From assembly GCA_024683775.1 (NCBI GenBank), contig GCA_024683775.1_4106.1: DNA of 64,000 nucleotides; one strand, written 5' to 3'. Origin of the DNA: a phage. The notes below the pieces were generated by a model that searched no databases, had not been told where the DNA came from, and saw nothing but the letters and a program-made list of their open reading frames with translations. A program made the translations under genes and the position numbers. This document shows positions 1 through 64,000 of this stretch, one piece after another (position 1 is the stretch's first letter; the number at the start of each line of letters is the position of its first letter).

Positions 1-585
1 GAGTTGGAAGAAGTTACCAAAGCACAAGATGCTGAATTGGTAGCAATGCAAGCGAACCCTGACGTTGATTCTTTTGCAATCCAGGAGCAAAAGATGATTT
101 GTGAAGCTCTTTCTAAACAGGAAGATAAGATTCGTCGTCTTATCATGATGTGTGAACTGAGCGGTCCTCGCCTGATGAGTATGAAGAAAGTAAACCTCAA
201 CACTGTTTCTAAGTTTGAGGATTTGAAATCAGTTGTTATTCCAGCATGGAAATCACAATTGGCTGAACAGTTGATTTCCGAACGTCAACGTAAAGACAAT
301 GAGTTGGGTAATCTGATTGACAATGAAACTAACCGTTTACTCGAAGTAAACTCTAAAATGGTAGCAACTAACATGTTGGATGCTGCTAAGGCAAATAATC
401 GTGGTATCGTGGATATTAAAACATTGCGTAATGTACACAAAACAATGATCGATAGCATCGAAGCAGTACTGATTGAAGAGAAGAAAGGTAAAGAAGAGCG
501 TGAGCGAGCTAAGATTGAAATCGCAAAACTCTCTCATGAACTTGAAGATACTCTTCGTGAAATTGCTGAAAAAGCTAACAAGTAA
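1..585 (+). CDS. TelA-like (toxic anion resistance family) protein, C-terminal part; 5' end lies outside the window
   Basis: Frame is open from base 1 with no start codon. The C-terminal 'NRGIVDIKTLRNVH...IEEKKGKEERERAKIEIAKL' resembles the conserved GIVDIxTL segment and coiled-coil tail of TelA/KlaA proteins. Confidence 0.55.
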   Translation, partial: ELEEVTKAQDAELVAMQANPDVDSFAIQEQKMICEALSKQEDKIRRLIMMCELSGPRLMSMKKVNLNTVSKFEDLKSVVIPAWKSQLAEQLISERQRKDNELGNLIDNETNRLLEVNSKMVATNMLDAAKANNRGIVDIKTLRNVHKTMIDSIEAVLIEEKKGKEERERAKIEIAKLSHELEDTLREIAEKANK

Positions 586-588
586 TAG

Positions 589-617
589 TTGACACAAGAG
601 TGCGTTTTCGATATAAT
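589..617 (+). promoter_or_regulatory. sigma70-type promoter (TTGACA, 17 bp spacer, TATAAT) lying inside the loop of a terminator hairpin
   Basis: TTGACA at 589-594 and TATAAT at 612-617. The hairpin arms at 597-607 and 628-639 bracket the -10 element. Confidence 0.6.
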
Positions 618-643
618 GTTCTTATTGAAACGCACTCTTTTTT
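597..643 (+). terminator. intrinsic terminator with a long loop
   Basis: AAGAGTGCGTTT pairs with AAACGCACTCTT and is followed by a T-run, directly after the TelA-like stop codon. Confidence 0.6.
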
Positions 644-666
644 AATATACAGATAAGGAACGAAAT

Positions 667-1356
667 ATGAAACGCCGTCATGTTAGTGTTGATATTGAAG
701 CTCTCGGTACTCCTGAAAACTCTGGTTATGATATTATTATTCCAAATTATGCAGCAGTAGTTGTTCCAAGTAAACCTGAACATGATATCAGACAATTTGT
801 ATATGTTAAGTTACCATACCAAGCACAAGTCAACGCTGGGCTGAAATCAGATGCAGGTGCAATGGATTTCTGGATGAATACATGTCAGAAGGAATATCCT
901 AATGCATATGCTGAAGTTGCCAGTACTATGGCACTAGTTGCACCAGAATTGTACGGTCCTAATGGTAAATCCAAACAAATCTTTACTTCTAATGGTATTG
1001 TCGATTTCTGGAAAGATATCCGTTTTGATTGTTATGGTAAAGAGGTTGAACATTCAATTTGGGGAAATGGCTGCAACTTCGACTGTAGTATTTTACAAGC
1101 TAATCACTTAAAACTATTGAATGTTGGTGATTTGTGGAAATATGATGCTCCTGAAAACGCACGAACCCTGAAGCGTTTATTGAATGAAGAAGCTCGCACC
1201 GAAATGGATGAGATTGTGTCAGTGCAGTTAGCTAAATTCGTGAAGTATGTAGAAAAATGTGGTATTAATGGTTTGGAATTACATCACCCTCTGTATGATG
1301 CAGCACGTGAAGCTATCCAAATCTCCTATTGTCTCAATAAACTTAAACTGGACTAA
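667..1356 (+). CDS. DEDDh-type 3'-5' exonuclease-like protein
   Basis: N-terminal 'VSVDIEALGT' (D-x-E Exo I motif) and C-terminal 'HHPLYDAAREA' (H-x4-D Exo III motif). AAGGAA RBS lies upstream. Confidence 0.55.
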   Translation: MKRRHVSVDIEALGTPENSGYDIIIPNYAAVVVPSKPEHDIRQFVYVKLPYQAQVNAGLKSDAGAMDFWMNTCQKEYPNAYAEVASTMALVAPELYGPNGKSKQIFTSNGIVDFWKDIRFDCYGKEVEHSIWGNGCNFDCSILQANHLKLLNVGDLWKYDAPENARTLKRLLNEEARTEMDEIVSVQLAKFVKYVEKCGINGLELHHPLYDAAREAIQISYCLNKLKLD

Positions 1357-1359
1357 TAC

Positions 1360-2454
1360 ATGAATTTTATTATTCTGTTGATTCCTTCACTTATCGTTGT
1401 ATTTGTTATGAAATACATGTATGATAAGCACATCAGTACTAAAGAACTGTTGATTCATATTGGTTGTTGTATAGTTGGTGCTGCTCTTGTGCTTGGTATC
1501 TCATATGCAATCAACTACAGTCAATTGTACGATGTAGAGATTCTAAATGGGCAGGTAACATCCAAATATAATCACAAGGAGTTTTGTACACAATCAAGCT
1601 CATGTAAGCATTACACGTGGCACGAGAAATGCAGAACTCGTTATGATAGTAAGGGGAAATCCCATCGTGAATGTGAGTCCTATAAGGTATTTGATTATAC
1701 ATACGAAGTTGACTGGTATGTAAAAAGTACTGTAGGGAAGTTTGAGATTGAGCGAGTAAACCGTCAGGGTACAATGACCCCTCCACGCTGGCAACAGGTT
1801 AACATTGGGGATTATGCTGCCGCAGAAAGTTCTTATATTAACTATCTGTTCGCTGATAAAAACTCATTGTTCAGTCCTGATGAATTACATGAAATGTATG
1901 ATGAGAAATATCTTAGTACTTTACCAGAATACCCAAGTGTGGTAGACTATTATAAAACACACCATGTAATCAACACTACTAATTATAATGTAGATGGTTA
2001 TGATGAGTATCTGCGTGAAGAACTAAAAACTATGGGTGCACGTAAACAAGTCAACATCCAAGTTTTGGTTTATGATTATAAAAACGTAGATTTTGTTGAG
2101 GCAACACTCGCTTCGTGGCGTGGTGGTAAGAAGAATGATGTTATTATGTTCTTTGGAATTGATAATGATGGGAAGATTGTTAAATTTGATAGCACTTCCT
2201 TTGCACAAGGCATGAAGAACGAAGAACTACATGCTAAGATGCGAATGGATGCATTAAATGAAAAATTAACTCTTGACTTGTTGAGCAAAGAAGTGCATAA
2301 TATTGACACAAAGTTTGAAAGACTCTCTAATAAAGAGTTCGAGTACTTGTCTGTAAAAATGGAACCACGTAAAGATGTTCTCATCGGTGCTTCTATTTTA
2401 TTACTGATTGTATCTATTTTCATTGGCCTTTATATGAGGGATAACAAGTTATGA
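1360..2454 (+). CDS. membrane protein with N-terminal and C-terminal TM helices
   Basis: 364 aa ORF. Hydrophobic N-terminus 'FIILLIPSLIVVFVM' plus a second helix, and C-terminal 'VLIGASILLLIVSIFIGLYM'. The middle part is Cys-rich. Confidence 0.55.
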   Translation: MNFIILLIPSLIVVFVMKYMYDKHISTKELLIHIGCCIVGAALVLGISYAINYSQLYDVEILNGQVTSKYNHKEFCTQSSSCKHYTWHEKCRTRYDSKGKSHRECESYKVFDYTYEVDWYVKSTVGKFEIERVNRQGTMTPPRWQQVNIGDYAAAESSYINYLFADKNSLFSPDELHEMYDEKYLSTLPEYPSVVDYYKTHHVINTTNYNVDGYDEYLREELKTMGARKQVNIQVLVYDYKNVDFVEATLASWRGGKKNDVIMFFGIDNDGKIVKFDSTSFAQGMKNEELHAKMRMDALNEKLTLDLLSKEVHNIDTKFERLSNKEFEYLSVKMEPRKDVLIGASILLLIVSIFIGLYMRDNKL

Positions 2455-3005
2455 ATGGTAAAATTATTGCATTGATTGGTGTTGTTGTTGTATTCGGTCT
2501 TATGGCAATTGGTTCAGTTAGTATGTATGTAGATGCACATGACCGTGCTGTTGAATTTGAAGGTAATATTAAAAAGTACTATGATGCATCAGAAAGTCAA
2601 CTAAGTAAATACACTCTTGTCATTCAAGAAAAAGTACAAGTTTCTGATAAGTATAAGGATGCATTGAAAGAAACCATCGAAACATACTTTAAAGGTCGTG
2701 AAGGTGTTGACCAGAAGTTTGTGATGTCACAGATTCAACAACAGGTTCCTAATCTCGATCCTAAGATTTATCAAGAACTTATGGTAACTATCGAGTCAGG
2801 ACGTACACAGTTCAACAATCTTCAGAAAATGAAAATTGACCAGTGTACTGATTATGCTAAGTTCCGTAAAGGTTTCTGGAACTCCAAAATTCTTGATACT
2901 AACACATTCCCAAGTGAAAATATTGAACATTTATGTACAGTAGTTTCTGATACACGCACTAAGAAAGCAATGGATACTGGTATCCAAGAAGTAATTAAAC
3001 TATAA
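2451..3005 (+). CDS. LemA-like single-pass membrane protein (tentative)
   Basis: N-terminal TM 'IIALIGVVVVFGLMAIGSV'. About 185 aa. 'VPNLDPKIYQELMVTIESGRTQFNNLQ...YAKF' resembles the LemA YPxLK...L...ENxIxxxRxxYN pattern. Start overlaps the upstream stop (ATGA). Confidence 0.4.
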   Translation: MNGKIIALIGVVVVFGLMAIGSVSMYVDAHDRAVEFEGNIKKYYDASESQLSKYTLVIQEKVQVSDKYKDALKETIETYFKGREGVDQKFVMSQIQQQVPNLDPKIYQELMVTIESGRTQFNNLQKMKIDQCTDYAKFRKGFWNSKILDTNTFPSENIEHLCTVVSDTRTKKAMDTGIQEVIKL

Positions 3006-3014
3006 TCTAAATTT

Positions 3015-3040
3015 GGGAGTACATTGTACTCCCATTTTCT
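3015..3040 (+). terminator. intrinsic terminator
   Basis: GGGAGTAC pairs with GTACTCCC, followed by ATTTTCT. Confidence 0.6.
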
Positions 3041-3052
3041 ATAGGATTTATT

Positions 3053-3640
3053 ATGTTTTTAAAAAATACTTATGAATTAATTAAAATGCTTCAAAATATG
3101 AATTCCGGTGGTCTATTCCCGTATCACTCTGAGGATAAAACTCATCGTTTAGTTTTGAAATTGGATGAAACTGGGCGTATTGCATCACTAAGAACGGCTG
3201 TTCCAAATATAGATCAAGTAATTATGCCAACAACTCCGAATTCAGGAACTGCTGTTAATACACCACAAACATATAACTCAAACTACCAACACCCACAGAT
3301 GTATACGATTAGTACTCCATCTATTACAAGAGTTGCTTGTATTGTTAATATAAAAGTATCAAAAGACTATCGTGATTTAATATCAGTTGAATGGTCAGAA
3401 CTAACATCAGCATTTGCAAACAATGGGCTTGTTGTAACAAATGCTGGTATAGCAGTCAATGCAAAAGAAGGACAACAGATAATGAGTGCGTTGTATCTTA
3501 GCAATGGTTATGTTATCATTAATGGGAAGTTGTATTGTAACACCGAACCAGAAGCACTCACTGAAGATTTGATTAGTGAAAAAGAATATAGTCTTCTTGA
3601 AATTATGAATTTAAAAAAGGTATATGAAAACTGTGATTAG
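3053..3640 (+). CDS. hypothetical protein
   Basis: 195 aa ORF in the co-directional gene train; no recognisable motif. Confidence 0.5.
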   Translation: MFLKNTYELIKMLQNMNSGGLFPYHSEDKTHRLVLKLDETGRIASLRTAVPNIDQVIMPTTPNSGTAVNTPQTYNSNYQHPQMYTISTPSITRVACIVNIKVSKDYRDLISVEWSELTSAFANNGLVVTNAGIAVNAKEGQQIMSALYLSNGYVIINGKLYCNTEPEALTEDLISEKEYSLLEIMNLKKVYENCD

Positions 3641-4205
3641 ATTTGATCAAGACGATTTGCCATTTATCCAAGAACTAGAAGAACTAGTTACGGTAACGAT
3701 GCAAGAAATTAGTTCATGGGATATAACAGTTTTTAGGAACGTATATGATAAAATCACAAACTTTAAAACTGTTAATATTGAGGTAAAACACAATAACTTT
3801 TACTTAACAAAAGAATTCATTCTAAAAAGACCAGGAACGATCCAACCGAAACGTAGTTTGTCTTTTGCTCAAGTTCTCGGTGCTAAGACAAGGGATGATG
3901 ATTTGAATGAATCAATATATTCGTATATTAAAGAGCGTTCTCCTGATGTTAAGAAGAGATATTACCTTTGTGTTACATTTGATGAACAAGGAAAACTAAA
4001 TGCGTATTCTATAAATTCATCAGCACACGTCCCATTACATTCAACGTCAATTGGTGATAAACAATTACTAATCGATTCATCAACATGGCATAATAGGGAA
4101 AATTTTGCCACTGAAACTTTTCAGTACTCGGTATCTGAACCAAAGTCTCCATTTGATTTTGTGTTTGTTAATAACATCCTTTTACGTTTTGGTGTAGGAG
4201 TCTAA
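3624..4205 (+). CDS. hypothetical protein, possibly a divergent acidic-FQxS family member
   Basis: 193 aa ORF. C-terminal 'FATETFQYSVSEP' weakly resembles the family motif. Confidence 0.5.
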   Translation: MKTVIRFDQDDLPFIQELEELVTVTMQEISSWDITVFRNVYDKITNFKTVNIEVKHNNFYLTKEFILKRPGTIQPKRSLSFAQVLGAKTRDDDLNESIYSYIKERSPDVKKRYYLCVTFDEQGKLNAYSINSSAHVPLHSTSIGDKQLLIDSSTWHNRENFATETFQYSVSEPKSPFDFVFVNNILLRFGVGV

Positions 4206-4207
4206 AT

Positions 4208-4561
4208 ATGCTAATTTATTTGAGTGTTCTTGTTATTTCATTACTAGTATCATTAGCAGTACTGAAAGTTGTTGCTATCGGTCGTAGTAAAATTGATAGT
4301 ACTGAAACCAGTTCTGTGTTGGACCTAATTATGGATCATCCAAAGATCTGTACTGGGATTGTTGTGTTTGTTCTTCTTATAGGAACATTCATTGTACGTA
4401 CACATTTATACAATATGTATGACTGTAGTGTTCGTTCAATTTCTCAGGGTGTTGAAACCGACTATAGCTGGTACTATGAGAAATGTCGCTTCAAAAACCA
4501 GCATGGTATTTGGGTTGATTTTGATAAACTGCGTGGTACACCATCTGGTGAAGAAGAGTAA
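4208..4561 (+). CDS. small membrane protein (2 TM)
   Basis: Two hydrophobic helices, 'LIYLSVLVISLLVSLAVLKVV' and 'ICTGIVVFVLLIGTFIV'. Confidence 0.55.
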   Translation: MLIYLSVLVISLLVSLAVLKVVAIGRSKIDSTETSSVLDLIMDHPKICTGIVVFVLLIGTFIVRTHLYNMYDCSVRSISQGVETDYSWYYEKCRFKNQHGIWVDFDKLRGTPSGEEE

Positions 4562-4563
4562 TT

Positions 4564-5055
4564 ATGTTTGAATTTCCTGAAGAGTCATTTAACTATATTG
4601 ACCCTACTGATGACGGATACAGACACATTAATATCTATAGTAAAGCTAAAACTAAGTTAGGTAGGGATCTATCTAACTTTTCGTCACATAGTTTTACCTT
4701 AGAACCATACGGTTGGTTCCCATCGGTAGAAACTTTTTATTTTTGGTTTTTAACAGGCCAGAAACATGATGATCTTAGAAAAGTGTCGGGTGCTGCTGCA
4801 AAAGCAGCGGCGAACAAGTATATGCACGACCGTATTGAAATGACACCCGAATGCATTTCTCGTATCCAGGATGCAATATGTGCTAAGATATTTCAAAACC
4901 CAGAACTTGCTGAACGATTGAGGAAAAGTAAGTTACCCTTCTATCATTACTATGTTTATGGTGGGAAGGTGGTTGATGTATCTGATGAACATGACTGGTT
5001 TGTTAAAACATTCGAAGATATAAGAATTGTTTTGAAGGAGAACCACAATGAGTAA
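4564..5055 (+). CDS. NADAR/YbiA-like domain protein (tentative)
   Basis: 'INIYSKAKTKLGRDLSNFSSHSF...GWFPSVETFYFW' and 'KIFQNPELAERLRKS' resemble the NADAR pattern (LSNF...F...G..y.S.EhyyQ ... Kf.qNp.l...Ll.t). Confidence 0.45.
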   Translation: MFEFPEESFNYIDPTDDGYRHINIYSKAKTKLGRDLSNFSSHSFTLEPYGWFPSVETFYFWFLTGQKHDDLRKVSGAAAKAAANKYMHDRIEMTPECISRIQDAICAKIFQNPELAERLRKSKLPFYHYYVYGGKVVDVSDEHDWFVKTFEDIRIVLKENHNE

Positions 5056-5326
5056 ATGTTGGGTATGTTGTAAGCAATTCGATGAAGATTATATTATTTC
5101 TTTGGATGTATTACCACAACAATACATGATATCTTCAGGGAAATATAAACTAGATACAGTTCCAACACCTAAGTATATGGGGATTTGTCCATTGTGTAAT
5201 GGGAATGGTGTATCGAATGAAGTTGTTGCATTCACAAATACACAAACTACTGATTGTGTCGCCGAATATATAAGAAAGAATCTGGCTTTTTTCACTAGGA
5301 GATTATATGAACGAGAGAATCTTTAA
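5048..5326 (+). CDS. small zinc-ribbon-like protein
   Basis: CxxC pairs: 'CWVCC' and 'CPLCNGNG'. Confidence 0.45.
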   Translation: MSKCWVCCKQFDEDYIISLDVLPQQYMISSGKYKLDTVPTPKYMGICPLCNGNGVSNEVVAFTNTQTTDCVAEYIRKNLAFFTRRLYERENL

Positions 5327-5543
5327 TTCATATGATATGGAAGATTTACTAATACCATCTGATAACAGTACTGTTAAAATGCAAATGTATTGGTTAGTAA
5401 AAGATGGAAAGGTATTCCAGCACAAAGTTACAAAAGTATGGCAATGTAATAAAAACAAATCTATAGTTGATGCACTCGCAACTGCATATCCTGGGGTAGA
5501 GGTTGTATTTTTACCATTTGCTTACATTAAGGAAATAAAATGA
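5307..5543 (+). CDS. hypothetical protein
   Basis: 78 aa ORF, co-directional. Confidence 0.45.
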   Translation: MNERIFNSYDMEDLLIPSDNSTVKMQMYWLVKDGKVFQHKVTKVWQCNKNKSIVDALATAYPGVEVVFLPFAYIKEIK

Positions 5544-5695
5544 AAAAAAACATGGACAATATTCGTAATACCTACTATAATGTTGTTATTGTCACTTACG
5601 GTCCCGCAAGGGCATGTTGTGGCACTGAATGTAGTAGAAATTATTCTTCTTGTAATTCACTGCATTGTATGTTACTATTATGTAAAATCGGATGA
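5540..5695 (+). CDS. small Cys-rich protein (51 aa; not in the supplied ORF track)
   Basis: ATG overlaps the upstream TGA (ATGA). My translation is MKKNMDNIRNTYYNVVIVTYGPARACCGTECSRNYSSCNSLHCMLLLCKIG. Confidence 0.3.
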   Translation: MKKNMDNIRNTYYNVVIVTYGPARACCGTECSRNYSSCNSLHCMLLLCKIG

Positions 5696-5704
5696 TAAAA
5701 AAAT

Positions 5705-6127
5705 ATGAAGTACTATCGAATTCGAGTTGGTGTAAGCTCTGGTTTTAGTAATTGGGTATATTATGATTTACCTGATAGCTATACCGTAGAAGATGTAATT
5801 GACTTATATTATGAAGAAGAGTCATGGGTATCCAGTACTGAAACACACAGTGTTGTGTGTGAAGAACTGAGTGCTGAAGATTACAAGCACTGTACCCAAG
5901 CAATGAAGTATTACAGTAAAGATGTGAAGATGTTATCTGAAAACGTTTTTCCTGTAAAAGAATGGGCAATTTTGCTTGCAAATCCTAACAAACCTGTTAG
6001 AATAGGTTATCCAAACAATCATATGGTTTATCGAATGAATGATAAACGTGAGCTAAGTTATCAGTATGATTACAGTGCTTCTAAGTTTGGAGTTCTAAAA
6101 CAATTTATGAAGGCTTATCCAGTATGA
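5705..6127 (+). CDS. hypothetical protein
   Basis: 140 aa ORF. Confidence 0.5.
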   Translation: MKYYRIRVGVSSGFSNWVYYDLPDSYTVEDVIDLYYEEESWVSSTETHSVVCEELSAEDYKHCTQAMKYYSKDVKMLSENVFPVKEWAILLANPNKPVRIGYPNNHMVYRMNDKRELSYQYDYSASKFGVLKQFMKAYPV

Positions 6128-6459
6128 GCAAAGACAGCAAAGAATTTATAGTGCGTTGTAGTTGTGGCGATAATACGGAACATTGTGTTCACATTTCACA
6201 ATTTGACTTGACACAAGAACATGGAGATGATAAACTTGGTCAATGTCTGGTGAGTATGCGTTTGAATCCTTTCTTAAAATGGTACAAACGTATATGGGTT
6301 GCATTGAAGTATATTTTCGGCGTAAACGACTTTCAATACAAAGAAGCAATGATTGATGTTGACATTCTGAAAGAAGTTGTGTTACAATTAGAAGATACCC
6401 GCTCCGATGAGGTAAAGAAAGAAGAAAGAGATAAACGTACTGATGTGAAGGTTTTATGA
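6124..6459 (+). CDS. hypothetical protein
   Basis: 111 aa ORF. ATGA overlap with the upstream gene. Contains 'CSCGDNTEHC'. Confidence 0.5.
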   Translation: MSKDSKEFIVRCSCGDNTEHCVHISQFDLTQEHGDDKLGQCLVSMRLNPFLKWYKRIWVALKYIFGVNDFQYKEAMIDVDILKEVVLQLEDTRSDEVKKEERDKRTDVKVL

Positions 6460-6650
6460 GTACTGAACTTTATGAAAAAAAGTACTGTACAAATTGTTCA
6501 ACCGAGTATACAATACAGGGTATGTTGATTTGTACAATATGCCAATCAAAACAGGCTGCCACTTTTATCGTTGATGATAGATTTGGTGATTTAAAACAGT
6601 TTAAAGCAAACCGTAATCTTCGTAACTTTAGCAATCTATATAAGGAATAA
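6456..6650 (+). CDS. small zinc-ribbon-like protein
   Basis: 'CTNCSTEY...CTICQSK' gives two CxxC pairs. ATGA overlap upstream. Confidence 0.45.
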   Translation: MSTELYEKKYCTNCSTEYTIQGMLICTICQSKQAATFIVDDRFGDLKQFKANRNLRNFSNLYKE

Positions 6651-6653
6651 CAC

Positions 6654-7082
6654 ATGAATATCGAACAAACTATCCGTAACCACTCTTTCTTCGCTGCTGA
6701 AACTGGTCGTGTAATCGAGAGCGTCAAAATTGAAGAACTGATGATTAACGTTAAATATAAAGAACTGAATGATGAGATTAGCAGCACCATTTGTGCACTA
6801 CGTGCTCCATTCCGTTCTGAAGCAGCTAAGAAACCTGCCTATGTACTGGCGATTGCATTGGGTTGTGTAGTGAAATTGGTCGTTGATGAAAATCAACTAA
6901 ATATCAAAGTTGCTCCAACCAACGATGAAGAAAACATCGACCTGAACTTTGAAGGTAATCTGGCTGAAGACGTATTCTTCCAACAATCACTGGTTTATGA
7001 TTTCCGTACCGTAACTCATGACCATATCAACTTTGTCAATGAGATGGTTGACATTGTAGCTGAATACGAAGCTTCCCTATAA
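6654..7082 (+). CDS. acidic-FQxS motif paralog family protein
   Basis: Motif 'AEDVFFQQSLVYD' about 40 aa from the C-terminus. Confidence 0.65.
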   Translation: MNIEQTIRNHSFFAAETGRVIESVKIEELMINVKYKELNDEISSTICALRAPFRSEAAKKPAYVLAIALGCVVKLVVDENQLNIKVAPTNDEENIDLNFEGNLAEDVFFQQSLVYDFRTVTHDHINFVNEMVDIVAEYEASL

Positions 7083-7095
7083 TTAGATTAACAAA

Positions 7096-7118
7096 AGCCT
7101 CCGTAATGGGGGCTTTTT
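7096..7118 (+). terminator. intrinsic terminator
   Basis: AGCCTCC-GTAAT-GGGGGCT hairpin followed by TTTT. Confidence 0.65.
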
Positions 7119-7138
7119 CCAACATAAGGATATGAATA

Positions 7139-7690
7139 ATGATTGACCAAATTAAAATCCTAACTGAACAAATCACTGATTTTCTAGCAGATAAAGATGG
7201 ATTCAGTACTGAAGTTAAAATGCATGGTGTTAGTCTCGATGTAACTGCACCAAATGGTGAAACAACCAATTATGATATGTATGAAATCCTACTTTATACA
7301 TTGGCTGTTCGTAAACTTGGTAGTGATATTGAACTGAACATTAACAAAACCGAGAACGGTGACCAAGTGTTTGCAATCAACACTGGTGCACAAATGGACG
7401 TAGTAGCTGAAATCAACAAGATCAACCAATCTTTTGTGGGTTTCAAGCATGATACAATCCAATCTGTGTTCCTGGGTAAACAAACCGGAAACAGCCACTG
7501 TCCTTATTGTGTAATGACAACCTATAAAAATGGTAACTGGATGCGTCAGGATCTAGTACTTGCAGAAATGCTTTATGCAATCACTCACGGCCTAGAACTT
7601 GAACTTGATGATAGTGTTTACTGTTTCAAGAAAATCCGTAAACTTTCTGGTGATATACAAGCTCAATTAAAAGAATTAAATGATAAATAA
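7139..7690 (+). CDS. hypothetical protein
   Basis: 183 aa ORF downstream of the terminator. Confidence 0.55.
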   Translation: MIDQIKILTEQITDFLADKDGFSTEVKMHGVSLDVTAPNGETTNYDMYEILLYTLAVRKLGSDIELNINKTENGDQVFAINTGAQMDVVAEINKINQSFVGFKHDTIQSVFLGKQTGNSHCPYCVMTTYKNGNWMRQDLVLAEMLYAITHGLELELDDSVYCFKKIRKLSGDIQAQLKELNDK

Positions 7691-7801
7691 TTATACCAGT
7701 AATGGTTAACATTATCATGTTACTTTCCTCCCTTACATAATAATGATGCGTTATTATTTTATTGTATTATTCCCCTTTTTTGTACAAAATCTTTTTCGTA
7801 C

Positions 7802-7826
7802 TGCCCCGACCTTCGGGGCATTTTTC
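7802..7826 (+). terminator. intrinsic terminator
   Basis: TGCCCCGA-CCT-TCGGGGCA hairpin followed by TTTTT. Confidence 0.7.
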
Positions 7827-7847
7827 TTGTCTAAATTTTGAGGTTCT

Positions 7848-8243
7848 ATGAATAATACTATTGGTAGTACAATATCTAAACCACTCTCTTATTACCTTGA
7901 AAAATTCAGAAGTACAAATGGTAAAAAATTTAATGGTATATACCAATTCTCACATAAAGAATATATCACAGTTGATTGTTATTCAAATAAACTTATGTAC
8001 GTAGATGATACTGAATACTGTATGAAATTGTCATTGGATGTAGAATTAGATAAGTTAACATTTATTGAATATACATCCAAAAGAACATCATTTCTTGGGA
8101 AATGTAATCGAAAAGTATATAAAAATATTTCAATGTACTTAAATGAAGATTACCACTTCCAACAAACAACGATTGAAGATGTTCTATTCAGTACTGAAGA
8201 ATTGAAAGAACTGTATCACTGGTATAAGCAATTCACATCTTGA
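7848..8243 (+). CDS. acidic-FQxS motif paralog family protein
   Basis: Motif 'NEDYHFQQTTIED'. The stop TGA lies inside the next promoter's TTGACA. Confidence 0.65.
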   Translation: MNNTIGSTISKPLSYYLEKFRSTNGKKFNGIYQFSHKEYITVDCYSNKLMYVDDTEYCMKLSLDVELDKLTFIEYTSKRTSFLGKCNRKVYKNISMYLNEDYHFQQTTIEDVLFSTEELKELYHWYKQFTS

Positions 8244-8268
8244 CATTATCGTGGGTTTATCCTACAAT
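8240..8268 (+). promoter_or_regulatory. sigma70-type promoter
   Basis: TTGACA at 8240-8245, 17 bp spacer, TACAAT at 8263-8268. Confidence 0.55.
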
Positions 8269-8298
8269 GTAAGATAATGATACATAGAGGATAAATTT

Positions 8299-8709
8299 AT
8301 GAGTTTAGATTTACACAATGAACTAAAATATTATTTCGATTTGGATATATCACATTTGAACCAACACGTCAATTATATGACTAGTACTATGTGGTGGTCT
8401 GATGAGTTTGATGAACCAAAAATCCAACTTTGTGGTGATTTGTCTGTTTTGAGGTTGTATGCCCTTGATTCGGAAATGAATATCAAGATCACATACATCC
8501 CATACACAAACAAACTTATTGTAAACACCCTAAACCCAGTTACCGTATTGAAAATTTCTGATTTGGACACGATACAGTCAGATGAATCACTATTCCAACG
8601 TTCTTTGATTGATGATATGGGTGGTATTTTATATGAAGATATTGTACAATTGAAGAAGATGTATAGTGAATTGTTAGAAATTAAAAACACAGTAATTGTG
8701 GGGAGTTGA
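8299..8709 (+). CDS. acidic-FQxS motif paralog family protein
   Basis: Motif 'SDESLFQRSLIDD'. Confidence 0.65.
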   Translation: MSLDLHNELKYYFDLDISHLNQHVNYMTSTMWWSDEFDEPKIQLCGDLSVLRLYALDSEMNIKITYIPYTNKLIVNTLNPVTVLKISDLDTIQSDESLFQRSLIDDMGGILYEDIVQLKKMYSELLEIKNTVIVGS

Positions 8710-8710
8710 T

Positions 8711-9115
8711 ATGGTAAGTTTACTTGATATTGATAATACCAGTCTAGTACTGGTAAAAAAAGGTGTAATTCCCAATTCTACAAAAATTGATTATGCAGTT
8801 ATTGAAACAAATATTGGAAATATCTGGTATGACTCCGAAAGGGATATTGTGATTAGCTGCGTAGACAGTGACCGTGCTGAGTGTTGTAGGGTTGGTCATG
8901 ACGGGCAATTTATTTTCGAATTCCGTTACTGGAAAGATGCTAAATTCCATCATGAGCATGTTTCAATTACAGGTGTGTATTGCACCGAAGAATCGTTCTT
9001 CATGGATAGTACTGTTAATGATTTTGGTTCAGTTACATTTGAGTACTATAAAAAAGTATACAACGTATCCAGAGAAGTAATGCGAATCATCAGAAATGCT
9101 GAGGGTCAAGATTAA
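8711..9115 (+). CDS. acidic-FQxS motif paralog family protein
   Basis: Motif 'TEESFFMDSTVND'. I prefer the ATG at 8711 over the non-ATG start at 8696 in the ORF track. Confidence 0.6.
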   Translation: MVSLLDIDNTSLVLVKKGVIPNSTKIDYAVIETNIGNIWYDSERDIVISCVDSDRAECCRVGHDGQFIFEFRYWKDAKFHHEHVSITGVYCTEESFFMDSTVNDFGSVTFEYYKKVYNVSREVMRIIRNAEGQD

Positions 9116-9116
9116 C

Positions 9117-9491
9117 ATGACTACTATATATGACATTTTAGGTGACTTGAATAAAAATATAGATAATGATTTTGTTATTGTTCAAGATACTAGAAATTTA
9201 TTTCAACTACCAATAGGTTCACCAGATAGGTTAATTTTTAATAGATACGCAAAAACACTGACATACCTACACGATGGTATGGTTATATTGGTACTTGATA
9301 TTAAAGAAAATACAATACGATATGCATATGACTTCAAAGATTATTGGTCAAGAACCCATAGTATTGATATTGAGGAAGAGGAACTATTCCAATTGTCATT
9401 GATTGAGGAAAATGTAATAGGAATTACAGAAATTGATATTGTTAAAAAAGCATTAGACTATACAAATATAAAAATTAATGGTGAGCTATGA
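9117..9491 (+). CDS. acidic-FQxS motif paralog family protein
   Basis: Motif 'EEEELFQLSLIEE'. The ATG at 9117 avoids overlap with the upstream gene; 9096 is an alternative. Confidence 0.6.
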   Translation: MTTIYDILGDLNKNIDNDFVIVQDTRNLFQLPIGSPDRLIFNRYAKTLTYLHDGMVILVLDIKENTIRYAYDFKDYWSRTHSIDIEEEELFQLSLIEENVIGITEIDIVKKALDYTNIKINGEL

Positions 9492-9943
9492 TGGAAATTG
9501 ATGAAATAAAAAATCATTTTGAAATTGCATTGTCTTGTAAATTTGATGGCTCTTATGTTCCTGATCCAGAAGAGATAATTAGAATTTCCACATCGTTTTC
9601 GGAAGAGTACAATGTTCTTATTGAGAAAACATATGACAGTACGGAACTCGCATTTTACAATAAGAATTCACGAACAACAACATTTATATTATTATATAAC
9701 ACAACATCGGATTTAATAGAAATTATAACATGTAAAACAATCAAAGATGTACATTATGAGACTATATCAAATGTGAGTTATTGTTCAACTGAAGAAGGAT
9801 ACTTTCAGGAATCTCTTGTTAAAAATTTAACAGTTAGTTATTCTGATTTAAGCACTATAATCAATTGTGTTGAAAAGCTAAATGATTTCGTTCTATCTAT
9901 GTTTGATATCACAGAGCAAAACCCGAAGGTAATCAAATGCTAA
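9488..9943 (+). CDS. acidic-FQxS motif paralog family protein
   Basis: Motif 'TEEGYFQESLVKN'. ATGA overlap upstream. Confidence 0.65.
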   Translation: MMEIDEIKNHFEIALSCKFDGSYVPDPEEIIRISTSFSEEYNVLIEKTYDSTELAFYNKNSRTTTFILLYNTTSDLIEIITCKTIKDVHYETISNVSYCSTEEGYFQESLVKNLTVSYSDLSTIINCVEKLNDFVLSMFDITEQNPKVIKC

Positions 9944-10392
9944 ATCCAGGACAGTTTTTCCATTTACTTAGTATTACACCTATACCGGATTTAATCAGTG
10001 AAGCGAATCAATATCGTGATATAGGAATTGTATCTATGGAATACGATTCACCTGACTTTAAATGTTACGTAACATATGATTTGGTAGCCTATGAGTCAGA
10101 AACTGAGATAAAAAAACCATCATACATTTTTGTGTTCATATATAATGATTATAGTGGTGATCTACTCAATGATGTTCATATTGACACATTTGAAATATGT
10201 GATAATATTATAACAGATGATTCATCATGTACATTTGATTTATCAGAAAACAGTACTGAAGAGGCACTTTTTCAGTTGAGTACTGTTAGTGACACTGTAC
10301 TAACTCTTGATGACATTGAGAAATTTAAAGAACAGCTTGACGCAGTACGTGAGATGTTCTATAATCATTATCCAGAAATCGAGTTCAAATAA
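9937..10392 (+). CDS. acidic-FQxS motif paralog family protein
   Basis: Motif 'TEEALFQLSTVSD'. Confidence 0.65.
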   Translation: MLNPGQFFHLLSITPIPDLISEANQYRDIGIVSMEYDSPDFKCYVTYDLVAYESETEIKKPSYIFVFIYNDYSGDLLNDVHIDTFEICDNIITDDSSCTFDLSENSTEEALFQLSTVSDTVLTLDDIEKFKEQLDAVREMFYNHYPEIEFK

Positions 10393-10406
10393 CTAAAGGT
10401 ATCAAA

Positions 10407-10667
10407 ATGACTAAAGTAGTTCGTAAACGCCACATGATGAACATGGATGAATTTCGCACCTTTGACAAATACCGTACTATGTTTCGTATGCTGTCACAGG
10501 GCCGTCCAATCGTCATTGTAACGGAGAATTACATGTCACCTGAGATGATGTTCGGTAATTATGAAAAGGTCTTCATGTTGTACGTGAAGCGTGAATTGCT
10601 AACGATTAAGACCTTAGCTGAAGCTACAGATGAAGATATGGATGGTGATAATACATTTACCATGTGA
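10407..10667 (+). CDS. hypothetical protein
   Basis: 86 aa ORF. Confidence 0.5.
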   Translation: MTKVVRKRHMMNMDEFRTFDKYRTMFRMLSQGRPIVIVTENYMSPEMMFGNYEKVFMLYVKRELLTIKTLAEATDEDMDGDNTFTM

Positions 10668-10745
10668 GGAAATATATGGCAGAAAAACCAAAAGAACCAT
10701 TGGACCGTGATGATGATTTTTACGACGAACGATATGGGGAATCAG

Positions 10746-10997
10746 ATGAGTGAACATCGTGCAGTACTTAAAAAGATTTTAAATGAACTTGGTGATGAGT
10801 TTAATGTTACTGAAGAAGAATATCAATGTTGGAAGAAGGATTTTGAACTCCTTGCTGAGTATGATAAAGTCTTCAATATGATTGGTGTCATTAGCCAGTA
10901 CTTACTTGGTGGTGGTCGAGCCAGTGCTTCAATTCTTGCATCTGCGATCATCTGTACTTCTCGATGGTGCGATGAAAAAAGTCTGGAAGATTTCTAA
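10746..10997 (+). CDS. hypothetical protein
   Basis: ORF 10707..10997 in the track. The ATG at 10746 ('MSEHRAVLKK') overlaps the stop of a possible 25-codon upstream ORF at 10676-10753. Confidence 0.45.
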   Translation: MSEHRAVLKKILNELGDEFNVTEEEYQCWKKDFELLAEYDKVFNMIGVISQYLLGGGRASASILASAIICTSRWCDEKSLEDF

Positions 10998-11049
10998 ATA
11001 AGATGCTATAATGTATTATAGTACCTTAACAATATAAAAAGGATTTTAT

Positions 11050-11910
11050 ATGAAACCTATCAGAGTACTGTCACTTTTTAATGGAATGAGCGTTGGATAT
11101 ATGGCATTGGCAGATGCAGGTATTCCAGTTGAAAAATATTACTCATCTGAAATTGACAAGTACGCAATTGCTGAATCTTCCGAGAATTTTCCTGATATTA
11201 TCCAGTTAGGTGATGTGACTAAGTGGAAAGAATGGGATATTGAGTGGGATAAGATAGATTTACTCATGGGAGGATTCCCATGTCAAGCCTGGTCTGTTGC
11301 TGGTAAGCAAGGTGGCTTGAATGATATACGTGGACAGTTATTTTTGGTTATGGTTGATATTTTTGAGCACATCAAAAGTGTAAATCCAAACTTGCAATTT
11401 CTGTTCGAGAATGTTAAAATGAAGGAAGATTTCAAAGAATACATTAATAGTATTTTAGGAATCACACCAGTACTGATAAATTCCCAGCATTATACGCCTC
11501 ACTTCAGGCAGAGATACTACTGGTGCAGTACTGATAAGCTTTTTATACCACCTGCATTATCAAATGCCCCTAAACTTCAAGATATCATTGAAGATGGTTG
11601 GTATACTGACAGAACCGCTTCGTACTGTATAGATGCTAACTATTTTAAGGGTGGTGATTGTAACCAGTACTTTAATAAATCAAGACGACAGTTGGTGTTT
11701 CGTGACCCAACGATTAATCGTCAATATCTATTGGAGAATGGTAAAAGAAATATTGACTATAGACACTTAAGTGTAGTAGAATGTTGTAAATTACAGGGTA
11801 TTCCTGTAGATTTCTTTAAAGTGTCTAGTAAGACACAAGCATACAAAATGCTTGGGAATGGATGGACTATGCCAGTTATATCACACTTACTAAGAGAGAT
11901 ATTCTTTTGA
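11050..11910 (+). CDS. C5 cytosine-specific DNA methyltransferase (orphan; no nuclease partner seen)
   Basis: Motif I 'VLSLFNGMSVG', motif IV 'GGFPCQAWSVAG', motif VI 'FLFENVKMK', motif VIII-like 'QRYYW' and motif X 'GNGWTMPV'. Confidence 0.85.
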   Translation: MKPIRVLSLFNGMSVGYMALADAGIPVEKYYSSEIDKYAIAESSENFPDIIQLGDVTKWKEWDIEWDKIDLLMGGFPCQAWSVAGKQGGLNDIRGQLFLVMVDIFEHIKSVNPNLQFLFENVKMKEDFKEYINSILGITPVLINSQHYTPHFRQRYYWCSTDKLFIPPALSNAPKLQDIIEDGWYTDRTASYCIDANYFKGGDCNQYFNKSRRQLVFRDPTINRQYLLENGKRNIDYRHLSVVECCKLQGIPVDFFKVSSKTQAYKMLGNGWTMPVISHLLREIFF

Positions 11911-11912
11911 AC

Positions 11913-12392
11913 ATGAAGAACTACCCCACCTATACTGAACGTGTAATGAAATTTCAACGTCAGTCATCAAAGGAAGAATTAGAATTTAATTTGTACTATC
12001 CTAATATTGGTGATGAGGTATTCTATTGTTCTCATACAAAGAATGGAACTTTACTTAAATCTGGTAAAGGTATTATTGTTGATATGATTAGCACTTTCAA
12101 AGGTAAACTTAATGTAATGTACAAAGTACAAGATTCAAGTACTGAGTGCATTCATGAAGTGATGCATAATATACCTGCATATCCAAAGGATTTTGTTGAG
12201 CTAATATCTCGAAGGGAGAAACCTATGTTTTATTGTGGTTATGACAAACTAACCAAACAAATTATTCCTAATACTATGGGAAAATTTAAAAGTGATGTTA
12301 AAACTGAACTTAATAAGAAATTAGGTTCATCATGGGAAACTGAAAACGAATTCATCGAAATTCGTTTGATTGAAGTTACTATACTCGATTAA
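11913..12392 (+). CDS. hypothetical protein
   Basis: ORF 11862..12392 in the track. The ATG at 11913 removes the overlap with the methyltransferase gene. Confidence 0.5.
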   Translation: MKNYPTYTERVMKFQRQSSKEELEFNLYYPNIGDEVFYCSHTKNGTLLKSGKGIIVDMISTFKGKLNVMYKVQDSSTECIHEVMHNIPAYPKDFVELISRREKPMFYCGYDKLTKQIIPNTMGKFKSDVKTELNKKLGSSWETENEFIEIRLIEVTILD

Positions 12393-12398
12393 TTACAG

Positions 12399-12422
12399 AT
12401 CCACGCTATGCGTGGATTTTTC
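12399..12422 (+). terminator. intrinsic terminator
   Basis: ATCCACGC-TAT-GCGTGGAT hairpin followed by TTTTT. Confidence 0.7.
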
Positions 12423-12434
12423 ATAGGTGCATAT

Positions 12435-12950
12435 ATGACAGTTCCTTATGTTAAAATTATTAATAATATCCTTGATTCGTGGGAAGATGTTATTACTGGT
12501 AAAAAGAACCCAATGCCAGTACACGCACTAACCGGAAGACTACAATTCAGAACGTCAAACAAAACTGAAACTTTTAATAATCATGATGTTCACATTACTA
12601 TAAAATCACCTGTACGTATTGTAATTAAAAAAAATCAAGATGATGAATTGACATTATCTATTGGTAGTGATAAAATCATTTTGAGTAATTTATCCGAAGA
12701 AGAATTCTTTCAACGTAGTACTATCATCGATATGAAAGATTTCACATATGAATCATTGGTTGAACTCAATACACGTTTCAACGATATTCAGGAACGATTG
12801 CGACCAATCCTCGGTAAAGAAGAGGAAGCCTGGAATGAAAGTGTGAGAAAGATGCAAGAAATGTTGAAAGAAAATATTAACAATCTGGGTAAAGCTACAA
12901 TGGAATTTGGTAAATCTTTTAAACTGAACTTTTCAAAGGATCGTAAATGA
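12435..12950 (+). CDS. acidic-FQxS motif paralog family protein
   Basis: Motif 'SEEEFFQRSTIID'. The track start at 12408 lies inside the terminator hairpin, so I prefer the ATG at 12435. Confidence 0.6.
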   Translation: MTVPYVKIINNILDSWEDVITGKKNPMPVHALTGRLQFRTSNKTETFNNHDVHITIKSPVRIVIKKNQDDELTLSIGSDKIILSNLSEEEFFQRSTIIDMKDFTYESLVELNTRFNDIQERLRPILGKEEEAWNESVRKMQEMLKENINNLGKATMEFGKSFKLNFSKDRK

Positions 12951-13402
12951 AAATTGATAATTTGATTCATGTCTTAGGGACTTTACATAAAATATTATCT
13001 CATGTAGATGAGATAAAGAAACTGGGACTTAACATCTCAAATTCAATTGAAACTACATTTAAATATCAATCAATTACTGGTGATGGTTATTACATAATCG
13101 AATATACTTATGAAACCGATCCAGACTTCTATCCTCTTACGTTGAGAATTTATCCAACAAATCCGAGAGGAATTCACGACATATCATCAATTTCACTTGA
13201 TCCAGATGGTGAAACGAGTATTGAATACAATAATGATTCAAAACCAGAATTTTACATTGATGATATTAAAAAGTTGTTCAATGATGAATATGTTTTCCAA
13301 CAAAGTACTGTGCATGATGTTGGTAGTACTACTGGGCAATTTTGGAATACATGTTATTATCATATGATTGAAATTTGTAAATTACTAAAAGGTGTTGAAT
13401 AA
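12947..13402 (+). CDS. acidic-FQxS motif paralog family protein
   Basis: Motif 'NDEYVFQQSTVHD'. ATGA overlap upstream. Confidence 0.65.
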   Translation: MKIDNLIHVLGTLHKILSHVDEIKKLGLNISNSIETTFKYQSITGDGYYIIEYTYETDPDFYPLTLRIYPTNPRGIHDISSISLDPDGETSIEYNNDSKPEFYIDDIKKLFNDEYVFQQSTVHDVGSTTGQFWNTCYYHMIEICKLLKGVE

Positions 13403-13785
13403 TGAAATACTGCATTGAAGTACATTACACTACAGGTGATACTGAAAATTGTTATGACGTTCTTAATACAATTGATATTCAATGGTCTTCTAAAGAGGAA
13501 GCAGTTGCTGCTTTACAGTGCCTAAAAGAGCATTGGGTGTTTTATATGAAGCAAGATAATTGCTATACAAAAGAACACGAAACGATCATGGAAAATGCTA
13601 AACAAAAAGAGTGGTTTGACCCAATATCACCAGAATATTCATTCTTAGTTAAAGTTGGTGATGTGACAGTTCCATTACGAACACCGTGGAACGGCTACTT
13701 TGAAACTCTTCATAATGCACGAGTTGTCGCTGTTGATAACCCTGAACAAATCGATTTCGATTCATTGGACTGGAAAAAACTATGA
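13402..13785 (+). CDS. hypothetical protein
   Basis: 127 aa ORF. TAATG overlap upstream. Confidence 0.55.
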   Translation: MKYCIEVHYTTGDTENCYDVLNTIDIQWSSKEEAVAALQCLKEHWVFYMKQDNCYTKEHETIMENAKQKEWFDPISPEYSFLVKVGDVTVPLRTPWNGYFETLHNARVVAVDNPEQIDFDSLDWKKL

Positions 13786-14225
13786 CAGTACTGCACCGAT
13801 TGAAGAAGGTTAAGCATCCAGTTGTATATGAGGACTGGAAACGACAGAAGTTGCTGGGTGATTTTTATTACCCAAAATCTAAAGTTCTTGCGAATTCAAG
13901 ATGTACATATTGCACACATAATGATAAAGATACAGTATTTGTCGAAATGGGTTTCCATCCATCAAACACAATGTTCACTACTAACCAAACGTTTTACAAA
14001 TTTCATATACAAAAAGATTCATTTACTGTTATGATTATAAAACATTTAGTTGAAGATCTGGCATTCAGTGAAGAACGAGTACCTTTATCATTAGTGGATA
14101 TTCCTTATAATAATTTAGAGGAAATGTACTTCCAACAGTTGACAGTACAAGAAAACTTTGGTATGATAGGACTTCAAGAGTTAGAGATGATTAAGCAAAT
14201 TCGTGATATCTACTTTAAGGAGTAA
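13782..14225 (+). CDS. acidic-FQxS motif paralog family protein
   Basis: Motif 'LEEMYFQQLTVQE'. ATGA overlap upstream. Confidence 0.65.
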   Translation: MTVLHRLKKVKHPVVYEDWKRQKLLGDFYYPKSKVLANSRCTYCTHNDKDTVFVEMGFHPSNTMFTTNQTFYKFHIQKDSFTVMIIKHLVEDLAFSEERVPLSLVDIPYNNLEEMYFQQLTVQENFGMIGLQELEMIKQIRDIYFKE

Positions 14226-14227
14226 CT

Positions 14228-14371
14228 ATGCCAGTACGTAACAGTACTTCACGCTTTACGCTTCAACAGAAAGCAGATCTTTTGAATATGGCAAACAAAG
14301 ATTCTAATTTTCACTATCTAGTACTCGGTGGTTCAGTTGAAAAGATTGACCTACGTGAGTGTATGAAATAA
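14228..14371 (+). CDS. small hypothetical protein (47 aa; not in ORF track)
   Basis: ATG 3 nt after the upstream stop. Fills an otherwise unannotated gap. Confidence 0.35.
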   Translation: MPVRNSTSRFTLQQKADLLNMANKDSNFHYLVLGGSVEKIDLRECMK

Positions 14372-14387
14372 CAAAAAGGGGACTAAA

Positions 14388-14558
14388 ATGAGTCTACGTG
14401 AATCATGGGAACAATTTAAAGAAGAGATTGGTTATCGTGGTGTCAAAATCGAACCAATCAATCGCACCGAAAGCATCAAAGCTAGTACTAATGGCACTAC
14501 CTATGATCGTTATGATGAAAAGTATGGTTTACATTCTAAACCAAAGGATACTGAGTAA
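14388..14558 (+). CDS. small hypothetical protein (56 aa; not in ORF track)
   Basis: GGGGA purine run upstream of the ATG. Fills a gap. Confidence 0.4.
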   Translation: MSLRESWEQFKEEIGYRGVKIEPINRTESIKASTNGTTYDRYDEKYGLHSKPKDTE

Positions 14559-14701
14559 TGGTGTATACTAATATTTTTACTGGTATTATGCGTAAGTTTG
14601 TTAATGGTATTGGATATGTATCCAATGACAACGGTAGTACATGGGTAAAAAATAATACGTCAGAATCTTTAGTGAAAAGTCTTCCGTATTATAAAGCTTG
14701 A
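14558..14701 (+). CDS. small hypothetical protein (47 aa; not in ORF track)
   Basis: TAATG overlap upstream. The TGA stop lies inside the next TTGACA. Confidence 0.35.
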   Translation: MVYTNIFTGIMRKFVNGIGYVSNDNGSTWVKNNTSESLVKSLPYYKA

Positions 14702-14726
14702 CACATGAAAATGGAGTATGTATAAT
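14698..14726 (+). promoter_or_regulatory. sigma70-type promoter
   Basis: TTGACA at 14698-14703, 17 bp spacer, TATAAT at 14721-14726. Confidence 0.6.
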
Positions 14727-14743
14727 ACTCCTATATTAATCAA

Positions 14744-15331
14744 ATGAGGATATACGAAATGGCTGGTGTTGATAAAATTTGTGAATTCAGTGGCGATTAT
14801 GAAGGTTACGAAATGTACAAGTCCAAGCGTAATCACATTCAAGTTCTGTCAAAGTACCGTAAAGAATTCCGAGGACACAAAGCAACATTGTATGTTTTTG
14901 AGAATGGATATTCTGAAGTTTTCACAAGTGGTGGGTATAGTACAGCTAACATGGCACATATCAACCCAAACCCAACTGAAGATGATTGGAATAGTGGTAA
15001 CGCTTTTCGTATTTCAATTTTGAATAAAATGAATCGTTACGACCGTTATTGTACATTCTTTGAAAATATTTCAGAATACAAGCAAGCATTAAAGAAATAT
15101 AATCAACGCTTACTAATGAATTATGATTACATTCTTCATGTTCCTACTGTTCCAGGTCAGGTTAATGGTCTGTATACGAACAGTACACATGATTTAACTG
15201 CGGTGAAGCGTCGCCTCAAACGTATGTTGGGTTGTGGTAATTTAACAATCAAGGTTATGCGTAATGAATCAATGTATAACTTTTTAAATGTACTACAATA
15301 CACATTGAAGGATAATAATGGAAACGATTAA
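14744..15331 (+). CDS. hypothetical protein
   Basis: 195 aa ORF. The ATG at 14759 is an alternative start. Confidence 0.55.
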   Translation: MRIYEMAGVDKICEFSGDYEGYEMYKSKRNHIQVLSKYRKEFRGHKATLYVFENGYSEVFTSGGYSTANMAHINPNPTEDDWNSGNAFRISILNKMNRYDRYCTFFENISEYKQALKKYNQRLLMNYDYILHVPTVPGQVNGLYTNSTHDLTAVKRRLKRMLGCGNLTIKVMRNESMYNFLNVLQYTLKDNNGND

Positions 15332-15515
15332 GTTTATGTTTGAGGTGTTTGTTGCATTCATCTTATGTGCTGTATCTATTGCTATTGCTTTAATCCCAGT
15401 AATCGTTTACCAAGTTAATGGTGGTACAGACCCAACAGTTGATCTGTTTCTTCGTTGCGTGGGATTCTGCATATGGTTGGCGATGTTTATGTACTATATG
15501 CATCGTGAGGATTGA
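15318..15515 (+). CDS. small membrane protein (2 TM)
   Basis: 'FEVFVAFILCAVSIAIALIPVIV' and 'FLRCVGFCIWLAMFMYYM'. Confidence 0.55.
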   Translation: METIKFMFEVFVAFILCAVSIAIALIPVIVYQVNGGTDPTVDLFLRCVGFCIWLAMFMYYMHRED

Positions 15516-16348
15516 TTATGTCATTGGAAAAAGTAATTATTTCTGAATTCCGAAAGTACATCATTGATTGTGATAGAGATACCCAGCGTAAGTTCAATGA
15601 GTATCTTGACAAATATCCATATTTGATGTTTAATCCATTTGAAACTCAATCCGATGTTAATCTTGGATTTTACATTGGGTTTACACAACGAATTCTACAA
15701 CAATATGAGATGAAACAGCCAGAGGTTTGGGTAGAAACTGATTCGAATGAGACGAATGTTTTTTATCTGTACTCTTATTATGCGGAAATTGTTAGTTCAA
15801 TGACGCTAGAAGGGTATCTATTCGTCAAAACATCTGATATTGAAAAAATATACATAGAACCTGTATCTTTGGATATGGTTGCCCAGCTTCCAACAGTTCA
15901 ATATTTGGATGCAAATGAGTTGACATATTCGGTGTTTGAGTACCTTAACCGAGACGATTTAACTCAAGAAATTGAGAATATGGTTTCAAAATATACCACA
16001 ACTCTTATATCTAATGGTTCACTTAGAATAGAACTGATTTACGACGATACTAGTACTAATGCAGTACGAGGAACTCGAATTGGAAAAGTTACTATACGTG
16101 TTGTCCACAATGATGTAGTACTTGGTTATATTTCGAAACGTGGTCATGACTTGTGTTTGATTAACACATATGTTATTGAACGAAAAGAATGGAACGATTT
16201 AATGCAAAAAATCGTAGACGGAAGTGGAATTCGTGATATAATGTGTAATGAGGTAGTGACAATTAATCCTGACATTGACTGTGATGTATATTTCCCAGTT
16301 CCTGGATTTACTCTACGTAATTTTGGTACATTAAAGGGTACAAAATGA
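15512..16348 (+). CDS. hypothetical protein
   Basis: 278 aa ORF. Overlap with the upstream stop. Confidence 0.55.
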   Translation: MIMSLEKVIISEFRKYIIDCDRDTQRKFNEYLDKYPYLMFNPFETQSDVNLGFYIGFTQRILQQYEMKQPEVWVETDSNETNVFYLYSYYAEIVSSMTLEGYLFVKTSDIEKIYIEPVSLDMVAQLPTVQYLDANELTYSVFEYLNRDDLTQEIENMVSKYTTTLISNGSLRIELIYDDTSTNAVRGTRIGKVTIRVVHNDVVLGYISKRGHDLCLINTYVIERKEWNDLMQKIVDGSGIRDIMCNEVVTINPDIDCDVYFPVPGFTLRNFGTLKGTK

Positions 16349-16635
16349 AAATTTTAGAAGTCTTACTTGAAAAGGATGCATCTGGCACACTTTATGTTGG
16401 TAATGAGTTCAGTCCTGATCCAATTGATATGATGCAGCGTATTCAAACACTGACCCAATCAATTTCAGTTAAACAACCTTTCCTAAAAGAATTGGAAATT
16501 CACTGCGATAAAGATATGGAACAACATGATAATGTTATTTCTGATATCAAAAGTCTATTGACAAAGAATGGATATGTGGAGTATAATCCTTCTATCGTAA
16601 TCGTTATCCCTGACTTTATGAAAGGAACCTTGTAA
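16345..16635 (+). CDS. hypothetical protein
   Basis: 96 aa ORF. ATGA overlap upstream. Confidence 0.5.
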   Translation: MKILEVLLEKDASGTLYVGNEFSPDPIDMMQRIQTLTQSISVKQPFLKELEIHCDKDMEQHDNVISDIKSLLTKNGYVEYNPSIVIVIPDFMKGTL

Positions 16636-16904
16636 TGACTAAAGAAGAAATGAAATCTCGCCTAAGCGAACTTAAGAAAGAACGAAAACTAGTCCGTTTG
16701 GACTGGGACATTCTTAACAAAAAAGATGAGCAATCATATGCTAACTGGAGTTCCGATAAAGTTCGTAACGACCGTTCCAAAGAAGACGCTAAACAGTTTA
16801 TGGCATTGACCAAACGTTTATCCTCACTGAACAGTGAAATTACAGGTCTTCAAAAGGAAATTATTTCAATTCTTCAATCGGAGATTAACTCACTGTATGA
16901 ATAA
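16635..16904 (+). CDS. hypothetical coiled-coil protein
   Basis: 89 aa, charged heptad-like sequence. TAATG overlap upstream. Confidence 0.5.
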   Translation: MTKEEMKSRLSELKKERKLVRLDWDILNKKDEQSYANWSSDKVRNDRSKEDAKQFMALTKRLSSLNSEITGLQKEIISILQSEINSLYE

Positions 16905-17193
16905 GCATGAAGTGATTCATTTTGATGGTAAGATTTATGTACCAAACAATGATAGTACTGAATCTTATTATCTAATCAATGCAATTATGTCAGAAACACA
17001 AACATGTTGCCGTCAGCGTCCAGGTGAGTATGAGTTCAGTCAGACCATTGGTTATTATCGTTATACTGAACTTGATAAATTTACAATCGATTCTAAAAAA
17101 GTTATTGACGTTCTCACGAAGAACGGATATAATGAATCCGAATCAAACGAAACAGAGTTACCAGTTGTGAAATTTGTTCTAAAAAATAATTAA
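16897..17193 (+). CDS. hypothetical protein
   Basis: ORF 16834..17193 in the track. I prefer the ATG at 16897 ('MNKHEVIHFDG') because it overlaps the upstream gene least. Confidence 0.5.
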   Translation: MNKHEVIHFDGKIYVPNNDSTESYYLINAIMSETQTCCRQRPGEYEFSQTIGYYRYTELDKFTIDSKKVIDVLTKNGYNESESNETELPVVKFVLKNN

Positions 17194-17260
17194 TTTTTGG
17201 GACAACGCTGAAAAGCATGATATAATGTATATTATCGGCAGATGTAAAAATGCAAACCAT

Positions 17261-17281
17261 TCCTCAATGATGAGGGTTTTT
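17261..17281 (+). terminator. hairpin plus T-run about 30 nt downstream of a TATAAT (17221-17226)
   Basis: TCCTCA-ATGA-TGAGGG hairpin followed by TTTTT. Confidence 0.5.
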
Positions 17282-17310
17282 CATAAAAAAGAAATAAAAG
17301 GGTATTAAAA

Positions 17311-17520
17311 ATGGCTAAAGAAACTAACGCACAAGTACTAGATATCACCGACTTCGACCGCACTGTGAACTACATTCAGTTCCAGATTCATCAAGCTGAA
17401 GAAGCTCTCGCAGTATTCCACGGTACTGGTGCAAGGCCAATCCGTTTTGCTCATCTAATTGCATGGAAGAAAAGTCTACAAGAAGAACTTTCTGAACTGC
17501 GTAAAGCAAACCGTAAGTAA
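17311..17520 (+). CDS. hypothetical protein
   Basis: 69 aa ORF flanked by terminators on both sides. Confidence 0.55.
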   Translation: MAKETNAQVLDITDFDRTVNYIQFQIHQAEEALAVFHGTGARPIRFAHLIAWKKSLQEELSELRKANRK

Positions 17521-17530
17521 TTGATTTCCC

Positions 17531-17558
17531 GCCTCATCAATGTTGATGGGGCTTTTTT
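17531..17558 (+). terminator. intrinsic terminator
   Basis: GCCTCATCA pairs with TGATGGGGC, followed by TTTTTT. Confidence 0.7.
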
Positions 17559-17585
17559 AATAAAATACAAACTGAGGATATATTA

Positions 17586-18092
17586 ATGAGTGTTGAATAT
17601 TGGTTTTTGTTTATATGTCTTGGTACACTAGTACTGATTACATTGGGCTTAATCTTCAATACGGTAATCAGTGGTAGTAATTACTTCAAGTCCTTTCAAC
17701 TTCTAATGTCAGCTATGCAGTACAGTGACGAGGCAGAAGAAACCACTACATTGATTTTGAATAAACTTGAAGCTAACTTACTGGTTGCTAAAATTTCTTC
17801 GTGTAATACAAATATTGTATTTTATGCATCACCCGTGGACATTAATGGGTACGAAATGAGTTACCAGCCAGCCGTTGCTGAAATTTTTATTGGTTCTAAG
17901 TATTATGCATATGGATATATCCGAAAGTATTATACTGAAGCAAAAGCCGAGCTAACAAAGAAACGACCGTCAATTAAGACATTAAAGCGTATCATCGCAC
18001 TAGAAAAGAAACTACGAGGTGATGTGACAAAAAATGATTCACCCACTGTAGTAAATACAAAGAAAAAAAATAACGTAGTGGAGTTGGATTAA
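17586..18092 (+). CDS. membrane-anchored protein (N-terminal TM)
   Basis: 'YWFLFICLGTLVLITLGLIFNTVI'. Confidence 0.55.
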   Translation: MSVEYWFLFICLGTLVLITLGLIFNTVISGSNYFKSFQLLMSAMQYSDEAEETTTLILNKLEANLLVAKISSCNTNIVFYASPVDINGYEMSYQPAVAEIFIGSKYYAYGYIRKYYTEAKAELTKKRPSIKTLKRIIALEKKLRGDVTKNDSPTVVNTKKKNNVVELD

Positions 18093-18397
18093 TGGACGCA
18101 GATAAATCAAACAGTATTCTTATTGATGTACAAACGAAGTTATTAGATGTTATGGAAATCATCAAAGATTTACCACAAGGATATCAGTTTAAAGTTCGTG
18201 AAATGTTATCTTGTGCAGAAACGGTTGTGTCTATGTACAATGATGTGCAGCATGGAATTATCCCTGAAATTCTTCAAGATGGTCTAAATATTAACACAAA
18301 GATTCCAGCACAAGAGCCTGAAGAGGTTGTTCAGCCTGAACCAGAACCTCCTTTACGTAAAGTACTGGATCTGTCTGGCATCAAAATTAACATCTAA
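18092..18397 (+). CDS. hypothetical protein
   Basis: 101 aa ORF. TAATG overlap upstream. Confidence 0.5.
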   Translation: MDADKSNSILIDVQTKLLDVMEIIKDLPQGYQFKVREMLSCAETVVSMYNDVQHGIIPEILQDGLNINTKIPAQEPEEVVQPEPEPPLRKVLDLSGIKINI

Positions 18398-18419
18398 AAT
18401 ACATTCAATAGGAGAAGTA

Positions 18420-18569
18420 ATGAGTAATCAAAAAATCGACTTAGTAGTAAAACTTCAAGAGATTCAAGCACTAGCTAAAGAACTTGATGAAAAACGTGCA
18501 GCAGCAGTTGATTCACTGTGTGCAACAATCCTGACTGTTTTTGCAGATTACGAAAAGAAATCTGATTAA
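18420..18569 (+). CDS. small hypothetical protein
   Basis: GGAGAAG RBS before the ATG at 18420. The track start at 18327 overlaps the upstream gene. Confidence 0.45.
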   Translation: MSNQKIDLVVKLQEIQALAKELDEKRAAAVDSLCATILTVFADYEKKSD

Positions 18570-18579
18570 ACATTACTTT

Positions 18580-18608
18580 ATACCCAGTCTAGTACTGGGT
18601 ATTTTTTT
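18580..18608 (+). terminator. intrinsic terminator
   Basis: ATACCCAGT-CTAGT-ACTGGGTAT hairpin followed by TTTTTT. The hairpin includes an AGTACT. Confidence 0.7.
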
Positions 18609-18619
18609 AAGGAAATAAA

Positions 18620-19012
18620 ATGACTGAATCTGAACTACGTGAAATGATAGATTTCATTTATGAAATGGTGCAAGATAAAAATAACATCAATACAATTATT
18701 TCTGGTCCAAGACAAATTGGTAACCAAATGACATATTCTTTATCTTTGTGGATAAACCAGAACTACAAAGTTGATTGTTTGTATTTTCGTCCTGATATTG
18801 ATGCTTATTATTTTGTAAATCATGATGCATTAATGAAACCAAATAAGCGTCCAGTTGATGATGCCTTTGTGACGCACCCATTTTATCTGGCTGATTCCGA
18901 AGAAGATGAGTTTCAAAAGAACACAACGTTAAGCCCAGGTGAAATTTGCATCCCTTACACACTAAAAGATAAAATGATTTACATCACAGAAGTTATGAAA
19001 ACATGCTGGTAA
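18620..19012 (+). CDS. acidic-FQxS motif paralog family protein (divergent)
   Basis: Motif 'SEEDEFQKNTTLS'. Confidence 0.55.
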   Translation: MTESELREMIDFIYEMVQDKNNINTIISGPRQIGNQMTYSLSLWINQNYKVDCLYFRPDIDAYYFVNHDALMKPNKRPVDDAFVTHPFYLADSEEDEFQKNTTLSPGEICIPYTLKDKMIYITEVMKTCW

Positions 19013-19060
19013 GTGCAATGAAACTCTGATATAATACAAATAATGATAATAGGAGGATAT

Positions 19061-19279
19061 ATGAAATTTATTAATTTTGATATTTCTAAGGTCAAAGAAT
19101 TATTTGTAAGAAATGCAGTTTATGATATCATGTTACATAACGGTACTGTACAAGAAGATGTTGTATTGTTTTCGTTTGATGGTGAAAATCTCGAAACTAT
19201 ATATAAATTCAGCAACTTAGATGGTGACTTTTGGGAAACCAGTGCTGTTAAAATGTATAGAATTAAAAAGGAGCATTAA
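19061..19279 (+). CDS. hypothetical protein
   Basis: AGGAGGA RBS before the ATG at 19061. Confidence 0.55.
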   Translation: MKFINFDISKVKELFVRNAVYDIMLHNGTVQEDVVLFSFDGENLETIYKFSNLDGDFWETSAVKMYRIKKEH

Positions 19280-19280
19280 T

Positions 19281-19769
19281 ATGCCAATTCGTGGTGTCCC
19301 AGAACCATTAACTGAAGTTATTAAGCATGTTCGCATTGGAGATCGAGAAGTTAATCTGCGACGTGGTAATATATATTACTTTAAAACTTCAGATATGAGT
19401 TCTGTGCAGATTGTCATTGGTACATCTATTATGATTACTCGCGTACTTGATGGTAGTACTGACTTCGTTGGGTACAATGTACTTACTAATAAAGTAACAC
19501 ATACATATAAATGGAGTGGATATAAAACTATTAAGTATGAATTTGACTTAGCTAGAACTGAAGAAGAACGATTTATGCTGAGTACTATCAATCCAGCAAA
19601 CTATCCAGATCTTGATGCATTTTTGCTAATTTTAAAATTGTATAATGAAGCAAATCAGAAAGCTAAAGAGTATGATAGAATCATGTATGAACGCCGAAAA
19701 GAACGTGCACAAAAAAGTTATGATCTGTATGATAGCCCATACGTGAAATATAGTAAGGGGTCGAAATGA
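19281..19769 (+). CDS. acidic-FQxS motif paralog family protein (FM variant)
   Basis: Motif 'TEEERFMLSTINP'. AAGGAG RBS before the ATG at 19281. Confidence 0.6.
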   Translation: MPIRGVPEPLTEVIKHVRIGDREVNLRRGNIYYFKTSDMSSVQIVIGTSIMITRVLDGSTDFVGYNVLTNKVTHTYKWSGYKTIKYEFDLARTEEERFMLSTINPANYPDLDAFLLILKLYNEANQKAKEYDRIMYERRKERAQKSYDLYDSPYVKYSKGSK

Positions 19770-20170
19770 ATAAAGAAGTTCAAATTATCATAACTCCACC
19801 TATACAAAGTCTGGATGTATCCATTAGTGATTTTTTGGAAAAATACTATGAATGGTTTAATGAAGATTCAGTAATTTATAACCATTCATTACCTGATGGT
19901 TTCGTTGAGCTTATTGAATTAAATGCCAAATCACTATACTTCTGTGTTGAATACAATGATTATATGACAGATGAAGCATATCGTTTTCGTTGTACATTGT
20001 ATCCTAACCATTTTTCCATTGGTTATAAAGACTATCAGTACTGCACCACAAACTATAGTGTAGAGGAAGAATTTCAGTACAATTTACTTTATCCTGATTT
20101 AGATTATACGATTGCAGTACTGTTGACTAAAATCATGGATTTTTATAAAGATAAATATAATGCATCCTAA
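19766..20170 (+). CDS. acidic-FQxS motif paralog family protein (divergent)
   Basis: Motif 'SVEEEFQYNLLYP'. ATGA overlap upstream. Confidence 0.55.
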   Translation: MNKEVQIIITPPIQSLDVSISDFLEKYYEWFNEDSVIYNHSLPDGFVELIELNAKSLYFCVEYNDYMTDEAYRFRCTLYPNHFSIGYKDYQYCTTNYSVEEEFQYNLLYPDLDYTIAVLLTKIMDFYKDKYNAS

Positions 20171-20345
20171 GACATTTGATGAGTGGTTTAATCTACACTA
20201 TAATATAAATGCAGCAGATATATACTATTTTAAGCTTGAATTGTATATATCATTGCGTAACCCAATCGAATACTATAACAACATCATCAATTGTGATGAT
20301 TTTGGTACATATTTTAGTATAGCAGTCATGGACAAAATAAGATGA
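20160..20345 (+). CDS. small hypothetical protein
   Basis: 61 aa ORF. Confidence 0.45.
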   Translation: MHPKTFDEWFNLHYNINAADIYYFKLELYISLRNPIEYYNNIINCDDFGTYFSIAVMDKIR

Positions 20346-20512
20346 CACACAAAGAATGGTTAGATGAACTAAAATTTAAACATAATCCTTTTGGTTTTGG
20401 TATACGCCAAGGTCATTATGATGTGTTAAAAGATAAACAACTTTTCAAATCATTTGTACTTGATGAGGATAGTAATCACTGGTACATCTATGAGCTTGCA
20501 ATTAGGAAATAG
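20342..20512 (+). CDS. small protein of the 'MTH(E/K)EW' family (56 aa; not in ORF track)
   Basis: ATGA overlap upstream. The N-terminus MTHKEWLDELKF resembles the three tandem ORFs at 21846-22332. Confidence 0.4.
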   Translation: MTHKEWLDELKFKHNPFGFGIRQGHYDVLKDKQLFKSFVLDEDSNHWYIYELAIRK

Positions 20513-20522
20513 AAGATATAGT

Positions 20523-20871
<349 letters not shown>

Positions 20872-20884
20872 CGAGGAATCCAAA

Positions 20885-21082
20885 GTGACTAAAGCAGAAC
20901 TTGTAGCATTATTGGAATCATATCCCGATGATGCATGTATTGAAGTTGTTCATAGTGCGAGACATTTTGACATTGAAGATGTAGTACGTTATAATGACAA
21001 AGGTGTGCTCATCATGGAACTATGTATTGGTGAAATGAAAACTATACCCGAATCAGAAAAACGTAAAAATAGTAAACCGTAA
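20885..21082 (+). CDS. small protein of the 'MxKxELIxxLQ' N-terminal family
   Basis: GTG start after an AGGAA RBS. 'MTKAELVALLESYPDDACIEV' parallels the N-termini of 27558 and 27972. Confidence 0.5.
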   Translation: MTKAELVALLESYPDDACIEVVHSARHFDIEDVVRYNDKGVLIMELCIGEMKTIPESEKRKNSKP

Positions 21083-21092
21083 GGAAAATAAA

Positions 21093-21311
21093 ATGGAATC
21101 TACTCTATTAGAAGTTATTAACTCATTAAACGCTGGCGACAATGTACAAGTACTCCTTCAGGGATACCGTGTAAAAGGTTCAGTAGTTTTAGTTAATGAC
21201 ACCACTGTTGTTGTAACTGAAACTAACCCGTTTGACAGTAATGAGCTTGCTAATATCCATATTGATATTAAAAGTATTATTGGTGTTGGTGTAACTAAAC
21301 CACAAGAATAA
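21093..21311 (+). CDS. hypothetical protein
   Basis: 72 aa ORF. Confidence 0.5.
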   Translation: MESTLLEVINSLNAGDNVQVLLQGYRVKGSVVLVNDTTVVVTETNPFDSNELANIHIDIKSIIGVGVTKPQE

Positions 21312-21332
21312 CAATTGTTATTGGGGATTACT

Positions 21333-21605
21333 ATGCATTTTGAAAAATTCAATACAAATCGTAACACACGCATTGACGTTCTTTATGAAACACAAGACTC
21401 AATAAGCATTCGTACACGTAGTGGTGATGTATATCATGACTGTACTATTGGTTGGGAACAGGGAAGAACACGTAGTGCAGAATTCGATAACTATCGCTTC
21501 TACCAAGGGGACACCACAATCTGGCCTGAACACGTAGAAGATATTGCGATTGAAGATGAACATAAAGATGAATTTATAAAATTTAATCCCGAAACCGAAT
21601 CATAA
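21333..21605 (+). CDS. hypothetical protein
   Basis: I prefer the ATG at 21333 over the non-ATG track start at 21315. Confidence 0.5.
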   Translation: MHFEKFNTNRNTRIDVLYETQDSISIRTRSGDVYHDCTIGWEQGRTRSAEFDNYRFYQGDTTIWPEHVEDIAIEDEHKDEFIKFNPETES

Positions 21606-21622
21606 ATATTGGAACAGACTAT

Positions 21623-21738
<116 letters not shown>

Positions 21739-21742
21739 AAAT

Positions 21743-21828
<86 letters not shown>

Positions 21829-21845
21829 CAATTAAAGGTTAAACC

Positions 21846-22006
<161 letters not shown>

Positions 22007-22010
<4 letters not shown>

Positions 22011-22167
22011 CACATGAAGAATGGATGAATGACATTAATTTTAGATATTCGGGTATCGGTAAATGGCTAAAGTATCATTGGGAATTCATTTCAGAGCCAC
22101 ATCTGTATGATAAACTTATCAACGATCCAGCATATGAAATGTACTTAATTGAACTACTGGTACGAAT

Positions 22168-22171
<4 letters not shown>
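22007..22171 (+). CDS. 54-aa 'MTHEEW' family protein, tandem copy 2
   Basis: ATGA overlap upstream. Nearly identical to copy 1 over the first 19 codons. Confidence 0.5.
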
Positions 22172-22763
<592 letters not shown>

Positions 22764-22767
<4 letters not shown>

Positions 22768-22792
22768 CTAAATAGTTCAGTACTGATATAAT
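22764..22792 (+). promoter_or_regulatory. sigma70-type promoter, copy B of the repeated promoter
   Basis: TTGACT at 22764-22769, 17 bp spacer, TATAAT at 22787-22792. Confidence 0.6.
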
Positions 22793-22798
22793 GAATTC

Positions 22799-23140
22799 CA
22801 CAATCAGACGTATATGGTGTAAGTTACGTCGATGTAATCCAGAACAAGATCTCTGGTACTCTAGGAAGTGGTGAATGTTAACCTAGACGGGTTTGATAAT
22901 TGGACGATAGGCAATTATTACTTGACTAGCAGGTTTAAACTAGAGGTGACAGTCCTTTACCAAACTGGAAAACCGGATGGACTTTTATTTAAAAGGGTAA
23001 GGCGTGGAAATATGTTTACAGTAGTTGCTTTTAGTAGCCTGTACGCCCCACGTAAAGGTAGCCGAAAGGCAAGTTAAAACGGGTGGTTATAAAGCTGAAT
23101 TAACAGCGGCGTTTAAAAGCGTCACCATCCATTTTTTTTA
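22799..23140 (+). ncRNA. candidate structured non-coding RNA (~340 nt), promoter-driven and ending at a T8 run
   Basis: No convincing ORF. It has its own promoter. GNRA hairpin GCC-GAAA-GGC. Nested stem CCAC...GTGG. Terminal stem GGGTGGT...ACCATCC followed by TTTTTTTT. Confidence 0.45.
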
Positions 23141-23155
23141 ATTAAAGTTGGTGAT

Positions 23156-23533
<378 letters not shown>

Positions 23534-23544
23534 GATTAAGTACT

Positions 23545-24109
<565 letters not shown>

Positions 24110-24123
24110 ATCAGTACTTTATT

Positions 24124-24258
<135 letters not shown>

Positions 24259-24262
24259 AATC

Positions 24263-24352
24263 GGTCCCGTTGCCTAGCGTCCGAAGGCAGCCGACTCATA
24301 ATCGGTCACAGTTAATGACACACCACTGGTTAGAATCCAGTCGGGACCACCA
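24263..24352 (+). tRNA. tRNA with CAT anticodon (Met/Ile2 type) carrying an ~18 nt variable region and a TTA T-loop
   Basis: Acceptor GGTCCCG/CGGGACC plus A plus CCA. D-arm GCCT...AGGC. Anticodon arm GCCGA-CTCATAA-TCGGT. T-arm ACTGG-TTAGAAT-CCAGT. Confidence 0.6.
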
Positions 24353-24356
24353 ATTA

Positions 24357-24429
24357 GACTCTGTAGTTCAGTTGGTAGAACGCTTCACTCATAATGAAGA
24401 AGTCGCTGGTTCAATCCCAGTACTGACCA
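24357..24429 (+). tRNA. tRNA-like (CAT anticodon) with a non-complementary acceptor stem; possible pseudogene
   Basis: Canonical D-arm GTTC-AGTTGGTA-GAAC, anticodon arm CTTCA-CTCATAA-TGAAG and T-arm GCTGG-TTCAATC-CCAGT. The 5' GACTCTG cannot pair with the 3' ACTGACC. Confidence 0.35.
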
Positions 24430-24438
24430 CAAAAAAAA

Positions 24439-26136
<1,698 letters not shown>

Positions 26137-26183
26137 AATATTCTCCTGAATTTTCTAAAAGTTATAATAATATTTAGTTACAA

Positions 26184-26190
26184 TATTTAT
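26184..26190 (-). promoter_or_regulatory. possible T4-type late promoter core (ATAAATA on the minus strand)
   Basis: The minus strand reads TCATAAATATTG about 48 nt upstream of the GTG start. Confidence 0.25.
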
Positions 26191-26206
26191 GATATAGATT
26201 AAAAAG

Positions 26207-26236
26207 TTGAAATGTGTTCAAAAAATGTGGTATAAT
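26207..26236 (+). promoter_or_regulatory. sigma70-type promoter with an extended -10
   Basis: TTGAAA at 26207-26212 and TGgTATAAT at 26228-26236. Confidence 0.5.
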
Positions 26237-26262
26237 ACCTCTGTTGTTCACGGAAAGATTAA

Positions 26263-26484
<222 letters not shown>

Positions 26485-26493
26485 TCAAAATTC

Positions 26494-26575
<82 letters not shown>

Positions 26576-26584
26576 TAAAACAAA

Positions 26585-26668
26585 TGGTAGTTAGCATATC
26601 GGCCTTATGCAACGGACTGTTAATCCGTGTCAGAAATGACAAGACTGGTTCGACTCCAGTACTACCAG
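26585..26668 (+). tRNA. tRNA-Asn (GTT) carrying an extra variable-arm hairpin
   Basis: Acceptor TGGTAGT/ACTACCA. D-arm GCAT...ATGC. Anticodon arm ACGGA-CTGTTAA-TCCGT. 15-nt variable region with a GTCA-GAAA-TGAC hairpin. T-arm ACTGG-TTCGACT-CCAGT. Confidence 0.7.
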
Positions 26669-26733
26669 CAAAACAATCATGAACCTCGGAACAATAAATA
26701 ATATCATACAGGATATTATGAGGTCTAAGGTTC

Positions 26734-27276
26734 ATGGGACGAAAACAATCAGAAGAAACACGTAAAAAAATAGCTGAATCATTAAAGGCTAAAAGTTCTA
26801 AATTACCAGAGAATGAAATAATTCAAAAATATTTAAATGGTATGCCAATTTACGGTTTAGCCAAAGAATATAAGTGTAATAGATCAAGAATAAATGATAT
26901 CGTTGAATCACATGGTGTTAAACGACCAAAATCAACCAATGAAATGCGATTTTGTGAAATACACAATAAGAATTATGAATTAAATTCACAAGGTAAATGG
27001 AAATGTTTAAAATGTGACAGTCAACGTGTTTCTGATAGACGTAGAAAATTAAAAATACTAGCCGTTGAATACAAAGGCGGTTGTTGTGAAAAGTGTGGAT
27101 ATGATAAATGCATTGCCGCATTAGAATTCCATCATGTTGATCCTTCACAGAAAGATTATTCAATTAGTCAAGAAGGTGCAACTCGTTCTTTTGAAAAAAT
27201 TAAAATAGAACTGGATAAATGTATTATGGTTTGTGCAAATTGTCATCGTGAGATTCATGATGATGAACGACAATAA
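26734..27276 (+). CDS. HNH endonuclease with a NUMOD3-like N-terminal DNA-binding motif
   Basis: 'GRKQSEETRKKIAESLK', 'CEKCGYDKCIAALEFHHVDPSQKD' and 'CANCHREIH'. Confidence 0.8.
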   Translation: MGRKQSEETRKKIAESLKAKSSKLPENEIIQKYLNGMPIYGLAKEYKCNRSRINDIVESHGVKRPKSTNEMRFCEIHNKNYELNSQGKWKCLKCDSQRVSDRRRKLKILAVEYKGGCCEKCGYDKCIAALEFHHVDPSQKDYSISQEGATRSFEKIKIELDKCIMVCANCHREIHDDERQ

Positions 27277-27279
27277 TTT

Positions 27280-27549
<270 letters not shown>

Positions 27550-27557
27550 GAATTTAA

Positions 27558-27959
27558 ATGAAAAAGAATGACTTGATCAAAATGCTTCAAGAGATTGACG
27601 GCAATCCAGAGATTGTTATTTGGAATGGATATGTCGATGATTATATGAACATCGAAAAAGGCTTGACTAAAATCACTCTAGTCAAAGAAACTGAACAGTT
27701 CCTTCTGGAAGCATTAGTGCACGAATGGTGCAAACGTAACAATACATTCGACATTCCAGAAGATCAACGAACTAAGATTGCAGAACAAGCTAAAAAACTT
27801 CATAAGAAACGTGAATACGATTTCCAGAACCCACATGTTACTGAAGACGAATTCAATCACTGGTACGGTAAAAAGAAATTGACAAAATATGTCATTTCAC
27901 CTAAACTACGTGGTAAGACTTCACTTGGTGTCTTCAACGCCGCTGACTTAAACTACTAG
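27558..27959 (+). CDS. protein of the 'MxKxDLIKxLQ' N-terminal family
   Basis: 'MKKNDLIKMLQEIDGNPEIVIW'. Confidence 0.55.
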   Translation: MKKNDLIKMLQEIDGNPEIVIWNGYVDDYMNIEKGLTKITLVKETEQFLLEALVHEWCKRNNTFDIPEDQRTKIAEQAKKLHKKREYDFQNPHVTEDEFNHWYGKKKLTKYVISPKLRGKTSLGVFNAADLNY

Positions 27960-27968
27960 CGGGTATTA

Positions 27969-28501
<533 letters not shown>

Positions 28502-28520
28502 AAATCTTAGTAAGAAAATA

Positions 28521-28602
<82 letters not shown>

Positions 28603-28681
28603 GAAGAAACTGCTAAACAGCTTGAAGTACTTTGTAGTGCTGCACCTATGCCGACACTTGGCTTAATCAAGTTGATGCGTA

Positions 28682-28723
<42 letters not shown>

Positions 28724-28774
28724 GCCTCCCCTCAATGCGAAAGAGTATAGAGACTTGTTGGTTATCTTACTTCT

Positions 28775-28853
<79 letters not shown>

Positions 28854-28870
28854 CAAAATAAAGGTACACT

Positions 28871-29296
28871 ATGACATACAACATTGTTAAAATGGTGAAC
28901 TACGTATTAAAAAACAACGCATGGTCACTACATGATGTACAATTAAAAGATATTGGTGAAGTTAGAGTTTTTTGCTATGATGACGATTTGAACGAAACCA
29001 CTGATTTGAGTAAATGTTTTAATATTTTTCTTGGTTATGAAATCAATGATCATTTTTATTCATTTGATGTGTATTTTGAACGAGTTAAAATCAGAATTTA
29101 TTCAGTAGATAATGATTTTTATGATTATGATAACGAATCAATTGAATTGAATTTTAACGATATTGATACTGAAGAAAAATTCTTCCAGTACTGTCTCGTA
29201 AACGATCTAAATGGATTGACATTTGAGGACATTAGTGCTATCCTTAAAGTTAAAAGATTGATTCCAGAAGAGGTTCCAAATCCGTTTAATGACTAG
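28871..29296 (+). CDS. acidic-FQxS motif paralog family protein
   Basis: Motif 'DTEEKFFQYCLVND'. Confidence 0.65.
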   Translation: MTYNIVKMVNYVLKNNAWSLHDVQLKDIGEVRVFCYDDDLNETTDLSKCFNIFLGYEINDHFYSFDVYFERVKIRIYSVDNDFYDYDNESIELNFNDIDTEEKFFQYCLVNDLNGLTFEDISAILKVKRLIPEEVPNPFND

Positions 29297-29648
29297 TTTA
29301 ATAACTCGTATAATGCAAGATGTTCGTAAGAATCTTTATACTGGTAATTTTGATGATCCTAACATAAAAATATTATGTTATGATGTATTCACACTGGTAC
29401 ACCCATCTGAATCTAATAATATATACATAGCATATACTTCTCCTGATATTTTGTATCAATTTGATTTATATAGTACAATGGCTAAGATAACATTAGATGT
29501 TTCTAAGGAGCCATTTTTTATAGCAGTACATGATTTTGAGTACACAGAAGAGTCATTATTCCAGTACTCAATGATAAATGACATTGGTGACTTGACATTA
29601 GAAGAGATAAATGTTATAGTTGGTATGTGTCGTTTGATTAATCCATAA
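29289..29648 (+). CDS. acidic-FQxS motif paralog family protein
   Basis: Motif 'YTEESLFQYSMIND'. Confidence 0.65.
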   Translation: MTSLITRIMQDVRKNLYTGNFDDPNIKILCYDVFTLVHPSESNNIYIAYTSPDILYQFDLYSTMAKITLDVSKEPFFIAVHDFEYTEESLFQYSMINDIGDLTLEEINVIVGMCRLINP

Positions 29649-29661
29649 CTCGGAGCTTAAT

Positions 29662-29853
29662 ATGTTTTTGAATTTGTTATGCTTATTTGGTCGTACATTG
29701 GTTCTTGCTATTATTCATACACCTGGTATTCGTAATTATGTTTCTTATGAATTTAAGAAAAATTACCACAACAACACTGAAGTTCGTGTAACTAAGATGT
29801 GCAAAGACTTCAATGGAGATGTTCAACCATTCAAGAAGTACGAGGATGAATAA
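29662..29853 (+). CDS. small membrane-anchored protein
   Basis: Hydrophobic N-terminus 'FLNLLCLFGRTLVLAIIH'. Confidence 0.5.
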   Translation: MFLNLLCLFGRTLVLAIIHTPGIRNYVSYEFKKNYHNNTEVRVTKMCKDFNGDVQPFKKYEDE

Positions 29854-30137
29854 TGGAATTTATTGTTGCACCTGATGAACTAAAAACATTCACGTTCCGA
29901 GACAATAACAATTATCCTTATATAAATCATTCATTGAATTCATTGCATGTTATTTCAATCATTGCATCTGAATACAGAGACAATCCATGTATTGATTTTA
30001 AAACCACTGATGGTGAATATACATGGGTAGTTCCGAACGATAAATACAGTTATCAGGGTGCAGTGGAGATCCGCGACTCGATTCTAAAGCAAATCGAAGA
30101 TGGACATACTCATCCTAAACTAAACATTCAGTACTGA
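29853..30137 (+). CDS. hypothetical protein
   Basis: 94 aa ORF. TAATG overlap upstream. Confidence 0.5.
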   Translation: MEFIVAPDELKTFTFRDNNNYPYINHSLNSLHVISIIASEYRDNPCIDFKTTDGEYTWVVPNDKYSYQGAVEIRDSILKQIEDGHTHPKLNIQY

Positions 30138-30329
30138 AATCGTTTAACCGGATAGCTTCTAGTCGGTACTGAATTCCTCCTTTTGTCTAGAAGCTATCAC
30201 TCTTTTAAAGTATAATGATATCACCCTCATGGTTCATTATATTCGTTACCCTCTAACAGTATCTTTTTTATTCCTCTTTGATACTGTATTTTAGAAGTTG
30301 ACATTTTTACTTCTACTGTGTTATACTTA

Positions 30330-30361
30330 AGGCTGATTCATAATGAATCGGCCTTTTTTTC
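30330..30361 (+). terminator. hairpin plus T-run overlapping a promoter (TTGACA 30297-30302)
   Basis: AGGCTGATTCA-TAA-TGAATCGGCCT hairpin followed by TTTTTTT. Confidence 0.6.
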
Positions 30362-30378
30362 TTGTGGGGATTAATGTA

Positions 30379-30795
30379 ATGAATAAAGAAGTTATTAGTT
30401 TAATGGATGAGTATATCAACCAAACATATCGTTTTATATTTTTTAATGCATTTGAGTCCAGAACAACGTATTATTCTGGTGAATATGAGATAATAACTGG
30501 ATCATTTCTTAACGGATACATGGAGTTTTTAGAACAAAGCGATAATGTGTTCATTTCCATATCTGAAAAACATGGTAATGATTATGTTATTGATATGTGG
30601 CCTAATAAAGTAGAGATTGATACCACGCACAAAATCGTAATTGATGTGGATGAATCGTTGTATGATTTAACTGAAGATATGTACATGCAACTAAATTTCG
30701 TATACGATCTAACTAACATAAGTTATTCTAATCTAAGTAAATTATTTTATATTTGTGGTGTACTACATAAAAACGTACAACAAAATAAAGGATAA
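30379..30795 (+). CDS. acidic-FQxS motif paralog family protein (divergent, YMQ variant)
   Basis: Motif 'LTEDMYMQLNFVYD'. The track start at 30343 lies in the terminator hairpin, so I prefer the ATG at 30379. Confidence 0.55.
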   Translation: MNKEVISLMDEYINQTYRFIFFNAFESRTTYYSGEYEIITGSFLNGYMEFLEQSDNVFISISEKHGNDYVIDMWPNKVEIDTTHKIVIDVDESLYDLTEDMYMQLNFVYDLTNISYSNLSKLFYICGVLHKNVQQNKG

Positions 30796-30803
30796 ACATT
30801 TAA

Positions 30804-31208
30804 ATGTTGAAAATTCCACCACATACACTATCTATGCTAATTGAAAATGGTGTAATATTTTCTGAAGGGTGTAGTTCATTCTATACATGTGACGTAGACC
30901 CGTATACATTTGAATACCGTTCATTTAAAAATACATTGAGTGTTCCATGTGAAGCTTCTGACAACATTGTACTTGTCGTTTCGTTCTATGGTGTGCCAAA
31001 ATTCTTCATTGATATATATTATGATTCTTTTAAGATACAAACATACGATCATTTTCTTGGTGAAGTGCTCTTGCAAATGCAGATTGAACATGTTACTATA
31101 GATGAAGATATGTTCTTTCAGCTATCTACATTATACGATATGTGTGGATTGTCAGTTGACAACATAAATGGTATATTTGAAATTGCCAGAAACCTACGAG
31201 GAAGATGA
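30804..31208 (+). CDS. acidic-FQxS motif paralog family protein
   Basis: Motif 'IDEDMFFQLSTLYD'. Confidence 0.65.
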   Translation: MLKIPPHTLSMLIENGVIFSEGCSSFYTCDVDPYTFEYRSFKNTLSVPCEASDNIVLVVSFYGVPKFFIDIYYDSFKIQTYDHFLGEVLLQMQIEHVTIDEDMFFQLSTLYDMCGLSVDNINGIFEIARNLRGR

Positions 31209-31209
31209 T

Positions 31210-31617
31210 ATGAATAAAATTTTAAGTGATAATGAGGTTGATATTGTCATTGATGTGCTTGAAAACAGTAATACATTTGAGAAGAAACACAGTACTGTAT
31301 ACTTCGGTAAAGATTGCTGGTTGAGCTATATATCTGATAATTCGTTTGTAATTCGTGTTGAAACGGGTGATATTGGATTTACGGTACATGCGGCACATAC
31401 CAAAACTGATAAACAAATCACTGTTATTGCTGACACGCCAAGTATCTGGGATAGAATTGATGATTGTGAACACTACACGTCAACATTCTATGATACAGAA
31501 GAAGAACATTTCATGGATAGTACGGTCAAAGAATTAACTATTCCATTTAAACTTATGAAAGCAGCAAGAGATTTTATTTTAAAATACAAAAAAATAGGAG
31601 TTGATGATGCAATTTAA
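31210..31617 (+). CDS. acidic-FQxS motif paralog family protein (FM variant)
   Basis: Motif 'DTEEEHFMDSTVKE'. The ATG at 31210 follows the upstream stop directly. Confidence 0.6.
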   Translation: MNKILSDNEVDIVIDVLENSNTFEKKHSTVYFGKDCWLSYISDNSFVIRVETGDIGFTVHAAHTKTDKQITVIADTPSIWDRIDDCEHYTSTFYDTEEEHFMDSTVKELTIPFKLMKAARDFILKYKKIGVDDAI

Positions 31618-32053
31618 TGGTAAGGTTTCTAAAGTAGGTTTAGTTTTTGAAAATTGTGAGTTCATTGAGATTGATGTAAAGAATGTTTTATGGATGCATA
31701 TTGCTGACGAGAAAACTCTTTGTAGTCGTTTTTCCAACGGTCTAACTATTAGTACTGGTATTGGTGAGTTTGGTATCGCATTACGTAGTGACACACCATC
31801 TGATTTCATGGATAACTCAACACTGCTAGAACGTTTAAAAATGCGTGATGTTACACACGTTTATCTTTATGATACTAATGGTGTTGAACAGCGTTATGTA
31901 GTTGAATGGGCTAATTATAACCTTAGTGATCAATATTCAGTAAATCAGCGTGTTCAACTCACCCCTGGTGGTAATATTGTGTTTGTTAGTTCAACTGGTA
32001 AATTAATCAGTGTAGATGATGAAAGTATCGATCTATTCACTTCATATAACTAA
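31604..32053 (+). CDS. hypothetical protein
   Basis: ATG at 31604 after a GGAG RBS. Confidence 0.55.
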   Translation: MMQFNGKVSKVGLVFENCEFIEIDVKNVLWMHIADEKTLCSRFSNGLTISTGIGEFGIALRSDTPSDFMDNSTLLERLKMRDVTHVYLYDTNGVEQRYVVEWANYNLSDQYSVNQRVQLTPGGNIVFVSSTGKLISVDDESIDLFTSYN

Positions 32054-32064
32054 TACGAGCTTCT

Positions 32065-32484
32065 ATGAAAACAATCAAAACACATTTCAAAGACACGTGG
32101 ACAGAAGTAAGTACTGGTAATATTCAAGATATTTTATACAGTACTGAAACTATTCATGTCTATGACGAAGAGACAGCAGCGGAGCAGTTAAAGGTATTGC
32201 ATCGTAGTGTAGGTGAACACACCGAGTACGGTGTTAAACATACTCGTGAATTGGTAAGTACTGATCATATTGACACCTGTACTGTAAATCTATCAAAAGA
32301 AGAAATGTTTGATTTTATTCTAAACAATACTTTAGCAATTCAACCAGATGGATCACTATACAGTAAAACAGATGGTACACAAGTTCATAAAAAGTACAAT
32401 GTGACCATCAATGATACGGTGATGTCTGGATATGATTTAGTTGATGCAATCAACGAGTACGTTTCTATGCAGAGGTTGAAATGA
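32065..32484 (+). CDS. hypothetical protein
   Basis: 139 aa ORF. Confidence 0.55.
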   Translation: MKTIKTHFKDTWTEVSTGNIQDILYSTETIHVYDEETAAEQLKVLHRSVGEHTEYGVKHTRELVSTDHIDTCTVNLSKEEMFDFILNNTLAIQPDGSLYSKTDGTQVHKKYNVTINDTVMSGYDLVDAINEYVSMQRLK

Positions 32485-32846
32485 TTAATCTGATATATTT
32501 TACAATTATTTGTTGCATTACTATTGTACTTTGTCGTCTAATTCATGTATACTCATATCATAAAGCGTTGAGAATCGAACAAGAGATTTACAACGAAAAC
32601 CGTGAGCCAGAGCCAGAGAAGCTACCCCGCTCACCATATGCATTGAAGCGTGAGATGCATTCGGTGAGTAAGAAGTGGGGTTATGCAATAACCAAGCATG
32701 GTTATATCGACACTGCTGCAAATGGCTATTTTCAAATTCACTATGATCTTTCAGTTGCGATTGGAATTTTATGGGAAATGGAGGATATAGGTGGTTATGA
32801 GCGTACTAAATTTCCAAACTTACAAAATGATCCAGGAACTTCATGA
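32481..32846 (+). CDS. membrane-anchored protein (N-terminal TM)
   Basis: 'LIYFTIICCITIVLCRLIHVY'. ATGA overlap upstream. Confidence 0.55.
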   Translation: MINLIYFTIICCITIVLCRLIHVYSYHKALRIEQEIYNENREPEPEKLPRSPYALKREMHSVSKKWGYAITKHGYIDTAANGYFQIHYDLSVAIGILWEMEDIGGYERTKFPNLQNDPGTS

Positions 32847-33000
32847 AGAACATGATATAATTATAGATGTAGAAAAGAAGGAAGTTGTTATGAAGAAGCA
32901 AGCATATCGCATCTTAGACAACTTCTATCTTAAGGCATTTATAATGAAGTTCTGTGCAGACGAGCACTTAACAGGACGTGTTATACGCAAGGAGTCGTAG
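32827..33000 (+). CDS. small hypothetical protein
   Basis: The ATG at 32827 lies inside track ORF 32791..33000. It overlaps the upstream gene by 20 nt. Confidence 0.35.
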   Translation: MIQELHEEHDIIIDVEKKEVVMKKQAYRILDNFYLKAFIMKFCADEHLTGRVIRKES

Positions 33001-33342
33001 ATGGACATGAGTTCAACAATTCAGTACTTGAGCGAGAATTTTGTCAAAATCATTTCACGTGGTGGTATGATTGTGCATCCTGAAACTGAAGATATGTATA
33101 TCATTCGTTTTGATGCAAATTCTTATGATCAAGTACTTGTTGTTTCGAAATTAGTAGGTTATAATGAAGTCGTTCAGTTCTGCTGTACTGAGTTCGGTAT
33201 CTATATTAAAGATGCAGAAACCAATGAGATTTCACATTATTTTTATCACACACTGATGGGTACTAAAGATTTTGGATTGAAATTCAATGATTTAGTACAA
33301 TGTCACTATATGTTTAAAACATACCCAGCATCTGGGAAATAA
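33001..33342 (+). CDS. hypothetical protein
   Basis: 113 aa ORF. Confidence 0.55.
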   Translation: MDMSSTIQYLSENFVKIISRGGMIVHPETEDMYIIRFDANSYDQVLVVSKLVGYNEVVQFCCTEFGIYIKDAETNEISHYFYHTLMGTKDFGLKFNDLVQCHYMFKTYPASGK

Positions 33343-33353
33343 GGAGTAACAAT

Positions 33354-34169
33354 ATGAGCAACATTTTCTTCAAAACCATTTCCTTCAAAAAAGAATCTTA
33401 CTCTTACGCTTATGTAGATGGTAAAGTACTCAATATCGTTCTAGATGGTGTTGATGTACCTGTTCAATTTACCAGTCATCAAGAAGCGATTGAGGGTGCT
33501 CAAGAGCTTAACAGCTTACTAAATGGTATTGAGAAGAAACCTGAAGTTAAATCTGACCTTGATTTATTGGTTGACAAAATTAAAAGTGGTGAACTATTAT
33601 CAATTCTAGACCAGTGTAATGAAAAATTACGTGGTGTTGTTGGTGATGTACGTACTACAGTTCAAGATCGTCTACTTGAGCAAGCATTCAAAGAAGTTAC
33701 TAAGAAAACTGAAGAACGTGTTGAAGGTATGATTAAAAACATTGATGACGTTCTCACTCATATGTTCACCAAGCCATACGAATCAAGTACTGATTCTGAA
33801 GAGAAACAAGAAGAACCAGTAGAACGCACCAAGCCATCTATTGTTACTAAAGTTAAACATAGTTTTGGTTCACTGGATGATGTATTTGGATTTACAAATG
33901 TACGTGTTAGTACTGATGAAAAGCCAGAAGTTGATGAAATGCTAATTGGTGACATGACAACTGGACAACTCAAAAAAGAGATTGATACCTTTGTTAATGA
34001 ACTAATTAGTTCTGAACGTGCTGAAAATATGTTTAGCAGTATTTCAGCAAACTTCGGCAAAGAAGCAACTGAGCAAGCAGTACAGGCATTCAAAGATTTG
34101 ATTTACACTGTTGCAATTGCTAATCCAGAACAAACACTGGAAGAAGTTCTACGTAAAAACTTCAAATAA
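33354..34169 (+). CDS. acidic hypothetical protein
   Basis: 271 aa, rich in Glu, Asp and Lys. AAGGAG RBS upstream. Confidence 0.6.
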   Translation: MSNIFFKTISFKKESYSYAYVDGKVLNIVLDGVDVPVQFTSHQEAIEGAQELNSLLNGIEKKPEVKSDLDLLVDKIKSGELLSILDQCNEKLRGVVGDVRTTVQDRLLEQAFKEVTKKTEERVEGMIKNIDDVLTHMFTKPYESSTDSEEKQEEPVERTKPSIVTKVKHSFGSLDDVFGFTNVRVSTDEKPEVDEMLIGDMTTGQLKKEIDTFVNELISSERAENMFSSISANFGKEATEQAVQAFKDLIYTVAIANPEQTLEEVLRKNFK

Positions 34170-34184
34170 GATATAGATAAAAGA

Positions 34185-34213
34185 AAAGCCACTACAATGT
34201 AGTGGCTTTTTTG
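34185..34213. terminator. bidirectional intrinsic terminator between convergent genes
   Basis: AAAA-GCCACTA-CAATG-TAGTGGC-TTTTTT. Confidence 0.75.
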
Positions 34214-35371
34214 TTATGCGTTATAACCAACAATGACTACAGTACAGCCAAATGGTTCAACAACTTTTAATACAACATTATCATCTGCATCGAGTTCAAC
34301 TTCACTTAGAACAACATGATTGTCTTCAGCATAGACTTGAACTTGTGGGAGGATTTTACCATGTTCACTGGCAGGAATGGACAGTGTGTACATAGAATCA
34401 CCATCATCTACCCAATCACTATCGGTATACGTGTTGTGATATGGAGTGGTGTGTAAGGTTTTACCAATAATACTCAATGAGATTGGAGCATCATCAGTTT
34501 GGTACACAGTAATATTACCGCTAGGATCTACAATGAGGTCTACTCCAATTTGGAATAAATCACCACTGTATGCTTGTAGAGCAAGATACTCACCACGCTC
34601 ATGCACAGTAGCTGGTACAGTTGCCATGTACATACCATCGGACGTGTACTCAAACTGAGATAGAAGTACTGAAGTAACGAAGTCAATATCTTCGCCGCTT
34701 TCTAGTATATCAAATTCAATAGTTTTGGTATTATATATGTCAGAAGTGAGTATGATGGTTCCTTTACCGGATTGAGTAATTGGATCAACTGGAATACTAA
34801 AAACATCATCAATTATTTCAGTTGTGAAGTACTCGGTTCCGTCAGGAAGTATAACGGTAATACGCATTCCAGTTGTATCAATGGCTGAACCTGCGTTGAA
34901 TAGGCGACCACCTACCAAATCATCACCTACGAACGTTGGGAACATAAGGATGTTGTCTATATCTCTATCTATAATCCCGCATTCAGGGGTGTACATATTA
35001 TATAGTGTTTGTGAACTACCTAGAATTGTTTTGTGCAAAAGAAACTTATAAACAAACCCAGTAGGATCTGATTCAAGTTTAGCATCTGAGTATCCTCTTA
35101 CGAAAAAAGAGTTCTTTCTTATTTCACTTAGGATTTGGTCATTAGTTTTGTTGTAGTTTAATTGATATCCTTGTATATCCTTTGTTGTAATTTGTACTTT
35201 ACGATAAATTACATTACTTACAGGATCAAGTAAATCATATAATCTATGGCTTCTCTGACGATAGATTCGAACATTTTTGAGTTTAGTCCCATCGTTGAGA
35301 ATTGCACCATCGACTACATATCCACATTCACCGAACTTATATTGTCCAGCAGCAGCAATCGATCTTGACAT
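34214..35371 (-). CDS. hypothetical late or structural protein (fibre or decoration-like; unassigned)
   Basis: 385 aa on the minus strand. GGAGGG RBS and ATG start. The composition looks beta-rich. Possible late-promoter core upstream. Confidence 0.6.
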   Translation of the reverse strand: MSRSIAAAGQYKFGECGYVVDGAILNDGTKLKNVRIYRQRSHRLYDLLDPVSNVIYRKVQITTKDIQGYQLNYNKTNDQILSEIRKNSFFVRGYSDAKLESDPTGFVYKFLLHKTILGSSQTLYNMYTPECGIIDRDIDNILMFPTFVGDDLVGGRLFNAGSAIDTTGMRITVILPDGTEYFTTEIIDDVFSIPVDPITQSGKGTIILTSDIYNTKTIEFDILESGEDIDFVTSVLLSQFEYTSDGMYMATVPATVHERGEYLALQAYSGDLFQIGVDLIVDPSGNITVYQTDDAPISLSIIGKTLHTTPYHNTYTDSDWVDDGDSMYTLSIPASEHGKILPQVQVYAEDNHVVLSEVELDADDNVVLKVVEPFGCTVVIVGYNA

Positions 35372-35402
35372 TCATCCCTCCATTGGTATAATTATTATAA
35401 CG

Positions 35403-35409
35403 TATTTAT
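35403..35409 (-). promoter_or_regulatory. possible T4-type late promoter core (ATAAATA on the minus strand)
   Basis: The minus strand reads GAATAAATACG about 32 nt upstream of the ATG at 35371. Confidence 0.3.
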
Positions 35410-35431
35410 TCTAGATAGGTAAAAAAGCACC

Positions 35432-35460
35432 TTGACTGAGTTGTGTTTTTGACGTATACT
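35432..35460 (+). promoter_or_regulatory. sigma70-type promoter
   Basis: TTGACT at 35432-35437, 17 bp spacer, TATACT at 35455-35460. Confidence 0.5.
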
Positions 35461-35487
35461 TAAATGGAATATCAATAAGGGGATTTT

Positions 35488-36072
35488 ATGAGTGTTGTAG
35501 AAAAACGTTTAGTACTGAAAAATGGTAAAATGACTGTTAAGCTATACAAAGATGAAGCTGATTCTTTTATGGCTAAAGCAATTGAGAAATCCGAACGATA
35601 TAAAATTCTTGCACCTGCAAGTAAATCGCCGTATGGGTTTAATCACGCTCACAGTCATTTTGTTGGTATGGTATGTGAACATGCTTCATTTGTACTTTTT
35701 AATGAAATTGAAAACTATTCAGGTATTGCACTTAACATCGATCCAGCGTTCCAAAGTGATGGACGTGATGGGGAATGTGATATCAAAGTAAACAACTTAA
35801 GAATTGAAGTGAAAGGTATCAAGTACAAATCGTGGACCGACTTTGGACCATGTGTTAGTACTCGACAGTTAAAAAATATACAGAAAAAAGCTGACGTTAT
35901 TCTGTGGGTATTGTATAATGAGAAAAAGCAAGAATTCACATTTGAGGGATTCAACTATGTAAAAGACATTAGTTCGATTCCAGTTGTGCTAACAGGTGTA
36001 CCAGGGCGACCAATGATTGAAAATCACCCAGTACTGAGTATTATTAAACCACTTCAGGAGTTACCATTATGA
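35488..36072 (+). CDS. PD-(D/E)xK nuclease-fold-like protein (tentative)
   Basis: 'DGRDGECDIKVNNLRIEVKGIK' fits a D...E-x-K catalytic pattern. Confidence 0.4.
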   Translation: MSVVEKRLVLKNGKMTVKLYKDEADSFMAKAIEKSERYKILAPASKSPYGFNHAHSHFVGMVCEHASFVLFNEIENYSGIALNIDPAFQSDGRDGECDIKVNNLRIEVKGIKYKSWTDFGPCVSTRQLKNIQKKADVILWVLYNEKKQEFTFEGFNYVKDISSIPVVLTGVPGRPMIENHPVLSIIKPLQELPL

Positions 36073-36296
36073 TTACTGCCACTGTATATCAAGATATTAA
36101 TGAAGAATTTAATTCTAAAATTGCATTTTTATCCTTTCCCGTATTGCCAGCTATTGGTGCTACGTTGAATCTTACAATCTGTGGCTTTGAAAAATACTAT
36201 GAAGTACTAGATATTGAGTACTGTGCCGATGTTTATTCATGCAACAGTGAGATTGCTATTCCTGTGCAAATCGACATTATTGTAAAAGAGGTTTGA
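36069..36296 (+). CDS. hypothetical protein
   Basis: 75 aa ORF. ATGA overlap upstream. Confidence 0.5.
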   Translation: MITATVYQDINEEFNSKIAFLSFPVLPAIGATLNLTICGFEKYYEVLDIEYCADVYSCNSEIAIPVQIDIIVKEV

Positions 36297-36298
36297 TT

Positions 36299-36757
36299 AT
36301 GTTTAAACACTTTCTAGTAATCACTGCTGTTGTATTCAGTACTTCCTGCTTCGTTGCACCAGTACATGCGGAAGACCAGCGTCAAACAATCAAGACGATT
36401 GGAACAGGGAAAGCCCAACCAAAACGTACTGCTGAAGAATACATGCCTGAGATGCGTGAACGTTACCGCCAGCAATACCGTGAAAAACATGCTAATGATA
36501 AGCCTATCAAAAAGCATAAATGGAATGTAGTCAAATCGCCATCGTTTTGTGCTGGGTATGCTAAGGTTAAGGATGAACAGCACAACAAGCAGTACTATAA
36601 AGATATGTACACATTCTATGATTCGAGGATCTCGGATGATGACATGATGGCTGCTAAGGTTGATAAAGAAGAATTTCTTCAGGGTTATGACATGACCGAT
36701 GATGACAAGATCATGGAATGTGTTGAAGTATATGAAAAATACAGAGGTTTTGAATGA
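36299..36757 (+). CDS. secreted protein (signal peptide)
   Basis: 'MFKHFLVITAVVFSTSCFVAPVHA|EDQ' looks like a signal peptide. Confidence 0.55.
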   Translation: MFKHFLVITAVVFSTSCFVAPVHAEDQRQTIKTIGTGKAQPKRTAEEYMPEMRERYRQQYREKHANDKPIKKHKWNVVKSPSFCAGYAKVKDEQHNKQYYKDMYTFYDSRISDDDMMAAKVDKEEFLQGYDMTDDDKIMECVEVYEKYRGFE

Positions 36758-37197
36758 CACTTTTGCTGATTCTAGGTTTATTAGTGTCATATTTCATTTT
36801 TCTTAACATCTTCTCTGATGCATCACATTTTGCATATGCTTCAGCTATTGCAAAACACGAAGGGATAAAGAAGTATATTCCTGCATTGTTATTCTCATAT
36901 ATGTACCATCCAAGGTACTTTACACTAGGTGTGTTTGACAAGTATGTATACGACGAAAAAGCACTCAATGAAATTGAATACTTTGTAAGAACTCATGCTA
37001 ATAACAATCCAAAATCATTAATTAACTTTACTGATAATCGTAAACGTGTTAGTATTAGAAGTGACTTGTATCCTACCAGTCACTTTCATCTAGGCGATTG
37101 TAGTGTGTACAGAGTTAGATACGAAAACTTACTGTTACCACCATCACATATAAGATACATAGAAAAATACTTGTTGAAATGTGTTGACTCCAAATAG
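36754..37197 (+). CDS. membrane-anchored protein
   Basis: N-terminal 'LLLILGLLVSYFIFLNIF'. ATGA overlap upstream. Confidence 0.55.
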   Translation: MTLLLILGLLVSYFIFLNIFSDASHFAYASAIAKHEGIKKYIPALLFSYMYHPRYFTLGVFDKYVYDEKALNEIEYFVRTHANNNPKSLINFTDNRKRVSIRSDLYPTSHFHLGDCSVYRVRYENLLLPPSHIRYIEKYLLKCVDSK

Positions 37198-37250
37198 TAA
37201 ATGGCAGTATAATAGCTTCGTACCGCAATAACTGACAAGAGGATTTAACG

Positions 37251-37709
37251 ATGGACGTATTAGCTACTCAATTCAAACGCAACGCAGAAGAACGTGAAGG
37301 TTACCTAAGTATCAGTGAAGTGGTTGAAGATGGATTCAAGCAGTACATTTTCAACAGTGCAATTAAACTGAAGCCAACAAAAGATTCACCGGATCGCAGC
37401 TTCACAAAGTGGATTGCATTCTGGGAAGAGTCACCAATTGCAATCGAAATGACTGTCATTACTACAGTACTGGAAACTGGTTACATCAAAGCAATTGTAG
37501 TTGATAAGAAAGTTCGCACTCTTGATGAAATCGGGACATACCCAGCACGTAACTCTAAAGTATTTGGGTGTTTAGTTGATGGTAAGTTTATGATTGAAAA
37601 AGATGCTAAGAACTATGTAATTGATAAACTACAAACCAGTGCTACTAAACAGGAAGTCGTAGACCAGAACGCAGTGGATGCTATTAAAAAGGCATGGGGA
37701 CTGAAATAA
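37251..37709 (+). CDS. hypothetical protein
   Basis: 152 aa ORF with a GAGGA RBS. Confidence 0.55.
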   Translation: MDVLATQFKRNAEEREGYLSISEVVEDGFKQYIFNSAIKLKPTKDSPDRSFTKWIAFWEESPIAIEMTVITTVLETGYIKAIVVDKKVRTLDEIGTYPARNSKVFGCLVDGKFMIEKDAKNYVIDKLQTSATKQEVVDQNAVDAIKKAWGLK

Positions 37710-38131
37710 TGTTCACACTTAGCAATGCAAAGTATCTATTTCTTATTGCTATTATTGGTTGGGTTATGGCTCCAGTGCTTAATGCACTGGGGTTTCCAGA
37801 CGGACATAAACTTGTAAATGTTTCAGGTGTAATCCAGGGCATTTCATGGTATTCATTGATTATATTTTCTATATGTATTCATACATTTGCACGTGATTAC
37901 CGCCGTCTGCTTTTTGTTAAAGTATTCGGTACTAAGAGATATAGTTTTGTGTTTACATTTATTTTAATACCATGTATTATCTATGCTTTTGTATTTGATT
38001 ACTATACTTATCTGTGGGTGTGTGGTTCTATGTTTGTTATGTTGGAATATACAAGAACTGTTCAAAACTCATATGCTGATGAGTATTATGATCTTGAAGT
38101 TAAACGAAAATTAACGGAGCTAAACAAATGA
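37709..38131 (+). CDS. multi-pass membrane protein
   Basis: About four hydrophobic helices. TAATG overlap upstream. Confidence 0.55.
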   Translation: MFTLSNAKYLFLIAIIGWVMAPVLNALGFPDGHKLVNVSGVIQGISWYSLIIFSICIHTFARDYRRLLFVKVFGTKRYSFVFTFILIPCIIYAFVFDYYTYLWVCGSMFVMLEYTRTVQNSYADEYYDLEVKRKLTELNK

Positions 38132-38553
38132 GGGGATACAATAAGATTTGTATTTTTGTATTTTTAGTTTGTGCAATCAATACATTTGGATATTACTGTA
38201 CTGAAAACAACATTTCATATGGTTTAAATCCTTTGTGGTTTACAATTGCCAATGTAGCACAAATTGGTATTGCTGTTATGTCTGCACTTATGTTCTGTCC
38301 AATTGTCACTATGGATACTGAACATGAAAGGCTTGGATTTATCCGTGATACTGGAGACGAACCTTACAGTAGATTGATTGTGTTGTATCCATTTATTGTT
38401 ATTTTAGGTACTAACATCCAACTTGGGTCTTTATCTAATAGTGTTACTTCAGCAGCCATTACAGTCTTTGCATTCACATTTTTTATGGTACACAAATCAG
38501 TACTCAAATGGCACATCACCAAAATGGCAGAGAAAGGTACAGAAAACAGTTGA
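38128..38553 (+). CDS. multi-pass membrane protein
   Basis: About four hydrophobic helices. The stop TGA lies inside the next TTGACG. Confidence 0.55.
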   Translation: MRGYNKICIFVFLVCAINTFGYYCTENNISYGLNPLWFTIANVAQIGIAVMSALMFCPIVTMDTEHERLGFIRDTGDEPYSRLIVLYPFIVILGTNIQLGSLSNSVTSAAITVFAFTFFMVHKSVLKWHITKMAEKGTENS

Positions 38554-38578
38554 CGTGAGTTATTGAGTCATATATAAT
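38550..38578 (+). promoter_or_regulatory. sigma70-type promoter
   Basis: TTGACG at 38550-38555, 17 bp spacer, TATAAT at 38573-38578. Confidence 0.55.
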
Positions 38579-38612
38579 TATTACATCAAAACGGGGAAAT
38601 GGTAAGGAACTT

Positions 38613-38864
38613 ATGAACATCGATAAGGTCAAAGAACTTAGTGAAGCACTAATTAAGAACGAAGAAGCTTGTGAAGAACTTCGCAGTACTATCAAAGTTG
38701 AGTACGCACGTCTTCAAGCTATGCTTCAGGAATCCGAATGGGTTGTAACTAAATCAATCGAAGCTATCTATAAGGATATCGAATCCCTTTTCAATAAGAA
38801 AAGCAAGTTTGAATCTGATTCATATAACAAGCGTAAAGAATTGAATTCAGTACTCGGTATCTAA
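38613..38864 (+). CDS. hypothetical coiled-coil protein
   Basis: 83 aa ORF. Confidence 0.5.
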   Translation: MNIDKVKELSEALIKNEEACEELRSTIKVEYARLQAMLQESEWVVTKSIEAIYKDIESLFNKKSKFESDSYNKRKELNSVLGI

Positions 38865-38870
38865 AAGTAT

Positions 38871-38899
38871 TTGACTTAACCAATAACATGGAGTACAAT
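38871..38899 (+). promoter_or_regulatory. sigma70-type promoter
   Basis: TTGACT at 38871-38876, 17 bp spacer, TACAAT at 38894-38899. Confidence 0.55.
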
Positions 38900-38938
38900 G
38901 TGCTCCTACTTTAATCAAAATCCTAAAAGGAAAACATT

Positions 38939-39199
38939 ATGAAATCTATCCTCGTTGCTGTAAACCTGGTTGCTTCCCCATCTTTCAACTTCAAACAAGT
39001 TGTTGCTGATAATCTGAAGAACATTTGCCCTAACGCTGAATTGACTTTCTGTGTGTTTGATTCAGAAAAAGTAACAACTGTTGATCTAAACTATCTTTTG
39101 AACGAAGTACAAAGTATTTCTGGTGAAAGTAATTTGGAAGTACTGAACTCCGTTGCTGATGACTATGATGATACACTTGTAATTTCGGAGAAATTCTAA
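38939..39199 (+). CDS. hypothetical protein
   Basis: 86 aa ORF. Confidence 0.5.
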   Translation: MKSILVAVNLVASPSFNFKQVVADNLKNICPNAELTFCVFDSEKVTTVDLNYLLNEVQSISGESNLEVLNSVADDYDDTLVISEKF

Positions 39200-39204
39200 A
39201 TCCA

Positions 39205-39624
39205 ATGCTTAGATTTATACATTACTTAATCAGTAAGGTTTTTGGGTATCAAACTGTGGAGGACAAGGCTAATCTAGCACACAAAATCTTCACAGCTTTG
39301 TGTTCTGGTGATTATCCTGTATTGAATAAGTACTGTAAATCTAAAGCATGTATTGACATAATGGCACTTCGTATATATGAGTGCCAGTTCAATAGATACA
39401 ATTTTTACCAGTACAGATATGATAAAGATGATTTTGATAGCATTGTAATGCTAAAGAATTTATGTAATAATAAAAAGAATATTCATATATCTGAATTTGT
39501 TGCATTGTATTTTTATTTAAAAAGTTCATTGTATATGAATTCAATGCAACGATTTGATACTAGAATTAATGTATTCAACGATAAAGAATTTTATATCTAT
39601 GATAAATTTTTAGATAAGGTTTAA
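39205..39624 (+). CDS. hypothetical protein
   Basis: 139 aa ORF. Confidence 0.5.
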   Translation: MLRFIHYLISKVFGYQTVEDKANLAHKIFTALCSGDYPVLNKYCKSKACIDIMALRIYECQFNRYNFYQYRYDKDDFDSIVMLKNLCNNKKNIHISEFVALYFYLKSSLYMNSMQRFDTRINVFNDKEFYIYDKFLDKV

Positions 39625-39625
39625 T

Positions 39626-40123
39626 ATGACGACTGTTTATATTGATAAACGCTTGGGAGTATTACTTACTGATTCAAAAGTGACATCAACTGAGCAACGT
39701 TCATTTTTGAACCTATTCCCGTTGAAGCCAAAACTTAGTTATGGTGTAGTTTCACAAAAAACATTGTATGTACACGACCGACTGTTTAGTGCTTGCGGTG
39801 AAGTTAGTGAAATTAACAAAGTACTGAGATACTTGATTTCACAAGAGACTGTGATACCAGACCGCAAGGCGAGTTGTCACTGTGTTCTTGTGTCAAAAGA
39901 TTACATCATTCACTTAATCGTTAATAAGGGTAAGTTTACCAAGAAGATTGATTATCTCCATAATGATTATACATTCTTTATGGGTAGTGGTGGTGAATAC
40001 ATGCTTGATGCAGCAGTACATGAAGAGTATAATACTCTTCTTGATAAGGTATTTGATACCTTCATGGATGTTCATAACCATGATATCTATACCGATGATA
40101 ATATTAATGTATACCGTTTTTGA
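39626..40123 (+). CDS. HslV/proteasome beta-subunit-like Ntn-hydrolase (tentative)
   Basis: N-terminal 'MTTVYIDKRLGVLLTDSKVT' compares with HslV 'TTIVSVRRNG.V.I.GDGQ'. A 'FFMGSGGEYMLDAA' GSGG motif compares with HslV 'AIGSGGPYAQAAA'. Confidence 0.45.
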   Translation: MTTVYIDKRLGVLLTDSKVTSTEQRSFLNLFPLKPKLSYGVVSQKTLYVHDRLFSACGEVSEINKVLRYLISQETVIPDRKASCHCVLVSKDYIIHLIVNKGKFTKKIDYLHNDYTFFMGSGGEYMLDAAVHEEYNTLLDKVFDTFMDVHNHDIYTDDNINVYRF

Positions 40124-40145
40124 TTTCATTCATTAGGAGAAGTAA

Positions 40146-41111
40146 GTGAAAAAGCTTGATTTAAATGCAATTTCTGAAGAAGTACTGGATGAGTGTTTTG
40201 CTAGTGAAGAAGTCAACGTATTAGAGGCTCTTGATTCCGTCGAAGAAGAAGAACATGACGGTCACAAGTTTGAGAAACCAAAAACAGGTATCAGCTTAAC
40301 TCGCCCTAAAGGGATAACGAATGAAATGCTCATCCAAGCAGTGCGTGATGGTATTGACGTTGAAAAGAACATTGACCTTTTGGTTCGCTACAACTATCCA
40401 ATGGTAGTAAGTGTTGCACGTAAGTGTACATGTTTTATCCCATTTGAAGATAAGATTTCTTATGGTGTTGAAGGTTTAATGCGAGCAATTCATACGTTCG
40501 ACACTACCAAAAATGTTAAGTTCATTACATATGCAACAACAACTGTGTACATGACAATCTATAACGAAAGTGCAGATGCTAATTATCTAGTGCATTTCCC
40601 ACGTTATATGAGTGTTAATAACATTTATGTGAAACGTTGTGTAGAAGAGTATCAAAGGAAACATGGTAAATACCCAACTCCTGAGATGGTGTCAAAAGAG
40701 ACTGGTATTGAGATTCAACACGTTAAGAATTGTCTAACTTACAGTAACACTTATGTAGCATTGAATATGAAAATGAGTAATGATTCAGAAAGTACATTAT
40801 CTGACATTGTTACTTCAGTTGAACCTGATTACAACTTAGGCGTAGAAACTGTCAGTACCCCACTGGTACAAAGTATTGCAGAAATGATGAGTAACCTATC
40901 TGCCAAAGACCGTGAATTGATTGAACGTGTACATGGTATTGGTTCTTATTCTGAACCCGAAACGCTACGAGAAATCATTGAGAGTGGTTTTGAAGATGAG
41001 AAGGGTAAGGTCATGACTGCTCGTTCTTCATTGCACCGTAAGTACTCTGAAGCAATGGAACGACTGCGTAAGATGGTTAAGACAAAAGGTTATGAGTTCG
41101 AAGATTTTTAA
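40146..41111 (+). CDS. sigma-70 family RNA polymerase sigma factor
   Basis: GTG start after a GGAGAAG RBS. Region 2-like 'LVRYNYPMVVSVARK...GVEGLMRAIHTFD...KFITYATTTVYMTIYNE'. Region 4-like 'LSAKDRELIERVHGI...ETLREI...ARSSLHRKYSEAMERLRK'. Confidence 0.75.
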   Translation: MKKLDLNAISEEVLDECFASEEVNVLEALDSVEEEEHDGHKFEKPKTGISLTRPKGITNEMLIQAVRDGIDVEKNIDLLVRYNYPMVVSVARKCTCFIPFEDKISYGVEGLMRAIHTFDTTKNVKFITYATTTVYMTIYNESADANYLVHFPRYMSVNNIYVKRCVEEYQRKHGKYPTPEMVSKETGIEIQHVKNCLTYSNTYVALNMKMSNDSESTLSDIVTSVEPDYNLGVETVSTPLVQSIAEMMSNLSAKDRELIERVHGIGSYSEPETLREIIESGFEDEKGKVMTARSSLHRKYSEAMERLRKMVKTKGYEFEDF

Positions 41112-41119
41112 GATTAAAG

Positions 41120-41145
41120 GGTTGACTTCGGTCAGCCTTTTTTTA
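41120..41145 (+). terminator. terminator hairpin of the repeated TTGACTTCGGTCA cassette family (copy 1)
   Basis: GGTTGAC-TTCG-GTCAGCC hairpin followed by TTTTTTT. Confidence 0.7.
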
Positions 41146-41180
41146 TGGGACAAATTTATTAATGGTGATACAATGATCTA

Positions 41181-41660
41181 TGTACAATCACAATGACAGT
41201 ACTGGTACTGACAATCTTCCCCTACTTCACTTGAAAATGTAAAGGATAGATGAGCTTTTCATTGTAGCGAACAGCAAAAGAAACCCGTTAGATGTGGGCA
41301 TAGTTTGAACCCCTCACGGCAATGCGGCTGTATAAAGAACCACGTTAGGATAGCTGGTGGTTCCTCGATAGACATATAAGGATAACACCTTACGAATTAT
41401 CTAAGGGAGAGTTATCGAATTTTGTACAGGAAAGTTGCGTCCAAAATTTGAGTACTCACATTAAGTATTTGATTGCATAGATACTTAATGAAGATACACT
41501 ATGTTTAAAAGTGTAGACCGTCATATGAAACTGAAGTAGAGAGAAACAGGATGACCCGCTTTCGCACTCGTTATGAGTAATCTTCAATGCAATAGCTCTG
41601 ATACCATCAGCGTCAAATTTCCCTCCGTGCGGGGGGAAGAAAAATCCCTTCCTCAAATCC
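41181..41660 (+). ncRNA. candidate large structured non-coding RNA (~480 nt)
   Basis: Extended -10 TGaTACAAT at 41166-41174. No plausible ORF. Hairpins GAACCAC...GTGGTTC, CATTAAGTAT...ATACTTAATG and ACACT...AGTGT. Terminal hairpin TTCCCTCC-GTGC-GGGGGGAA. Confidence 0.4.
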
Positions 41661-41678
41661 CGTCAATATTAAAAGTCC

Positions 41679-41707
41679 TTGACAGTTATGATTCATTCGC
41701 GTAGAAT
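41679..41707 (+). promoter_or_regulatory. sigma70-type promoter
   Basis: TTGACA at 41679-41684, 17 bp spacer, TAGAAT at 41702-41707. Confidence 0.55.
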
Positions 41708-41771
41708 ACGTAGTATTAGAAGCGAACAGACATCTCGAAGAGATGGATGATTAACCATTGAGGAATATCTA

Positions 41772-41981
41772 ATGAATTCAGTAATCTTTTTAATTATTGC
41801 TCTTTCACCACAATCTGGTGTACAAATCACCCCAATGAATTCAATGAATCAATGCATTGCAGTACGTGACAGTACGTATGAACAAGTAAACAGCGTTTCA
41901 CTTAGAACAGTTGGTGAAGAATTAATGTGGTGTTACAATAGTAATACTAAAGAAAAACTAATTGTTGGACAAACAGAATGA
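41772..41981 (+). CDS. small secreted or membrane-anchored protein
   Basis: Hydrophobic N-terminus 'SVIFLIIALSPQSG'. Confidence 0.5.
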   Translation: MNSVIFLIIALSPQSGVQITPMNSMNQCIAVRDSTYEQVNSVSLRTVGEELMWCYNSNTKEKLIVGQTE

Positions 41982-42208
41982 GTTATGGTGTTCGTTTTGA
42001 GATTCGTTCTATTGTTATCAATGACGAGAAACAAGCATCGTTGGATGGCGATATACGAGAACTATATCTATCATGTATCCGTGCGAAATCTGAAGCAGAT
42101 GCCTTAGTACAAATGTATAGTTTTAACTTTTCAAATGGATTCTATTTGGTACGAGTTATTGAAGTGAAAAAAGTACTTATTGGTTGTAGCATAGAAGGAT
42201 TAATGTAA
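41978..42208 (+). CDS. hypothetical protein
   Basis: 76 aa ORF. ATGA overlap upstream. Confidence 0.5.
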   Translation: MSYGVRFEIRSIVINDEKQASLDGDIRELYLSCIRAKSEADALVQMYSFNFSNGFYLVRVIEVKKVLIGCSIEGLM

Positions 42209-42209
42209 A

Positions 42210-43004
42210 ATGAGCACTATAGATGAATTGATTCGCCGGAATTCAAAATACTACGACCCATCAGAAATTGTCGGCAACATTACTAAATCTGAGTTCGGCC
42301 CAAATACTCGAAAACTCATTCATGTAATGTCACGTGATGGCTTTAAATGTGATTGTTGTGGTGAATCCAATGTGGTATTCACTTTACATAAGCACAGTAC
42401 TAAAGACCGTTATAAATTCAGACCTTATGTACTTAAAGGGAAACGCCTTGTACGCATGACGTTAGACCATAATGTACTGGACTGTCTTCAGGGCGGTAAT
42501 GATAAAGAGAACATGACCGCATTGTGTGAGGATTGTAACGCATTACGCCAGCATAAGTTTGCTGAGTACAGTGAGTTTAAGCACTGGTATCATAACGCTG
42601 ATCGTTCTATCGAGCCTGACGTTAACTACTGCTTCATTGAGTATATTAAGAATGCTAAAGATACGTACATTCTTAAATCAATGTCACCTATTACAGTGTT
42701 CCCTGAGAATCTATTCAGTACTATGCAGCGTGATTTTAAACGTGGTATCATTAATGCATTCAAACATTTAGACAAAGGTATCAAGCACTTTGAGGTGCAA
42801 TGCTTAAATGAAGGAATGAATCGTTTAGTACAAATTTACATGAAATCATTTATAGGTGTTGACACCGCACGTCTACCAGTATATAATTACTTTATTGAAA
42901 GCGAAGAAGGTGAATCACTTCGTGATTATGGTGAAAGATTTAATAATAAAGTTTTCACTGCAATCGCAAACGAGATTCATTACTATAAACCATATGTAAT
43001 TTAA
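42210..43004 (+). CDS. HNH endonuclease
   Basis: 'CDCCGES...TLDHNVLDCLQGGNDKENMTALCEDCNALR' matches the C-x2-C ... D-H ... N ... C-x2-C pattern. Confidence 0.7.
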   Translation: MSTIDELIRRNSKYYDPSEIVGNITKSEFGPNTRKLIHVMSRDGFKCDCCGESNVVFTLHKHSTKDRYKFRPYVLKGKRLVRMTLDHNVLDCLQGGNDKENMTALCEDCNALRQHKFAEYSEFKHWYHNADRSIEPDVNYCFIEYIKNAKDTYILKSMSPITVFPENLFSTMQRDFKRGIINAFKHLDKGIKHFEVQCLNEGMNRLVQIYMKSFIGVDTARLPVYNYFIESEEGESLRDYGERFNNKVFTAIANEIHYYKPYVI

Positions 43005-43018
43005 TTAGAGGATATATC

Positions 43019-43201
43019 ATGCAAATCATCATTCTTATCGTAGGTATCATTCTTGGTGTATATGGTCACTCCTGGATGAACGAGAAGTTCCCTAATACCC
43101 GTCCTGAGTATTGCAGTACTAATGTATTCCAGAATGGTGAGAAACCAAAGGATAGTATTGGTAAGAAACTGGACAAAGTACTTGACGTAATCAACGAATA
43201 A
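43019..43201 (+). CDS. small membrane-anchored protein
   Basis: 'MQIIILIVGIILGVYGHSW'. Confidence 0.5.
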   Translation: MQIIILIVGIILGVYGHSWMNEKFPNTRPEYCSTNVFQNGEKPKDSIGKKLDKVLDVINE

Positions 43202-43210
43202 GGGTAAAGT

Positions 43211-43411
43211 ATGTTTAAATCAAATACAAATGTTGGTAAGAAGGTTCAATTACTTGAGGATGTATCCACCTTGAGTGGAATTTTCCCAAGAGGTCACATC
43301 ATGACTATTATTGCCGAAACATCCCGTGGGTGGGATTTGGAAGATGCTGATGGTAATCGCATCCTTGAGGCTGGATTCTATGGTCATCGTGAATATAAAA
43401 TCATTGATTAA
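43211..43411 (+). CDS. hypothetical protein
   Basis: 66 aa ORF. Confidence 0.5.
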   Translation: MFKSNTNVGKKVQLLEDVSTLSGIFPRGHIMTIIAETSRGWDLEDADGNRILEAGFYGHREYKIID

Positions 43412-43420
43412 GGATGCAAC

Positions 43421-43504
43421 ATGACTTTAGAGATTGTCTTTGGTATTGTTAGCTTAGTCGTCTGTGTGGGTTGGTTTGGGTATCTGATGATTTTTGGTGA
43501 TTAA
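43421..43504 (+). CDS. 27-aa hydrophobic peptide (not in ORF track)
   Basis: MTLEIVFGIVSLVVCVGWFGYLMIFGD, after an AAGGA RBS. Confidence 0.3.
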   Translation: MTLEIVFGIVSLVVCVGWFGYLMIFGD

Positions 43505-43507
43505 TAC

Positions 43508-43535
43508 TTGACATAAGATATCAGTACTGTATAAT
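43508..43535 (+). promoter_or_regulatory. sigma70-type promoter followed by a long leader hairpin
   Basis: TTGACA at 43508-43513 and TATAAT at 43530-43535. The leader has GCAGTGA...TCACTGC and then a T-run. Confidence 0.55.
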
Positions 43536-43628
43536 GTTTATATCAAAGGGAATGCAGTGAAAGGAAAGACAGCATAATCGTACTCGTCACTGCGTTTCCA
43601 CCCTTTTAAATTAAATGAGGAATTAACT

Positions 43629-43937
43629 ATGTTTCAAACTAACACTCAAGGTTTTGTAATCATCGATTTGAACCAAAACAGCGGTTATTGGATGAAACCT
43701 ACTGACGCATGTATGCAGTTTGATTTTTTAGGTTACAGGATTAGTGTAAGTACTGGTGCTTCTGTACTGCGTGGTGGTTGTATCGTTGAACATCTGGTAA
43801 CAGATCCTGAAGGCCGTGAGTATGAAATCGCAGGTTCAGTACAAGATGCCATTATGTTTGTATGTCAGCGTGAAATGAATAGTTCGAATTCAAATGCACT
43901 GACTCATGCTCTTTCTCAAGAAGTGGAGGTTCGTTAA
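43629..43937 (+). CDS. hypothetical protein
   Basis: 102 aa ORF with a GAGGAA RBS. Confidence 0.55.
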   Translation: MFQTNTQGFVIIDLNQNSGYWMKPTDACMQFDFLGYRISVSTGASVLRGGCIVEHLVTDPEGREYEIAGSVQDAIMFVCQREMNSSNSNALTHALSQEVEVR

Positions 43938-44188
43938 TGAAATATATCGTAGCAGTACTCGTTGCATTTTTACTCACTGCATGTGACGCTTCAACCAAAG
44001 AACGCACAAGTGATTTTATTCTCCCTATTGAATTACAAGAAGCAGGATGTAAGATTTATCGTATGCAAAAGGACGGTGCTGGCGTAACCTTGTATACAGT
44101 TTATTGCCCTAATGCAAATACCAGTACTGGATACAGCAGCGGTAAAACACGAATCAATACTTCAGTGATTAATGGAGTACAACAATGA
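43937..44188 (+). CDS. lipoprotein
   Basis: Signal peptide plus lipobox, 'VAVLVAFLLTAC'. Confidence 0.6.
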   Translation: MKYIVAVLVAFLLTACDASTKERTSDFILPIELQEAGCKIYRMQKDGAGVTLYTVYCPNANTSTGYSSGKTRINTSVINGVQQ

Positions 44189-44553
44189 GCCTTGATACAA
44201 CCCGTGCAACAGATTTATTAACTCGTCTGAATGATGAAGAATATCTTGCTGAAATAAAGTACAAGCTTGAAAAACTGGCACGAAGTGCTGAAGTAATTGA
44301 AGTTAAAGGTCATTTACCAATGGATCAATTCCATACGTTCAAAGAAGATATGGTTTATTATCCAAATGAAATTTGGATTGAGTGGGAACATTGGACTAAC
44401 AAAACTCTACGCATTGAAGGTTATTGTGTAAATTATGAATCTGAACCTGGTGATGTTACAAAAACTCTCTCCATTTGGTGTACAAAAACACATGAACTAG
44501 TTGAGGTGAATTTGAATTATATGAAAGGTTTCCGTTGGGGTGATGTTAAATGA
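44185..44553 (+). CDS. hypothetical protein
   Basis: 122 aa ORF. ATGA overlap upstream. Confidence 0.55.
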   Translation: MSLDTTRATDLLTRLNDEEYLAEIKYKLEKLARSAEVIEVKGHLPMDQFHTFKEDMVYYPNEIWIEWEHWTNKTLRIEGYCVNYESEPGDVTKTLSIWCTKTHELVEVNLNYMKGFRWGDVK

Positions 44554-44825
44554 TTAAAAAACTATTGACAGTTGTCTTTGTATTCTGTACAATGTTTCTT
44601 ACAGCATGTAATGATGACGGCAGGTTTAGTGCAAAAGACTTAGTTCGTCAGGATTGTACATTCACAGGTAAGTCTTTTATTAACGAGTATGAGGTATGTA
44701 CACAATCAGGCCGTATCTGTGGTGGTTGGGAAAAACGTCAGGAGAGATTGTATGTATATGAATGCCCTGGACATCTCAACAAAGTACTAAGCACACACAA
44801 ACTTGTTTATGATAAGGTTGAATAA
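44550..44825 (+). CDS. lipoprotein
   Basis: Signal peptide plus lipobox, 'VVFVFCTMFLTAC'. Confidence 0.6.
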   Translation: MIKKLLTVVFVFCTMFLTACNDDGRFSAKDLVRQDCTFTGKSFINEYEVCTQSGRICGGWEKRQERLYVYECPGHLNKVLSTHKLVYDKVE

Positions 44826-45040
44826 TGACTACCAATGAAATGATGCAGGTTATTTGGGATAAAGGTTGTGATATTAAAATCACTAGTACTGATGTTCGTG
44901 TATTCAAAACTGAATATATGGAGTACTTGGACCTTGATACTTATAATAATATTGTATCAATTGAACACAAAGGTGCAGTACTGGAAACAATTGACGTAGT
45001 ACTGAAGAAAGCTACCGACCTATTAGGAGCGGCAGTGTGA
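44825..45040 (+). CDS. hypothetical protein
   Basis: 71 aa ORF. TAATG overlap upstream. Confidence 0.5.
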   Translation: MTTNEMMQVIWDKGCDIKITSTDVRVFKTEYMEYLDLDTYNNIVSIEHKGAVLETIDVVLKKATDLLGAAV

Positions 45041-45183
45041 ATAACAAAGAGTGGGAAGAGTACCGTAAGAAGTGCAGGGAGTTTGATAAAGAACTAACTG
45101 GTACAGTGAATGCAGTAATGTGGGTATCTGTAATTATTGCAGTTCTTGCGTTGGGTGCTATTATTATTAATAAATTATTCTAA
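45037..45183 (+). CDS. 48-aa C-terminally anchored membrane peptide (not in ORF track)
   Basis: GTG start 7 nt after AGGAG. The C-terminus reads 'VMWVSVIIAVLALGAIIINKLF'. Confidence 0.35.
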   Translation: MNNKEWEEYRKKCREFDKELTGTVNAVMWVSVIIAVLALGAIIINKLF

Positions 45184-45193
45184 GGCGAATATC

Positions 45194-45394
45194 ATGTTTA
45201 CTTTATATCTCGCAGTAGTTCTCACCAATGGTGAAATCACTCGTACTATTGGTGAAGGTGTATATAAAACACCAGACCAGTGCTACTCTGCTACTCATTG
45301 GCCTCGCGATAGTGGGGATGAAACTCGCACTGAATTCAAATGCATGAAAGTAAAAGGTGATTTTGTTAACCTTAAGGTTATCGAGGCGAAATAA
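45194..45394 (+). CDS. small hypothetical protein
   Basis: ATG at 45194 within track ORF 45137..45394. Confidence 0.45.
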   Translation: MFTLYLAVVLTNGEITRTIGEGVYKTPDQCYSATHWPRDSGDETRTEFKCMKVKGDFVNLKVIEAK

Positions 45395-45909
45395 TGGATA
45401 TTAATGAGTTGTTGATCTTATTGTTTAATCGTGGAAATGATGTAAGACGTTCTGAATATCAAGACAAAATTCACATTGAAACTGATAAATGTTATGGTAA
45501 AACAACTCATGAGATTTTGAAGCCAAATGGCAAACGATATGCCGATGTATGTTTTCATGAACGAAGTGATGGTAGTGAAATAATCAGTACTGAAATTGTG
45601 TTTTATGATAGATCCTCGGCAGGTTCGTATGAAATAGAACTTATATATTGCCCTGGTTCAGAAACACACAATAAACGTCAGATATTATATGATGTTTATT
45701 CACCTCCAGGTGTAGCTGAATATTTTGTTATTGATTACAGTACTGAAGAAAGTGTGTTTCAACAGAGCTTGATTCATAACTTCCAGTTGAATGATCCAAA
45801 TGTACCAAAGTTGTTCAAACTACTCGATACTATCGATGTTGATTTTGAATTTGTTATGTGCATTAGAACTTCCTTGATCGATGAATTTATGGAACTACTT
45901 AATATATGA
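45394..45909 (+). CDS. acidic-FQxS motif paralog family protein
   Basis: Motif 'STEESVFQQSLIHN'. Confidence 0.65.
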   Translation: MDINELLILLFNRGNDVRRSEYQDKIHIETDKCYGKTTHEILKPNGKRYADVCFHERSDGSEIISTEIVFYDRSSAGSYEIELIYCPGSETHNKRQILYDVYSPPGVAEYFVIDYSTEESVFQQSLIHNFQLNDPNVPKLFKLLDTIDVDFEFVMCIRTSLIDEFMELLNI

Positions 45910-46127
45910 ATCGTTACTACATTGTGTATGAGCATGTATCTGAGTTTAATAATGTACGTGGTTATAAGAAAGAAGTACAGAAGATTGATGTATTTGTTCG
46001 TGCATTAAGTCCAACACATGCACTATTTAAATTGTTTGATGAAGTAACTAAGTACAACACATCAAAAACACAACGCTATATTGAAACAGTACATAGTGTA
46101 ATACTCACTGAATATGATGGAGAATGA
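45906..46127 (+). CDS. hypothetical protein
   Basis: 73 aa ORF. ATGA overlap upstream. Confidence 0.5.
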   Translation: MNRYYIVYEHVSEFNNVRGYKKEVQKIDVFVRALSPTHALFKLFDEVTKYNTSKTQRYIETVHSVILTEYDGE

Positions 46128-46130
46128 CAA

Positions 46131-46349
46131 ATGAATTTATATCTAGTTGAAGGGTCAGTACAAGTATCCAAGCAAGACGGAGAAGGGTATCGTTTTTCAC
46201 ATGTAGAATATTTTAAGTACGTAGTAAAGGCCGATGGTCAGTACGACGCAGAAATTCAGGTTGAAGAATCATTCCGTAAGAAGAATGATATTGGTAAATT
46301 TGAATACCAAGACTTACAATTCACTGTATGGCCTAGTATTAATGACTAA
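46131..46349 (+). CDS. hypothetical protein
   Basis: 72 aa ORF. Confidence 0.5.
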   Translation: MNLYLVEGSVQVSKQDGEGYRFSHVEYFKYVVKADGQYDAEIQVEESFRKKNDIGKFEYQDLQFTVWPSIND

Positions 46350-46350
46350 G

Positions 46351-46557
46351 ATGTGGTGGTGTCATGGTGTCTACAATGTCTATGAATATGGTAGATTCAA
46401 AATGAGCAGTACCTATGCCAGACGTGTTAATGCGAAAACCCAAGTTGATGCTGCTTGTGAGATTGTAGAGTGGTATGCAGAGTTCAATGCAATTGAATAT
46501 ATGTACGAAATAGTTACAATAAATGTTGTACAAATTGACACGTCTTTGATACAATAA
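46351..46557 (+). CDS. hypothetical protein
   Basis: ATG at 46351 directly after the upstream stop. The track start at 46234 overlaps the upstream gene. Confidence 0.45.
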   Translation: MWWCHGVYNVYEYGRFKMSSTYARRVNAKTQVDAACEIVEWYAEFNAIEYMYEIVTINVVQIDTSLIQ

Positions 46558-46590
46558 CTACATCAAAAAACAACTGCAACTGAGGATACT

Positions 46591-47253
46591 ATGTTAGTTA
46601 ATCTTAATTTCATCACTTCTCCTGATTGGGCATTGCGTGGTGTTTCTTTGAACTTTAAAGAAACTAATTTCGACTACATTGGTGATTGTACTTTAGTTAA
46701 TGCTAAATTTGATCCTCATCATCCTTTTTGGGCTGAAATTCATGATCCTAATGTAAACAATAGTACATCTGTTATGACTATTGTACAGACGAAACATACA
46801 GGTATCCTCGCAGGTTACAGACCAGGACATGCGATTGAACACTTCACTGATTATGATGTAGTAGATGAGTATCCAATGATCCATGAAGATGGAAGTTTAT
46901 ACACGTCAGAAGACTTCCGTGCTATCTTTAATAGTACTGATGACATTCTACCAAGTGGTCGTCCACGTCCTGAGTCTTATCTTATGCACTCGTCTTATGG
47001 TGTAGCAGATACGCTTGAACAGATTTTGACGAAGTACAAGAACCTTATTGAAGGTCCAGAAGAAATTGTCATGTGCTATCATCCAGTACTGAAGTCTGAC
47101 CAACCAGAGAGTGGTGGGTGGCGTTGGCATAAGAATGGTGAGTACATCGGTACTAAGCGTAGTAAAGAACGCTTTGAGTACTTGTATGATGAGCCAGATG
47201 TTGAGGTTGTTTTATGTTATAATTTTCTTAAGGTGAAAAAGAAATGTATCTAG
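46591..47253 (+). CDS. hypothetical protein
   Basis: 220 aa ORF with a GAGGA RBS. Confidence 0.6.
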   Translation: MLVNLNFITSPDWALRGVSLNFKETNFDYIGDCTLVNAKFDPHHPFWAEIHDPNVNNSTSVMTIVQTKHTGILAGYRPGHAIEHFTDYDVVDEYPMIHEDGSLYTSEDFRAIFNSTDDILPSGRPRPESYLMHSSYGVADTLEQILTKYKNLIEGPEEIVMCYHPVLKSDQPESGGWRWHKNGEYIGTKRSKERFEYLYDEPDVEVVLCYNFLKVKKKCI

Positions 47254-47486
47254 TATTGAGTTTTGTAGTTGCATTATTGTTTATGTTCTACCCTACACTA
47301 GTAGCAGTAGCCACTAAACGAAAGCTGGTGGATATCACTACTGTATTCTTGCTAAACGTGGCACTCGTTCTAGTGTCTATTATCATTCCCGTGAGCTTTA
47401 CGGTTATTGATATGGCATCTGTATTACTATTCGTCTTCAGTTATCTTATGCTTATTGAAGAAAAACCTGTTGACAAACGTTTGTAG
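47244..47486 (+). CDS. small membrane protein (3 TM)
   Basis: Hydrophobic throughout. A promoter (TTGACA at 47470) is embedded in its 3' end. Confidence 0.55.
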   Translation: MYLVLSFVVALLFMFYPTLVAVATKRKLVDITTVFLLNVALVLVSIIIPVSFTVIDMASVLLFVFSYLMLIEEKPVDKRL

Positions 47487-47497
47487 TACTGTATAAT
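47470..47497 (+). promoter_or_regulatory. sigma70-type promoter
   Basis: TTGACA at 47470-47475, 16 bp spacer, TATAAT at 47492-47497. AGTACTG occupies the spacer. Confidence 0.55.
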
Positions 47498-47544
47498 GGT
47501 TCTTGTAGTCTGAAACTTAACACTTAAACTTGAGGATATAAAAC

Positions 47545-47871
47545 ATGTTATCAGTTCTAATTTCAATTCCTGCTCTAATTCTGTTATGGGTTATGGTTTT
47601 CGAATTCTTCATTAAAGACGAAACCGAGCGTGATGAGTTTCGTGAGTTGTTTATGCTAGACTCACCTATTGCACGAATCTTCTTTGTTGTAGTACTTATT
47701 TCAGTACTGTCATGGTTAGTAAGTTTTGTATTACCAATTGGACCATTTGTTTCAATTATGAATTTAGTTGAGAACATTGTCGGTATTGTGTGGTTTATTA
47801 ATGCATTGTTTGCTGGTAAAGTTTCCATTTGGTTTGATATCTTGAAAGATAAACTAACTAGTAAGAAGTAA
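47545..47871 (+). CDS. small membrane protein (3 TM)
   Basis: Hydrophobic helices. Confidence 0.55.
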   Translation: MLSVLISIPALILLWVMVFEFFIKDETERDEFRELFMLDSPIARIFFVVVLISVLSWLVSFVLPIGPFVSIMNLVENIVGIVWFINALFAGKVSIWFDILKDKLTSKK

Positions 47872-47949
47872 CGTTCAAAAAGTCTCTAATAGTATTAAAT
47901 ACTTCTGTACAAATAATATGTGCAGAAGTATTGCTCGTTAGAGGTTATA

Positions 47950-48315
47950 ATGAAAAAATATATAAGAATGATAATGGTGTTTGTAGTATTCATGCTTTAT
48001 TCAAGGTTCAGTACAGCCGTACCTGCTTACCTTGATTGTATGGGAAACGATGGAACATGGCATGTACTTTCTAATGACCCACAAAATGGAAACAATATTG
48101 TCGTAGATAATGAGGTTTACCGTTTCAGGGCCGAGAGTTTGATTGGGAATAAAAAGGTATCGACATATAAATCAGATGCTGGTATAATAGCAAATGTAAT
48201 ATTGATAGTGGACCCCAAGACAAAGGATGGGGATATTTACATAGTCATTTATCAAGATTCGTCGAACAAACGCGATCAGGATATTGATAAATTGAATATT
48301 CATTGTGAACTTTAA
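47950..48315 (+). CDS. secreted Cys-bracketed small protein family member
   Basis: Signal peptide 'MKKYIRMIMVFVVFMLYSRFSTA'. Cys close to the N-terminus of the mature protein ('LDCMGNDG') and near the C-terminus ('IHCEL'). 'NEVYRF' motif. Confidence 0.55.
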   Translation: MKKYIRMIMVFVVFMLYSRFSTAVPAYLDCMGNDGTWHVLSNDPQNGNNIVVDNEVYRFRAESLIGNKKVSTYKSDAGIIANVILIVDPKTKDGDIYIVIYQDSSNKRDQDIDKLNIHCEL

Positions 48316-48325
48316 GGTATAACAA

Positions 48326-48709
48326 ATGATCAACGATGTAATGCTTTATGTATTAATTACTCCGATTCTTATTAACTCAGTAATAACTATTTCAATGGCA
48401 TTATTTGGTATAGTAGCAATTGTTTATGCGGTTAGTACTGGAAAGTATACTTTAATTAGTAAGGTTGATTCATGGTTCGCATCTGATAGTGTACCATATT
48501 CAGCTAGTATGATTACGATTGGTATTCTAATCGTTGCATTTACACTGCACTGTATTGGTTTTATTAATACAAGTATTTTTTCAGTTTTTATTGGTCTATC
48601 ATTATATCCATCACTTTGGTACTTGATTTATGTAATCGATGTTTGGTATAATAACTACAAGCAGTACAAAGTGAAGAAATCCATTTTATCCAAAGGAAAC
48701 AAATCATGA
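48326..48709 (+). CDS. multi-pass membrane protein
   Basis: About four hydrophobic helices. Confidence 0.55.
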   Translation: MINDVMLYVLITPILINSVITISMALFGIVAIVYAVSTGKYTLISKVDSWFASDSVPYSASMITIGILIVAFTLHCIGFINTSIFSVFIGLSLYPSLWYLIYVIDVWYNNYKQYKVKKSILSKGNKS

Positions 48710-49056
48710 AAGTAATTTTGTTTTTTGTTTGTATGATTATATGTGGTATGTCTTATGCAGAACCATTACCTGGACTAGTCTGTACTGAAGGTGATATTAA
48801 ACACATTTACCAAGGTGATAGCGATGACCATACTATCGTTTATATCGATGGTGAAGTGTATAATTTTGTTAAAGAACATACTGTAGGTGACATTAGTTTT
48901 ACGCAGTACTCGAATGATACTGATCCCAATATGCTTGCATTTCTTCAAGTTGATGTATATGAAGAAAGTAATGGCGAACAGTATGTTAAACTTGTGATGA
49001 TGCGTAAGGCAGCAAAACAGGCAACATTCGGTGGCTTGTGTAAATATGAGGACTAA
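48706..49056 (+). CDS. secreted Cys-bracketed small protein family member
   Basis: Signal peptide. Contains 'LVCTEGD', 'GEVYNF' and 'GLCKYED'. Confidence 0.55.
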   Translation: MKVILFFVCMIICGMSYAEPLPGLVCTEGDIKHIYQGDSDDHTIVYIDGEVYNFVKEHTVGDISFTQYSNDTDPNMLAFLQVDVYEESNGEQYVKLVMMRKAAKQATFGGLCKYED

Positions 49057-49060
49057 ACAT

Positions 49061-49252
49061 ATGTTGATTTATCAATGTGATAACATTCGTGTTATGCAGC
49101 ATCCCTACTTACAAATCTTTGATGTGCAGCAGTATATGGAAGGTGATGATCCAAGAACCTATGGTCGTAAGTATGATTACTTCACTGTAAAGCAGTGTCG
49201 TGACATCAAAGAAGTACGACAATTAGTTCAAGAACTTCAAAATAAAGGTTGA
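49061..49252 (+). CDS. hypothetical protein
   Basis: ATG at 49061 after a GAGGA RBS. The stop TGA lies inside the cassette TTGACT. Confidence 0.5.
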   Translation: MLIYQCDNIRVMQHPYLQIFDVQQYMEGDDPRTYGRKYDYFTVKQCRDIKEVRQLVQELQNKG

Positions 49253-49278
49253 CTTCGGTCAACCTTTTTTGTTATAAT
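49244..49278 (+). promoter_or_regulatory. terminator/promoter cassette copy 2
   Basis: AAAGGTTGAC-TTCG-GTCAACCTTT hairpin plus T-run. TTGACT at 49249-49254, 18 bp spacer, TATAAT at 49273-49278. Conserved leader ATTTCATCAACTACTGG. Confidence 0.7.
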
Positions 49279-49307
49279 TATTTCATCAACTACTGGGGAT
49301 TTTAATT

Positions 49308-49748
49308 ATGTACGTATATCGTTTTGAACTTAAATTCAGTTATATTGAACCTAACTTAGATCCAGCAAAAACAGTAGGGCCGTTCGCACGGTACTCTTCA
49401 CGATACAGTACTAAAAATGGATTTGACCGTTTGTGCATGACCACGCCTTCGCAATTCCAACCAGAACCAACTGAAGATGGAATCTATTCAATCAAACGTG
49501 GCTGGGCATTTGGCTGTCAGAGTTTGAATGATTTGTTTAAGTTCTTTACTATGGACTTGGGTAAATTACATCGTGCAGGGTTTGCTGTATCAGTATATGA
49601 AGTTCCTGATAATCATGTTGACATTGGTCGTAGTCAGGTTCAGTACTATTGTGGTAGTGCCAATCTGGTTCGTATCATGTCAGTGAGAGAAGCAAAGGAT
49701 GAGTACCGCCAAAGTAAAAGAGTAATACATGAGGCTGTATATGGATAA
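49308..49748 (+). CDS. hypothetical protein
   Basis: 146 aa ORF. Confidence 0.55.
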   Translation: MYVYRFELKFSYIEPNLDPAKTVGPFARYSSRYSTKNGFDRLCMTTPSQFQPEPTEDGIYSIKRGWAFGCQSLNDLFKFFTMDLGKLHRAGFAVSVYEVPDNHVDIGRSQVQYYCGSANLVRIMSVREAKDEYRQSKRVIHEAVYG

Positions 49749-50085
49749 GACTCAAATAGAATTAAAAAAATTTGTATCGTTTTATCTACCCAATGACCCA
49801 CGTTGTACACAATATGATGTTGCATATTACAATGCATTGACTACGCAGTTAATGAAGAAATTCAAACAATGTTTGACTGTATTCAATGATGATGGTAGAC
49901 GTAGATATAGAATCATTCCAATGAATGATGAAAACGATAACTACTTTGACTTTGATGTTGTTTTTAGAGCATACAGTGATGATAGAATAAAATTAAATTA
50001 TGAGCAAATAATGCTTGACCTGAGTGTTATCTGTGTTATAATTACTCACATAGCCGAACTTGATGGTTTAAAAGAATGGTATTAA
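49741..50085 (+). CDS. hypothetical protein
   Basis: ATG at 49741 overlaps the upstream stop. Confidence 0.5.
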   Translation: MDKTQIELKKFVSFYLPNDPRCTQYDVAYYNALTTQLMKKFKQCLTVFNDDGRRRYRIIPMNDENDNYFDFDVVFRAYSDDRIKLNYEQIMLDLSVICVIITHIAELDGLKEWY

Positions 50086-50099
50086 CTTAGAGGATAATC

Positions 50100-50366
50100 A
50101 TGAAGCTTAAATTACAATACAATGGTTTTACTTTGCGTAACGACACTGAGTTTGTCAATCGTTCACCAGGTGCCGAGTTGTTTTTGCGAGAGATGAACAT
50201 TCCTTTCGTCATCACTACTGTTGGTGACCGTGAAGTGCTACAATACGCAGAGCATCCAGTTATTGATGTTCCGTGGTATTCTGAGCATATGTATATGGAT
50301 ATGGCCCGTCGCTACGACTGTAAGTTCGTAGTTGAAGGTGATAAAATTACAGTCCAATTCAAATAA
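50100..50366 (+). CDS. hypothetical protein
   Basis: 88 aa ORF with a GAGGA RBS. Confidence 0.55.
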   Translation: MKLKLQYNGFTLRNDTEFVNRSPGAELFLREMNIPFVITTVGDREVLQYAEHPVIDVPWYSEHMYMDMARRYDCKFVVEGDKITVQFK

Positions 50367-50377
50367 GGTAACTTAAA

Positions 50378-50671
50378 ATGATCAGTACTTCAGTAAATGC
50401 AAGCATCGTGGCAGACGTAGAAATGGTTAAAGAATGTACAGACGAAACCCTTCGCAACATGTACATCAATGATTTGATTTCAGAGTACGGAAGTCGTGGT
50501 GTTCATGAGTTTGTTCGCCTAAGCGGTGAATTGATGAAGAATCGCATTCGTATGAAGCTTAATGTGCATCCAAAAGCATGGGCGTTTACAATGAAGTACG
50601 CTGAAGATATTGTTGAATTGCGTCGCAATGATGTGTATAATCGTTTACACAATGGTACATTAAAGGACTAA
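50378..50671 (+). CDS. hypothetical protein
   Basis: 97 aa ORF. Confidence 0.55.
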   Translation: MISTSVNASIVADVEMVKECTDETLRNMYINDLISEYGSRGVHEFVRLSGELMKNRIRMKLNVHPKAWAFTMKYAEDIVELRRNDVYNRLHNGTLKD

Positions 50672-50676
50672 ATTAT

Positions 50677-50707
50677 AGGAATCCGTAAAAGGATTCCTGT
50701 TCTTGTT
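50677..50707 (+). terminator. intrinsic terminator
   Basis: AGGAATCC-GTAAAA-GGATTCCT hairpin followed by a T-rich tract. Confidence 0.6.
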
Positions 50708-50721
50708 TATAAGGTAATAAA

Positions 50722-50946
50722 ATGAAATATCTAGTACTAGTACTGCTATTCTTGAGTACTGTTGTATGTGCTAAACCAAAGTATCATGTAGTGTGTATCA
50801 ACGAGATGGAAGGGTATACTGAAACATATAAGAACCATATTGTTGAAGTTGCAGCCCAAGGTTCCTATGGGACCATCATCTTCCTTAAGAACAATGTGAT
50901 TGTTCAGTACAAAAAAGATTCAAATTGTAAAGTGACTAAAAATTGA
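50722..50946 (+). CDS. secreted Cys-bracketed small protein family member
   Basis: Signal peptide 'MKYLVLVLLFLSTVVCA'. Contains 'VVCINE' and 'SNCKVTKN'. Confidence 0.5.
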   Translation: MKYLVLVLLFLSTVVCAKPKYHVVCINEMEGYTETYKNHIVEVAAQGSYGTIIFLKNNVIVQYKKDSNCKVTKN

Positions 50947-51016
50947 TCTAGATCAATTTTTCAGATATTCTCTGTAAATAATAGCAGTACAGAACATTAT
51001 TTTACGGAGGTGTAAT

Positions 51017-51253
51017 ATGGAAACTATAATCATCATATGTGCGTTGTTTGCATTTTTGGTAATGTGGTCACCAACATTCATTGCATATAAAATGAAAAAT
51101 AAAAATGCAGAAGCAATTATGTACGTAAACTTATGTTGCATACTAACTTATGGAATACTTTTATTCTTTACTGAATTTACATTAATCCCAGTAGTAGTTT
51201 GTTCATCAATGTTTATTTGGTTGTTTCTGCTTTATGAATCTATTAAAAAATAA
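51017..51253 (+). CDS. small membrane protein (2-3 TM)
   Basis: Hydrophobic helices. Confidence 0.55.
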   Translation: METIIIICALFAFLVMWSPTFIAYKMKNKNAEAIMYVNLCCILTYGILLFFTEFTLIPVVVCSSMFIWLFLLYESIKK

Positions 51254-51307
51254 AAGATATAGGGTTGGTAATATGCCATCCCTTTTACTTTATGTGGGGT
51301 TTAATTA

Positions 51308-51880
51308 ATGAATAGAAAAGGTAAGTTTAAAGTATCAAAGAAGAACAAAAGTTCTAGATTTAGACCTATAACTTTAACTTTTAAGGCTAAAGAAGAATTA
51401 ACTGCACTTAGTAAAAAGATAATTTCATCTAAGATTAAAGTATCATACGTAAATTCGGTAAAATTTCAGAAGGTTAAACCACAAGACAAACTCATTTCAC
51501 TTATATTTAAACGTAATGATTTTGAGATATTAGTAGATGATTATAGAGCCTATAATGCTGGATTCATTCATGTCACTTGTAATACCGAACTAACTGAGTT
51601 GGAACATTTGACATGTATCATAAGTGTAGATAACGGTGTGGTGAAGTACAATTTTTTACATTTTACCAATATCAATAATGGAATGGGTGTACAATCCAGA
51701 CCTATAGTACCTACATGTGATGTAACTAATTTAGCAAAGCTCAATGAAGAAGAATATTTTCAAGAAAGCATTGTAACTGAGCATTTAGATGCTATAATAG
51801 CAACTTACAAAGAATGCATATGGGTTTTGAATGCGATAAAGCCCAAATTGTGTTTAATGAATGTCGTTCGTGATTTATAA
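51308..51880 (+). CDS. acidic-FQxS motif paralog family protein (longer, basic N-terminus)
   Basis: Motif 'LNEEEYFQESIVTE'. Confidence 0.6.
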   Translation: MNRKGKFKVSKKNKSSRFRPITLTFKAKEELTALSKKIISSKIKVSYVNSVKFQKVKPQDKLISLIFKRNDFEILVDDYRAYNAGFIHVTCNTELTELEHLTCIISVDNGVVKYNFLHFTNINNGMGVQSRPIVPTCDVTNLAKLNEEEYFQESIVTEHLDAIIATYKECIWVLNAIKPKLCLMNVVRDL

Positions 51881-51893
51881 CTGGAGATGAAGT

Positions 51894-52337
51894 ATGGGTT
51901 GGATTAACGTTAATAGCATTGAGCTAAATGAGCAAGACATATTTGCCTTTGTTAATTTGGTAGAGAACATTGCTATTAAAGGTCGTCTGTTTAGTTCATC
52001 GGACGGTAAAAAATGGATCTCTCTTATGAACGACAATGGCGAGATTTATGACGTTATGCAACTACCTCATTGGGCTTATAAGAATACATCTGATGATGTG
52101 ATGGCTGCTGTTATGCGTGAGTTTGAGAAGCTGCCAGGTGGTGATATTAAGAACATCGTATTCAATGCAGAACGCATGAACTACACACCAGAGCAGCTTC
52201 AACAGTTGGCAATTGCTGCCTATCAAGCTGCCATTAAGAAACCTGAATGTGTGATATTAAAGTACACACCGAACTTGAAGTTAACACTAGAAGATATGGA
52301 TTCCTTTATCTTCAGTTCAGAACTTAAACAGTACTGA
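51894..52337 (+). CDS. hypothetical protein
   Basis: 147 aa ORF with a GGAG RBS. Confidence 0.55.
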   Translation: MGWINVNSIELNEQDIFAFVNLVENIAIKGRLFSSSDGKKWISLMNDNGEIYDVMQLPHWAYKNTSDDVMAAVMREFEKLPGGDIKNIVFNAERMNYTPEQLQQLAIAAYQAAIKKPECVILKYTPNLKLTLEDMDSFIFSSELKQY

Positions 52338-52408
52338 TTTGACTTTGGAACAACCATTTCATATGTGATATAATCTTAAGTGTCTGTTGAAATAAACAGC
52401 ACATGAAG

Positions 52409-52416
52409 TATAAATA
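52409..52416 (+). promoter_or_regulatory. exact T4-type late promoter consensus TATAAATA
   Basis: TATAAATA lies 33 nt upstream of the ATG at 52449, downstream of a sigma70-like promoter (TATAAT at 52369-52374). Confidence 0.3.
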
Positions 52417-52448
52417 TTAAAGTAATTTATCTCTTTAAGGAGTATGAA

Positions 52449-52832
52449 ATGGTTGATAAATGGAATAAGAAAGATCCATCGCATGATGTGGATATTTCTG
52501 GAATTGATAATGCACATAAGCATAAGTATCTTGATTCACTAGGTCTACTAAAGCCTGACCAAAGTCTTGCACATGATCGTCCTTCACGTGAAAAAGCTTT
52601 CAGTCTAGAATCACTAGGCCATGAATTGAATCGTGTATTTGAAGATCATCCAATTTATGTACGTGATATCATTGAGAAACTTAAAGTGACTCCTAAAGAG
52701 CACTTCAAGGCAACAGTACACGCAGCATTCCGTGCACTACATGAAGCACTAAAGAAAACTCATAACCTTCGCAAGATTCATGATGACATCGTGAACTCTA
52801 TTGAAGGCGAAAAACATAAGTTTAAAAAATAA
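52449..52832 (+). CDS. hypothetical protein sharing the 'Y..SLGLL' motif with 54195..55688
   Basis: 'KHKYLDSLGLLKPDQ' compares with 'LRYVNSLGLLNATQ'. Both also share a '...KALQAVPKEE / KLKVTPKEH' segment. Confidence 0.55.
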   Translation: MVDKWNKKDPSHDVDISGIDNAHKHKYLDSLGLLKPDQSLAHDRPSREKAFSLESLGHELNRVFEDHPIYVRDIIEKLKVTPKEHFKATVHAAFRALHEALKKTHNLRKIHDDIVNSIEGEKHKFKK

Positions 52833-52838
52833 TTAAAA

Positions 52839-52872
52839 GGGGTTGACTTCAGTCAGCCCTTTGTCGTATAAT
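52839..52872 (+). promoter_or_regulatory. terminator/promoter cassette copy 3
   Basis: GGGGTTGAC-TTCA-GTCAGCCC hairpin. TTGACT at 52843-52848, 18 bp spacer, TATAAT at 52867-52872. Confidence 0.65.
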
Positions 52873-52919
52873 ATTTTCATCAAGTGATACAAAATACAAA
52901 CAACGTGAGGTATTAAATT

Positions 52920-53033
52920 ATGCAAGGTACTAAATTCATCATCGCTGCCCTAATCGCTGCTGTTGTAGTGGGTACAGTATGTTATTCAATTGACACCTAT
53001 ATCAATACACCTAGTGTTGAACAAACCAAATAA
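52920..53033 (+). CDS. 37-aa membrane peptide (not in ORF track)
   Basis: MQGTKFIIAALIAAVVVGTVCYSIDTYINTPSVEQTK, after a GAGG RBS. Confidence 0.35.
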   Translation: MQGTKFIIAALIAAVVVGTVCYSIDTYINTPSVEQTK

Positions 53034-53041
53034 GGGATATC

Positions 53042-53299
53042 ATGGCTGAAACATTATCACTATATGCGTTAGTACTGTTATTTGTCGGATTTCTTCCCGC
53101 ACTCATTACAGCCATTCGTGTTGTTAAACATGAAGCTGCATTGATTGTATGTAGTATTGGGTCGAACATTCTATTGTATTTCTTTTTGACAAATACTATT
53201 GTACTGTTTGCTTTCTTTATCATGATTCTGTGGGTACTTGTAATTCTCGGATTCTTCATTTGGTCATTGGTTGATCCTAAGAAAAAACAGGAGAAGTGA
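53042..53299 (+). CDS. small membrane protein (3 TM)
   Basis: Hydrophobic helices. Confidence 0.55.
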   Translation: MAETLSLYALVLLFVGFLPALITAIRVVKHEAALIVCSIGSNILLYFFLTNTIVLFAFFIMILWVLVILGFFIWSLVDPKKKQEK

Positions 53300-53300
53300 A

Positions 53301-53597
53301 ATGAAATTAATTATTGTAATGATGATGTGTTTGGCTTTCCCAGTACTGGCTACTCCTAATCTGGACTGCACACTGTTGCGTTCAGATGGTGACACACTTG
53401 AAATCAACACATATGAACTCTTTGGTCCAAGTGTAGTGGAGAATGAAACCACCTACAATTTCAAAGCTATTGACTTTGAAGGTAATGTTCCAGTACTAAC
53501 TACAATGACTATTGACAAAACTACTTTACTCGGACGAATCACCACACAACGCGGAGAAAGTAAAACATTCACAGCGAAAGCTGACTGTAACTACTAA
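53301..53597 (+). CDS. secreted Cys-bracketed small protein family member
   Basis: Signal peptide 'MKLIIVMMMCLAFPVLA'. Contains 'LDCTLL', 'TTYNF' and 'ADCNY'. Confidence 0.55.
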   Translation: MKLIIVMMMCLAFPVLATPNLDCTLLRSDGDTLEINTYELFGPSVVENETTYNFKAIDFEGNVPVLTTMTIDKTTLLGRITTQRGESKTFTAKADCNY

Positions 53598-53617
53598 TGG
53601 TATAGTACAGTGAAAAT

Positions 53618-53649
53618 AGGGTTGACTTCGGTCAACCTTTATATATAAT
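53618..53649 (+). promoter_or_regulatory. terminator/promoter cassette copy 4
   Basis: AGGGTTGAC-TTCG-GTCAACCTTT hairpin. TTGACT at 53622-53627, 16 bp spacer, TATAAT at 53644-53649. Confidence 0.65.
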
Positions 53650-53662
53650 GGAAGAAATAAAC

Positions 53663-54190
53663 ATGGAACGTTGGAAATTAATTCCTGATTATGACTATTC
53701 AATTTCTGATCATGGAAGAGTAAGAAACGAACAAACTGGATATATAAGTTGTGGATTTAAAAATAAAGATGGGTATGTGAAGGTCGATTTGTATCGCAAT
53801 TCTGTGAAAAATAGAAAGGCGATTCATCGACTAGTAGCTGAAGCATTTTTACCACCACCCACACAGAAACAGTTACAGTGGGCAAGTAGAACAAAGAAAA
53901 AAGTTGTTCACATAAACCATAAAGATTGTAATAGAAGTAACAATCACTATTTGAATTTGGAATGGAACACAGCATCTGAAAACGTACTATATTCTTATTC
54001 ACATGGTAACGCAACAACTAATCGTGGTGCTGCTGTGTTGACATGGGAAATTGTAAGAGAAATAAGAAAAGATTATAATGATAATTATAATGATGTGATA
54101 GAATATGCACGAGAAAATTGTAATAAATACCGTGTATGTAAAAAAACAATACGTCGTATTTTATACAATCAAACATGGATAGAGGATTAA
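53663..54190 (+). CDS. HNH-type homing endonuclease (NUMOD4-like plus HNH_3-like)
   Basis: 'MERWKLIPDYDYSISDHGRVRN', 'IHRLVAEAFLPPP' and 'INHKDCNRSNNHYLNLEW'. The track start at 53648 overlaps the -10 element. Confidence 0.7.
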   Translation: MERWKLIPDYDYSISDHGRVRNEQTGYISCGFKNKDGYVKVDLYRNSVKNRKAIHRLVAEAFLPPPTQKQLQWASRTKKKVVHINHKDCNRSNNHYLNLEWNTASENVLYSYSHGNATTNRGAAVLTWEIVREIRKDYNDNYNDVIEYARENCNKYRVCKKTIRRILYNQTWIED

Positions 54191-54194
54191 AAAT

Positions 54195-55688
54195 ATGCCA
54201 CAAGATAATGGGGATATGAAACATCGTAATGGTGGACTAGTACAACACTCGGATAAATGGGCCGACCGAAATCGTCGCAAAAATAGTTATCAAGCAGGAC
54301 AAGGTTCACGTGGTTCACGTAATCAAGGGACAGGTTTAGCTGGTAAGGCAAACGCAGAAGCAGGTGAAGTTAAGAGTACTGAGAACATGACTGAGCTAGA
54401 AAAGCTACGTTATGTTAACTCATTAGGTCTTCTTAACGCAACACAGAAACAACGCCTTGCTGATATGGAACGTGCTGAGAAAGAACAAGCAGTTCCTAAA
54501 GAAGAACCAAAACCAGAAGCTCCTAAAGCAGCTAACCCTGTTAAAGAGTTATCTGATAACTTAGGTAAGATCTTTGCTAACAAACCACAGTTGATTCAGG
54601 GTATTGTCAAAGCACTACAGGCAGTTCCTAAAGAAGAACTCAAAGGTAAAGCACAAGCTGTACTTGATGCAATGAAAGGTAATAAGAGCACTGAACCCAC
54701 TGAAGTATTCAGTACTATCATGCGTGCACTTGAAGGTACACACAAAGAAGATTCGAAAGAACCTGAACAGGGTGAAGCAAGTCTTGATGGTATTCTTAAA
54801 ACTTTTGATAGTATTGGTAAAGCAGACCGTGCTAATGCCCAGCAAGTCAAGAATGTACTGGCTAAACTTGAAAACCGTTTAGAAGGTAAAGACGATAAGG
54901 TTAAGCTCGTATCAGATGCAGTTAACAGTGCACTTAAATCTTATGTACAAGGTGAGAAAAGTCGCTTCGTAACAGCTATGGATGCTGCATTCAACACTAT
55001 GAAAAAGTATGAAGCAGAACATGGTGAGAAAGTGACACCTGATGGATATCTACTACGTAAAGATGAAGAAGGTGCAGTTGAACAGAAAGATGTTGAGCCT
55101 GAGCAAGAAGATCTACCTGATACCGTTGATATGGATGGATACATTCATCGTCCTGAGATGGAAGAGTTTGGGTCAGATAAAGAAGGTTTTGAACATGCAA
55201 TGGCAGTATATAAAGCATTAGTTAAAAATCCAGATTATGCTAACCGTTTTGTTGACGAGTTTGATAGTGCATGGAATAACTACAAAGACAAAGGTTATGA
55301 CTTCCCTGCTGAAGCTGCATTCTTTGAACTTGGTAAACTATTAGCTAAACATGGAATTGACGTTGGTTCATCTGATTCTGACGGTATGGAAGAAGAACAT
55401 CTTGAAATGACTGATAAATCAATTCATGAACTTCAAAAGTTAATGATGTGGATATCCGAGATTGGTAAAAAAGCAGGTGCTGATAGTAAAAGTATCAACA
55501 AAAATATTAGTTGGATTAAAGATAATGTTGGTAACAATGCTCGTAAACTTCAAAAGGCTTGGGCTGATTTAGTAAATGGTGCAGATGATGTTGACATTGA
55601 ATCACCAGAAGCATATGAGTATGCACTAACTACACTTGATAACTCATTCAAAGAGTACGACCGTGGTGTTGGAAAGGATAAAAAATAA
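54195..55688 (+). CDS. large acidic hypothetical protein
   Basis: 497 aa. Gly/Arg/Asn/Gln-rich N-terminus followed by a long Glu/Lys/Asp-rich helical region. Confidence 0.6.
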   Translation: MPQDNGDMKHRNGGLVQHSDKWADRNRRKNSYQAGQGSRGSRNQGTGLAGKANAEAGEVKSTENMTELEKLRYVNSLGLLNATQKQRLADMERAEKEQAVPKEEPKPEAPKAANPVKELSDNLGKIFANKPQLIQGIVKALQAVPKEELKGKAQAVLDAMKGNKSTEPTEVFSTIMRALEGTHKEDSKEPEQGEASLDGILKTFDSIGKADRANAQQVKNVLAKLENRLEGKDDKVKLVSDAVNSALKSYVQGEKSRFVTAMDAAFNTMKKYEAEHGEKVTPDGYLLRKDEEGAVEQKDVEPEQEDLPDTVDMDGYIHRPEMEEFGSDKEGFEHAMAVYKALVKNPDYANRFVDEFDSAWNNYKDKGYDFPAEAAFFELGKLLAKHGIDVGSSDSDGMEEEHLEMTDKSIHELQKLMMWISEIGKKAGADSKSINKNISWIKDNVGNNARKLQKAWADLVNGADDVDIESPEAYEYALTTLDNSFKEYDRGVGKDKK

Positions 55689-55694
55689 ACATTT

Positions 55695-55730
55695 AAAAGG
55701 TTGACTTCGGTCAACCTTTTTTTGTAAATA
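55695..55730 (+). promoter_or_regulatory. terminator/promoter cassette copy 5 (degenerate -10)
   Basis: AAAAGGTTGAC-TTCG-GTCAACCTTTT hairpin. TTGACT at 55701-55706 and TAAATA at 55725-55730. Confidence 0.55.
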
Positions 55731-55759
55731 TTGTAGAGGGTTTTATAAGAGGTAATGCA

Positions 55760-56011
55760 ATGTTTAAATATGTTTTATTTTCACTTGTATTGTTTACTGA
55801 TATAGTTTATAGTACTGAATACCAGTGCTCTATTGCTAGACAGGAGTTTAGAAACGGTGAGTTCTATACCAAGTCTTACACTAGAGGATTGGTACATGAC
55901 AATAATAAAACTATAGGGTTCAATGCATTTGATAACAAAGATCGATATACGTCTGGAATACTATCTGAACGTAAGTCGGATGTAATAGGTATCGAGCATG
56001 AATTCCGGTGA
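55760..56011 (+). CDS. small secreted protein
   Basis: Signal peptide 'MFKYVLFSLVLFTDIVYS'. Confidence 0.5.
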   Translation: MFKYVLFSLVLFTDIVYSTEYQCSIARQEFRNGEFYTKSYTRGLVHDNNKTIGFNAFDNKDRYTSGILSERKSDVIGIEHEFR

Positions 56012-56372
56012 CACAGTTGCAATGTGTAATGATATTGAGAGTACTAAGAAAGTATATACTAATGGTGAAAATACCTTTAGATTCCACAATCTTACTACCA
56101 ATGAAAGTTTATACTTCTACAACTGTAAAGAGTTCATTAAACCTGTGGATAACTCATGTGATATGCCGGAGCCAAAAGCTGCTGTATGTGAGGAACCACA
56201 ATCCAAAGCTGACAAAGATTCAAAAGATAAGAAAGACAAAGCTGACAAATTGGATAAAAAAGAAAACAAAAAGAAAGCTAAAGATGATAAAGATAAAAAG
56301 TCCCCTAAGCCAAATCCATTTGAAAAGCCAAAGAATGAAAAGCCAAAACCAGACATGACATGTAAAATATAA
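55998..56372 (+). CDS. protein with a Cys-bracketed domain and a Lys/Asp-rich low-complexity tail
   Basis: 'AMCNDIE...TFRFHN...YNCKEF' followed by 'KADKDSKDKKDKADKLDKKENKKKAKDDKDKK'. Overlaps the upstream ORF by 14 nt. Confidence 0.5.
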   Translation: MNSGDTVAMCNDIESTKKVYTNGENTFRFHNLTTNESLYFYNCKEFIKPVDNSCDMPEPKAAVCEEPQSKADKDSKDKKDKADKLDKKENKKKAKDDKDKKSPKPNPFEKPKNEKPKPDMTCKI

Positions 56373-56379
56373 AAGAAAA

Positions 56380-56412
56380 GGGTTGACTTCGGTCGGCCCT
56401 TTTTGCTATAAT
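56380..56412 (+). promoter_or_regulatory. terminator/promoter cassette copy 6
   Basis: GGGTTGAC-TTCG-GTCGGCCC hairpin plus T-run. TTGACT at 56383-56388, 18 bp spacer, TATAAT at 56407-56412. Leader CATTTCATCAACTACTGGAGG. Confidence 0.7.
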
Positions 56413-56438
56413 CATTTCATCAACTACTGGAGGCAAAC

Positions 56439-56852
56439 ATGTTAAAAGTTATTTTCCGTTCTATCAGTTCATTACTTCTTATGATTAGTTCAGTTTCTTA
56501 TGCAAATGAAGTATCTGACTTGTTTGAGAAGAATTACCCAACTGCACAAGAGATGGGTGTTTTAAAATGCAAGCTAACTTCGTACAACATCATCGGCAGT
56601 AAACTTGTACTGGAACATGAACGTAGTACACCAATCCCTCTAGTAGAAGAAGGCAGTACCTTTAGCTTCAAGTACGGGGTGAACGTAACATCTGGTGTAA
56701 TGAACAATGTTGATGCAGAGACTGGTTCAACATGGAGTACTAGCGGTAAAGATGTGTTTCATCGTATGCGTGAAAATGGTAAACTGAAGTACGTATATGA
56801 AAGTTCATTCATGAAACGTGTATTCATTATAAAAAATTGTGTACCAGCATAA
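56439..56852 (+). CDS. secreted Cys-bracketed protein family member
   Basis: Signal peptide '...LLLMISSVSYA'. Contains 'LKCKLTS', 'STFSFKY' and 'KNCVPA'. Confidence 0.55.
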   Translation: MLKVIFRSISSLLLMISSVSYANEVSDLFEKNYPTAQEMGVLKCKLTSYNIIGSKLVLEHERSTPIPLVEEGSTFSFKYGVNVTSGVMNNVDAETGSTWSTSGKDVFHRMRENGKLKYVYESSFMKRVFIIKNCVPA

Positions 56853-56863
56853 GGAACAACATC

Positions 56864-57139
56864 ATGCGTTCATTTGAAAACTTAATCGGTAAACTTCGCT
56901 TACAAGAAATTGAAGATGATGTGAAGGAATTATCTGAAACTAAGAGTTACATTCATTTAGATGAACTGTTTATTAAGTACGGTGAGATTGGTTTTAAGTC
57001 ATTATTTGTTTTTGTCATGAAGGTGCATAGTTTAAAGTACTTTGATTTGAGTTCAAAAGACGGACAACCAAATCTGTATTACATGTATTATCTTAAGAAC
57101 ATAGACGAAGCTAATACATTATTCTTAGAATATATGTAG
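56864..57139 (+). CDS. hypothetical protein
   Basis: ATG at 56864 within track ORF 56837..57139. Confidence 0.5.
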   Translation: MRSFENLIGKLRLQEIEDDVKELSETKSYIHLDELFIKYGEIGFKSLFVFVMKVHSLKYFDLSSKDGQPNLYYMYYLKNIDEANTLFLEYM

Positions 57140-57148
57140 GGGGTAAAA

Positions 57149-57487
57149 ATGGAACATCATTTTGAATTAATTAATAAGGTATCATTTTATGTAGTATCGT
57201 TAATTTGGGTGTATTACATGTTTTGTTACATTATTGCATTCTTCCGATACACAACCTTGTATCAACGCATATACTACGATGCACCCATTTCATTTATGAT
57301 GTTCTGTGCATGTACGTGGGGGATAATTGAAGCACTGGTATGTGGATATAGTACTGACGAATTAAATCTCGTATCGGGGTTGACATTACTAACAATTGCC
57401 ATTATGATAGCTACTGTTCCGATATTTTTGCTCTTTAAACTGCTTCATCGTATTGATGAGTGGCGTAATAAAATCCCTGAAAAGTAA
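57149..57487 (+). CDS. small 3-4 TM membrane protein family, array 1 copy 1
   Basis: Hydrophobic helices and a conserved basic C-terminus, 'RIDEWRNKIPEK'. Confidence 0.6.
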   Translation: MEHHFELINKVSFYVVSLIWVYYMFCYIIAFFRYTTLYQRIYYDAPISFMMFCACTWGIIEALVCGYSTDELNLVSGLTLLTIAIMIATVPIFLLFKLLHRIDEWRNKIPEK

Positions 57488-57496
57488 GGATTGATA

Positions 57497-57838
57497 ATGA
57501 TTTTTTACACTAATGCGTTTGCTTATGCCGTTGCATCAATCTACATTGTGTACTTCTTATTTGGTGGAGTACTGTACTTCTTTAAGTACAAAACATTGTT
57601 TAACCGAATGTATCCAAATCATCCAATTGTAGTAGTACTTTTGATTATTTCTGTTGCTCACATCATTGTAGAAACAATAATGGGTATCAGTGCAGTACAT
57701 TACAGTCTAGGTACTATTGTAATTATTACTATGATCATCGCATACATTTTAGTAATGGGTTTTGGTTTATTTGGAAATGTAGCAATGAAATTGTATAATC
57801 GAATCAAAACATTACGTGATAATCTACCGGAGCGTTGA
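57497..57838 (+). CDS. small 3-4 TM membrane protein family, array 1 copy 2
   Basis: C-terminus 'RIKTLRDNLPER'. Confidence 0.6.
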   Translation: MIFYTNAFAYAVASIYIVYFLFGGVLYFFKYKTLFNRMYPNHPIVVVLLIISVAHIIVETIMGISAVHYSLGTIVIITMIIAYILVMGFGLFGNVAMKLYNRIKTLRDNLPER

Positions 57839-57839
57839 G

Positions 57840-58184
57840 ATGTATAATTTAAATTTAATATCATATATCATAACAACACTGTTTACTTTCTATGCCTTTG
57901 TTGGTATACTCCTACTGTACTTTAAATTTTATAAACTTTTTGATCGTTTTTATCCGTCATTAGAACATGAATTCTTATTAGTGATGTACATATGTCTAAC
58001 GTTTATGTCTACATTTTTCACTGCATCTGATGGTATCATTGGTATTAAAGCTGAAGAACCAAATGGGAGTACGCTTGTTGCCTTTATTCTGGTAGGATTT
58101 TTCAGTACTTATATTACCTTTATTTCAGGATGTACCGTGATTGATTATCTTGTGAAATTACGAGATAAAATGCCAAATCGATAG
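57840..58184 (+). CDS. small 3-4 TM membrane protein family, array 1 copy 3
   Basis: C-terminus 'LVKLRDKMPNR'. Confidence 0.6.
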   Translation: MYNLNLISYIITTLFTFYAFVGILLLYFKFYKLFDRFYPSLEHEFLLVMYICLTFMSTFFTASDGIIGIKAEEPNGSTLVAFILVGFFSTYITFISGCTVIDYLVKLRDKMPNR

Positions 58185-58193
58185 GGGATTGCT

Positions 58194-58451
58194 ATGTTTG
58201 CATTGCGTAATAAAAATACAAAAGAGATTCTGTGTATCTCAACAGTATGGGATTGTGCAGGAAGTGAAATGATTCTCGAAGAAGGTTCAGGTGATTGTGT
58301 TTATGTTGTTCAGGATCGTCGCGAACTGGAATCATTACTTGACGAATTTAATGCTGGTGGAAATCCTAAAAGTACTCAATTCCCTGAGATCAGGAATCCA
58401 GCACCACCAGGCTCTTATGAAATTCTACAACTGTGGGAGATGGATAAGTAA
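58194..58451 (+). CDS. hypothetical protein (possible paralog of 60313..60600)
   Basis: 'MFALRNKNTKE...VYVVQDRRELESLLDEF' compares with 'MYALYNKEKKQ...YYVLDDVSVLQRLLERS'. Confidence 0.5.
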   Translation: MFALRNKNTKEILCISTVWDCAGSEMILEEGSGDCVYVVQDRRELESLLDEFNAGGNPKSTQFPEIRNPAPPGSYEILQLWEMDK

Positions 58452-58831
58452 TGCGTCAAATGCACAAAGTAACCGAGCTAAACAAGCGTCTGATTAAACA
58501 ATCAATGTTTGAGGATAAAGAGTCTTACTATAACTTCAAACGTGCTGTAGAGGCTGCTATCCACATTCAGAAGCTTAAAGATAGTGGATGTATTATTCTC
58601 GAAAATGGTTCTGACGTTGTTACTGATGACTTCAGTGTAGCGTTTGATGTTTCACCTGATGGTTCGCTATCAATGCCACGCTTAGGGACTGGTGACATGA
58701 CTGTGTGGGTAGGTTTCACTATGGGGAATGTACCAGGCACGGTGTATGTAGATGATGCTGAGTTGAAAGAAAGCTTCAAAAACTTATCGCATCTTGAACC
58801 ACAATACGCACATGAAATGAATTTATTTTGA
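58451..58831 (+). CDS. hypothetical protein
   Basis: 126 aa ORF. TAATG overlap upstream. Confidence 0.55.
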   Translation: MRQMHKVTELNKRLIKQSMFEDKESYYNFKRAVEAAIHIQKLKDSGCIILENGSDVVTDDFSVAFDVSPDGSLSMPRLGTGDMTVWVGFTMGNVPGTVYVDDAELKESFKNLSHLEPQYAHEMNLF

Positions 58832-58832
58832 G

Positions 58833-58860
58833 TTGACAAACTCATTCAGTACTGTATAAT
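58833..58860 (+). promoter_or_regulatory. sigma70-type promoter followed by a leader hairpin
   Basis: TTGACA at 58833-58838 and TATAAT at 58855-58860. Leader hairpin GGGGATGA-ACTTC-TCATCCCC at 58870-58890. Confidence 0.6.
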
Positions 58861-58907
58861 GTTTATCAAGGGGATGAACTTCTCATCCCCACAATCGAGG
58901 AATTGTC

Positions 58908-59462
58908 ATGATTACTTTTAAGAAAACTGCTAACCACATCCATGAGATCTACATTAACGGTCACAAAGCTGGCCTTCTTCGTTTACTCGCCCATCATCCG
59001 AATATTACCGTATCTGATAATGAACCTAAAGATTGGCGTGTATTTTTCTTTGGAAAGTACAGTGATTTTCAAGTATCAAACCTGAAGAACATTCGTTCAG
59101 TATGCACGTTAACTGAAATTAAAGAAAAGTTAACCAAAGCATTGAAAACTAATCCAGATAGTGTTCTTCCACCTGATAACTTTGTAGAGAAAGGATATGC
59201 CTTAGCTCATTTCAAAGATGGTACTATTCAATCTATCAGTACTGAATATGAATATCAATGGACTGAGTACTTCACTTATGGATCGCGTAATACATTGATG
59301 GCTTCACGTAGTAAATTGGAAGAAGTACTGACTCGTATGAATGAACGCGAGCGTCAATTTTATGACAAACCAGAAATGTGGAGTTCAACTTACATTGACC
59401 GTATTGACTATGTTATTATGACTCCAATCTTTGACACTGCTTACTATGATTCTTTGAAATAA
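58908..59462 (+). CDS. hypothetical protein
   Basis: 184 aa ORF with a GAGGAA RBS. Confidence 0.6.
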   Translation: MITFKKTANHIHEIYINGHKAGLLRLLAHHPNITVSDNEPKDWRVFFFGKYSDFQVSNLKNIRSVCTLTEIKEKLTKALKTNPDSVLPPDNFVEKGYALAHFKDGTIQSISTEYEYQWTEYFTYGSRNTLMASRSKLEEVLTRMNERERQFYDKPEMWSSTYIDRIDYVIMTPIFDTAYYDSLK

Positions 59463-59473
59463 GGATAACTTAT

Positions 59474-59650
59474 ATGAAACTACGTACTCGTAATCGACTG
59501 ATGGATGCACTGTACCATGAACAGCTTTCACTGAATGAAGTGAAGCGTCAGTTAATGTACACATATCTGTTACCCGCTCGCATTGCAAAACAACGTGCTA
59601 AAGAATTGCTGAAAGAAGCAATCGAGTACTGGGAATCTGATTCGTACTAA
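59474..59650 (+). CDS. 58-aa hypothetical protein (not in ORF track)
   Basis: AAGGA RBS upstream. Begins MKLRTRNRLMDALYHEQLSLNEVKRQL. Confidence 0.4.
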   Translation: MKLRTRNRLMDALYHEQLSLNEVKRQLMYTYLLPARIAKQRAKELLKEAIEYWESDSY

Positions 59651-59678
59651 TTGTCACGTTAATTAAGTGAGGCGATAA

Positions 59679-59930
59679 ATGAAAATTTTATTAGTTCTAA
59701 TACTACTAATTGTTTTACCATTTACGTTAGTATCCCCTGAACTTGCATGGAATGTGTTTGTGTACTTACTATGTACTATTGTAGTAAATGGTATCTTGTT
59801 CTTAGTTCTATTCATAAATGGAATAGGACACGGTGGAGGATGGACCAGTACTGCTGATATTGTACATAAAACCACTATGTCTTTATTTGTAGTGTGGAAT
59901 TTATTCTGGACTTGGTTTGTGTTCTTCTAA
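59679..59930 (+). CDS. small membrane protein (3 TM)
   Basis: Hydrophobic helices. GAGG RBS. Confidence 0.55.
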   Translation: MKILLVLILLIVLPFTLVSPELAWNVFVYLLCTIVVNGILFLVLFINGIGHGGGWTSTADIVHKTTMSLFVVWNLFWTWFVFF

Positions 59931-59939
59931 TTAAAAAAT

Positions 59940-60311
59940 ATGAATATAGATTTGAAAGGTGCAACCCGAACTGTCATACTCATTGGGGAATATGCTATCA
60001 AGATTCCAACCTTTAAAAGTTGGAAGCTATTCTTAACAGGGATGATAGCTAACCTCAATGAACGTTCTTGGATGCAGTACTCCAAGCGTAGTGATAGTGG
60101 TATCTGCCCTACGTTGTGGTCATCATGTACTGGACTAGTAACTGTACAGAAACGTTGTAAGCCAGTACAACATAGGGGTTTATTTTGGGTGGAGTTGTGT
60201 GCTTTAGCATTGGATTCAGAGTTGAGTACTGACTTCTTCTATTCAGATGCGAAGCCAGAAAACTTTGGGTATCTGGGTGGTAAGTTAGTTAAACTTGATT
60301 ATGGAGATTAA
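59940..60311 (+). CDS. mini protein-kinase-like protein (tentative)
   Basis: 'GEYAIKIP' is VAIK-like. 'NERSW' could supply the alpha-C Glu. 'SDAKPENFG' is a D-x-K-P-x-N catalytic loop. 'VKLDYGD' is DFG-like and sits at the very C-terminus. Confidence 0.45.
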   Translation: MNIDLKGATRTVILIGEYAIKIPTFKSWKLFLTGMIANLNERSWMQYSKRSDSGICPTLWSSCTGLVTVQKRCKPVQHRGLFWVELCALALDSELSTDFFYSDAKPENFGYLGGKLVKLDYGD

Positions 60312-60312
60312 T

Positions 60313-60600
60313 ATGTACGCACTGTATAATAAAGAAAAGAAACAATTTGCTAAGGTTGAAAAATCGATTGATACATTTGGCATGTTTAAGTACTGTATTG
60401 TGACGGACCCATATGCTAACTTGTATTACGTTCTTGATGACGTATCAGTACTGCAACGATTGCTTGAACGTTCCAAAAGCCAATGCCAAGGTATCCATGA
60501 TGGTTCAACTTATGAAACACCTGAGTGTTCCTATGGCTATCTGGATGGGTATGAGATTGTGAAGTTGGGTGCATTGTTGAATAAATGGATTAAACAATGA
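60313..60600 (+). CDS. hypothetical protein
   Basis: ATG at 60313 directly after the upstream stop. Confidence 0.5.
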   Translation: MYALYNKEKKQFAKVEKSIDTFGMFKYCIVTDPYANLYYVLDDVSVLQRLLERSKSQCQGIHDGSTYETPECSYGYLDGYEIVKLGALLNKWIKQ

Positions 60601-61010
60601 AGAAGTGTATCACGTGTAATATTGAAAAAGACATTAGTGAATTTGGTATAAGAAGTGATACTGGGAAACATAGAAATACATGCAAAGGTTGTAGTAATAT
60701 TACCAGTAAGAGAACCAGAAATAAAAAAACTGATGTAAAAACACTTGAAGAAATCAAAAGAAAAAATAAAGATTTCATGACCAGAGTTAAATCATTTTAT
60801 GGTTGTAGTGTTTGTATGATGAAGTATCCAGAATGTTTAGACTTTCACCATCTTGACCCTAATACCAAAGAACATACACCAAGTTCTATGTTCAGTAAAA
60901 GTCGAGAATCTATCAAAGATGAAATTCGAAAGTGTATGATTCTTTGTTCTAATCACCATCGCATGGTACATTCTGGTAGACTATGTTTGATTGAAAGAAA
61001 AAAGGGTTGA
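60597..61010 (+). CDS. HNH endonuclease
   Basis: 'CSVCMMKYPECLDFHHLDPNTKEH' and 'CSNHHRMVHSG'. The stop TGA lies inside the cassette TTGACT. Confidence 0.8.
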   Translation: MKKCITCNIEKDISEFGIRSDTGKHRNTCKGCSNITSKRTRNKKTDVKTLEEIKRKNKDFMTRVKSFYGCSVCMMKYPECLDFHHLDPNTKEHTPSSMFSKSRESIKDEIRKCMILCSNHHRMVHSGRLCLIERKKG

Positions 61011-61036
61011 CTTCGGTCAGCCCTTTTTGCTATAAT
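61004..61036 (+). promoter_or_regulatory. terminator/promoter cassette copy 7
   Basis: GGGTTGAC-TTCG-GTCAGCCC hairpin plus T-run. TTGACT at 61007-61012, 18 bp spacer, TATAAT at 61031-61036. Confidence 0.7.
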
Positions 61037-61064
61037 CATTTCATCGAAACGAGAGGATGAATAC

Positions 61065-61580
61065 ATGACACGCATTAACTTAGTACACGTTAAAGAACTT
61101 GCTGACCAACATCTGATGGCTGAATATCGTGAACTCCCACGTGTGTTTGGTGCTGTACAAAAACATGTTCAAGCACGTAAGCGAGTCCGTGATTTCAAAA
61201 TTAACAGTACTTACCTGTTAGGTTCAGGTCATGTAACATTCTTCTACAACAAGTTATTGTACTTACAGAAGCGTCATATTGATATTGTTAACGAATGTTT
61301 GCGTCGTGGGATGAAGATTCAAAACACTGAAGTAAACGACATTAGCGGATTCCCTACTGAGTTTTGTAATGACTACGTACCATCGGAGTCAGAGATTAAA
61401 ATGTCTCGTGAGCGTTTGATTGAGAAGCTACAGATGAAGCCTACGTGGTATAAGTTTACTGATGTTGAACGCCCACAGTACGTTAAAGATATGCAGGACG
61501 TAAGTAGTAATATAGAATCTAGTACTGATATGTTCGACGAAATTGAAGAACAAATCAAAGATGAAATGAATAATTATTAA
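61065..61580 (+). CDS. denV: pyrimidine-dimer DNA glycosylase / AP lyase (T4 endonuclease V homologue) with an acidic C-terminal extension
   Basis: The N-terminus '[31 protein letters not shown]' is nearly identical to T4 EndoV and keeps Thr2 and Glu23. Also has '[10 protein letters not shown]', 'ECLRRGM' and 'PTWYKF'. Confidence 0.9.
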
Positions 61581-61586
61581 AGGTAA

Positions 61587-61619
61587 GGGTTGACTTCGGT
61601 CAGCCCTTTTTGCTATAAT
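61587..61619 (+). promoter_or_regulatory. terminator/promoter cassette copy 8
   Basis: GGGTTGAC-TTCG-GTCAGCCC hairpin plus T-run. TTGACT at 61590-61595, 18 bp spacer, TATAAT at 61614-61619. Leader ATTTCATCAACTGATGAGG. Confidence 0.7.
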
Positions 61620-61647
61620 TATTTCATCAACTGATGAGGATAACGAA

Positions 61648-62418
61648 ATGACCAGAGAAGCCCGTAGCATTCAAATCCAGAAAAACTTCAACTCCATGAT
61701 GGTTGCTCTTGAGTGTTTGCTCGATGATAGCAGTACTGTAAAAAGTATGGTTGTCAGCGGTGCACCTGGTGTTGGTAAGACTTACACCCTGTCACAACGC
61801 CTCCAGAAAGCTCATGACGCAGCAGAATGGAACGTAGCTACTATCAGTGGTAAGATGACTACTCTTGCTCTGTATGAAGTTCTGTACAAGAATCGTCACA
61901 GCACCAACGTATTAGTACTGGATGATATGGACAGCATCTTTGATTCAGAAGACGGTATGAACCTGCTCAAAGCAGTACTGGACAGCGGTAAACGTACTGT
62001 GTCTTACATGACTAGCTCTAAGTACTTAACTACCAACGGTATCCCTAACAGCTTTGATTTTAACGGTCGTATCGTATTCATTACTAACAAAGATTTGGCA
62101 CTGAATGCTAAAGCTAAAACCAAAATGTCTGCTCACTATGCTGCTCTTATGTCTCGCTCTGTGTATGTTGACTTACAGATCCAGACTAAAAGCGATATCA
62201 TGATTCACATTGAAAACGTAATGAACAAGACCAACATCCTGTCAACTAAAGGTGTTAATAGTAATGGTAGCAAAGCAATCCTGAATTGGATGCTGAAACA
62301 TGAAGATGCACTTCGTGCTCCTTCACTGCGTATGCCTCTGTTGATTTCAGCAGTATACAACAACAACCCGTATGATTGGGAAGAGCAGTGCGAAAACTTG
62401 TTCCTTGAGAAAATTTAA
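61648..62418 (+). CDS. P-loop (AAA-like) ATPase
   Basis: Walker A 'SGAPGVGKTYTL' and Walker B 'VLVLDDMD'. Confidence 0.7.
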   Translation: MTREARSIQIQKNFNSMMVALECLLDDSSTVKSMVVSGAPGVGKTYTLSQRLQKAHDAAEWNVATISGKMTTLALYEVLYKNRHSTNVLVLDDMDSIFDSEDGMNLLKAVLDSGKRTVSYMTSSKYLTTNGIPNSFDFNGRIVFITNKDLALNAKAKTKMSAHYAALMSRSVYVDLQIQTKSDIMIHIENVMNKTNILSTKGVNSNGSKAILNWMLKHEDALRAPSLRMPLLISAVYNNNPYDWEEQCENLFLEKI

Positions 62419-62485
62419 TTACATGTATTGACAGTACTACCATAGTGTAGTACTATAACTTAATATTCACCACCGGAGATACGAT

Positions 62486-62824
62486 ATGCTTGAGTTTTTT
62501 AATTCAGATACAATGCTTAGTATTACTTTGATTTATCTGTTTGGTTTTTTCTTTTATCATGCACTAGTTGTAGTACTATGGTATTTTAAAAAGAAAATCG
62601 TTTTCAAACTGTATCCTGATGGAAACATTTCACTACTTCTTTTCACTATTATCCAAGGTATGTTTGCAATTGTTGGTCTTATCGCACACTTAATTTATTG
62701 TGCTAATCCACAGTTGAACTCAATATCACAATATATTGTATTCCTTGGATTACTAATTTGGGTGCTGATATACTTGTTTAATCTCATCATTAATGGTAGA
62801 GCAAAAATTCGTGGGGACTTCTAA
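62486..62824 (+). CDS. small 3-4 TM membrane protein family, array 2 copy 1
   Basis: Hydrophobic helices; C-terminus 'NGRAKIRGDF'. Confidence 0.6.
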   Translation: MLEFFNSDTMLSITLIYLFGFFFYHALVVVLWYFKKKIVFKLYPDGNISLLLFTIIQGMFAIVGLIAHLIYCANPQLNSISQYIVFLGLLIWVLIYLFNLIINGRAKIRGDF

Positions 62825-63171
62825 TGTTTGAATCTTATCTTGAGTTTTTAAAGAGTAGTTCTGTTGCACATTCAATTGCAGGGATTATTCTAACAGGTTA
62901 TGTAACATTTTGGGTAGTTATGTTTCTAGGATGGTATTTTAAACGACAATTCTATAAGCGTAATGGTGAAGATTTTATGAATTCTTTCATTAATCAATCG
63001 TTGTTTGCATCAACATTGATAGCATGTATTGTAGCAACACTCACAGGAAAGGTACTGCCAGCATTCTCCGCAGTTTACGGTACATTGGGTATGATATGTG
63101 TAGTTTTTTACTTGACCATTAAACTTTGTTGTGTTATGATTGAACTTCGAAACAAGATACCGGAGGAATGA
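62824..63171 (+). CDS. small 3-4 TM membrane protein family, array 2 copy 2
   Basis: C-terminus 'MIELRNKIPEE'. TAATG overlap upstream. Confidence 0.6.
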   Translation: MFESYLEFLKSSSVAHSIAGIILTGYVTFWVVMFLGWYFKRQFYKRNGEDFMNSFINQSLFASTLIACIVATLTGKVLPAFSAVYGTLGMICVVFYLTIKLCCVMIELRNKIPEE

Positions 63172-63506
63172 TGGAATATTTTTTACACTTACTGCCGTGG
63201 TATATGAAAGTTAGTACTATGTACTATATTCTTAGTGCTGGATTCTACTTTCTGATGTGGTTCTTCAAACGACCAATTTCAGTATTCATCTCTGATAACA
63301 TGCTGCAATTAAAATTACACGCATGGTTTGGTATGGCGATGTTCATGCCTATTATTCACTACTCAATGATTAGTAGAGGGTTCCGTTCCAATGGTGAACC
63401 AATTATATTAGTATTCTATTGGGGTTCAACTATTGCATATGTAAGTTTGTTGTTGTTCCCAGTCGTTCATAAATTACGTGCTAAAGTTCCTGATGCGAGG
63501 TACTAA
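63168..63506 (+). CDS. small 3-4 TM membrane protein family, array 2 copy 3
   Basis: C-terminus 'HKLRAKVPDARY'. ATGA overlap upstream. Confidence 0.6.
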   Translation: MMEYFLHLLPWYMKVSTMYYILSAGFYFLMWFFKRPISVFISDNMLQLKLHAWFGMAMFMPIIHYSMISRGFRSNGEPIILVFYWGSTIAYVSLLLFPVVHKLRAKVPDARY

Positions 63507-63820
63507 TGGATATCGTAACATTGATTTACACGCTTTATTCATTCTATTTTATTATGTGTTGGGTTGGATTTTTATTTGTATTGAAGATGTTTGATTATGT
63601 TGAAAAACAGATAAAAGAATTTTGTATTCCTTTTATTGGGTCAACCATAATTAGTATTACTTGTTTGTATTATTTGGTATGTGATCCACCTGTTAATACA
63701 GCAATGATTGACTTCATGTTATTACCAACAACTGTTATTTTTTTATGTAGTCTGATGCCACCGATTAGTCGTGGGCTAACCGAATTTAGACGCAATCAAA
63801 AGCGTAAACGAGGGATGTGA
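63506..63820 (+). CDS. small 3-4 TM membrane protein family, array 2 copy 4
   Basis: C-terminus 'LTEFRRNQKRKRGM'. TAATG overlap upstream. Confidence 0.55.
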   Translation: MDIVTLIYTLYSFYFIMCWVGFLFVLKMFDYVEKQIKEFCIPFIGSTIISITCLYYLVCDPPVNTAMIDFMLLPTTVIFLCSLMPPISRGLTEFRRNQKRKRGM

Positions 63821-64000
63821 TGGAAATTGCACTTATTATATTAACTGCTATGTTGTTTATTAGTACAATTGTTATTATTGGCAAGTTCTTCTGTGTATCC
63901 TTCTTGGAAACCGTATACGATGAAATTGCTGATGACTATGAATTACATGCAGGATTTTTTACTACGTATTGGATTAGTTTATTACTACTTATCACTGTAT
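63820..64000 (+). CDS. small membrane protein, array 2 copy 5; 3' end lies outside the window
   Basis: The ATG overlaps the upstream TGA. Begins 'MEIALIILTAMLFISTIVIIGKFF...'. No stop codon within the window. Confidence 0.5.
   Translation, partial: MEIALIILTAMLFISTIVIIGKFFCVSFLETVYDEIADDYELHAGFFTTYWISLLLLITV

What the first reader, a model, noticed from the sequence alone, without database searches (positions are those of the whole stretch)
22799..23140. Promoter-driven ~340-nt ORF-less region with GNRA hairpin and nested helices: candidate structured RNA
The region starts just after one of the repeated strong promoters and ends at a large hairpin (GGGTGGT...ACCATCC) plus a T8 run.

Internal features include GCC-GAAA-GGC nested inside CCAC...GTGG, a TATGG element, and many short complementary segments.

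The only ORF is 22868-23077. It has a GTG start and no properly spaced RBS, and it spans predicted helices.

It lies next to tRNA genes and a homing endonuclease, a context in which large phage non-coding RNAs of unknown function have been reported.
Basis: partly seen in the sequence, partly recalled or inferred. Interest (0 to 1): 0.6.

Follow-up and report, generated by a model that had tools for sequence, protein, structure and literature searches.

The report
New pseudoknotted RNA in phage tRNA islands
This stretch does not code for protein; it carries small folded RNA genes, chiefly a roughly 188-base RNA with probably three pseudoknots that several unrelated phage groups keep among their tRNA genes, matches no catalogued RNA family, and has no known job.

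Summary
But the region is a composite, not one 340-nt RNA.

**Promoter.** A near-consensus sigma-70 promoter sits at 22764-22792. The same 22-mer recurs at 22343 and, with two mismatches, just upstream of the tRNA cluster at 24125.

**Module A (22795-22982).**
- About 188 nt, with seven nested helices. Two pseudoknots are firmly supported and a third is probable.
- Across 17 homologues, 89-90% of cells are paired and 31-32 of 53 pairs change on both sides. No shuffle out of 500 reached this, and slid controls gave 21-42%.
- Homologues occur in Asteriusvirus, Alcyoneusvirus, T4-like Bragavirus, two Aeromonas T4-like genera, T5-like Novosibvirus and metagenomes.
- They always share the strand of neighbouring tRNA genes. 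Several start directly after a tRNA's encoded CCA and end a few bases before the next tRNA.

**Module B (22996-23131).** It is separable from A. It comprises a long hairpin shared with Kuravirus, the GAAA hairpin, and a covarying Y-shaped three-way junction followed by T8.

**Negative results.** The 69-aa ORF is broken in most homologues. Rfam, ARAGORN, the T4 rnaC/rnaD region and the T5 stable-RNA region give no significant match.

**Best reading.** These are stable, trans-acting RNAs cut out of tRNA-type transcripts. Module A is a new family within the old, unexplained class of phage tRNA-region stable RNAs. Its function is unknown.

The parts
22764..22792 (+). Sigma-70 promoter: TTGACT, 17-nt spacer with TG, TATAAT. 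The predicted start is about 22799-22800.
   Evidence: 11 of 12 matches, extended -10; the same 22-mer at 22343 and, with 2 mismatches, at 24125 before the tRNA cluster. In JNE01 the same promoter is fused directly to module B. The start site is inferred from spacing, not measured.
22795..22982 (+). Module A: about 188-nt structured RNA with seven nested helices, two firmly supported pseudoknots and a probable third. It represents a new family found in phage tRNA islands.
   Evidence: 17 homologues. Covariation. Covariance model R1 scores 125-214 bits on all members. No Rfam match in the window or in 7 divergent homologues.
22798..22871 (+). PK5' (probable): the 5' tail CCAC (22798-22801) pairs with GUGG (22868-22871) in the P3 loop.
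   Evidence: Read from the sequences: CCAC:GUGG (enteric), GCAC:GUGC (Aeromonas), CUAC:GUAG (L008), CCUCA:UGAGG (L036). It is under-counted because of a 1-column misalignment. A 4-bp duplex is not significant in any single sequence.
22803..22833 (+). P1 hairpin (22803-22812 with 22825-22833, one bulge), 12-nt loop containing UAUGGUGUAAGU.
   Evidence: 7-8 of 9 pairs change on both sides. The helix is fully replaced in L034 copy a (ACUAAAAUA/UAUUUUAGU).
22839..22856 (+). P2 hairpin (CCAG 22839-22842 with CUGG 22853-22856). The loop varies in length.
   Evidence: CCAG/CUGG, CCG/CGG, UCAG/CUGA, CCUU/AAGG, CCUAC/GUGGG.
22860..22887 (+). P3 hairpin (UCUAGG 22860-22865 with CCUAGA 22882-22887). Its loop holds the PK5' partner.
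   Evidence: 6 of 6 pairs change on both sides. The helix is 8 bp in the Aeromonas phages and L008.
22888..22894 (+). J3/4 junction CGGGUUU, with an invariant CGG.
   Evidence: Invariant columns.
22895..22919 (+). P4 hairpin (22895-22902 with 22912-22919). The loop carries the conserved GACGAUA.
   Evidence: 5-6 of 7 pairs change on both sides. GACGAUA is present in all 17 sequences.
22920..22943 (+). PK1, an H-type pseudoknot. S1 is ACUUG (22920-22924) with CAGGU (22930-22934). The loop CUAG (22926-22929) pairs with CUAG (22940-22943). L3 is A-rich.
   Evidence: S1 98.8% paired (pair types CG/GC/AU and AU/CG). S2 100% paired (UA to AU in 5 sequences, plus GC and GU). Per-sequence table.
22945..22982 (+). 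P6 hairpin (GGUGA 22945-22949 with UUACC 22957-22961) and PK2. Loop GUCC (22952-22955) pairs with the 3'-terminal GGAC (22979-22982). P7 is CUGG 22965-22968 with CCGG 22973-22976.
   Evidence: PK2 98.5% paired, and its two outer pairs take GC/AU/GU/UA and UA/CG/UG. One search shows the register per sequence. P7 is weak or absent in the Aeromonas phages.
22983..22995 (+). AU-rich spacer between modules A and B.
   Evidence: In RaK2 this position holds a 43-nt insert with its own TTGAAC-17-TATAAT promoter. The A indel boundary relative to JNE01 lies here.
22996..23052 (+). Module B1, a long irregular hairpin. Helices: GGCG 23001-23004 with CGCC 23044-23047; UACAG 23017-23021 with CUGUA 23039-23043; GUUGC 23024-23028 with GUAGC 23034-23038. 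It has a conserved 12-nt asymmetric internal loop.
   Evidence: Alignment with RaK2, JNE01 and Kuravirus. GGCG/CGCC becomes GCUG/CGGC in Kuravirus, and the loop length varies from 3 to 5 nt. Only 3-4 lineages, so support is moderate. The helices were read by eye and not counted.
23053..23080 (+). GNRA hairpin GCC-GAAA-GGC (23061-23070) with its flanks. This is the start of module B2.
   Evidence: Present unchanged in RaK2, JNE01 and the EJP2 tRNA spacer. There is no variation, so covariation could not be tested.
23081..23139 (+). Y-shaped three-way junction followed by a U-tract. The closing helix is 23081-23087 with 23124-23130. Hairpin 1 is GCUG 23094-23097 with CAGC 23104-23107. Hairpin 2 is 23108-23112 with 23119-23123. 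Then A and T8 (23132-23139), a likely terminator.
   Evidence: 5 sequences: 97.5% paired, 6 pairs change on both sides, slid controls 31-56%. Fold. The simple terminator scan does not call it because the stem is branched.
22868..23077 (+). 69-aa GTG ORF. Not a gene.
   Evidence: stops or frameshifts in RaK2, PM2, Mm5, Pm5461, L008, the Aeromonas phages, L026, L027, L034 and L036. It spans two modules that occur separately. No Pfam match.

Best explanation
The region is a non-coding transcription unit. One promoter of the phage's 'stable-RNA' type drives two separable structured RNA genes, and the unit ends at a Y-shaped stem plus a U-tract.

The main component, module A (22795-22982), is a compact RNA of about 188 nt. 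Its 5' tail probably pairs into the P3 loop, and its 3' terminal bases pair into the P6 loop. A third pseudoknot (PK1) and invariant loop and junction bases (CGG, GACGAUA, UUGAC..GCAG, GAGGU, AUGG) form a conserved 3' core.

What is shown:
- The structure.
- The strand.
- The absence of coding capacity.
- The modularity.
- Residence among tRNA genes in several unrelated phage lineages.

What is inferred:
- Module A is made like a tRNA-operon passenger. It is either transcribed from its own promoter or released from polycistronic tRNA precursors by host enzymes. That would mean cleavage in the A/U-rich CCA|A-AUUCC junction at its 5' side, RNase P cleavage of the next tRNA at its 3' side, and exonuclease trimming that stops at the terminal pseudoknot.
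- It then accumulates as a stable RNA that works in trans through its folded core, by binding a protein or another RNA.
- Because it is an accessory module that travels with tRNA genes in virulent phages, my best guess for the target is a host or phage factor acting on tRNA, translation or RNA-based defence, with module A as a decoy or sponge.

My estimates for each step:
- Structured non-coding RNA family: about 0.95.
- Processed, stable and trans-acting: about 0.7.
- Decoy of a tRNA-, translation- or defence-related factor: about 0.25.
For: **Structure**
- 53 proposed pairs are 88.7-90% paired across 17 sequences. 31-32 pairs change on both sides. No shuffle out of 500 reached the observed values, and slid controls gave 21-42% paired.
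- G-U pairs that are invariant or common on the + strand (for example UG in all 17 sequences in PK1-S1) would be A-C mismatches on the other strand.

**Conservation**
- Klebsiella RaK2-like phages align at 81% over exactly 22795-23137 and not over the flanking ORFs.

**Context**
- PM2 and SdyM_006: tRNA-Gly-CCA | A | tRNA-Asp.
- T5-like Proteus phage 1: tRNA-Leu | A | tRNA-Ser.
- Aeromonas phages: tRNA-Pro | A ... tRNA-Thr.
- L034: A | tRNA-Arg | A. L036: tRNA-Leu | A.
- EJP2: promoter | A | tRNA-Ser.
- All are on the same strand as the tRNAs.

**Promoter**
- The same type of promoter precedes the tRNA cluster.

**Not coding**
- The ORF is broken in most homologues.

**Accessory and modular**
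- JNE01 lacks A, phAPEC6 keeps only 36 nt of it, and EJP2 has A without B.
- Module A is absent from E. coli genomes and plasmids.

**Precedent**
- T4 rnaC/rnaD and eight T5 RNAs are annotated as 'stable RNA with unknown functions' in the same kind of location.
Against: - There are no expression data for any member. The RNA ends, its stability and its processing are all inferred.
- If transcription starts at 22799-22800, the window's own transcript would lack 1-2 bases of the PK5' 5' strand.
- PK5' rests on three lineage-specific compensatory changes, and P7 is not conserved in the Aeromonas phages.
- High identity (85-91%) among the enteric versions may reflect recent transfer rather than selection. 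The real constraint is seen only in the 5-6 divergent lineages.
- Nothing identifies a binding partner.
- Natural deletion variants show the RNA is dispensable under some conditions.
Confidence: 0.55

Rival explanations
1. Module A is a cis-acting element of tRNA operons. It could act as a processing or punctuation signal, as a folding insulator between tRNAs, or as a processive antitermination RNA (like HK022 put) that keeps RNA polymerase going through untranslated, hairpin-rich tRNA islands.
For: It is always inside or at the head of tRNA transcription units. In the window, EJP2 and L026 it lies immediately downstream of a promoter. In the window it precedes a terminator-like Y stem plus T8.
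Against: There is no constant downstream partner: the following gene is tRNA-Asp, Ser, Thr, Glu or Arg, or module B. The many invariant loop and junction bases and the pseudoknots exceed what an insulator or cleavage signal needs. Both termini are tucked into pseudoknots, as expected for a molecule that persists after excision. No similarity to put or other known antiterminator RNAs was found; the Rfam scans returned no match of any kind at module A.
Confidence: 0.15
2. Module A assembles into an RNA-only homo-oligomer, as shown for the phage-borne, tRNA-island-associated ROOL and GOLLD RNAs. On this reading the tail-to-loop pairings (PK5', PK2) form between molecules, not within one.
For: The covarying pairings join single-stranded termini to hairpin loops, and covariation cannot tell intra- from intermolecular pairing. 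ROOL and GOLLD are phage RNAs 'often near tRNA islands' that form cages through intermolecular contacts (PMC12286853).
Against: At 188 nt it is 3-4 times smaller than those RNAs and unrelated in sequence and structure. Pairing within one molecule is sterically plausible and simpler.
Confidence: 0.08
3. Module A is a ribozyme, for example one that cuts itself at its 5' junction and so releases the upstream tRNA 3' end.
For: It has a multi-pseudoknot core with invariant unpaired bases. Its size is like glmS or VS. In at least 6 loci the element starts 1-2 nt after an encoded CCA.
Against: No match to any self-cleaving ribozyme family in Rfam. Several copies sit directly after a promoter, with nothing upstream to release. 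A 2',3'-cyclic phosphate on a tRNA CCA end would be harmful.
Confidence: 0.06
4. The region is a riboswitch-like or attenuator 5' leader that controls the downstream 125-aa ORF (23156-23533) through the Y stem and T8 terminator.
For: In the window the order is promoter, structured RNA, terminator-like stem plus T8, then ORF.
Against: Module A occurs between tRNA genes with no ORF downstream. The B2/Y motif occurs between two tRNAs in EJP2. phAPEC6 expresses the same ORF from the same promoter with A and B deleted.
Confidence: 0.03
5. The region encodes the 69-aa protein (22868-23077), or it is a DNA-level site such as a homing-endonuclease target or recombination site.
For: An ORF exists. Homing endonuclease genes are nearby.
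Against: The ORF is interrupted in most homologues and spans two independently occurring modules. Substitutions preserve base pairing, including strand-specific G-U pairs, not codons. No Pfam hit.
Confidence: 0.02

Closest known systems
Phage T4 small stable RNAs: rnaC (species 1) and rnaD (species 2)
   Same: They are non-coding RNAs of 119-139 nt on the same strand as the tRNAs, inside the phage tRNA cluster and next to a homing endonuclease gene. The record annotates them as small, stable RNAs.
   Different: No sequence or structure homology: MAFFT gives no meaningful alignment, and model R1 finds nothing in the T4 tRNA region. From my own reading of the sequence, rnaC ends in a tRNA-like T-arm (GGTTCGAATCC); module A has none.
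Phage T5 stable RNAs of the tRNA region: RNA I, III, IV, 1, 2, 2H, 3 and X
   Same: Eight RNAs annotated 'stable RNA with unknown functions' are interspersed with tRNA genes, promoters and HNH endonuclease genes. Module A occupies the same kind of slot in a T5-like Proteus phage.
   Different: The best R1 score in the T5 region is 10 bits at E = 0.14, so they are not homologous. Neither the T5 nor the T4 RNAs have Rfam families, so their structures cannot be compared further here.
GOLLD and ROOL RNAs
   Same: They are phage and prophage structured RNAs, rich in pseudoknots, 'often near tRNA islands', with unknown function (PMC12286853).
   Different: They are 580-800+ nt against 188 nt. No Rfam match to either at gathering score or at E up to 10. 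They occur mostly in Firmicutes, Actinobacteria and marine phages, whereas module A occurs in virulent phages of Enterobacterales and Aeromonas.
H-type pseudoknot RNAs generally, such as tmRNA pseudoknot strings and the pseudoknotted acceptor arms of plant-virus tRNA-like structures
   Same: Hairpin-loop to downstream-strand pairing with a short L1 and an A-rich L3 (PK1), and a pseudoknot that engages the very 3' end (PK2).
   Different: Module A has no tRNA-like domain, no CCA end and no tag reading frame. ARAGORN and the Rfam tmRNA and tRNA models do not match it. The resemblance is in architecture only and comes from general knowledge, not from a test.

Membership tests
Any Rfam 15 family (including GOLLD, ROOL, tmRNA, RNase P, 6S, Y RNA-like, riboswitches, self-cleaving ribozymes) | Covariance-model score at or above the family's gathering threshold | tested here: not met
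   (whole window at gathering score): only tRNAs. (22600-23300, E up to 10): only a 17.5-bit chance hit to P31 (gathering score 40); no hit overlapping module A in 7 divergent homologues at E up to 1.
tmRNA / tRNA | tRNA-like acceptor and T-arm domain (plus a tag reading frame for tmRNA) | tested here: not met
   ARAGORN finds 7 tRNAs and no tmRNA, and nothing in 22795-23140. The Rfam tRNA and tmRNA models are silent there.
T4 rnaC / rnaD | Sequence or structure homology to the T4 RNAs | tested here: not met
T4 rnaC / rnaD and T5 stable RNAs (as a kind, not a homologous family) | Non-coding gene inside a phage tRNA cluster, on the same strand, and flanked by or abutting tRNA genes | tested here: met
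   for homologues. In the window, tRNAs lie at 21649 and from 24164 on, and the promoter type is shared.
T4 rnaC / rnaD and T5 stable RNAs (as a kind) | Accumulates as a discrete, metabolically stable RNA in infected cells | not testable with these tools
   No expression data for any phage that carries module A. The paper search found RNA-seq only for the related PA5oct, which reports four ncRNAs there; these were not compared with module A.
T5 stable RNAs | Homology to RNA I, III, IV, 1, 2, 2H, 3 or X | tested here: not met
   best 10 bits, E = 0.14, with filters off.
Riboswitch / cis-regulatory leader | Consistent position in the 5' UTR of a regulated gene, with an expression platform | tested here: not met
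   Module A is flanked by tRNA genes in most loci. The modules occur separately.
Intrinsic terminator (3' end of module B) | G+C-rich hairpin immediately followed by a U-tract | tested here: inconclusive
   A 7-bp closing helix plus T8 is present. But the stem is a branched three-way junction that the scan does not call. The same motif occurs without a U-tract between tRNAs in EJP2.
Protein-coding gene | Open reading frame conserved among homologues | tested here: not met

The most novel reading that the evidence does not exclude
Module A is a new functional class of phage RNA and not merely another 'stable RNA'. One possibility is a catalytic or self-assembling RNA. Another is an RNA anti-defence factor that mimics or traps a component of tRNA-directed host immunity or of the RNA-processing machinery. 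On this reading it is spread between unrelated virulent phages together with tRNA genes, by homing-endonuclease-driven exchange.
Probability: 0.12. Interest if true: 0.85.

Novelty: new variant of a known kind. Interest (0 to 1): 0.62.

Why it matters
Phage tRNA clusters have been known since the 1970s to carry small stable RNAs that nobody has explained (T4 RNA C/D, the T5 RNAs, later GOLLD and ROOL).

Module A adds a member whose structure is well determined from comparison alone and which several phage lineages share: jumbo Rak2-like, T4-like and T5-like phages, on Enterobacterales and Aeromonas hosts. That makes it a tractable handle on the old question.
- It is short enough for probing, mutagenesis and structure determination.
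- It has natural deletion variants (JNE01, phAPEC6).
- It sits in phages that can be grown on E. coli, Proteus and Aeromonas.

The result also corrects database annotation. Several GenBank records call a 'hypothetical protein' across this RNA. The work further shows that these islands are mosaics of reusable RNA modules (A, B1 and the Y-junction).

Tried and rejected
- **Rfam.** I scanned the whole window, ran a sensitive scan of the region, and scanned 7 divergent homologues. Nothing matched.
- **tmRNA or tRNA identity.** ARAGORN found none in the region.
- **Homology to T4 rnaC/rnaD** **and to the T5 stable RNAs**. None was found.
- **Resemblances recalled from memory.** These were RNase P CR-I/CR-V (GAGGUGACAGUCC, GAAAACCGGAU), group I P/Q/R/S elements, the tmRNA 5' region (GACGGGAUUUG), a Shine-Dalgarno-like GAGGUGA, CsrA GGA loops and the T-box UGGN motif. 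I treated them as leads only and dropped them, because no model scored and the motifs lie in covarying helices or are not conserved in the Aeromonas versions.
- **Extending the family by pattern scans.**
  - Four IMG/VR scans for module A added only one uncultivated contig (L008) beyond known isolates.
  - A fifth scan added nothing.
  - The metagenome scan gave 5 further true copies among 13 hits.
- **Other collections.** E. coli genomes and plasmids gave no match.
- **Alternative helices.** RNAalifold proposed 74-76:206-208. I rejected it in favour of PK2, which covaries. An alternative PK2 register (CUGUCC:GGAUGG) was rejected because only the GUCC:GGAC register covaries.
- **PK5'.** Single-sequence significance is not demonstrable for a 4-bp helix.
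- **Literature.** Searches found no description of this RNA. One search call failed on a too-short term.
Full report
**What the window is.** Over the stretch queried (22700-23200), the window is 97-99.6% identical to Escherichia and Salmonella jumbo phages of the 121Q/PBECO4 group, several of which are classified as Asteriusvirus. Some GenBank records leave 22795-23140 unannotated. Others lay a 'hypothetical protein' over it.

**Checking the observation.**
- The promoter is TTGACT (22764-22769), a 17-nt spacer with TG, then TATAAT (22787-22792), matching 11 of 12 positions.
- The 22-mer TTGACTAAATAGTTCAGTACTG occurs three times in the window, at 22343, 22764 and, with two mismatches, 24125. 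The last copy lies 17 nt upstream of the tRNA cluster that starts at 24164. No shuffle gave three copies.
- GGGTGGT (23081-23087) and ACCATCC (23124-23130) are followed by A and T8.
- GCC-GAAA-GGC lies at 23061-23070.
- The longest ORF is 22868-23077.
- A NUMOD4 plus HNH endonuclease ORF lies at 23545-24102.
- The minimum-free-energy fold of the whole 342 nt is not significantly better than shuffles on either strand (z = -1.68 and -1.50). Single-sequence folding therefore proves nothing here.

**Not a known RNA.**
- Rfam 15 finds only tRNAs in the window at gathering score.
- In 22600-23300 at E up to 10 it finds only a 17.5-bit chance hit.
- ARAGORN finds no tmRNA.

**The region is an island of conservation and is modular.**
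- BLAST against phage genomes shows that Klebsiella RaK2-like phages (Alcyoneusvirus) align at about 81% over exactly 22795-23137, while the flanking ORFs do not align.
- The 5' part (about 22794-22981) is 85-91% identical in T4-like phages of Proteus, Morganella and Shigella (Bragavirus where the records give a genus) and in T5-like Proteus phages (Novosibvirus).
- Its core also matches T4-like Aeromonas phages.
- The 3' part occurs without the 5' part in JNE01, and the 5' part without the 3' part in EJP2.
- I therefore treat the region as module A (22795-22982) plus module B (22996-23131).

**Context of module A elsewhere.**
- Proteus phage PM2 and Shigella phage SdyM_006: it fills the unannotated gap between tRNA-Gly and tRNA-Asp.
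- T5-like Proteus phage 1: it lies between tRNA-Leu and tRNA-Ser.
- Aeromonas phages 65, CC2, AS-zj and P19: it lies between tRNA-Pro and tRNA-Thr.
- Morganella phage Mm5: it lies just before tRNA-Glu.
- Metagenomic contig L036: it follows tRNA-Leu in a 13-tRNA array.
- Contig L034: two diverged copies flank a tRNA-Arg.
- EJP2: its own promoter is followed by A and then directly by tRNA-Ser.
- The element is always on the tRNA strand.
- In at least six loci it begins one or two bases after an encoded CCA (...CCA|A|AUUCCACAA). In the Bragavirus-type and T5-like phages it ends 6-14 nt before the next tRNA.
- It is absent from 5,426 complete E. coli genomes and from PLSDB plasmids.

**Structure of module A.** I collected 17 distinct sequences from about six lineages. 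In window coordinates they support:

| Element | Pairing |
|---|---|
| PK5' | 22798-22801 with 22868-22871 |
| P1 | 22803-22812 with 22825-22833 |
| P2 | 22839-22842 with 22853-22856 |
| P3 | 22860-22865 with 22882-22887 |
| P4 | 22895-22902 with 22912-22919 |
| PK1-S1 | 22920-22924 with 22930-22934 |
| PK1-S2 | 22926-22929 with 22940-22943 |
| P6 | 22945-22949 with 22957-22961 |
| PK2 | 22952-22955 with 22979-22982 |
| P7 | 22965-22968 with 22973-22976 |

- On the plain MAFFT alignment, 88.7% of cells are paired and 31 of 53 pairs change on both sides, against a shuffle mean of 16.8. No shuffle out of 500 reached any of the five measures. Sliding the 3' partners by 1-3 columns drops pairing to 23-42%.
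- On the model-fitted alignment the figures are 90.0% and 32 pairs. The pseudoknots were not part of the model, so their counts are not biased by the fit.
- PK1-S2 is 100% paired, with UA changing to AU in five sequences.
- PK1-S1 shows CG, GC and AU at one position.
- The two outer pairs of PK2 take GC/AU/GU/UA and UA/CG/UG, and only the GUCC:GGAC register covaries.
- PK5' is under-counted by a one-column misalignment. Read directly, it is CCAC:GUGG, GCAC:GUGC, CUAC:GUAG and CCUCA:UGAGG in four lineages. A 4-bp helix is not significant in any single sequence, so I call it probable.
- P7 is weak in the Aeromonas phages.
- Bases invariant outside helices are CGG in J3/4, GACGAUA in the P4 loop, UUGAC..GCAG, GAGGU and AUGG. 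They cluster in the 3' half, the pattern expected for a tertiary core or binding site.
- G-U pairs that are invariant on the + strand fix the strand.

**Distribution.**
- Covariance model R1 scores all members at 125-214 bits.
- It finds no second copy in the window and nothing in the T4 tRNA region.
- It finds nothing significant in the T5 tRNA region (best 10 bits, E = 0.14).
- It finds nothing among 95 pattern-matched loci from viral and bacterial collections.
- The family is therefore real but narrow. About 77 phage records matched the query covering both modules, of which roughly 70 carry module A. To these are added one IMG/VR contig and five metagenomic copies.

**Not coding.** In the frame of the 69-aa ORF, RaK2, PM2, Mm5, Pm5461, L008, the Aeromonas phages, L026, L027, L034 and L036 have stops or frameshifts. 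The ORF's GTG start is the 3' strand of PK5'. The ORF also bridges two modules that occur apart. Pfam finds nothing.

**Module B.**
- In JNE01 the same promoter is fused directly to GGTAAGGCG..., so module A behaves as a roughly 200-nt indel.
- In RaK2 a 43-nt insert between A and B carries its own TTGAAC-17-TATAAT promoter.
- B1 (22996-23052) is a long irregular hairpin. Its helices are GGCG/CGCC, UACAG/CUGUA and GUUGC/GUAGC, and it has a conserved 12-nt asymmetric internal loop. Kuravirus phages share it at 81%, with one compensatory change and one wobble change in the basal helix. These helices were read by eye, not counted.
- B2 is the GAAA hairpin plus a Y-shaped three-way junction (23081-23130).
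- B2 sits alone between tRNA-Ser and tRNA-Arg in EJP2. It has a paralogue after tRNA-Gly in RaK2, and it occurs in one IMG/VR contig.
- Across five sequences the Y-junction is 97.5% paired, with 6 pairs changed on both sides, against 31-56% in slid controls.
- With T8 after it in the window, the junction probably also terminates transcription. The simple terminator scan does not call it.
- phAPEC6 has lost all of B and all but 36 nt of A. The modules are therefore dispensable accessories.

**How it most likely works.**
- Shown: a folded, non-coding, + strand RNA family, modular and mobile, living in tRNA operons of virulent phages.
- Inferred: module A is produced like a tRNA-operon passenger. 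It either starts at its own promoter or is cut out of polycistronic precursors. The CCA|A-AUUCC junction resembles an RNase E site, and RNase P cutting the next tRNA would define the 3' side.
- Inferred: both termini are tucked into pseudoknots, which should block exonucleases. The excised RNA should therefore persist and act in trans through its conserved 3' core.
- Which partner it binds cannot be deduced. Because it is an accessory element that moves with tRNA genes and homing endonucleases, a decoy or sponge for a tRNA-, translation- or defence-related factor is my best guess, at about 0.25.
- Rivals are a cis-acting processing or antitermination element, a self-assembling RNA like ROOL and GOLLD, and a ribozyme. 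A leader for the downstream ORF, a protein-coding gene and a DNA site are effectively excluded.

**Comparison with what is known.**
- The kind is old. T4 rnaC/rnaD and eight T5 RNAs annotated 'stable RNA with unknown functions' occupy the same niche.
- GOLLD and ROOL are phage RNAs 'often near tRNA islands' with unknown function (PMC12286853).
- Module A is not homologous to any of them.
- Rfam also lacks families for the T4 and T5 RNAs. 'No Rfam hit' alone does not prove that an RNA is undescribed. However, the 40 records listed and the loci opened carry either no feature or only 'hypothetical protein' at this position, and literature searches found no description.

**Verdict.** This is a real structured RNA locus. 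Its principal component is a new, well-supported multi-pseudoknot family within the known but unexplained class of phage tRNA-region stable RNAs.

Noticed in passing
window 21743-21821 (+): A tRNA-like gene lacking a D-arm lies directly after tRNA-Ser. Its anticodon loop is CUUCUAA (UCU, Arg-like), it has a long variable arm, and it has a 7-bp acceptor stem. It scores 32.6 bits on the Rfam tRNA model in the sensitive scan. ARAGORN and the default whole-window scan both missed it.
   Followed up: partly
window 23081-23130; L002 ~2940-2990 and ~3327-3376; L206 ~440-495; L182 (- strand): A reusable Y-shaped three-way-junction RNA motif. It has a 7-9-bp closing helix, then UAUAAA, an invariant CUGAAUURACAG hairpin and a variable covarying hairpin. 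The closing helix plus the second hairpin add up to about 12 bp, the length of a tRNA acceptor/T minihelix. It occurs between tRNAs in EJP2 and after tRNA-Gly in RaK2.
   Followed up: partly
L007 1227-1875 (Kuravirus phage vB-EcoP-XT32): An ORF-poor stretch of about 650 nt contains the B1 hairpin (1574-1627) and further GACGAUA and ACAGAUGG words. Its only annotation is a minus-strand 'hypothetical protein' that is probably spurious. It may hold other structured RNAs.
   Followed up: no
L208 ~914-950 (phAPEC6); L207 ~578-760 (JNE01); L209 916-1105 (EJP2): Natural indel variants within Asteriusvirus. phAPEC6 keeps only the first 36 nt of module A, fused to the downstream ORF. JNE01 has the promoter fused directly to module B. 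EJP2 has the promoter, then A, then tRNA-Ser. These are ready-made genetic controls.
   Followed up: yes
window 21846-22332 and 20342-20512: Three tandem, overlapping paralogous 54-aa ORFs (MTHEEWM...) lie at 21846-22010, 22007-22171 and 22168-22332, with a fourth relative at 20342-20512. This looks like an expanding small-gene family just upstream of the RNA locus.
   Followed up: no
L022 (GenBank PP397179, Morganella phage vB_Mm5): The record annotates its tRNA genes on the strand opposite to the one found by ARAGORN. This looks like an annotation strand error.
   Followed up: partly
L002 2834-2995 (RaK2): A further RNA of about 160 nt (paralogue 'C' of module B) lies between tRNA-Gly and module A. 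It starts AAAUUCAACAGG, like the AAUUCCACAA start of module A. This suggests a shared 5' processing signal right after the tRNA CCA.
   Followed up: no
L213 (phage T5, 28-42 kb) and L003 (T4): The experimentally known T5 stable RNAs (I, III, IV, 1, 2, 2H, 3, X) and T4 rnaC/rnaD have no Rfam families. Scans of both regions return only tRNAs.
   Followed up: yes

Follow-up and report, generated by a model that had tools for sequence, protein, structure and literature searches.

The window, as the whole 64,000-nucleotide stretch of DNA analysed here is called, belongs to Asteriusvirus, the 121Q/PBECO4-like jumbo phages of Escherichia coli; it has a G+C content of about 34% and carries almost all of its genes on one strand. 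Within its tRNA cluster lies a tRNA-Asn gene with an additional hairpin in the variable region, followed by a gene for a predicted HNH homing-type endonuclease. The features of this segment, all on the plus strand, are as follows.

26494-26572, plus strand: tRNA-Met(CAT) with an enlarged D loop, upstream of tRNA-Asn (ARAGORN; Rfam, 54.2 bits)
26575-27288, plus strand: probable mobile cassette of about 0.7 kb, comprising the long-arm tRNA-Asn and the HNH gene
26585-26668, plus strand: tRNA-Asn(GTT), 84 nt including the discriminator G73 (ARAGORN, Rfam, fold and direct reading)
26698-26719, plus strand: 8-bp inverted repeat ATAATATC/GATATTAT, just before the RBS and ATG of the HNH gene and kept in Klebsiella phage Muenster
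26734-27276, plus strand: gene for a predicted homing-type HNH endonuclease of 180 aa, separated from the upstream tRNA-Asn by 65 nt

A tRNA-Asn(gtt) was called by ARAGORN at 26585-26669, and the gene matched Rfam RF00005 over the full model (1-71) with 47.5 bits (gathering score 29; E = 5e-7), 12 extra bases at the variable position appearing as an insertion relative to the model. Its elements were read as listed below.

26585-26591 with 26661-26667: acceptor stem, TGGTAGT with ACTACCA; discriminator G at 26668
26594-26597 with 26607-26610: D stem, GCAT with ATGC; 9-nt D loop ATCGGCCTT, with GG inside
26612-26616 with 26624-26628: anticodon stem, ACGGA with TCCGT; loop CTGTTAA; anticodon GTT at 26619-26621
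26629-26643: 15-nt variable region, GTCA (26629-26632), GAAA tetraloop (26633-26636), TGAC (26637-26640) and unpaired AAG (26641-26643)
26644-26648 with 26656-26660: T stem, ACTGG with CCAGT; loop TTCGACT
Spacers: TA between the acceptor and D arms, A between the D and anticodon arms

The initial annotation had placed a tRNA-Asn(GTT) at 26585-26668, its four standard arms perfectly paired, and these coordinates and pairings proved to be exact, in agreement with both ARAGORN and Rfam. All stems are perfectly Watson-Crick paired, giving five helices in total, and the lowest-energy fold was precisely this five-arm cloverleaf (-28 kcal/mol, z = -3.26), a stability that only 1 of 200 shuffles matched. 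The variable segment folded alone gave z = -4.4. The earlier description of the 15-nt variable region as a 4-bp GTCA/TGAC stem with a GNRA loop was therefore borne out by both the sequence and the fold. U8, A14, G18G19, U33, A37, the T-loop TTCGA and G73 are all kept; CCA is not encoded in the window gene, CAA following the discriminator G. Taken together, the segment 26585-26668 is almost certainly a real tRNA.

tRNA-Asn is canonically a class I tRNA with a 5-nt variable loop. To our knowledge, the textbook list of class II tRNAs comprises only those for Leu, Ser, bacterial Tyr and Sec, a set outside which the window tRNA falls by virtue of its GTT anticodon. Judged by a paired variable arm of at least 10 nt, the window tRNA is nevertheless class II-like (15 nt, with a 4-bp stem). 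The class II core (G9, with a D stem of 3 bp and a mismatch at 13-22) is absent from this copy, which has A9 and a 4-bp D stem.

A similar GTCA...TGAC pairing had also been proposed for the CAT tRNA at 24263. This pairing can nominally be drawn, but its GTCA takes in two anticodon-stem bases, G42 and U43, and homologues do not preserve it: AATA or ATTA replaces the 5' strand, without compensation, in Erwinia phage Kaldavass and in Xanthomonas phages XbC2 and XaC1. The proposed arm was rejected on these grounds. The variable region of this CAT tRNA measures 18 nt, and its lowest-energy fold gives up the anticodon stem. The primary sequence ACAGTTAATGACACA of the same tRNA is conserved.

Distribution of long-arm tRNA-Asn genes

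A search with the window tRNA alone matched at least 217 phage records from several unrelated lineages, most of those listed being of the long-arm type. Long-arm copies were found in the T4-like genera Jiaodavirus (KPV15), Karamvirus (CC31) and Winklervirus (Gravdalen), in the T5-like Novosibvirus (Stubb), in Phapecoctavirus (ESCO5) and Alcyoneusvirus (Muenster), and in Asteriusvirus (the present window), and a variable-region hairpin of 11-15 nt was seen in copies from all seven lineages. An identical tRNA was present in just one public phage record, that of WPEC5, an isolated, propagating phage in which the segment 26440-26760 is 100% identical. No copy was found in 5,426 complete E. coli genomes, prophages included, by a search sensitive to near-identical copies only.

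A pattern restricted to the long-arm form (GGACTGTTAATCC, 15-30 nt, GGTTCRA) matched at least 120 viral metagenome contigs of IMG/VR. When the gap was widened to 6-30 nt, the long type accounted for 15 of the first 120 viral matches listed (about 12%, or roughly 1 in 8), the denominator being tRNA-Asn genes with this one anticodon stem. Among 185,579 bacterial and archaeal species, represented by one genome each, the long-arm-only pattern matched 38 stretches, given here as a raw count. Of these 38, about 20 contain a long tRNA-Asn recognised by ARAGORN or by our own parse; the majority of the recognised genes sit within arrays of 7-36 tRNAs per 8 kb, as in Micromonospora, and a handful of the cellular genes adjoin housekeeping genes. 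Members of the family are almost confined to phages and mobile tRNA arrays, an exclusively viral distribution being ruled out by the few long-arm genes in ordinary chromosomal contexts. The chromosomal match in Azoarcus is an 11-nt tandem duplication with no hairpin. As all homologues from the pattern scans share the one anticodon stem GGACTGTTAATCC on which the set was anchored, any statement on the conservation of the anticodon arm is biased.

No description of a long-arm tRNA-Asn was found in full-text literature searches, though one could exist in journals beyond the searched library, and the family is apparently undescribed. Its genes are already in the databases, since many GenBank records annotate relatives as tRNA-Asn, and a dedicated study of the Sf14 tRNAs says just that the Sf14 tRNA-Asn has poor isotype-model scores. 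Annotation is uneven: the WPEC5 copy is unannotated, some of the listed copies lack a tRNA feature and one is labelled tRNA-Cys.

Selection on the arm and asparagine identity

For comparison across the family, two sets of distinct tRNA-Asn sequences were extracted, 107 of the long-arm and 104 of the short type. The 95 distinct long variable regions contained 59 different stems, capped by a GNRA tetraloop in 54 cases (GAAA in 36). Covariation was examined in a MAFFT alignment, fitted to no structure, of 35 distinct homologues whose variable region measures 15 nt. All four pairs of the extra helix showed changes on both sides, and its inner three pairs were formed in 33-35 of the 35 homologues. 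The proportion of paired cells in the extra helix (88.6%) was close to that in the D stem (87.9%) and acceptor stem (90.6%) of the same sequences, and pairing over the whole structure fell to 34-46% when partner columns were slid by 1-3. A shuffle test of stem length in the variable region gave stems of at least 3 bp in 89% versus 60%, a modest discrimination that is weaker than the column-wise covariation. Because of this covariation in relatives, the arm can be regarded with high confidence as a selected RNA helix, and the window tRNA as a member of the family. The suggestion of the initial annotation that a class II-like arm, unexpected for tRNA-Asn, is present here holds for a genuine helix.

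The likeness to bacterial class II tRNAs (Leu, Ser and Tyr) lies in the long variable region forming a stem-loop and, for many members of the family, extends to the core. G9 was found in 49 of the 107 long-arm sequences versus 7 of the 104 short ones, and the 3-bp D stem with a 13-22 mismatch in 48/107 versus 10/104. The arm is close in geometry to that of bacterial tRNA-Tyr (a stem of 3-4 bp followed by a 3' tail of 3 nt), and tRNA-Ser, too, can have an arm capped by a GNRA loop. Unlike class II tRNAs, however, the long-arm family has the asparagine set of GUU, G73 and mostly U1-A72, and the window copy retains a class I-type D arm (A9, 4 bp). Descent from one class II ancestor was considered and rejected when the nearest neighbours of the D arms proved heterogeneous: a class II tRNA (Ser, Tyr or Leu) was nearest for 28 of 84 distinct D arms, with the others scattered, so one common origin is not supported. 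Likewise rejected was an origin by duplication of the tRNA-Tyr gene of the same phage: in Gravdalen, Stubb, CC31 and KPV15, the Tyr and long Asn tRNAs have little in common beyond universal positions.

In E. coli, the identity set read by asparaginyl-tRNA synthetase (AsnRS) consists of the anticodon G34-U35-U36 and the discriminator G73. This set is present in the window tRNA (GTT at 26619-26621, G at 26668). The anticodon arm (ACGGA-CTGTTAA-TCCGT, 26612-26628, plus strand) and the T arm are each identical to those of enterobacterial tRNA-Asn at 16 of 17 positions. The host-type reference used in this comparison was confirmed by a 76/76 match to a Klebsiella phage record annotated as tRNA-Asn. 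Across the family, G73 is found in 105/107 and U1-A72 in 71/107 members, short tRNA-Asn genes being alike in this respect, and the 2-71 pair is variable (C-G in 48/107, G-C in 42/107). Charging by AsnRS is most likely because the family keeps GUU, G73 and mostly U1-A72, and on the strength of these identity elements the window tRNA is probably charged with asparagine.

The cassette and its HNH gene

The product of the gene downstream of tRNA-Asn matched the HNH endonuclease family phrog_2255 (E = 4.5e-31), the Pfam matches to HNH and NUMOD3 being weak, and the Muenster and WPEC5 records label the counterpart gene as an HNH endonuclease. A promoter-like site lies at 26207-26236 (11/12 matches, with a TG extension), and the arrangement suggests that tRNA-Met(CAT) at 26494-26572 is probably co-transcribed with tRNA-Asn.

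Other Asteriusvirus genomes are homologous to the window up to about 26575-26584, and homology to the backbone of the related Asteriusvirus UE-S1 restarts at 27292. At the corresponding position of its tRNA cluster, UE-S1 has a tRNA-Asn of ordinary form (75 nt) that is unrelated to the window gene. As homology breaks at one of these points and resumes at the other, the cassette fills the slot of an ordinary tRNA-Asn. A close copy of it is present in Klebsiella phage Muenster, where identity over the cassette is 79% and the two tRNAs differ in the D arm only. The genomic features of a homing cassette were found here, namely an endonuclease ORF beside a conserved gene, a patchy presence (UE-S1 without, WPEC5 and Muenster with the cassette) and sharp boundaries, and the cassette is probably mobile. 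A comparable organisation is known from the SegB gene of T4 and the heg genes of T5, which also lie among tRNA genes, are sporadic in close relatives and can replace the neighbouring tRNA allele along with the endonuclease gene. The preferred site of SegB is itself within a tRNA-Asn gene. The window enzyme differs from SegB in being of the HNH (phrog_2255) and not the GIY-YIG type.

The association between this type of enzyme and tRNA-Asn was examined with a local HNH domain profile over all fetched loci, which yielded 26 ORFs, 25 of them in loci with at least two tRNAs. In 13 of these 25, tRNA-Asn was the immediate neighbour of the HNH ORF, and in 12 of the 13 it was of the long-arm type. Random placement in the gaps between tRNAs predicts 4.7 HNH ORFs beside tRNA-Asn (P ~7.5e-5), although the loci counted were centred on tRNA-Asn and some ascertainment bias remains. 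The order dnaG - HNH - long tRNA-Asn was also seen in a Solirubrobacteraceae genome bin.

Possible roles of the arm

The best overall explanation, which is put forward tentatively and falls somewhat short of being probable, is that the gene encodes a functional elongator tRNA-Asn with a class II-like five-arm architecture whose arm sets the phage tRNA apart. Such a tRNA would be transcribed from the phage tRNA cluster and matured by host RNase P, 3' trimming and the CCA-adding enzyme, the last of these being needed because CCA is not encoded. Host AsnRS would charge it by reading the anticodon GUU and discriminator G73, and the charged tRNA would decode AAU and AAC in the AT-rich phage. The long-arm form would have reached the phage on the cassette of about 0.7 kb, together with the HNH homing-type endonuclease. 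The likeliest role of the arm would be to set the phage tRNA-Asn structurally apart from that of the host, in which case host-directed activities would spare it, and AsnRS, which is not known to read the variable region, would still accept it. Candidate activities include defence nucleases like PARIS AriB, enzymes like colicin E5 and the phage's own degradation of host tRNA.

That the role of the arm is one of discrimination or escape is itself rather doubtful, although an effect on recognition by nucleases, as raised in the initial annotation, is plausible. Host E. coli tRNA-Asn(GUU) is a secondary target of PARIS AriB, being depleted and cut between positions 40 and 41, and the tRNA-Asn of T5 contributes to neutralising PARIS (PMC12409363). 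The tRNA-Tyr of T5 is reported to resist retron-Eco7 on account of its distinctive variable loop (cited in PMC13096335). The window tRNA resembles these T5 tRNAs (Lys, Thr and Asn against PARIS AriB; Tyr against retron-Eco7 and Septu) as a phage isoacceptor of a nuclease-attacked host tRNA, AriB being the nuclease that cleaves tRNA-Asn(GUU). The long-arm form is also strongly concentrated in mobile elements, as would suit a discrimination role. The window tRNA differs from the tRNA-Asn of T5, however, which is an ordinary class I tRNA of 75 nt plus CCA with substitutions in the anticodon arm, the AriB site included; the window tRNA instead retains the host anticodon arm and adds an extra arm. 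No substitution was found at the AriB site, the window sequence T-A-A-T-C-C at positions 36-41 being the same as that of the host (U36AAUC|C41), and the known escape route through stem substitutions is therefore absent. The D loop of the window tRNA does differ from that of the host and includes a C at position 16. In tRNA-Lys, a change of U16 to C impairs AriB, which has been modelled to contact the D loop, and the D-loop difference could explain escape without any role of the arm.

Many enterobacterial phages, Kuttervirus among others, have a short tRNA-Asn whose anticodon arm resembles that of the host, so the arm is not a general requirement. The idea that the arm substitutes for mutations in the anticodon stem was rejected as a rule for the same reason, since Kuttervirus and other short alleles keep a host-like arm. 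The short alleles of T5 and UE-S1 have diverged anticodon arms. In its fullest form, the proposal is that the arm is a self/non-self mark which would allow nuclease escape while a host-type anticodon arm, AsnRS recognition and decoding are kept, and that an HNH endonuclease with a preference for places next to tRNA-Asn genes spread the allele among phages that are unrelated and, at times, to chromosomes. In this fullest form it is considered unlikely.

Alternatively, the arm could be a historical legacy with no special role, tolerated in an old lineage of viral tRNA-Asn genes that spreads horizontally among phages. Such a lineage may descend from a class II tRNA, for example through changes of GUA to GUU and A73 to G73 in a tRNA-Tyr; the tRNA would supply Asn decoding for an AT-rich genome, and the covariation would reflect an insertion kept harmlessly folded. 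Asn codons do make up 5.9% of the codons in window ORFs, the arm geometry (a 3-4 bp stem with a 3-4 nt 3' tail) and about a third of the D arms resemble those of Ser, Tyr or Leu tRNAs, long-arm and short alleles interchange at one Asteriusvirus locus, and other phages commonly have a short, host-like tRNA-Asn. A mere legacy fits less well with the proportion of long-arm genes among viral tRNA-Asn of the given stem (about 12% of the matches listed) set against 38 stretches in 185,579 cellular species genomes, with the persistence of the trait in tRNA bodies and host phyla far removed from one another, and with an arm that did not come from the same phage's tRNA-Tyr. This explanation is also judged unlikely, though it has appreciable weight. 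Another alternative is a selfish allele under selection at the DNA level. Here the HNH enzyme would cut canonical tRNA-Asn genes of competing phages or hosts, the 10-nt insertion that forms the arm would render the linked allele uncleavable, and gene conversion would spread the cassette, the hairpin being the form of insertion that keeps the tRNA working. The sharp boundaries of the cassette, its sporadic occurrence among Asteriusvirus (this window and WPEC5 only), the similar copy in Muenster, the excess of HNH ORFs beside tRNA-Asn and the gene order in the Solirubrobacteraceae bin all agree with such a mechanism. There is also a precedent in T4 SegB, which cuts preferentially inside the tRNA-Asn gene of T2L and drives the exclusion of that region (PMC2330249). 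The 27-bp SegB site, however, starts at the T arm and leaves the variable loop outside, for which reason SegB was rejected as a straightforward parallel for immunity conferred by the arm. In about 88% of long-arm loci, moreover, no such HNH gene adjoins the tRNA; T4-like genera carry the long-arm allele with no endonuclease annotated alongside in the records examined; the same HNH subfamily also adjoins ordinary short tRNAs, both of other isotypes and tRNA-Asn; and the neighbour count is open to the ascertainment bias mentioned above. The selfish allele was consequently considered distinctly unlikely.

Given that G73, G2-C71 and C11-G24, all elements of the serine type, are present in the window tRNA, it was also considered whether these together with the arm permit charging by SerRS, or by another synthetase of class II tRNAs, which would place serine at AAY codons. 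Class II bodies with class I anticodons are mischarged in the case of nematode nev-tRNAs and bacterial allo-tRNAs, which share with the window tRNA a long variable arm on a tRNA with a class I anticodon. Those tRNAs, however, keep Leu or Ser (or Ala) identity, whereas the identity elements of long-arm tRNA-Asn match its anticodon: the family conserves the asparagine set and not the serine set, its 2-71 pair being variable. The arm is furthermore short, at 3-4 bp (4 bp in the window copy) with a Tyr-like 3-nt 3' tail, while the arms of bacterial tRNA-Ser are longer (5-7 bp), and lytic phages widely retain the gene, which would not be expected of a toxic mistranslator. Altered or dual identity is thus very improbable. 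A non-functional gene, whether a pseudogene or a tRNA-like remnant travelling with the endonuclease, would be in keeping with the dispensability of tRNA genes in many phages, the missing annotation of the tRNA in the WPEC5 record and the lack of an encoded CCA. It can hardly be reconciled with five perfect helices and an intact set of conserved residues, with a Muenster tRNA that differs in the D arm only despite 79% identity over the cassette, or with compensatory change throughout the family, and is scarcely credible.

The class I isoacceptor Asn has, then, a widespread class II-like form that is backed by covariation and occurs mainly in phages and in mobile arrays of tRNA genes. If the arm does tell phage from host tRNA, it would represent a new structural route by which phage tRNAs serve in counter-defence, with escape achieved through added architecture instead of point substitutions. 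An arm that worked as such a discrimination device would also offer a ready-made orthogonal scaffold that is still accepted by AsnRS. The link to a homing endonuclease, in turn, suggests how such tRNA alleles may pass between unrelated phages.

HNH genes and their tRNA-Asn neighbours

In the cassette that joins the long-arm tRNA-Asn to an HNH endonuclease gene, a perfect inverted repeat lies directly 5' of the HNH-gene ribosome-binding site and start. It is kept in Klebsiella phage Muenster and may serve as a translational or processing signal. This repeat and further HNH genes, in the window and in other genomes, are listed here, with 'the subfamily' standing for that of the cassette gene:

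Window 26698-26719, plus strand: 8-bp perfect inverted repeat
Window 60594-61007, plus strand: second ORF of the subfamily (phrog_2255, E = 1.5e-32)
L071 6815-7570, viral contig: long-arm tRNA-Asn, HNH gene, short tRNA-Asn
L150 4051-6605, minus strand, Solirubrobacteraceae genome bin: dnaG primase, HNH gene of the subfamily, long-arm tRNA-Asn

The second window ORF is distant from all tRNA genes. On the L071 contig, a single endonuclease gene is flanked by both tRNA-Asn alleles, long-arm and short. The extra hairpin of the L150 long-arm tRNA-Asn reads GTC-GAAA-GAC, and this locus may be a chromosomal tRNA-Asn locus that was invaded by the cassette.

Other tRNA genes and ORFs of the window

Window 21846-22332, plus strand: three tandem, overlapping paralogous ORFs of 54 aa each (MTHEEWM...)
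Window 24164-24255, plus strand: class II tRNA-Ser, anticodon ACT (A34)
Window 24263-24352, plus strand: tRNA(CAT), 18-nt variable region
Window 24358-24430, plus strand: second CAT tRNA
Window 24439-26136, minus strand: 565-aa ORF in an otherwise plus-strand region
Window 26207-26236: strong promoter-like site, noted with the tRNA-Met(CAT)
Window 26494-26572, plus strand: tRNA-Met(CAT), enlarged 12-nt D loop

The tRNA-Ser(ACT) is identical in the related phage UE-S1; at the corresponding place, WPEC5 carries a different tRNA-Ser with anticodon GCT. Among codons of the window ORFs, AGT accounts for 2.18% and AGC for 0.43%. The variable region of the first tRNA(CAT) lacks a conserved helix; jumbo phages of Erwinia and Xanthomonas retain its core, ACAGTTAATGACACA. 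Compared with their copies, the D loop of the window gene shows a G-to-T change and the T loop a C56-to-A change, which together may represent a swap of the G19-C56 tertiary pair for U19-A56. The acceptor stem of the second CAT tRNA is poor, as its Rfam match is limited to model positions 8-63. The tRNA-Met(CAT) ends 12 nt 5' of the tRNA-Asn.

For the 565-aa ORF, no Pfam match was found, and its UE-S1 counterpart is annotated as a hypothetical protein. The three small paralogues correspond to three 165-nt genes in the UE-S1 and WPEC5 annotations.

Long variable regions beyond the hairpin tRNA-Asn

L163 114-200, plus strand, Azoarcus chromosome: tRNA-Asn with a 'long' variable region

In this Azoarcus gene the added length is no hairpin arm but an 11-nt tandem duplication (TCCGTAGGTCA) that is likely to be a mutation or an assembly artefact. 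Among ARAGORN predictions at viral loci L007-L126, genes of at least 80 nt were also found for class I isotypes other than Asn, namely Cys (10 of 45), Ile(TAT) (9 of 14), Thr(TGT) (8 of 46), Met (8 of 116) and Trp (6 of 49). Expanded variable regions may be a general trait across viral tRNA arrays.

What the first reader, a model, noticed from the sequence alone, without database searches (positions are those of the whole stretch)
28871..29648. The family motif is written over AGTACT in two different reading registers
In many members the Ser-Thr of FQxST is encoded AGT-ACT. Examples are caa-agt-act-gtg in 12947, ttg-agt-act-gtt in 9937, acg-agt-act-gta in 22402 and gat-agt-act-gtt in 8711.

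In 28871, 29289 and 3624 the same hexamer is instead produced one residue earlier as c-AG-TAC-T, spelling FQY (ttc-cag-tac-tgt, ttc-cag-tac-tca, ttt-cag-tac-tcg).

The peptide changes (FQxST versus FQY[CS]) while the DNA hexamer is retained near the same place. This hints that part of what is conserved at this position could be the nucleotide motif, for example a recombination or protein-binding site used to shuffle the variable N-terminal modules, rather than only the peptide. This is speculative.
Basis: inference. Interest (0 to 1): 0.55.

Follow-up and report, generated by a model that had tools for sequence, protein, structure and literature searches.

The report
Jumbo-phage genome saturated with AGTACT palindrome
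The AGTACT seen under one protein motif is not special to that gene family: the whole genome of this giant phage and its relatives carries the palindrome (C)AGTACT(G) at about 8 to 50 times the chance level, kept there by selection on the DNA itself, and no paper in the searchable library describes this.

Summary
At the family box 5 of 7 Ser-Thr pairs are AGT-ACT. Elsewhere in the window 64 of 128 are (P = 0.44), against 13% expected from codon usage. Homology breakpoints are not enriched at the hexamer.

What is there is larger. The window is from a RaK2/121Q-like jumbo phage. AGTACT is its commonest hexamer: 171 copies against about 18 expected, in all three frames and in intergenic DNA. The full form CAGTACTG is 49-fold enriched.

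The trait is shared by Asterius-, Alcyoneus-, Mimas- and Eneladusvirus and Munch-like phages, and always comes with complete absence of GCGC. It is absent from the Pseudomonas relative and from E. coli.

Existing sites are conserved above background (72% against 54%), yet positions turn over between genera while density stays constant. Two copies sit at fixed positions in the immediate-early promoters of the terminal repeat.

Best reading: a genome-wide recognition word for a phage-encoded sequence-specific DNA protein, a phage counterpart of cyanobacterial highly iterated palindromes.

The parts
1..64000 (.). Window-wide over-representation of the palindrome AGTACT (171 copies) and of its full form CAGTACTG (41 copies)
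   Evidence: 171 copies against 18.2 +/- 4.1 expected. It is the most frequent hexamer in the window. CAGTACTG occurs 41 times against 0.6 expected. Spacing is close to exponential and sites are spread uniformly along genes.
28871..29296 (+). Family member (141 aa) with C-terminal box EEKFFQYCLVNDL; unknown function
   Evidence: phrog_17453 at 4e-52, no Pfam match; box profile hit at 5e-19.
29289..29648 (+). Family member (119 aa) with box EESLFQYSMINDI; tandem paralogue of the previous gene
   Evidence: phrog_17453 at 3e-41; in the same blastp cluster as 28871.
29187..29192 (.). AGTACT in the Gln-Tyr register (ttc cAG TAC Tgt)
29563..29568 (.). AGTACT in the Gln-Tyr register (ttc cAG TAC Tca)
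4123..4128 (.). AGTACT in the Gln-Tyr register in ORF 3624-4205 (ttt cAG TAC Tcg)
13304..13309 (.). AGT-ACT encoding Ser-Thr of the box in ORF 12947-13402
10279..10284 (.). AGT-ACT encoding Ser-Thr of the box in ORF 9937-10392
12717..12722 (.). AGT-ACT encoding Ser-Thr of the box in ORF 12408-12950
22684..22689 (.). AGT-ACT encoding Ser-Thr of the box in ORF 22402-22767
9008..9013 (.). AGT-ACT encoding Ser-Thr of the box in ORF 8696-9115
22334..22370 (+). Sigma70-type promoter TTGACT-N10-AGTACTG-TATAAT, with AGTACT at 22358, 1 nt upstream of the -10 hexamer
22755..22792 (+). Promoter TTGACT-N10-AGTACTGA-TATAAT, with AGTACT at 22779
   Evidence: also a homology breakpoint with JP4
24140..24153 (+). 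AGTACTGA-TATAAT upstream of the tRNA cluster
43500..43536 (+). Promoter TTGACA-N9-CAGTACTG-TATAAT, with AGTACT at 43523
47462..47498 (+). Promoter TTGACA-N10-AGTACTG-TATAAT, with AGTACT at 47485
58825..58861 (+). Promoter TTGACA-N9-CAGTACTG-TATAAT, with AGTACT at 58848
11050..11910 (+). Orphan C5-cytosine DNA methyltransferase (286 aa), a candidate writer of a C-containing palindrome; specificity unknown
   Evidence: PF00145 at 4.7e-37; best solved relatives are the Dnmt3 catalytic domain and M.HhaI; 63-100% identical orthologues in Asterius-, Mimas- and Alcyoneusvirus.
24164..24255 (+). tRNA-Ser with anticodon ACT, cognate to the AGT codon that the motif inflates
   Evidence: AGT makes up 31% of Ser codons.
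24667..26359 (.). Longest AGTACT-free stretch of the window. It lies in a variable segment absent from JP4 and covers most of a 565-aa minus-strand ORF with no family match.

Best explanation
AGTACT, in its full form the 8-bp palindrome CAGTACTG, is a genome-wide recognition word of the RaK2/121Q-like jumbo phages. It is a phage counterpart of a 'highly iterated palindrome'.

Shown:
- The word is selected at the DNA level in every reading frame and between genes.
- Existing copies are conserved above background.
- Positions turn over between genera while density is held constant.
- Enrichment falls off gradually with mismatches.
- Two copies occupy fixed positions in the immediate-early promoters of the terminal repeat.
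- The trait follows the phage lineage, not the host.

Inferred:
- The word is read on double-stranded DNA by a symmetric (dimeric) sequence-specific protein encoded by the phage.
- Its high density (1 per 150-400 bp, against about 1 per 5.5 kb in E. coli) lets that protein find phage DNA selectively.
- At the immediate-early promoters the same protein acts as an operator-binding switch, most simply shutting those promoters off.
- The copies under the FQxST / FQY box are ordinary members of this population. They sit there only because Ser-Thr and Gln-Tyr-(Cys/Ser) can be spelled with the word.
For: Excess:
- 171 copies against 18 expected in the window.
- 152 against 34.6 after synonymous shuffling, in all three frames, with the same density in intergenic DNA.
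- 51% of all Ser-Thr are AGT-ACT against 13% expected, and the Ser-Thr dipeptide itself is 1.75-fold enriched while Thr-Ser is not.

Graded, symmetric profile:
- CAGTACTG is 49-fold enriched.
- One-off variants are 7-13-fold at the outer C/G, 2-6.5-fold at A/T, and about 0.5-5-fold when GTAC is hit.
- C at -1 is enriched and G depleted, symmetrically on both sides.

Selection:
- 91 of 126 sites are retained against JP4, compared with 46% for all hexamers and 54% for adjacent same-phase hexamers.
- The flanking C/G are retained at 89% against a 77-82% background, and retention rises with consensus match (66, 73, 80%).
- fEgEco12 and GAP32 orthologues carry 52 and 50 sites, with only 13 shared.

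Breadth:
- Enrichment of 6-8-fold in fEgEco12, RaK2, GAP32, CBB, Yen9-04, Munch, TH47 and Xanthomonas phage XbC2.
- Twenty metagenomic loci at 7-23-fold.
- Absent from Pseudomonas phage Deifobo, from phi92-like and ICP1 phages, and from E. coli.

Promoters:
- Among promoter-like sites in the fEgEco12 DTR, 15 of 29 have AGTAC abutting the -35 hexamer and 13 of 29 have AGTACT in the spacer, 12 of those exactly 1 nt from the -10 hexamer.
- The corresponding numbers in the CBB DTR are 8 of 17, 13 of 17 and 13 of 13.
- Site-to-site spacing peaks at 11-12 and 20-22 bp.
Against: - No reader protein was identified. None of the annotated 'regulators' of fEgEco12 has a recognisable DNA-binding domain.
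- A symmetric dimer does not explain the 8.6-kb block of Asteriusvirus genomes where the strand-specific variant AGTACA replaces the palindrome (46 against 0 of its complement).
- The -10-proximal copy could partly serve promoter strength rather than regulation.
- For cyanobacterial HIP1, the closest known analogue, the favoured model is methylation-directed biased repair, in which the excess may be a by-product (PMC4390886). The phage clade does carry two orphan methyltransferases.
- No methylome or binding data exist.
Confidence: 0.45

Rival explanations
1. HIP-type, methylation-centred explanation. AGTACT, or its inner GTAC, is the target of one of the clade's orphan methyltransferases. The density is maintained because the methyl marks are what matters (protection from AGTACT-specific restriction, strand or self discrimination), or as a by-product of methyl-directed biased mismatch repair, with no dedicated binding protein.
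For: - Same anatomy as HIP1 (G-CGATCG-C): one-off variants concentrate at the first and last base, and orphan methyltransferases recognise the inner 6-mer and 4-mer (PMC4390886; compare).
- The clade purges most palindromes (22-30 of 64 hexamer palindromes absent per 40-64 kb), so it is exposed to restriction.
- Other phages are depleted in AGTACT (0 against 11.9, 5 against 14.8, 4 against 14.1), so roughly 1,000 copies probably need protection.
- The Dam-family N6-adenine methyltransferase sits next to a cytidylyltransferase in every AGTACT-rich lineage sampled. It is missing from that locus in AGTACT-poor Deifobo.
- RaK2 DNA is reported to resist methylation-sensitive enzymes (PMC3622015).
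Against: - Specificity of either enzyme is unknown.
- The nearest homologues of the C5 enzyme outside the clade sit in AGTACT-poor genomes, and close C5 homologues were not found in Eneladusvirus or Munch-like phages.
- No single-mismatch neighbour is depleted (0.8-1.4 of Markov expectation).
- No Vsr homologue exists in these phages.
- Bare AGTACT without the outer C/G is itself about 3-fold enriched, unlike CGATCG outside HIP1.
- Inference: C5 methylation of AGTA-C-T would create an A-mC site sensitive to McrBC.
- The fixed promoter positions need an extra assumption, namely methylation-sensitive promoters.
Confidence: 0.3
2. The word is a loading or recognition site for a DNA-transaction machine: the primase on the lagging-strand template, the phage topoisomerase II, or a Chi-like signal for a helicase-nuclease. 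It is needed at high density on both strands, which a palindrome supplies most economically.
For: - Random (exponential) spacing, equal density in coding and non-coding DNA, and no positional conservation.
- The oriented AGTACA block near the left end is the kind of strand polarity expected for a signal read by a machine moving in one direction.
Against: - From general knowledge, known primases read trinucleotides, and Chi and KOPS are non-palindromic.
- This does not predict the two fixed positions in immediate-early promoters.
- It does not predict avoidance of T at position 6 inside the AGTACA block (A 46, C 3, G 2, T 1).
Confidence: 0.08
3. The phage titrates or recruits a host protein, for example the nucleoid-occlusion factor SlmA, whose site GTGAGTACTCAC has the same central hexamer. 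That would block host cell division or sequester a regulator.
For: - The central six bases are identical to the SlmA-binding site (PMC3020112).
- The trait is absent from the Pseudomonas relative.
Against: - SlmA needs G1, T2, A4, G5 and a purine at position 3. The phage sites prefer C at position 3, G there is the most disfavoured base, and the G...C flank is the rarest of 16 combinations (6 of 885). No exact site was found.
- The trait is kept in a clade member isolated on Xanthomonas, so it follows the phage lineage rather than an enterobacterial host.
Confidence: 0.05
4. One reading: the hexamer at the FQxST / FQY box is a family-specific recombination or binding site used to shuffle the variable N-terminal modules.
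For: - AGTACT occurs in 7 of 18 family boxes in two registers.
- A few breakpoints do coincide with AGTACTG-TATAAT promoter cassettes.
Against: - Occupancy at the box equals that of Ser-Thr anywhere in the window (P = 0.44).
- 11 of 18 members lack the hexamer.
- Breakpoints are not enriched at it (P = 0.16).
- The same excess is seen in structural and replication genes and in five other genera.
Confidence: 0.02

Closest known systems
Highly iterated palindromes of cyanobacteria (HIP1, GCGATCGC; Elhai 2015, PMC4390886)
   Same: An 8-bp palindrome at roughly one per few hundred to one thousand bases, inside genes in all frames. One-off variants are concentrated at the first and last base. Orphan methyltransferases are present in the same genomes. 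Density is maintained across lineages and the function is unknown.
   Different: - Different sequence (AT-rich core AGTACT) and a viral rather than a cellular genome.
- The link to a methyltransferase is untested here.
- The bare inner hexamer is itself about 3-fold enriched.
- Copies sit at fixed promoter positions.
- An oriented variant block (AGTACA) has no HIP counterpart that I know of.
SlmA-binding sites of E. coli (GTGAGTACTCAC; PMC3020112)
   Same: Identical central hexamer AGTACT within a short palindrome read by a dimeric helix-turn-helix protein.
   Different: The flanks are wrong for SlmA (C rather than a purine at position 3, no G1), and the SlmA-type flank is the rarest. There are about 50 sites per bacterial chromosome against roughly 900 in the 333 kb of phage examined.
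Phage architectural or early-shutoff proteins such as SPO1 TF1 and phi29 p6 (from general knowledge, not tested here)
   Same: Abundant phage-encoded DNA-binding proteins that cover the phage genome and repress early promoters. In SPO1 these promoters lie in a long terminal redundancy full of host-takeover genes, as here.
   Different: TF1 relies on hydroxymethyluracil DNA and p6 on bendability, not on a short palindromic word. No homologue or any other reader was identified in this clade.
Over-represented genomic words under selection or drive: Chi, DNA uptake sequences, KOPS (general knowledge; listed as classes in PMC4390886)
   Same: Short words far above chance, spread through coding DNA, maintained by a cognate machine, with positional turnover.
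   Different: Those words are asymmetric and orientation-biased. This one is a palindrome, except in the AGTACA block, and is 5-10 times denser.
Restriction-site avoidance in phage genomes (e.g. PMC6286503)
   Same: Selection acting on short palindromes in a phage genome. The same genomes completely lack GCGC and most GC-rich hexamer palindromes.
   Different: Opposite sign: this palindrome is accumulated, not purged.

Membership tests
Highly iterated palindrome (HIP-like) | Short palindrome many-fold over-represented genome-wide, within coding DNA irrespective of frame | tested here: met
   CAGTACTG is 49-fold and AGTACT 8-fold enriched, in all frames and in intergenic DNA.
Highly iterated palindrome (HIP-like) | One-nucleotide deviations biased to the first and last position | tested here: met
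   Outer-position variants are 7-13-fold enriched, inner ones 0.5-6.5-fold.
Highly iterated palindrome (HIP-like) | Methyltransferase specific for the palindrome or its inner core encoded in the same genome | tested here: inconclusive
   Two orphan methyltransferases are present: C5, PF00145, and Dam-family, PF05869. The Dam-family enzyme's distribution matches the trait. The specificity of neither can be read from sequence.
SlmA-binding site | 12-bp palindrome with G1, T2, A4, G5 and a purine at position 3 | tested here: not met
   A4 and G5 are met. Position 3 is C in 45-51% of sites and G in 4-11%. G1 is not enriched. There are 0 exact sites and the G...C flank occurs in 6 of 885.
Restriction-modification target shaped by avoidance (ScaI-type) | Site under-represented in phages exposed to the enzyme | tested here: not met
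   8-fold over-represented here. It is under-represented in phi92-like, ICP1 and PA5oct-like phages.
Very-short-patch (Vsr-type) repair drive | Depletion of the deamination-product neighbour and presence of a Vsr-like endonuclease | tested here: not met
   AGTATT/AATACT is at 0.99-1.16 of expectation. No Vsr homologue was found in any RaK2-like phage.
   Breakpoints: P = 0.16. Occupancy is 5 of 7 against 64 of 128, P = 0.44.
Operator of a dimeric DNA-binding protein | Two-fold symmetric site with graded tolerance to mismatches | tested here: met
   Symmetric flank preferences and a graded enrichment profile.
Operator of a dimeric DNA-binding protein | Fixed position relative to promoter elements, conserved between genera | tested here: met
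   AGTAC|TTGNNN, and AGTACT-N1-TATAAT in 12 of 13 spacer copies in fEgEco12 and 13 of 13 in CBB.
Operator of a dimeric DNA-binding protein | Cognate binding protein identified | not testable with these tools
   No candidate has a recognisable DNA-binding domain. Binding experiments are needed.
Sigma70 promoter element | Copies explained by promoters | tested here: not met
   Only 5-6 of the window's 171 copies lie in promoter-like contexts, and 152 are inside CDS.

The most novel reading that the evidence does not exclude
These unmodified-DNA jumbo phages tell self from host purely by oligonucleotide content. Their genomes are saturated with CAGTACTG, which is essentially absent from the host, so that phage proteins (a regulator, coat protein or methyltransferase) act only on phage DNA. 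They are also totally free of GCGC, which occurs about once per 144 bp in E. coli, so that a GCGC-directed nuclease activity can destroy host DNA without harming the phage. This would be a sequence-based equivalent of T4's base-modification strategy. The strand-specific AGTACA block would be a polar signal read by a moving machine.
Probability: 0.2. Interest if true: 0.85.

Novelty: new variant of a known kind. Interest (0 to 1): 0.65.

Why it matters
- It shows that a whole supergroup of about 350-kb phages has had its coding sequence, codon choice and even dipeptide content reshaped by selection for one 6-8-bp DNA word. Half of all Ser-Thr pairs are spelled AGT-ACT, Ser-Thr is 1.75-fold enriched, and the phage carries a matching tRNA-Ser(ACT).
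- It gives a concrete, easily testable handle (oligonucleotide pull-down, methylome, ScaI digestion, promoter mutants) on how jumbo phages without a nucleus or modified bases organise, time or protect their DNA.
- It offers a tractable viral model for the unsolved question of what highly iterated palindromes are for.
- It is a practical warning for annotation: conserved 'DNA motifs' under protein motifs in these genomes are expected by default.

Tried and rejected
1. **Chance, composition or codon usage.** Rejected by dinucleotide shuffles and synonymous-codon shuffles.
3. **Recombination breakpoints at the hexamer.** Not enriched.
4. **SlmA sites.** The flanks are wrong.
5. **Vsr-like repair drive.** No neighbour depletion and no Vsr gene.
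6. **C5 methyltransferase as predictor of the trait.** Its nearest homologues are in AGTACT-poor phi92-like and ICP1 genomes.
7. **My own inference that the C5 gene is truncated in TH47 was wrong.** It is split at GGFPCQ by an insertion of about 1 kb, with both parts present.
8. **Sequencing or base-calling artefact for the AGTACA block.** Rejected because independently sequenced 121Q shows the same 46:0 asymmetry, with only 21 positions shared.
9. **The second AGTACT-free block (fEgEco12 20.9-26.6 kb) as an inverted copy of the oriented motif.** Rejected. Its GTAC copies are one conserved Ala-Val-Leu peptide in tandem paralogues, and GTAC is not enriched there.
10. **A 12-bp palindrome TTCAGTACTGAA.** Only position -1 carries real information.
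11. **Regular spacing.** Spacing is near-exponential outside the terminal repeat.
12. **Reader protein among annotated regulators.** No DNA-binding domain found.
13. **Literature.** Ten searches found no description of AGTACT or CAGTACTG enrichment, or of GCGC absence, in these phages. The library covers open-access papers only.
Full report
**What the window is.** Megablast places the window in the early-gene region of an Asteriusvirus-type jumbo phage. It is 98-99% identical to Escherichia phages WPEC5, fEgEco12, CMSTMSU and EC.P1, and about 85% identical to JP4, G17 and 121Q. It consists almost entirely of small plus-strand genes of unknown function. It also carries seven tRNA genes, a C5-cytosine methyltransferase and a sigma factor with sigma70 regions 2 and 3 only.

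**The observation.** A profile of the C-terminal box (EE.FFQxST[VIL]xD) finds 18 family members in the window. The members fall into several PHROGs of unknown function and have no Pfam match.
- Five members spell Ser-Thr of the box as AGT-ACT.
- Two (28871 and 29289, tandem paralogues), plus the looser relative 3624, spell c-AG-TAC-T over Gln-Tyr.
- Eleven have no AGTACT in the box.
- The two registers are 5 nt apart and share only one base.

**The family-specific interpretation fails its own test.**
- Across the window, 69 of 135 Ser-Thr dipeptides are AGT-ACT, against 13% expected from codon usage.
- 13 of 38 Gln-Tyr carry cAGTACt, and 53 of 155 Val-Leu carry aGTACTn.
- At the box the figure is 5 of 7, not different from 64 of 128 elsewhere (P = 0.44). 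The Gln-Tyr contrast (3 of 3 against 10 of 35, P = 0.034) rests on two tandem paralogues.
- 44 homology breakpoints between the window and JP4 or TH47 are not closer to AGTACT than random positions (P = 0.16). The five that coincide are intergenic AGTACTG-TATAAT promoter cassettes.

**What is really there.** AGTACT is the commonest hexamer of the window.
- It occurs 171 times against 18.2 +/- 4.1 in dinucleotide shuffles.
- Synonymous-codon shuffling predicts 34.6 +/- 5.3 copies inside genes against 152 observed. The excess is 4-5-fold in each of the three frames, and intergenic DNA has the same density.
- Protein sequence has been bent too: Ser-Thr is 1.75-fold over-represented while Thr-Ser is not.
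- Sites are spread uniformly along genes, and spacing is near-exponential.
- The only informative flank is position -1/+1: C/G enriched 2.5-2.8-fold, G/C depleted.
- The full word is therefore the 8-bp palindrome CAGTACTG, 49-fold enriched (143 against 2.9 in 273 kb).
- Enrichment decays gradually with mismatches: 7-13-fold at the outer base, 2-6.5-fold at A/T, and about 0.5-5-fold within GTAC.

**Breadth.**
- In fEgEco12 the excess holds over 275 kb (728 copies, 7.9-fold), including structural and replication genes (6-fold).
- It is 6-8-fold in RaK2 (Alcyoneusvirus), GAP32 and CBB (Mimasvirus), Yersinia phage fHe-Yen9-04 (Eneladusvirus), Salmonella phage Munch, TH47, and the Mimasvirus XbC2 isolated on Xanthomonas.
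- A scan of viral contigs for CAGTACTGTATAAT gave a cleanly bimodal result. Twenty loci, almost all from contigs of about 350 kb, have AGTACT at 7-23-fold. Every one of them has zero GCGC. The remaining chance hits are ordinary.
- The distant Pseudomonas relative Deifobo (0.28-fold), a phi92-like coliphage (0 against 11.9) and ICP1 (5 against 14.8) are depleted instead.
- E. coli K-12 is the mirror image of the phage. In 60 kb, AGTACT is at 0.73-fold (about 1 per 5.5 kb), CAGTACTG occurs 0 times, GTAC is at 0.56-fold and GCGC at 1.9-fold.

**Selection rather than drift or mutation bias.**
- Against JP4 (84.5% identity), 91 of 126 sites are intact, compared with 46% of all hexamers or same-composition hexamers (P = 3e-9) and 54% of adjacent same-phase hexamers.
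- The flanking C/G are also conserved above background, and retention rises with match to the consensus.
- Between fEgEco12 and GAP32 (about 70% nucleotide identity in orthologous genes), only 13 of 52 sites are at the same position, against a background of about 18%. The counts are nevertheless equal, 52 and 50. New sites must therefore be gained continually.
- No single-mismatch neighbour is depleted, and no Vsr-like gene exists in these phages. This argues against a simple short-patch repair drive.

**Promoters.** The densest zone (64-68 sites per 10 kb) is the 21-kb direct terminal repeat (PMC13070987). It is packed with tiny genes behind sigma70-type promoters.
- In both fEgEco12 and CBB, which are different genera with different hosts, AGTACT occupies two fixed places.
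- In the first, its last T is the first T of the -35 hexamer (15 of 29 and 8 of 17 promoter-like sites).
- In the second, it ends exactly 1 nt before the -10 hexamer (12 of 13 and 13 of 13 spacer copies).
- The two copies are 20-22 bp apart. This spacing and an 11-12 bp spacing stand out in the pair-distance histogram.
- The window has six promoters of the type TTGAC(A/T)-N9-10-(C)AGTACTG-TATAAT.

**Mechanism.** The two-fold symmetry, the energy-like graded profile, the fixed operator-like positions and the lineage-bound distribution point to recognition of double-stranded DNA by a phage-encoded symmetric protein. I infer that site density lets this protein find phage DNA among host DNA, and that at the immediate-early promoters it acts as a switch. 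No such protein was identified.

The main rival comes from the closest known class, cyanobacterial highly iterated palindromes (HIP1, GCGATCGC). These share the 8-bp palindromic anatomy and the outer-base bias of variants, and they are tied to orphan methyltransferases that recognise the inner 6-mer and 4-mer (PMC4390886). Evidence bearing on that rival:
- The phage clade encodes a C5 methyltransferase and a Dam-family N6-adenine methyltransferase.
- The Dam-family enzyme is present next to a cytidylyltransferase in every AGTACT-rich lineage sampled. It is missing from that locus in the AGTACT-poor Pseudomonas relative.
- These phages purge most palindromes, and other phages avoid AGTACT, so roughly a thousand copies plausibly need methyl protection.
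- RaK2 DNA is reported to resist methylation-sensitive enzymes (PMC3622015).
- fEgEco12 DNA is cut normally by ten enzymes, but none of them reads AGTACT or GTAC.

The two explanations are not exclusive. A methylome would separate them.

SlmA, whose site shares the central hexamer, is excluded by the flanks and by the Xanthomonas-isolated member.

**Unexplained.** In Asteriusvirus genomes an 8.6-kb block just beyond the terminal repeat (fEgEco12 29.0-37.6 kb) has almost no AGTACT. Instead it has 46 copies of AGTACA on the coding strand, in all frames, with the same C/G flanks, and none of its complement.
- 121Q shows 46:0 with only 21 shared positions, so the feature is real and actively maintained.
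- The top-strand excess extends over about 25-60 kb.
- CBB has no such block.
- A symmetric reader does not predict this polarity.

**Verdict.** The sequence facts are right, and the idea that the DNA word itself is constrained is right. The constraint is genome-wide and clade-wide, not a property of the family motif or of module shuffling. The phenomenon appears undescribed in the searchable literature.

Noticed in passing
window 1-64000; also L001-L006, L007, L009, L010, L016, L017, L020, L142: GCGC is completely absent: 0 against 55 expected in the window and 0 against about 330 in 333 kb. It is also absent from every AGTACT-rich phage sampled. It is normal in the Pseudomonas relative and 1.9-fold over-represented in E. 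coli. All hexamer palindromes with four G/C are absent from the window as well. A GCGC-directed nuclease, phage or host, is the obvious suspect.
   Followed up: partly
L001 (fEgEco12) 29016-37647; L012 (CMSTMSU); L013 (121Q): A block where the palindrome is replaced by the strand-specific variant AGTACA. There are 46 copies on the coding strand, 0 of the complement, in all frames. It is conserved in density but not in position between fEgEco12 and 121Q, and is absent from CBB.
   Followed up: partly
L001 (fEgEco12) 20857-26616: Directly after the terminal repeat lies a 5.8-kb array of about 26 overlapping paralogous genes of about 70 aa. It has no AGTACT and no GTAC enrichment at all. Its few GTAC copies are one conserved Ala-Val-Leu peptide.
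   Followed up: partly
window 24164-24255: A tRNA-Ser with anticodon ACT, an unusual A34 anticodon, exactly cognate to AGT. AGT makes up 31% of Ser codons here, largely because of the motif. A tRNA-Thr(TGT) lies at 28781-28854, just upstream of the finding.
   Followed up: no
window 11050-11910 versus L020 (TH47) 36441-38327: In TH47, and by coverage pattern in UE-S1, ph0011, JNE01 and A4, the C5 methyltransferase gene is split at the catalytic GGFPCQ motif by an insertion of about 1 kb. This looks like an intron or homing-endonuclease element.
   Followed up: partly
window 40146-41111: A phage sigma factor with sigma70 regions 2 and 3 but no detectable region 4. A sigma factor like this would be expected to depend on -10 and extended -10 contacts, which is the zone where the promoter copy of AGTACT sits.
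   Followed up: no
window CDS overall: The DNA word has altered protein composition. The Ser-Thr dipeptide is 1.75-fold over-represented (135 against 77 expected), Val-Leu 1.3-fold and Gln-Tyr 1.29-fold. The reversed dipeptides are at about 1.0.
   Followed up: yes
window 24439-26136 (minus strand): A 565-aa Ser/Thr/Asn-rich ORF on the minus strand with no family match. It lies in a segment missing from JP4 and holds only one AGTACT where 4.5 are expected, which suggests a recent arrival.
   Followed up: no
L142 (XbC2) 14407-14480: The record annotates a tRNA with anticodon CTA (labelled tRNA-Pyl), which would be a potential amber suppressor, in the Xanthomonas-isolated clade member.
   Followed up: no
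L046, L108, L050, L041 (viral contigs of 22-84 kb): Several unrelated-looking viral contigs also have zero GCGC (16-19 expected) with only about 2-3-fold AGTACT. GCGC avoidance may therefore be wider than this clade.
   Followed up: no
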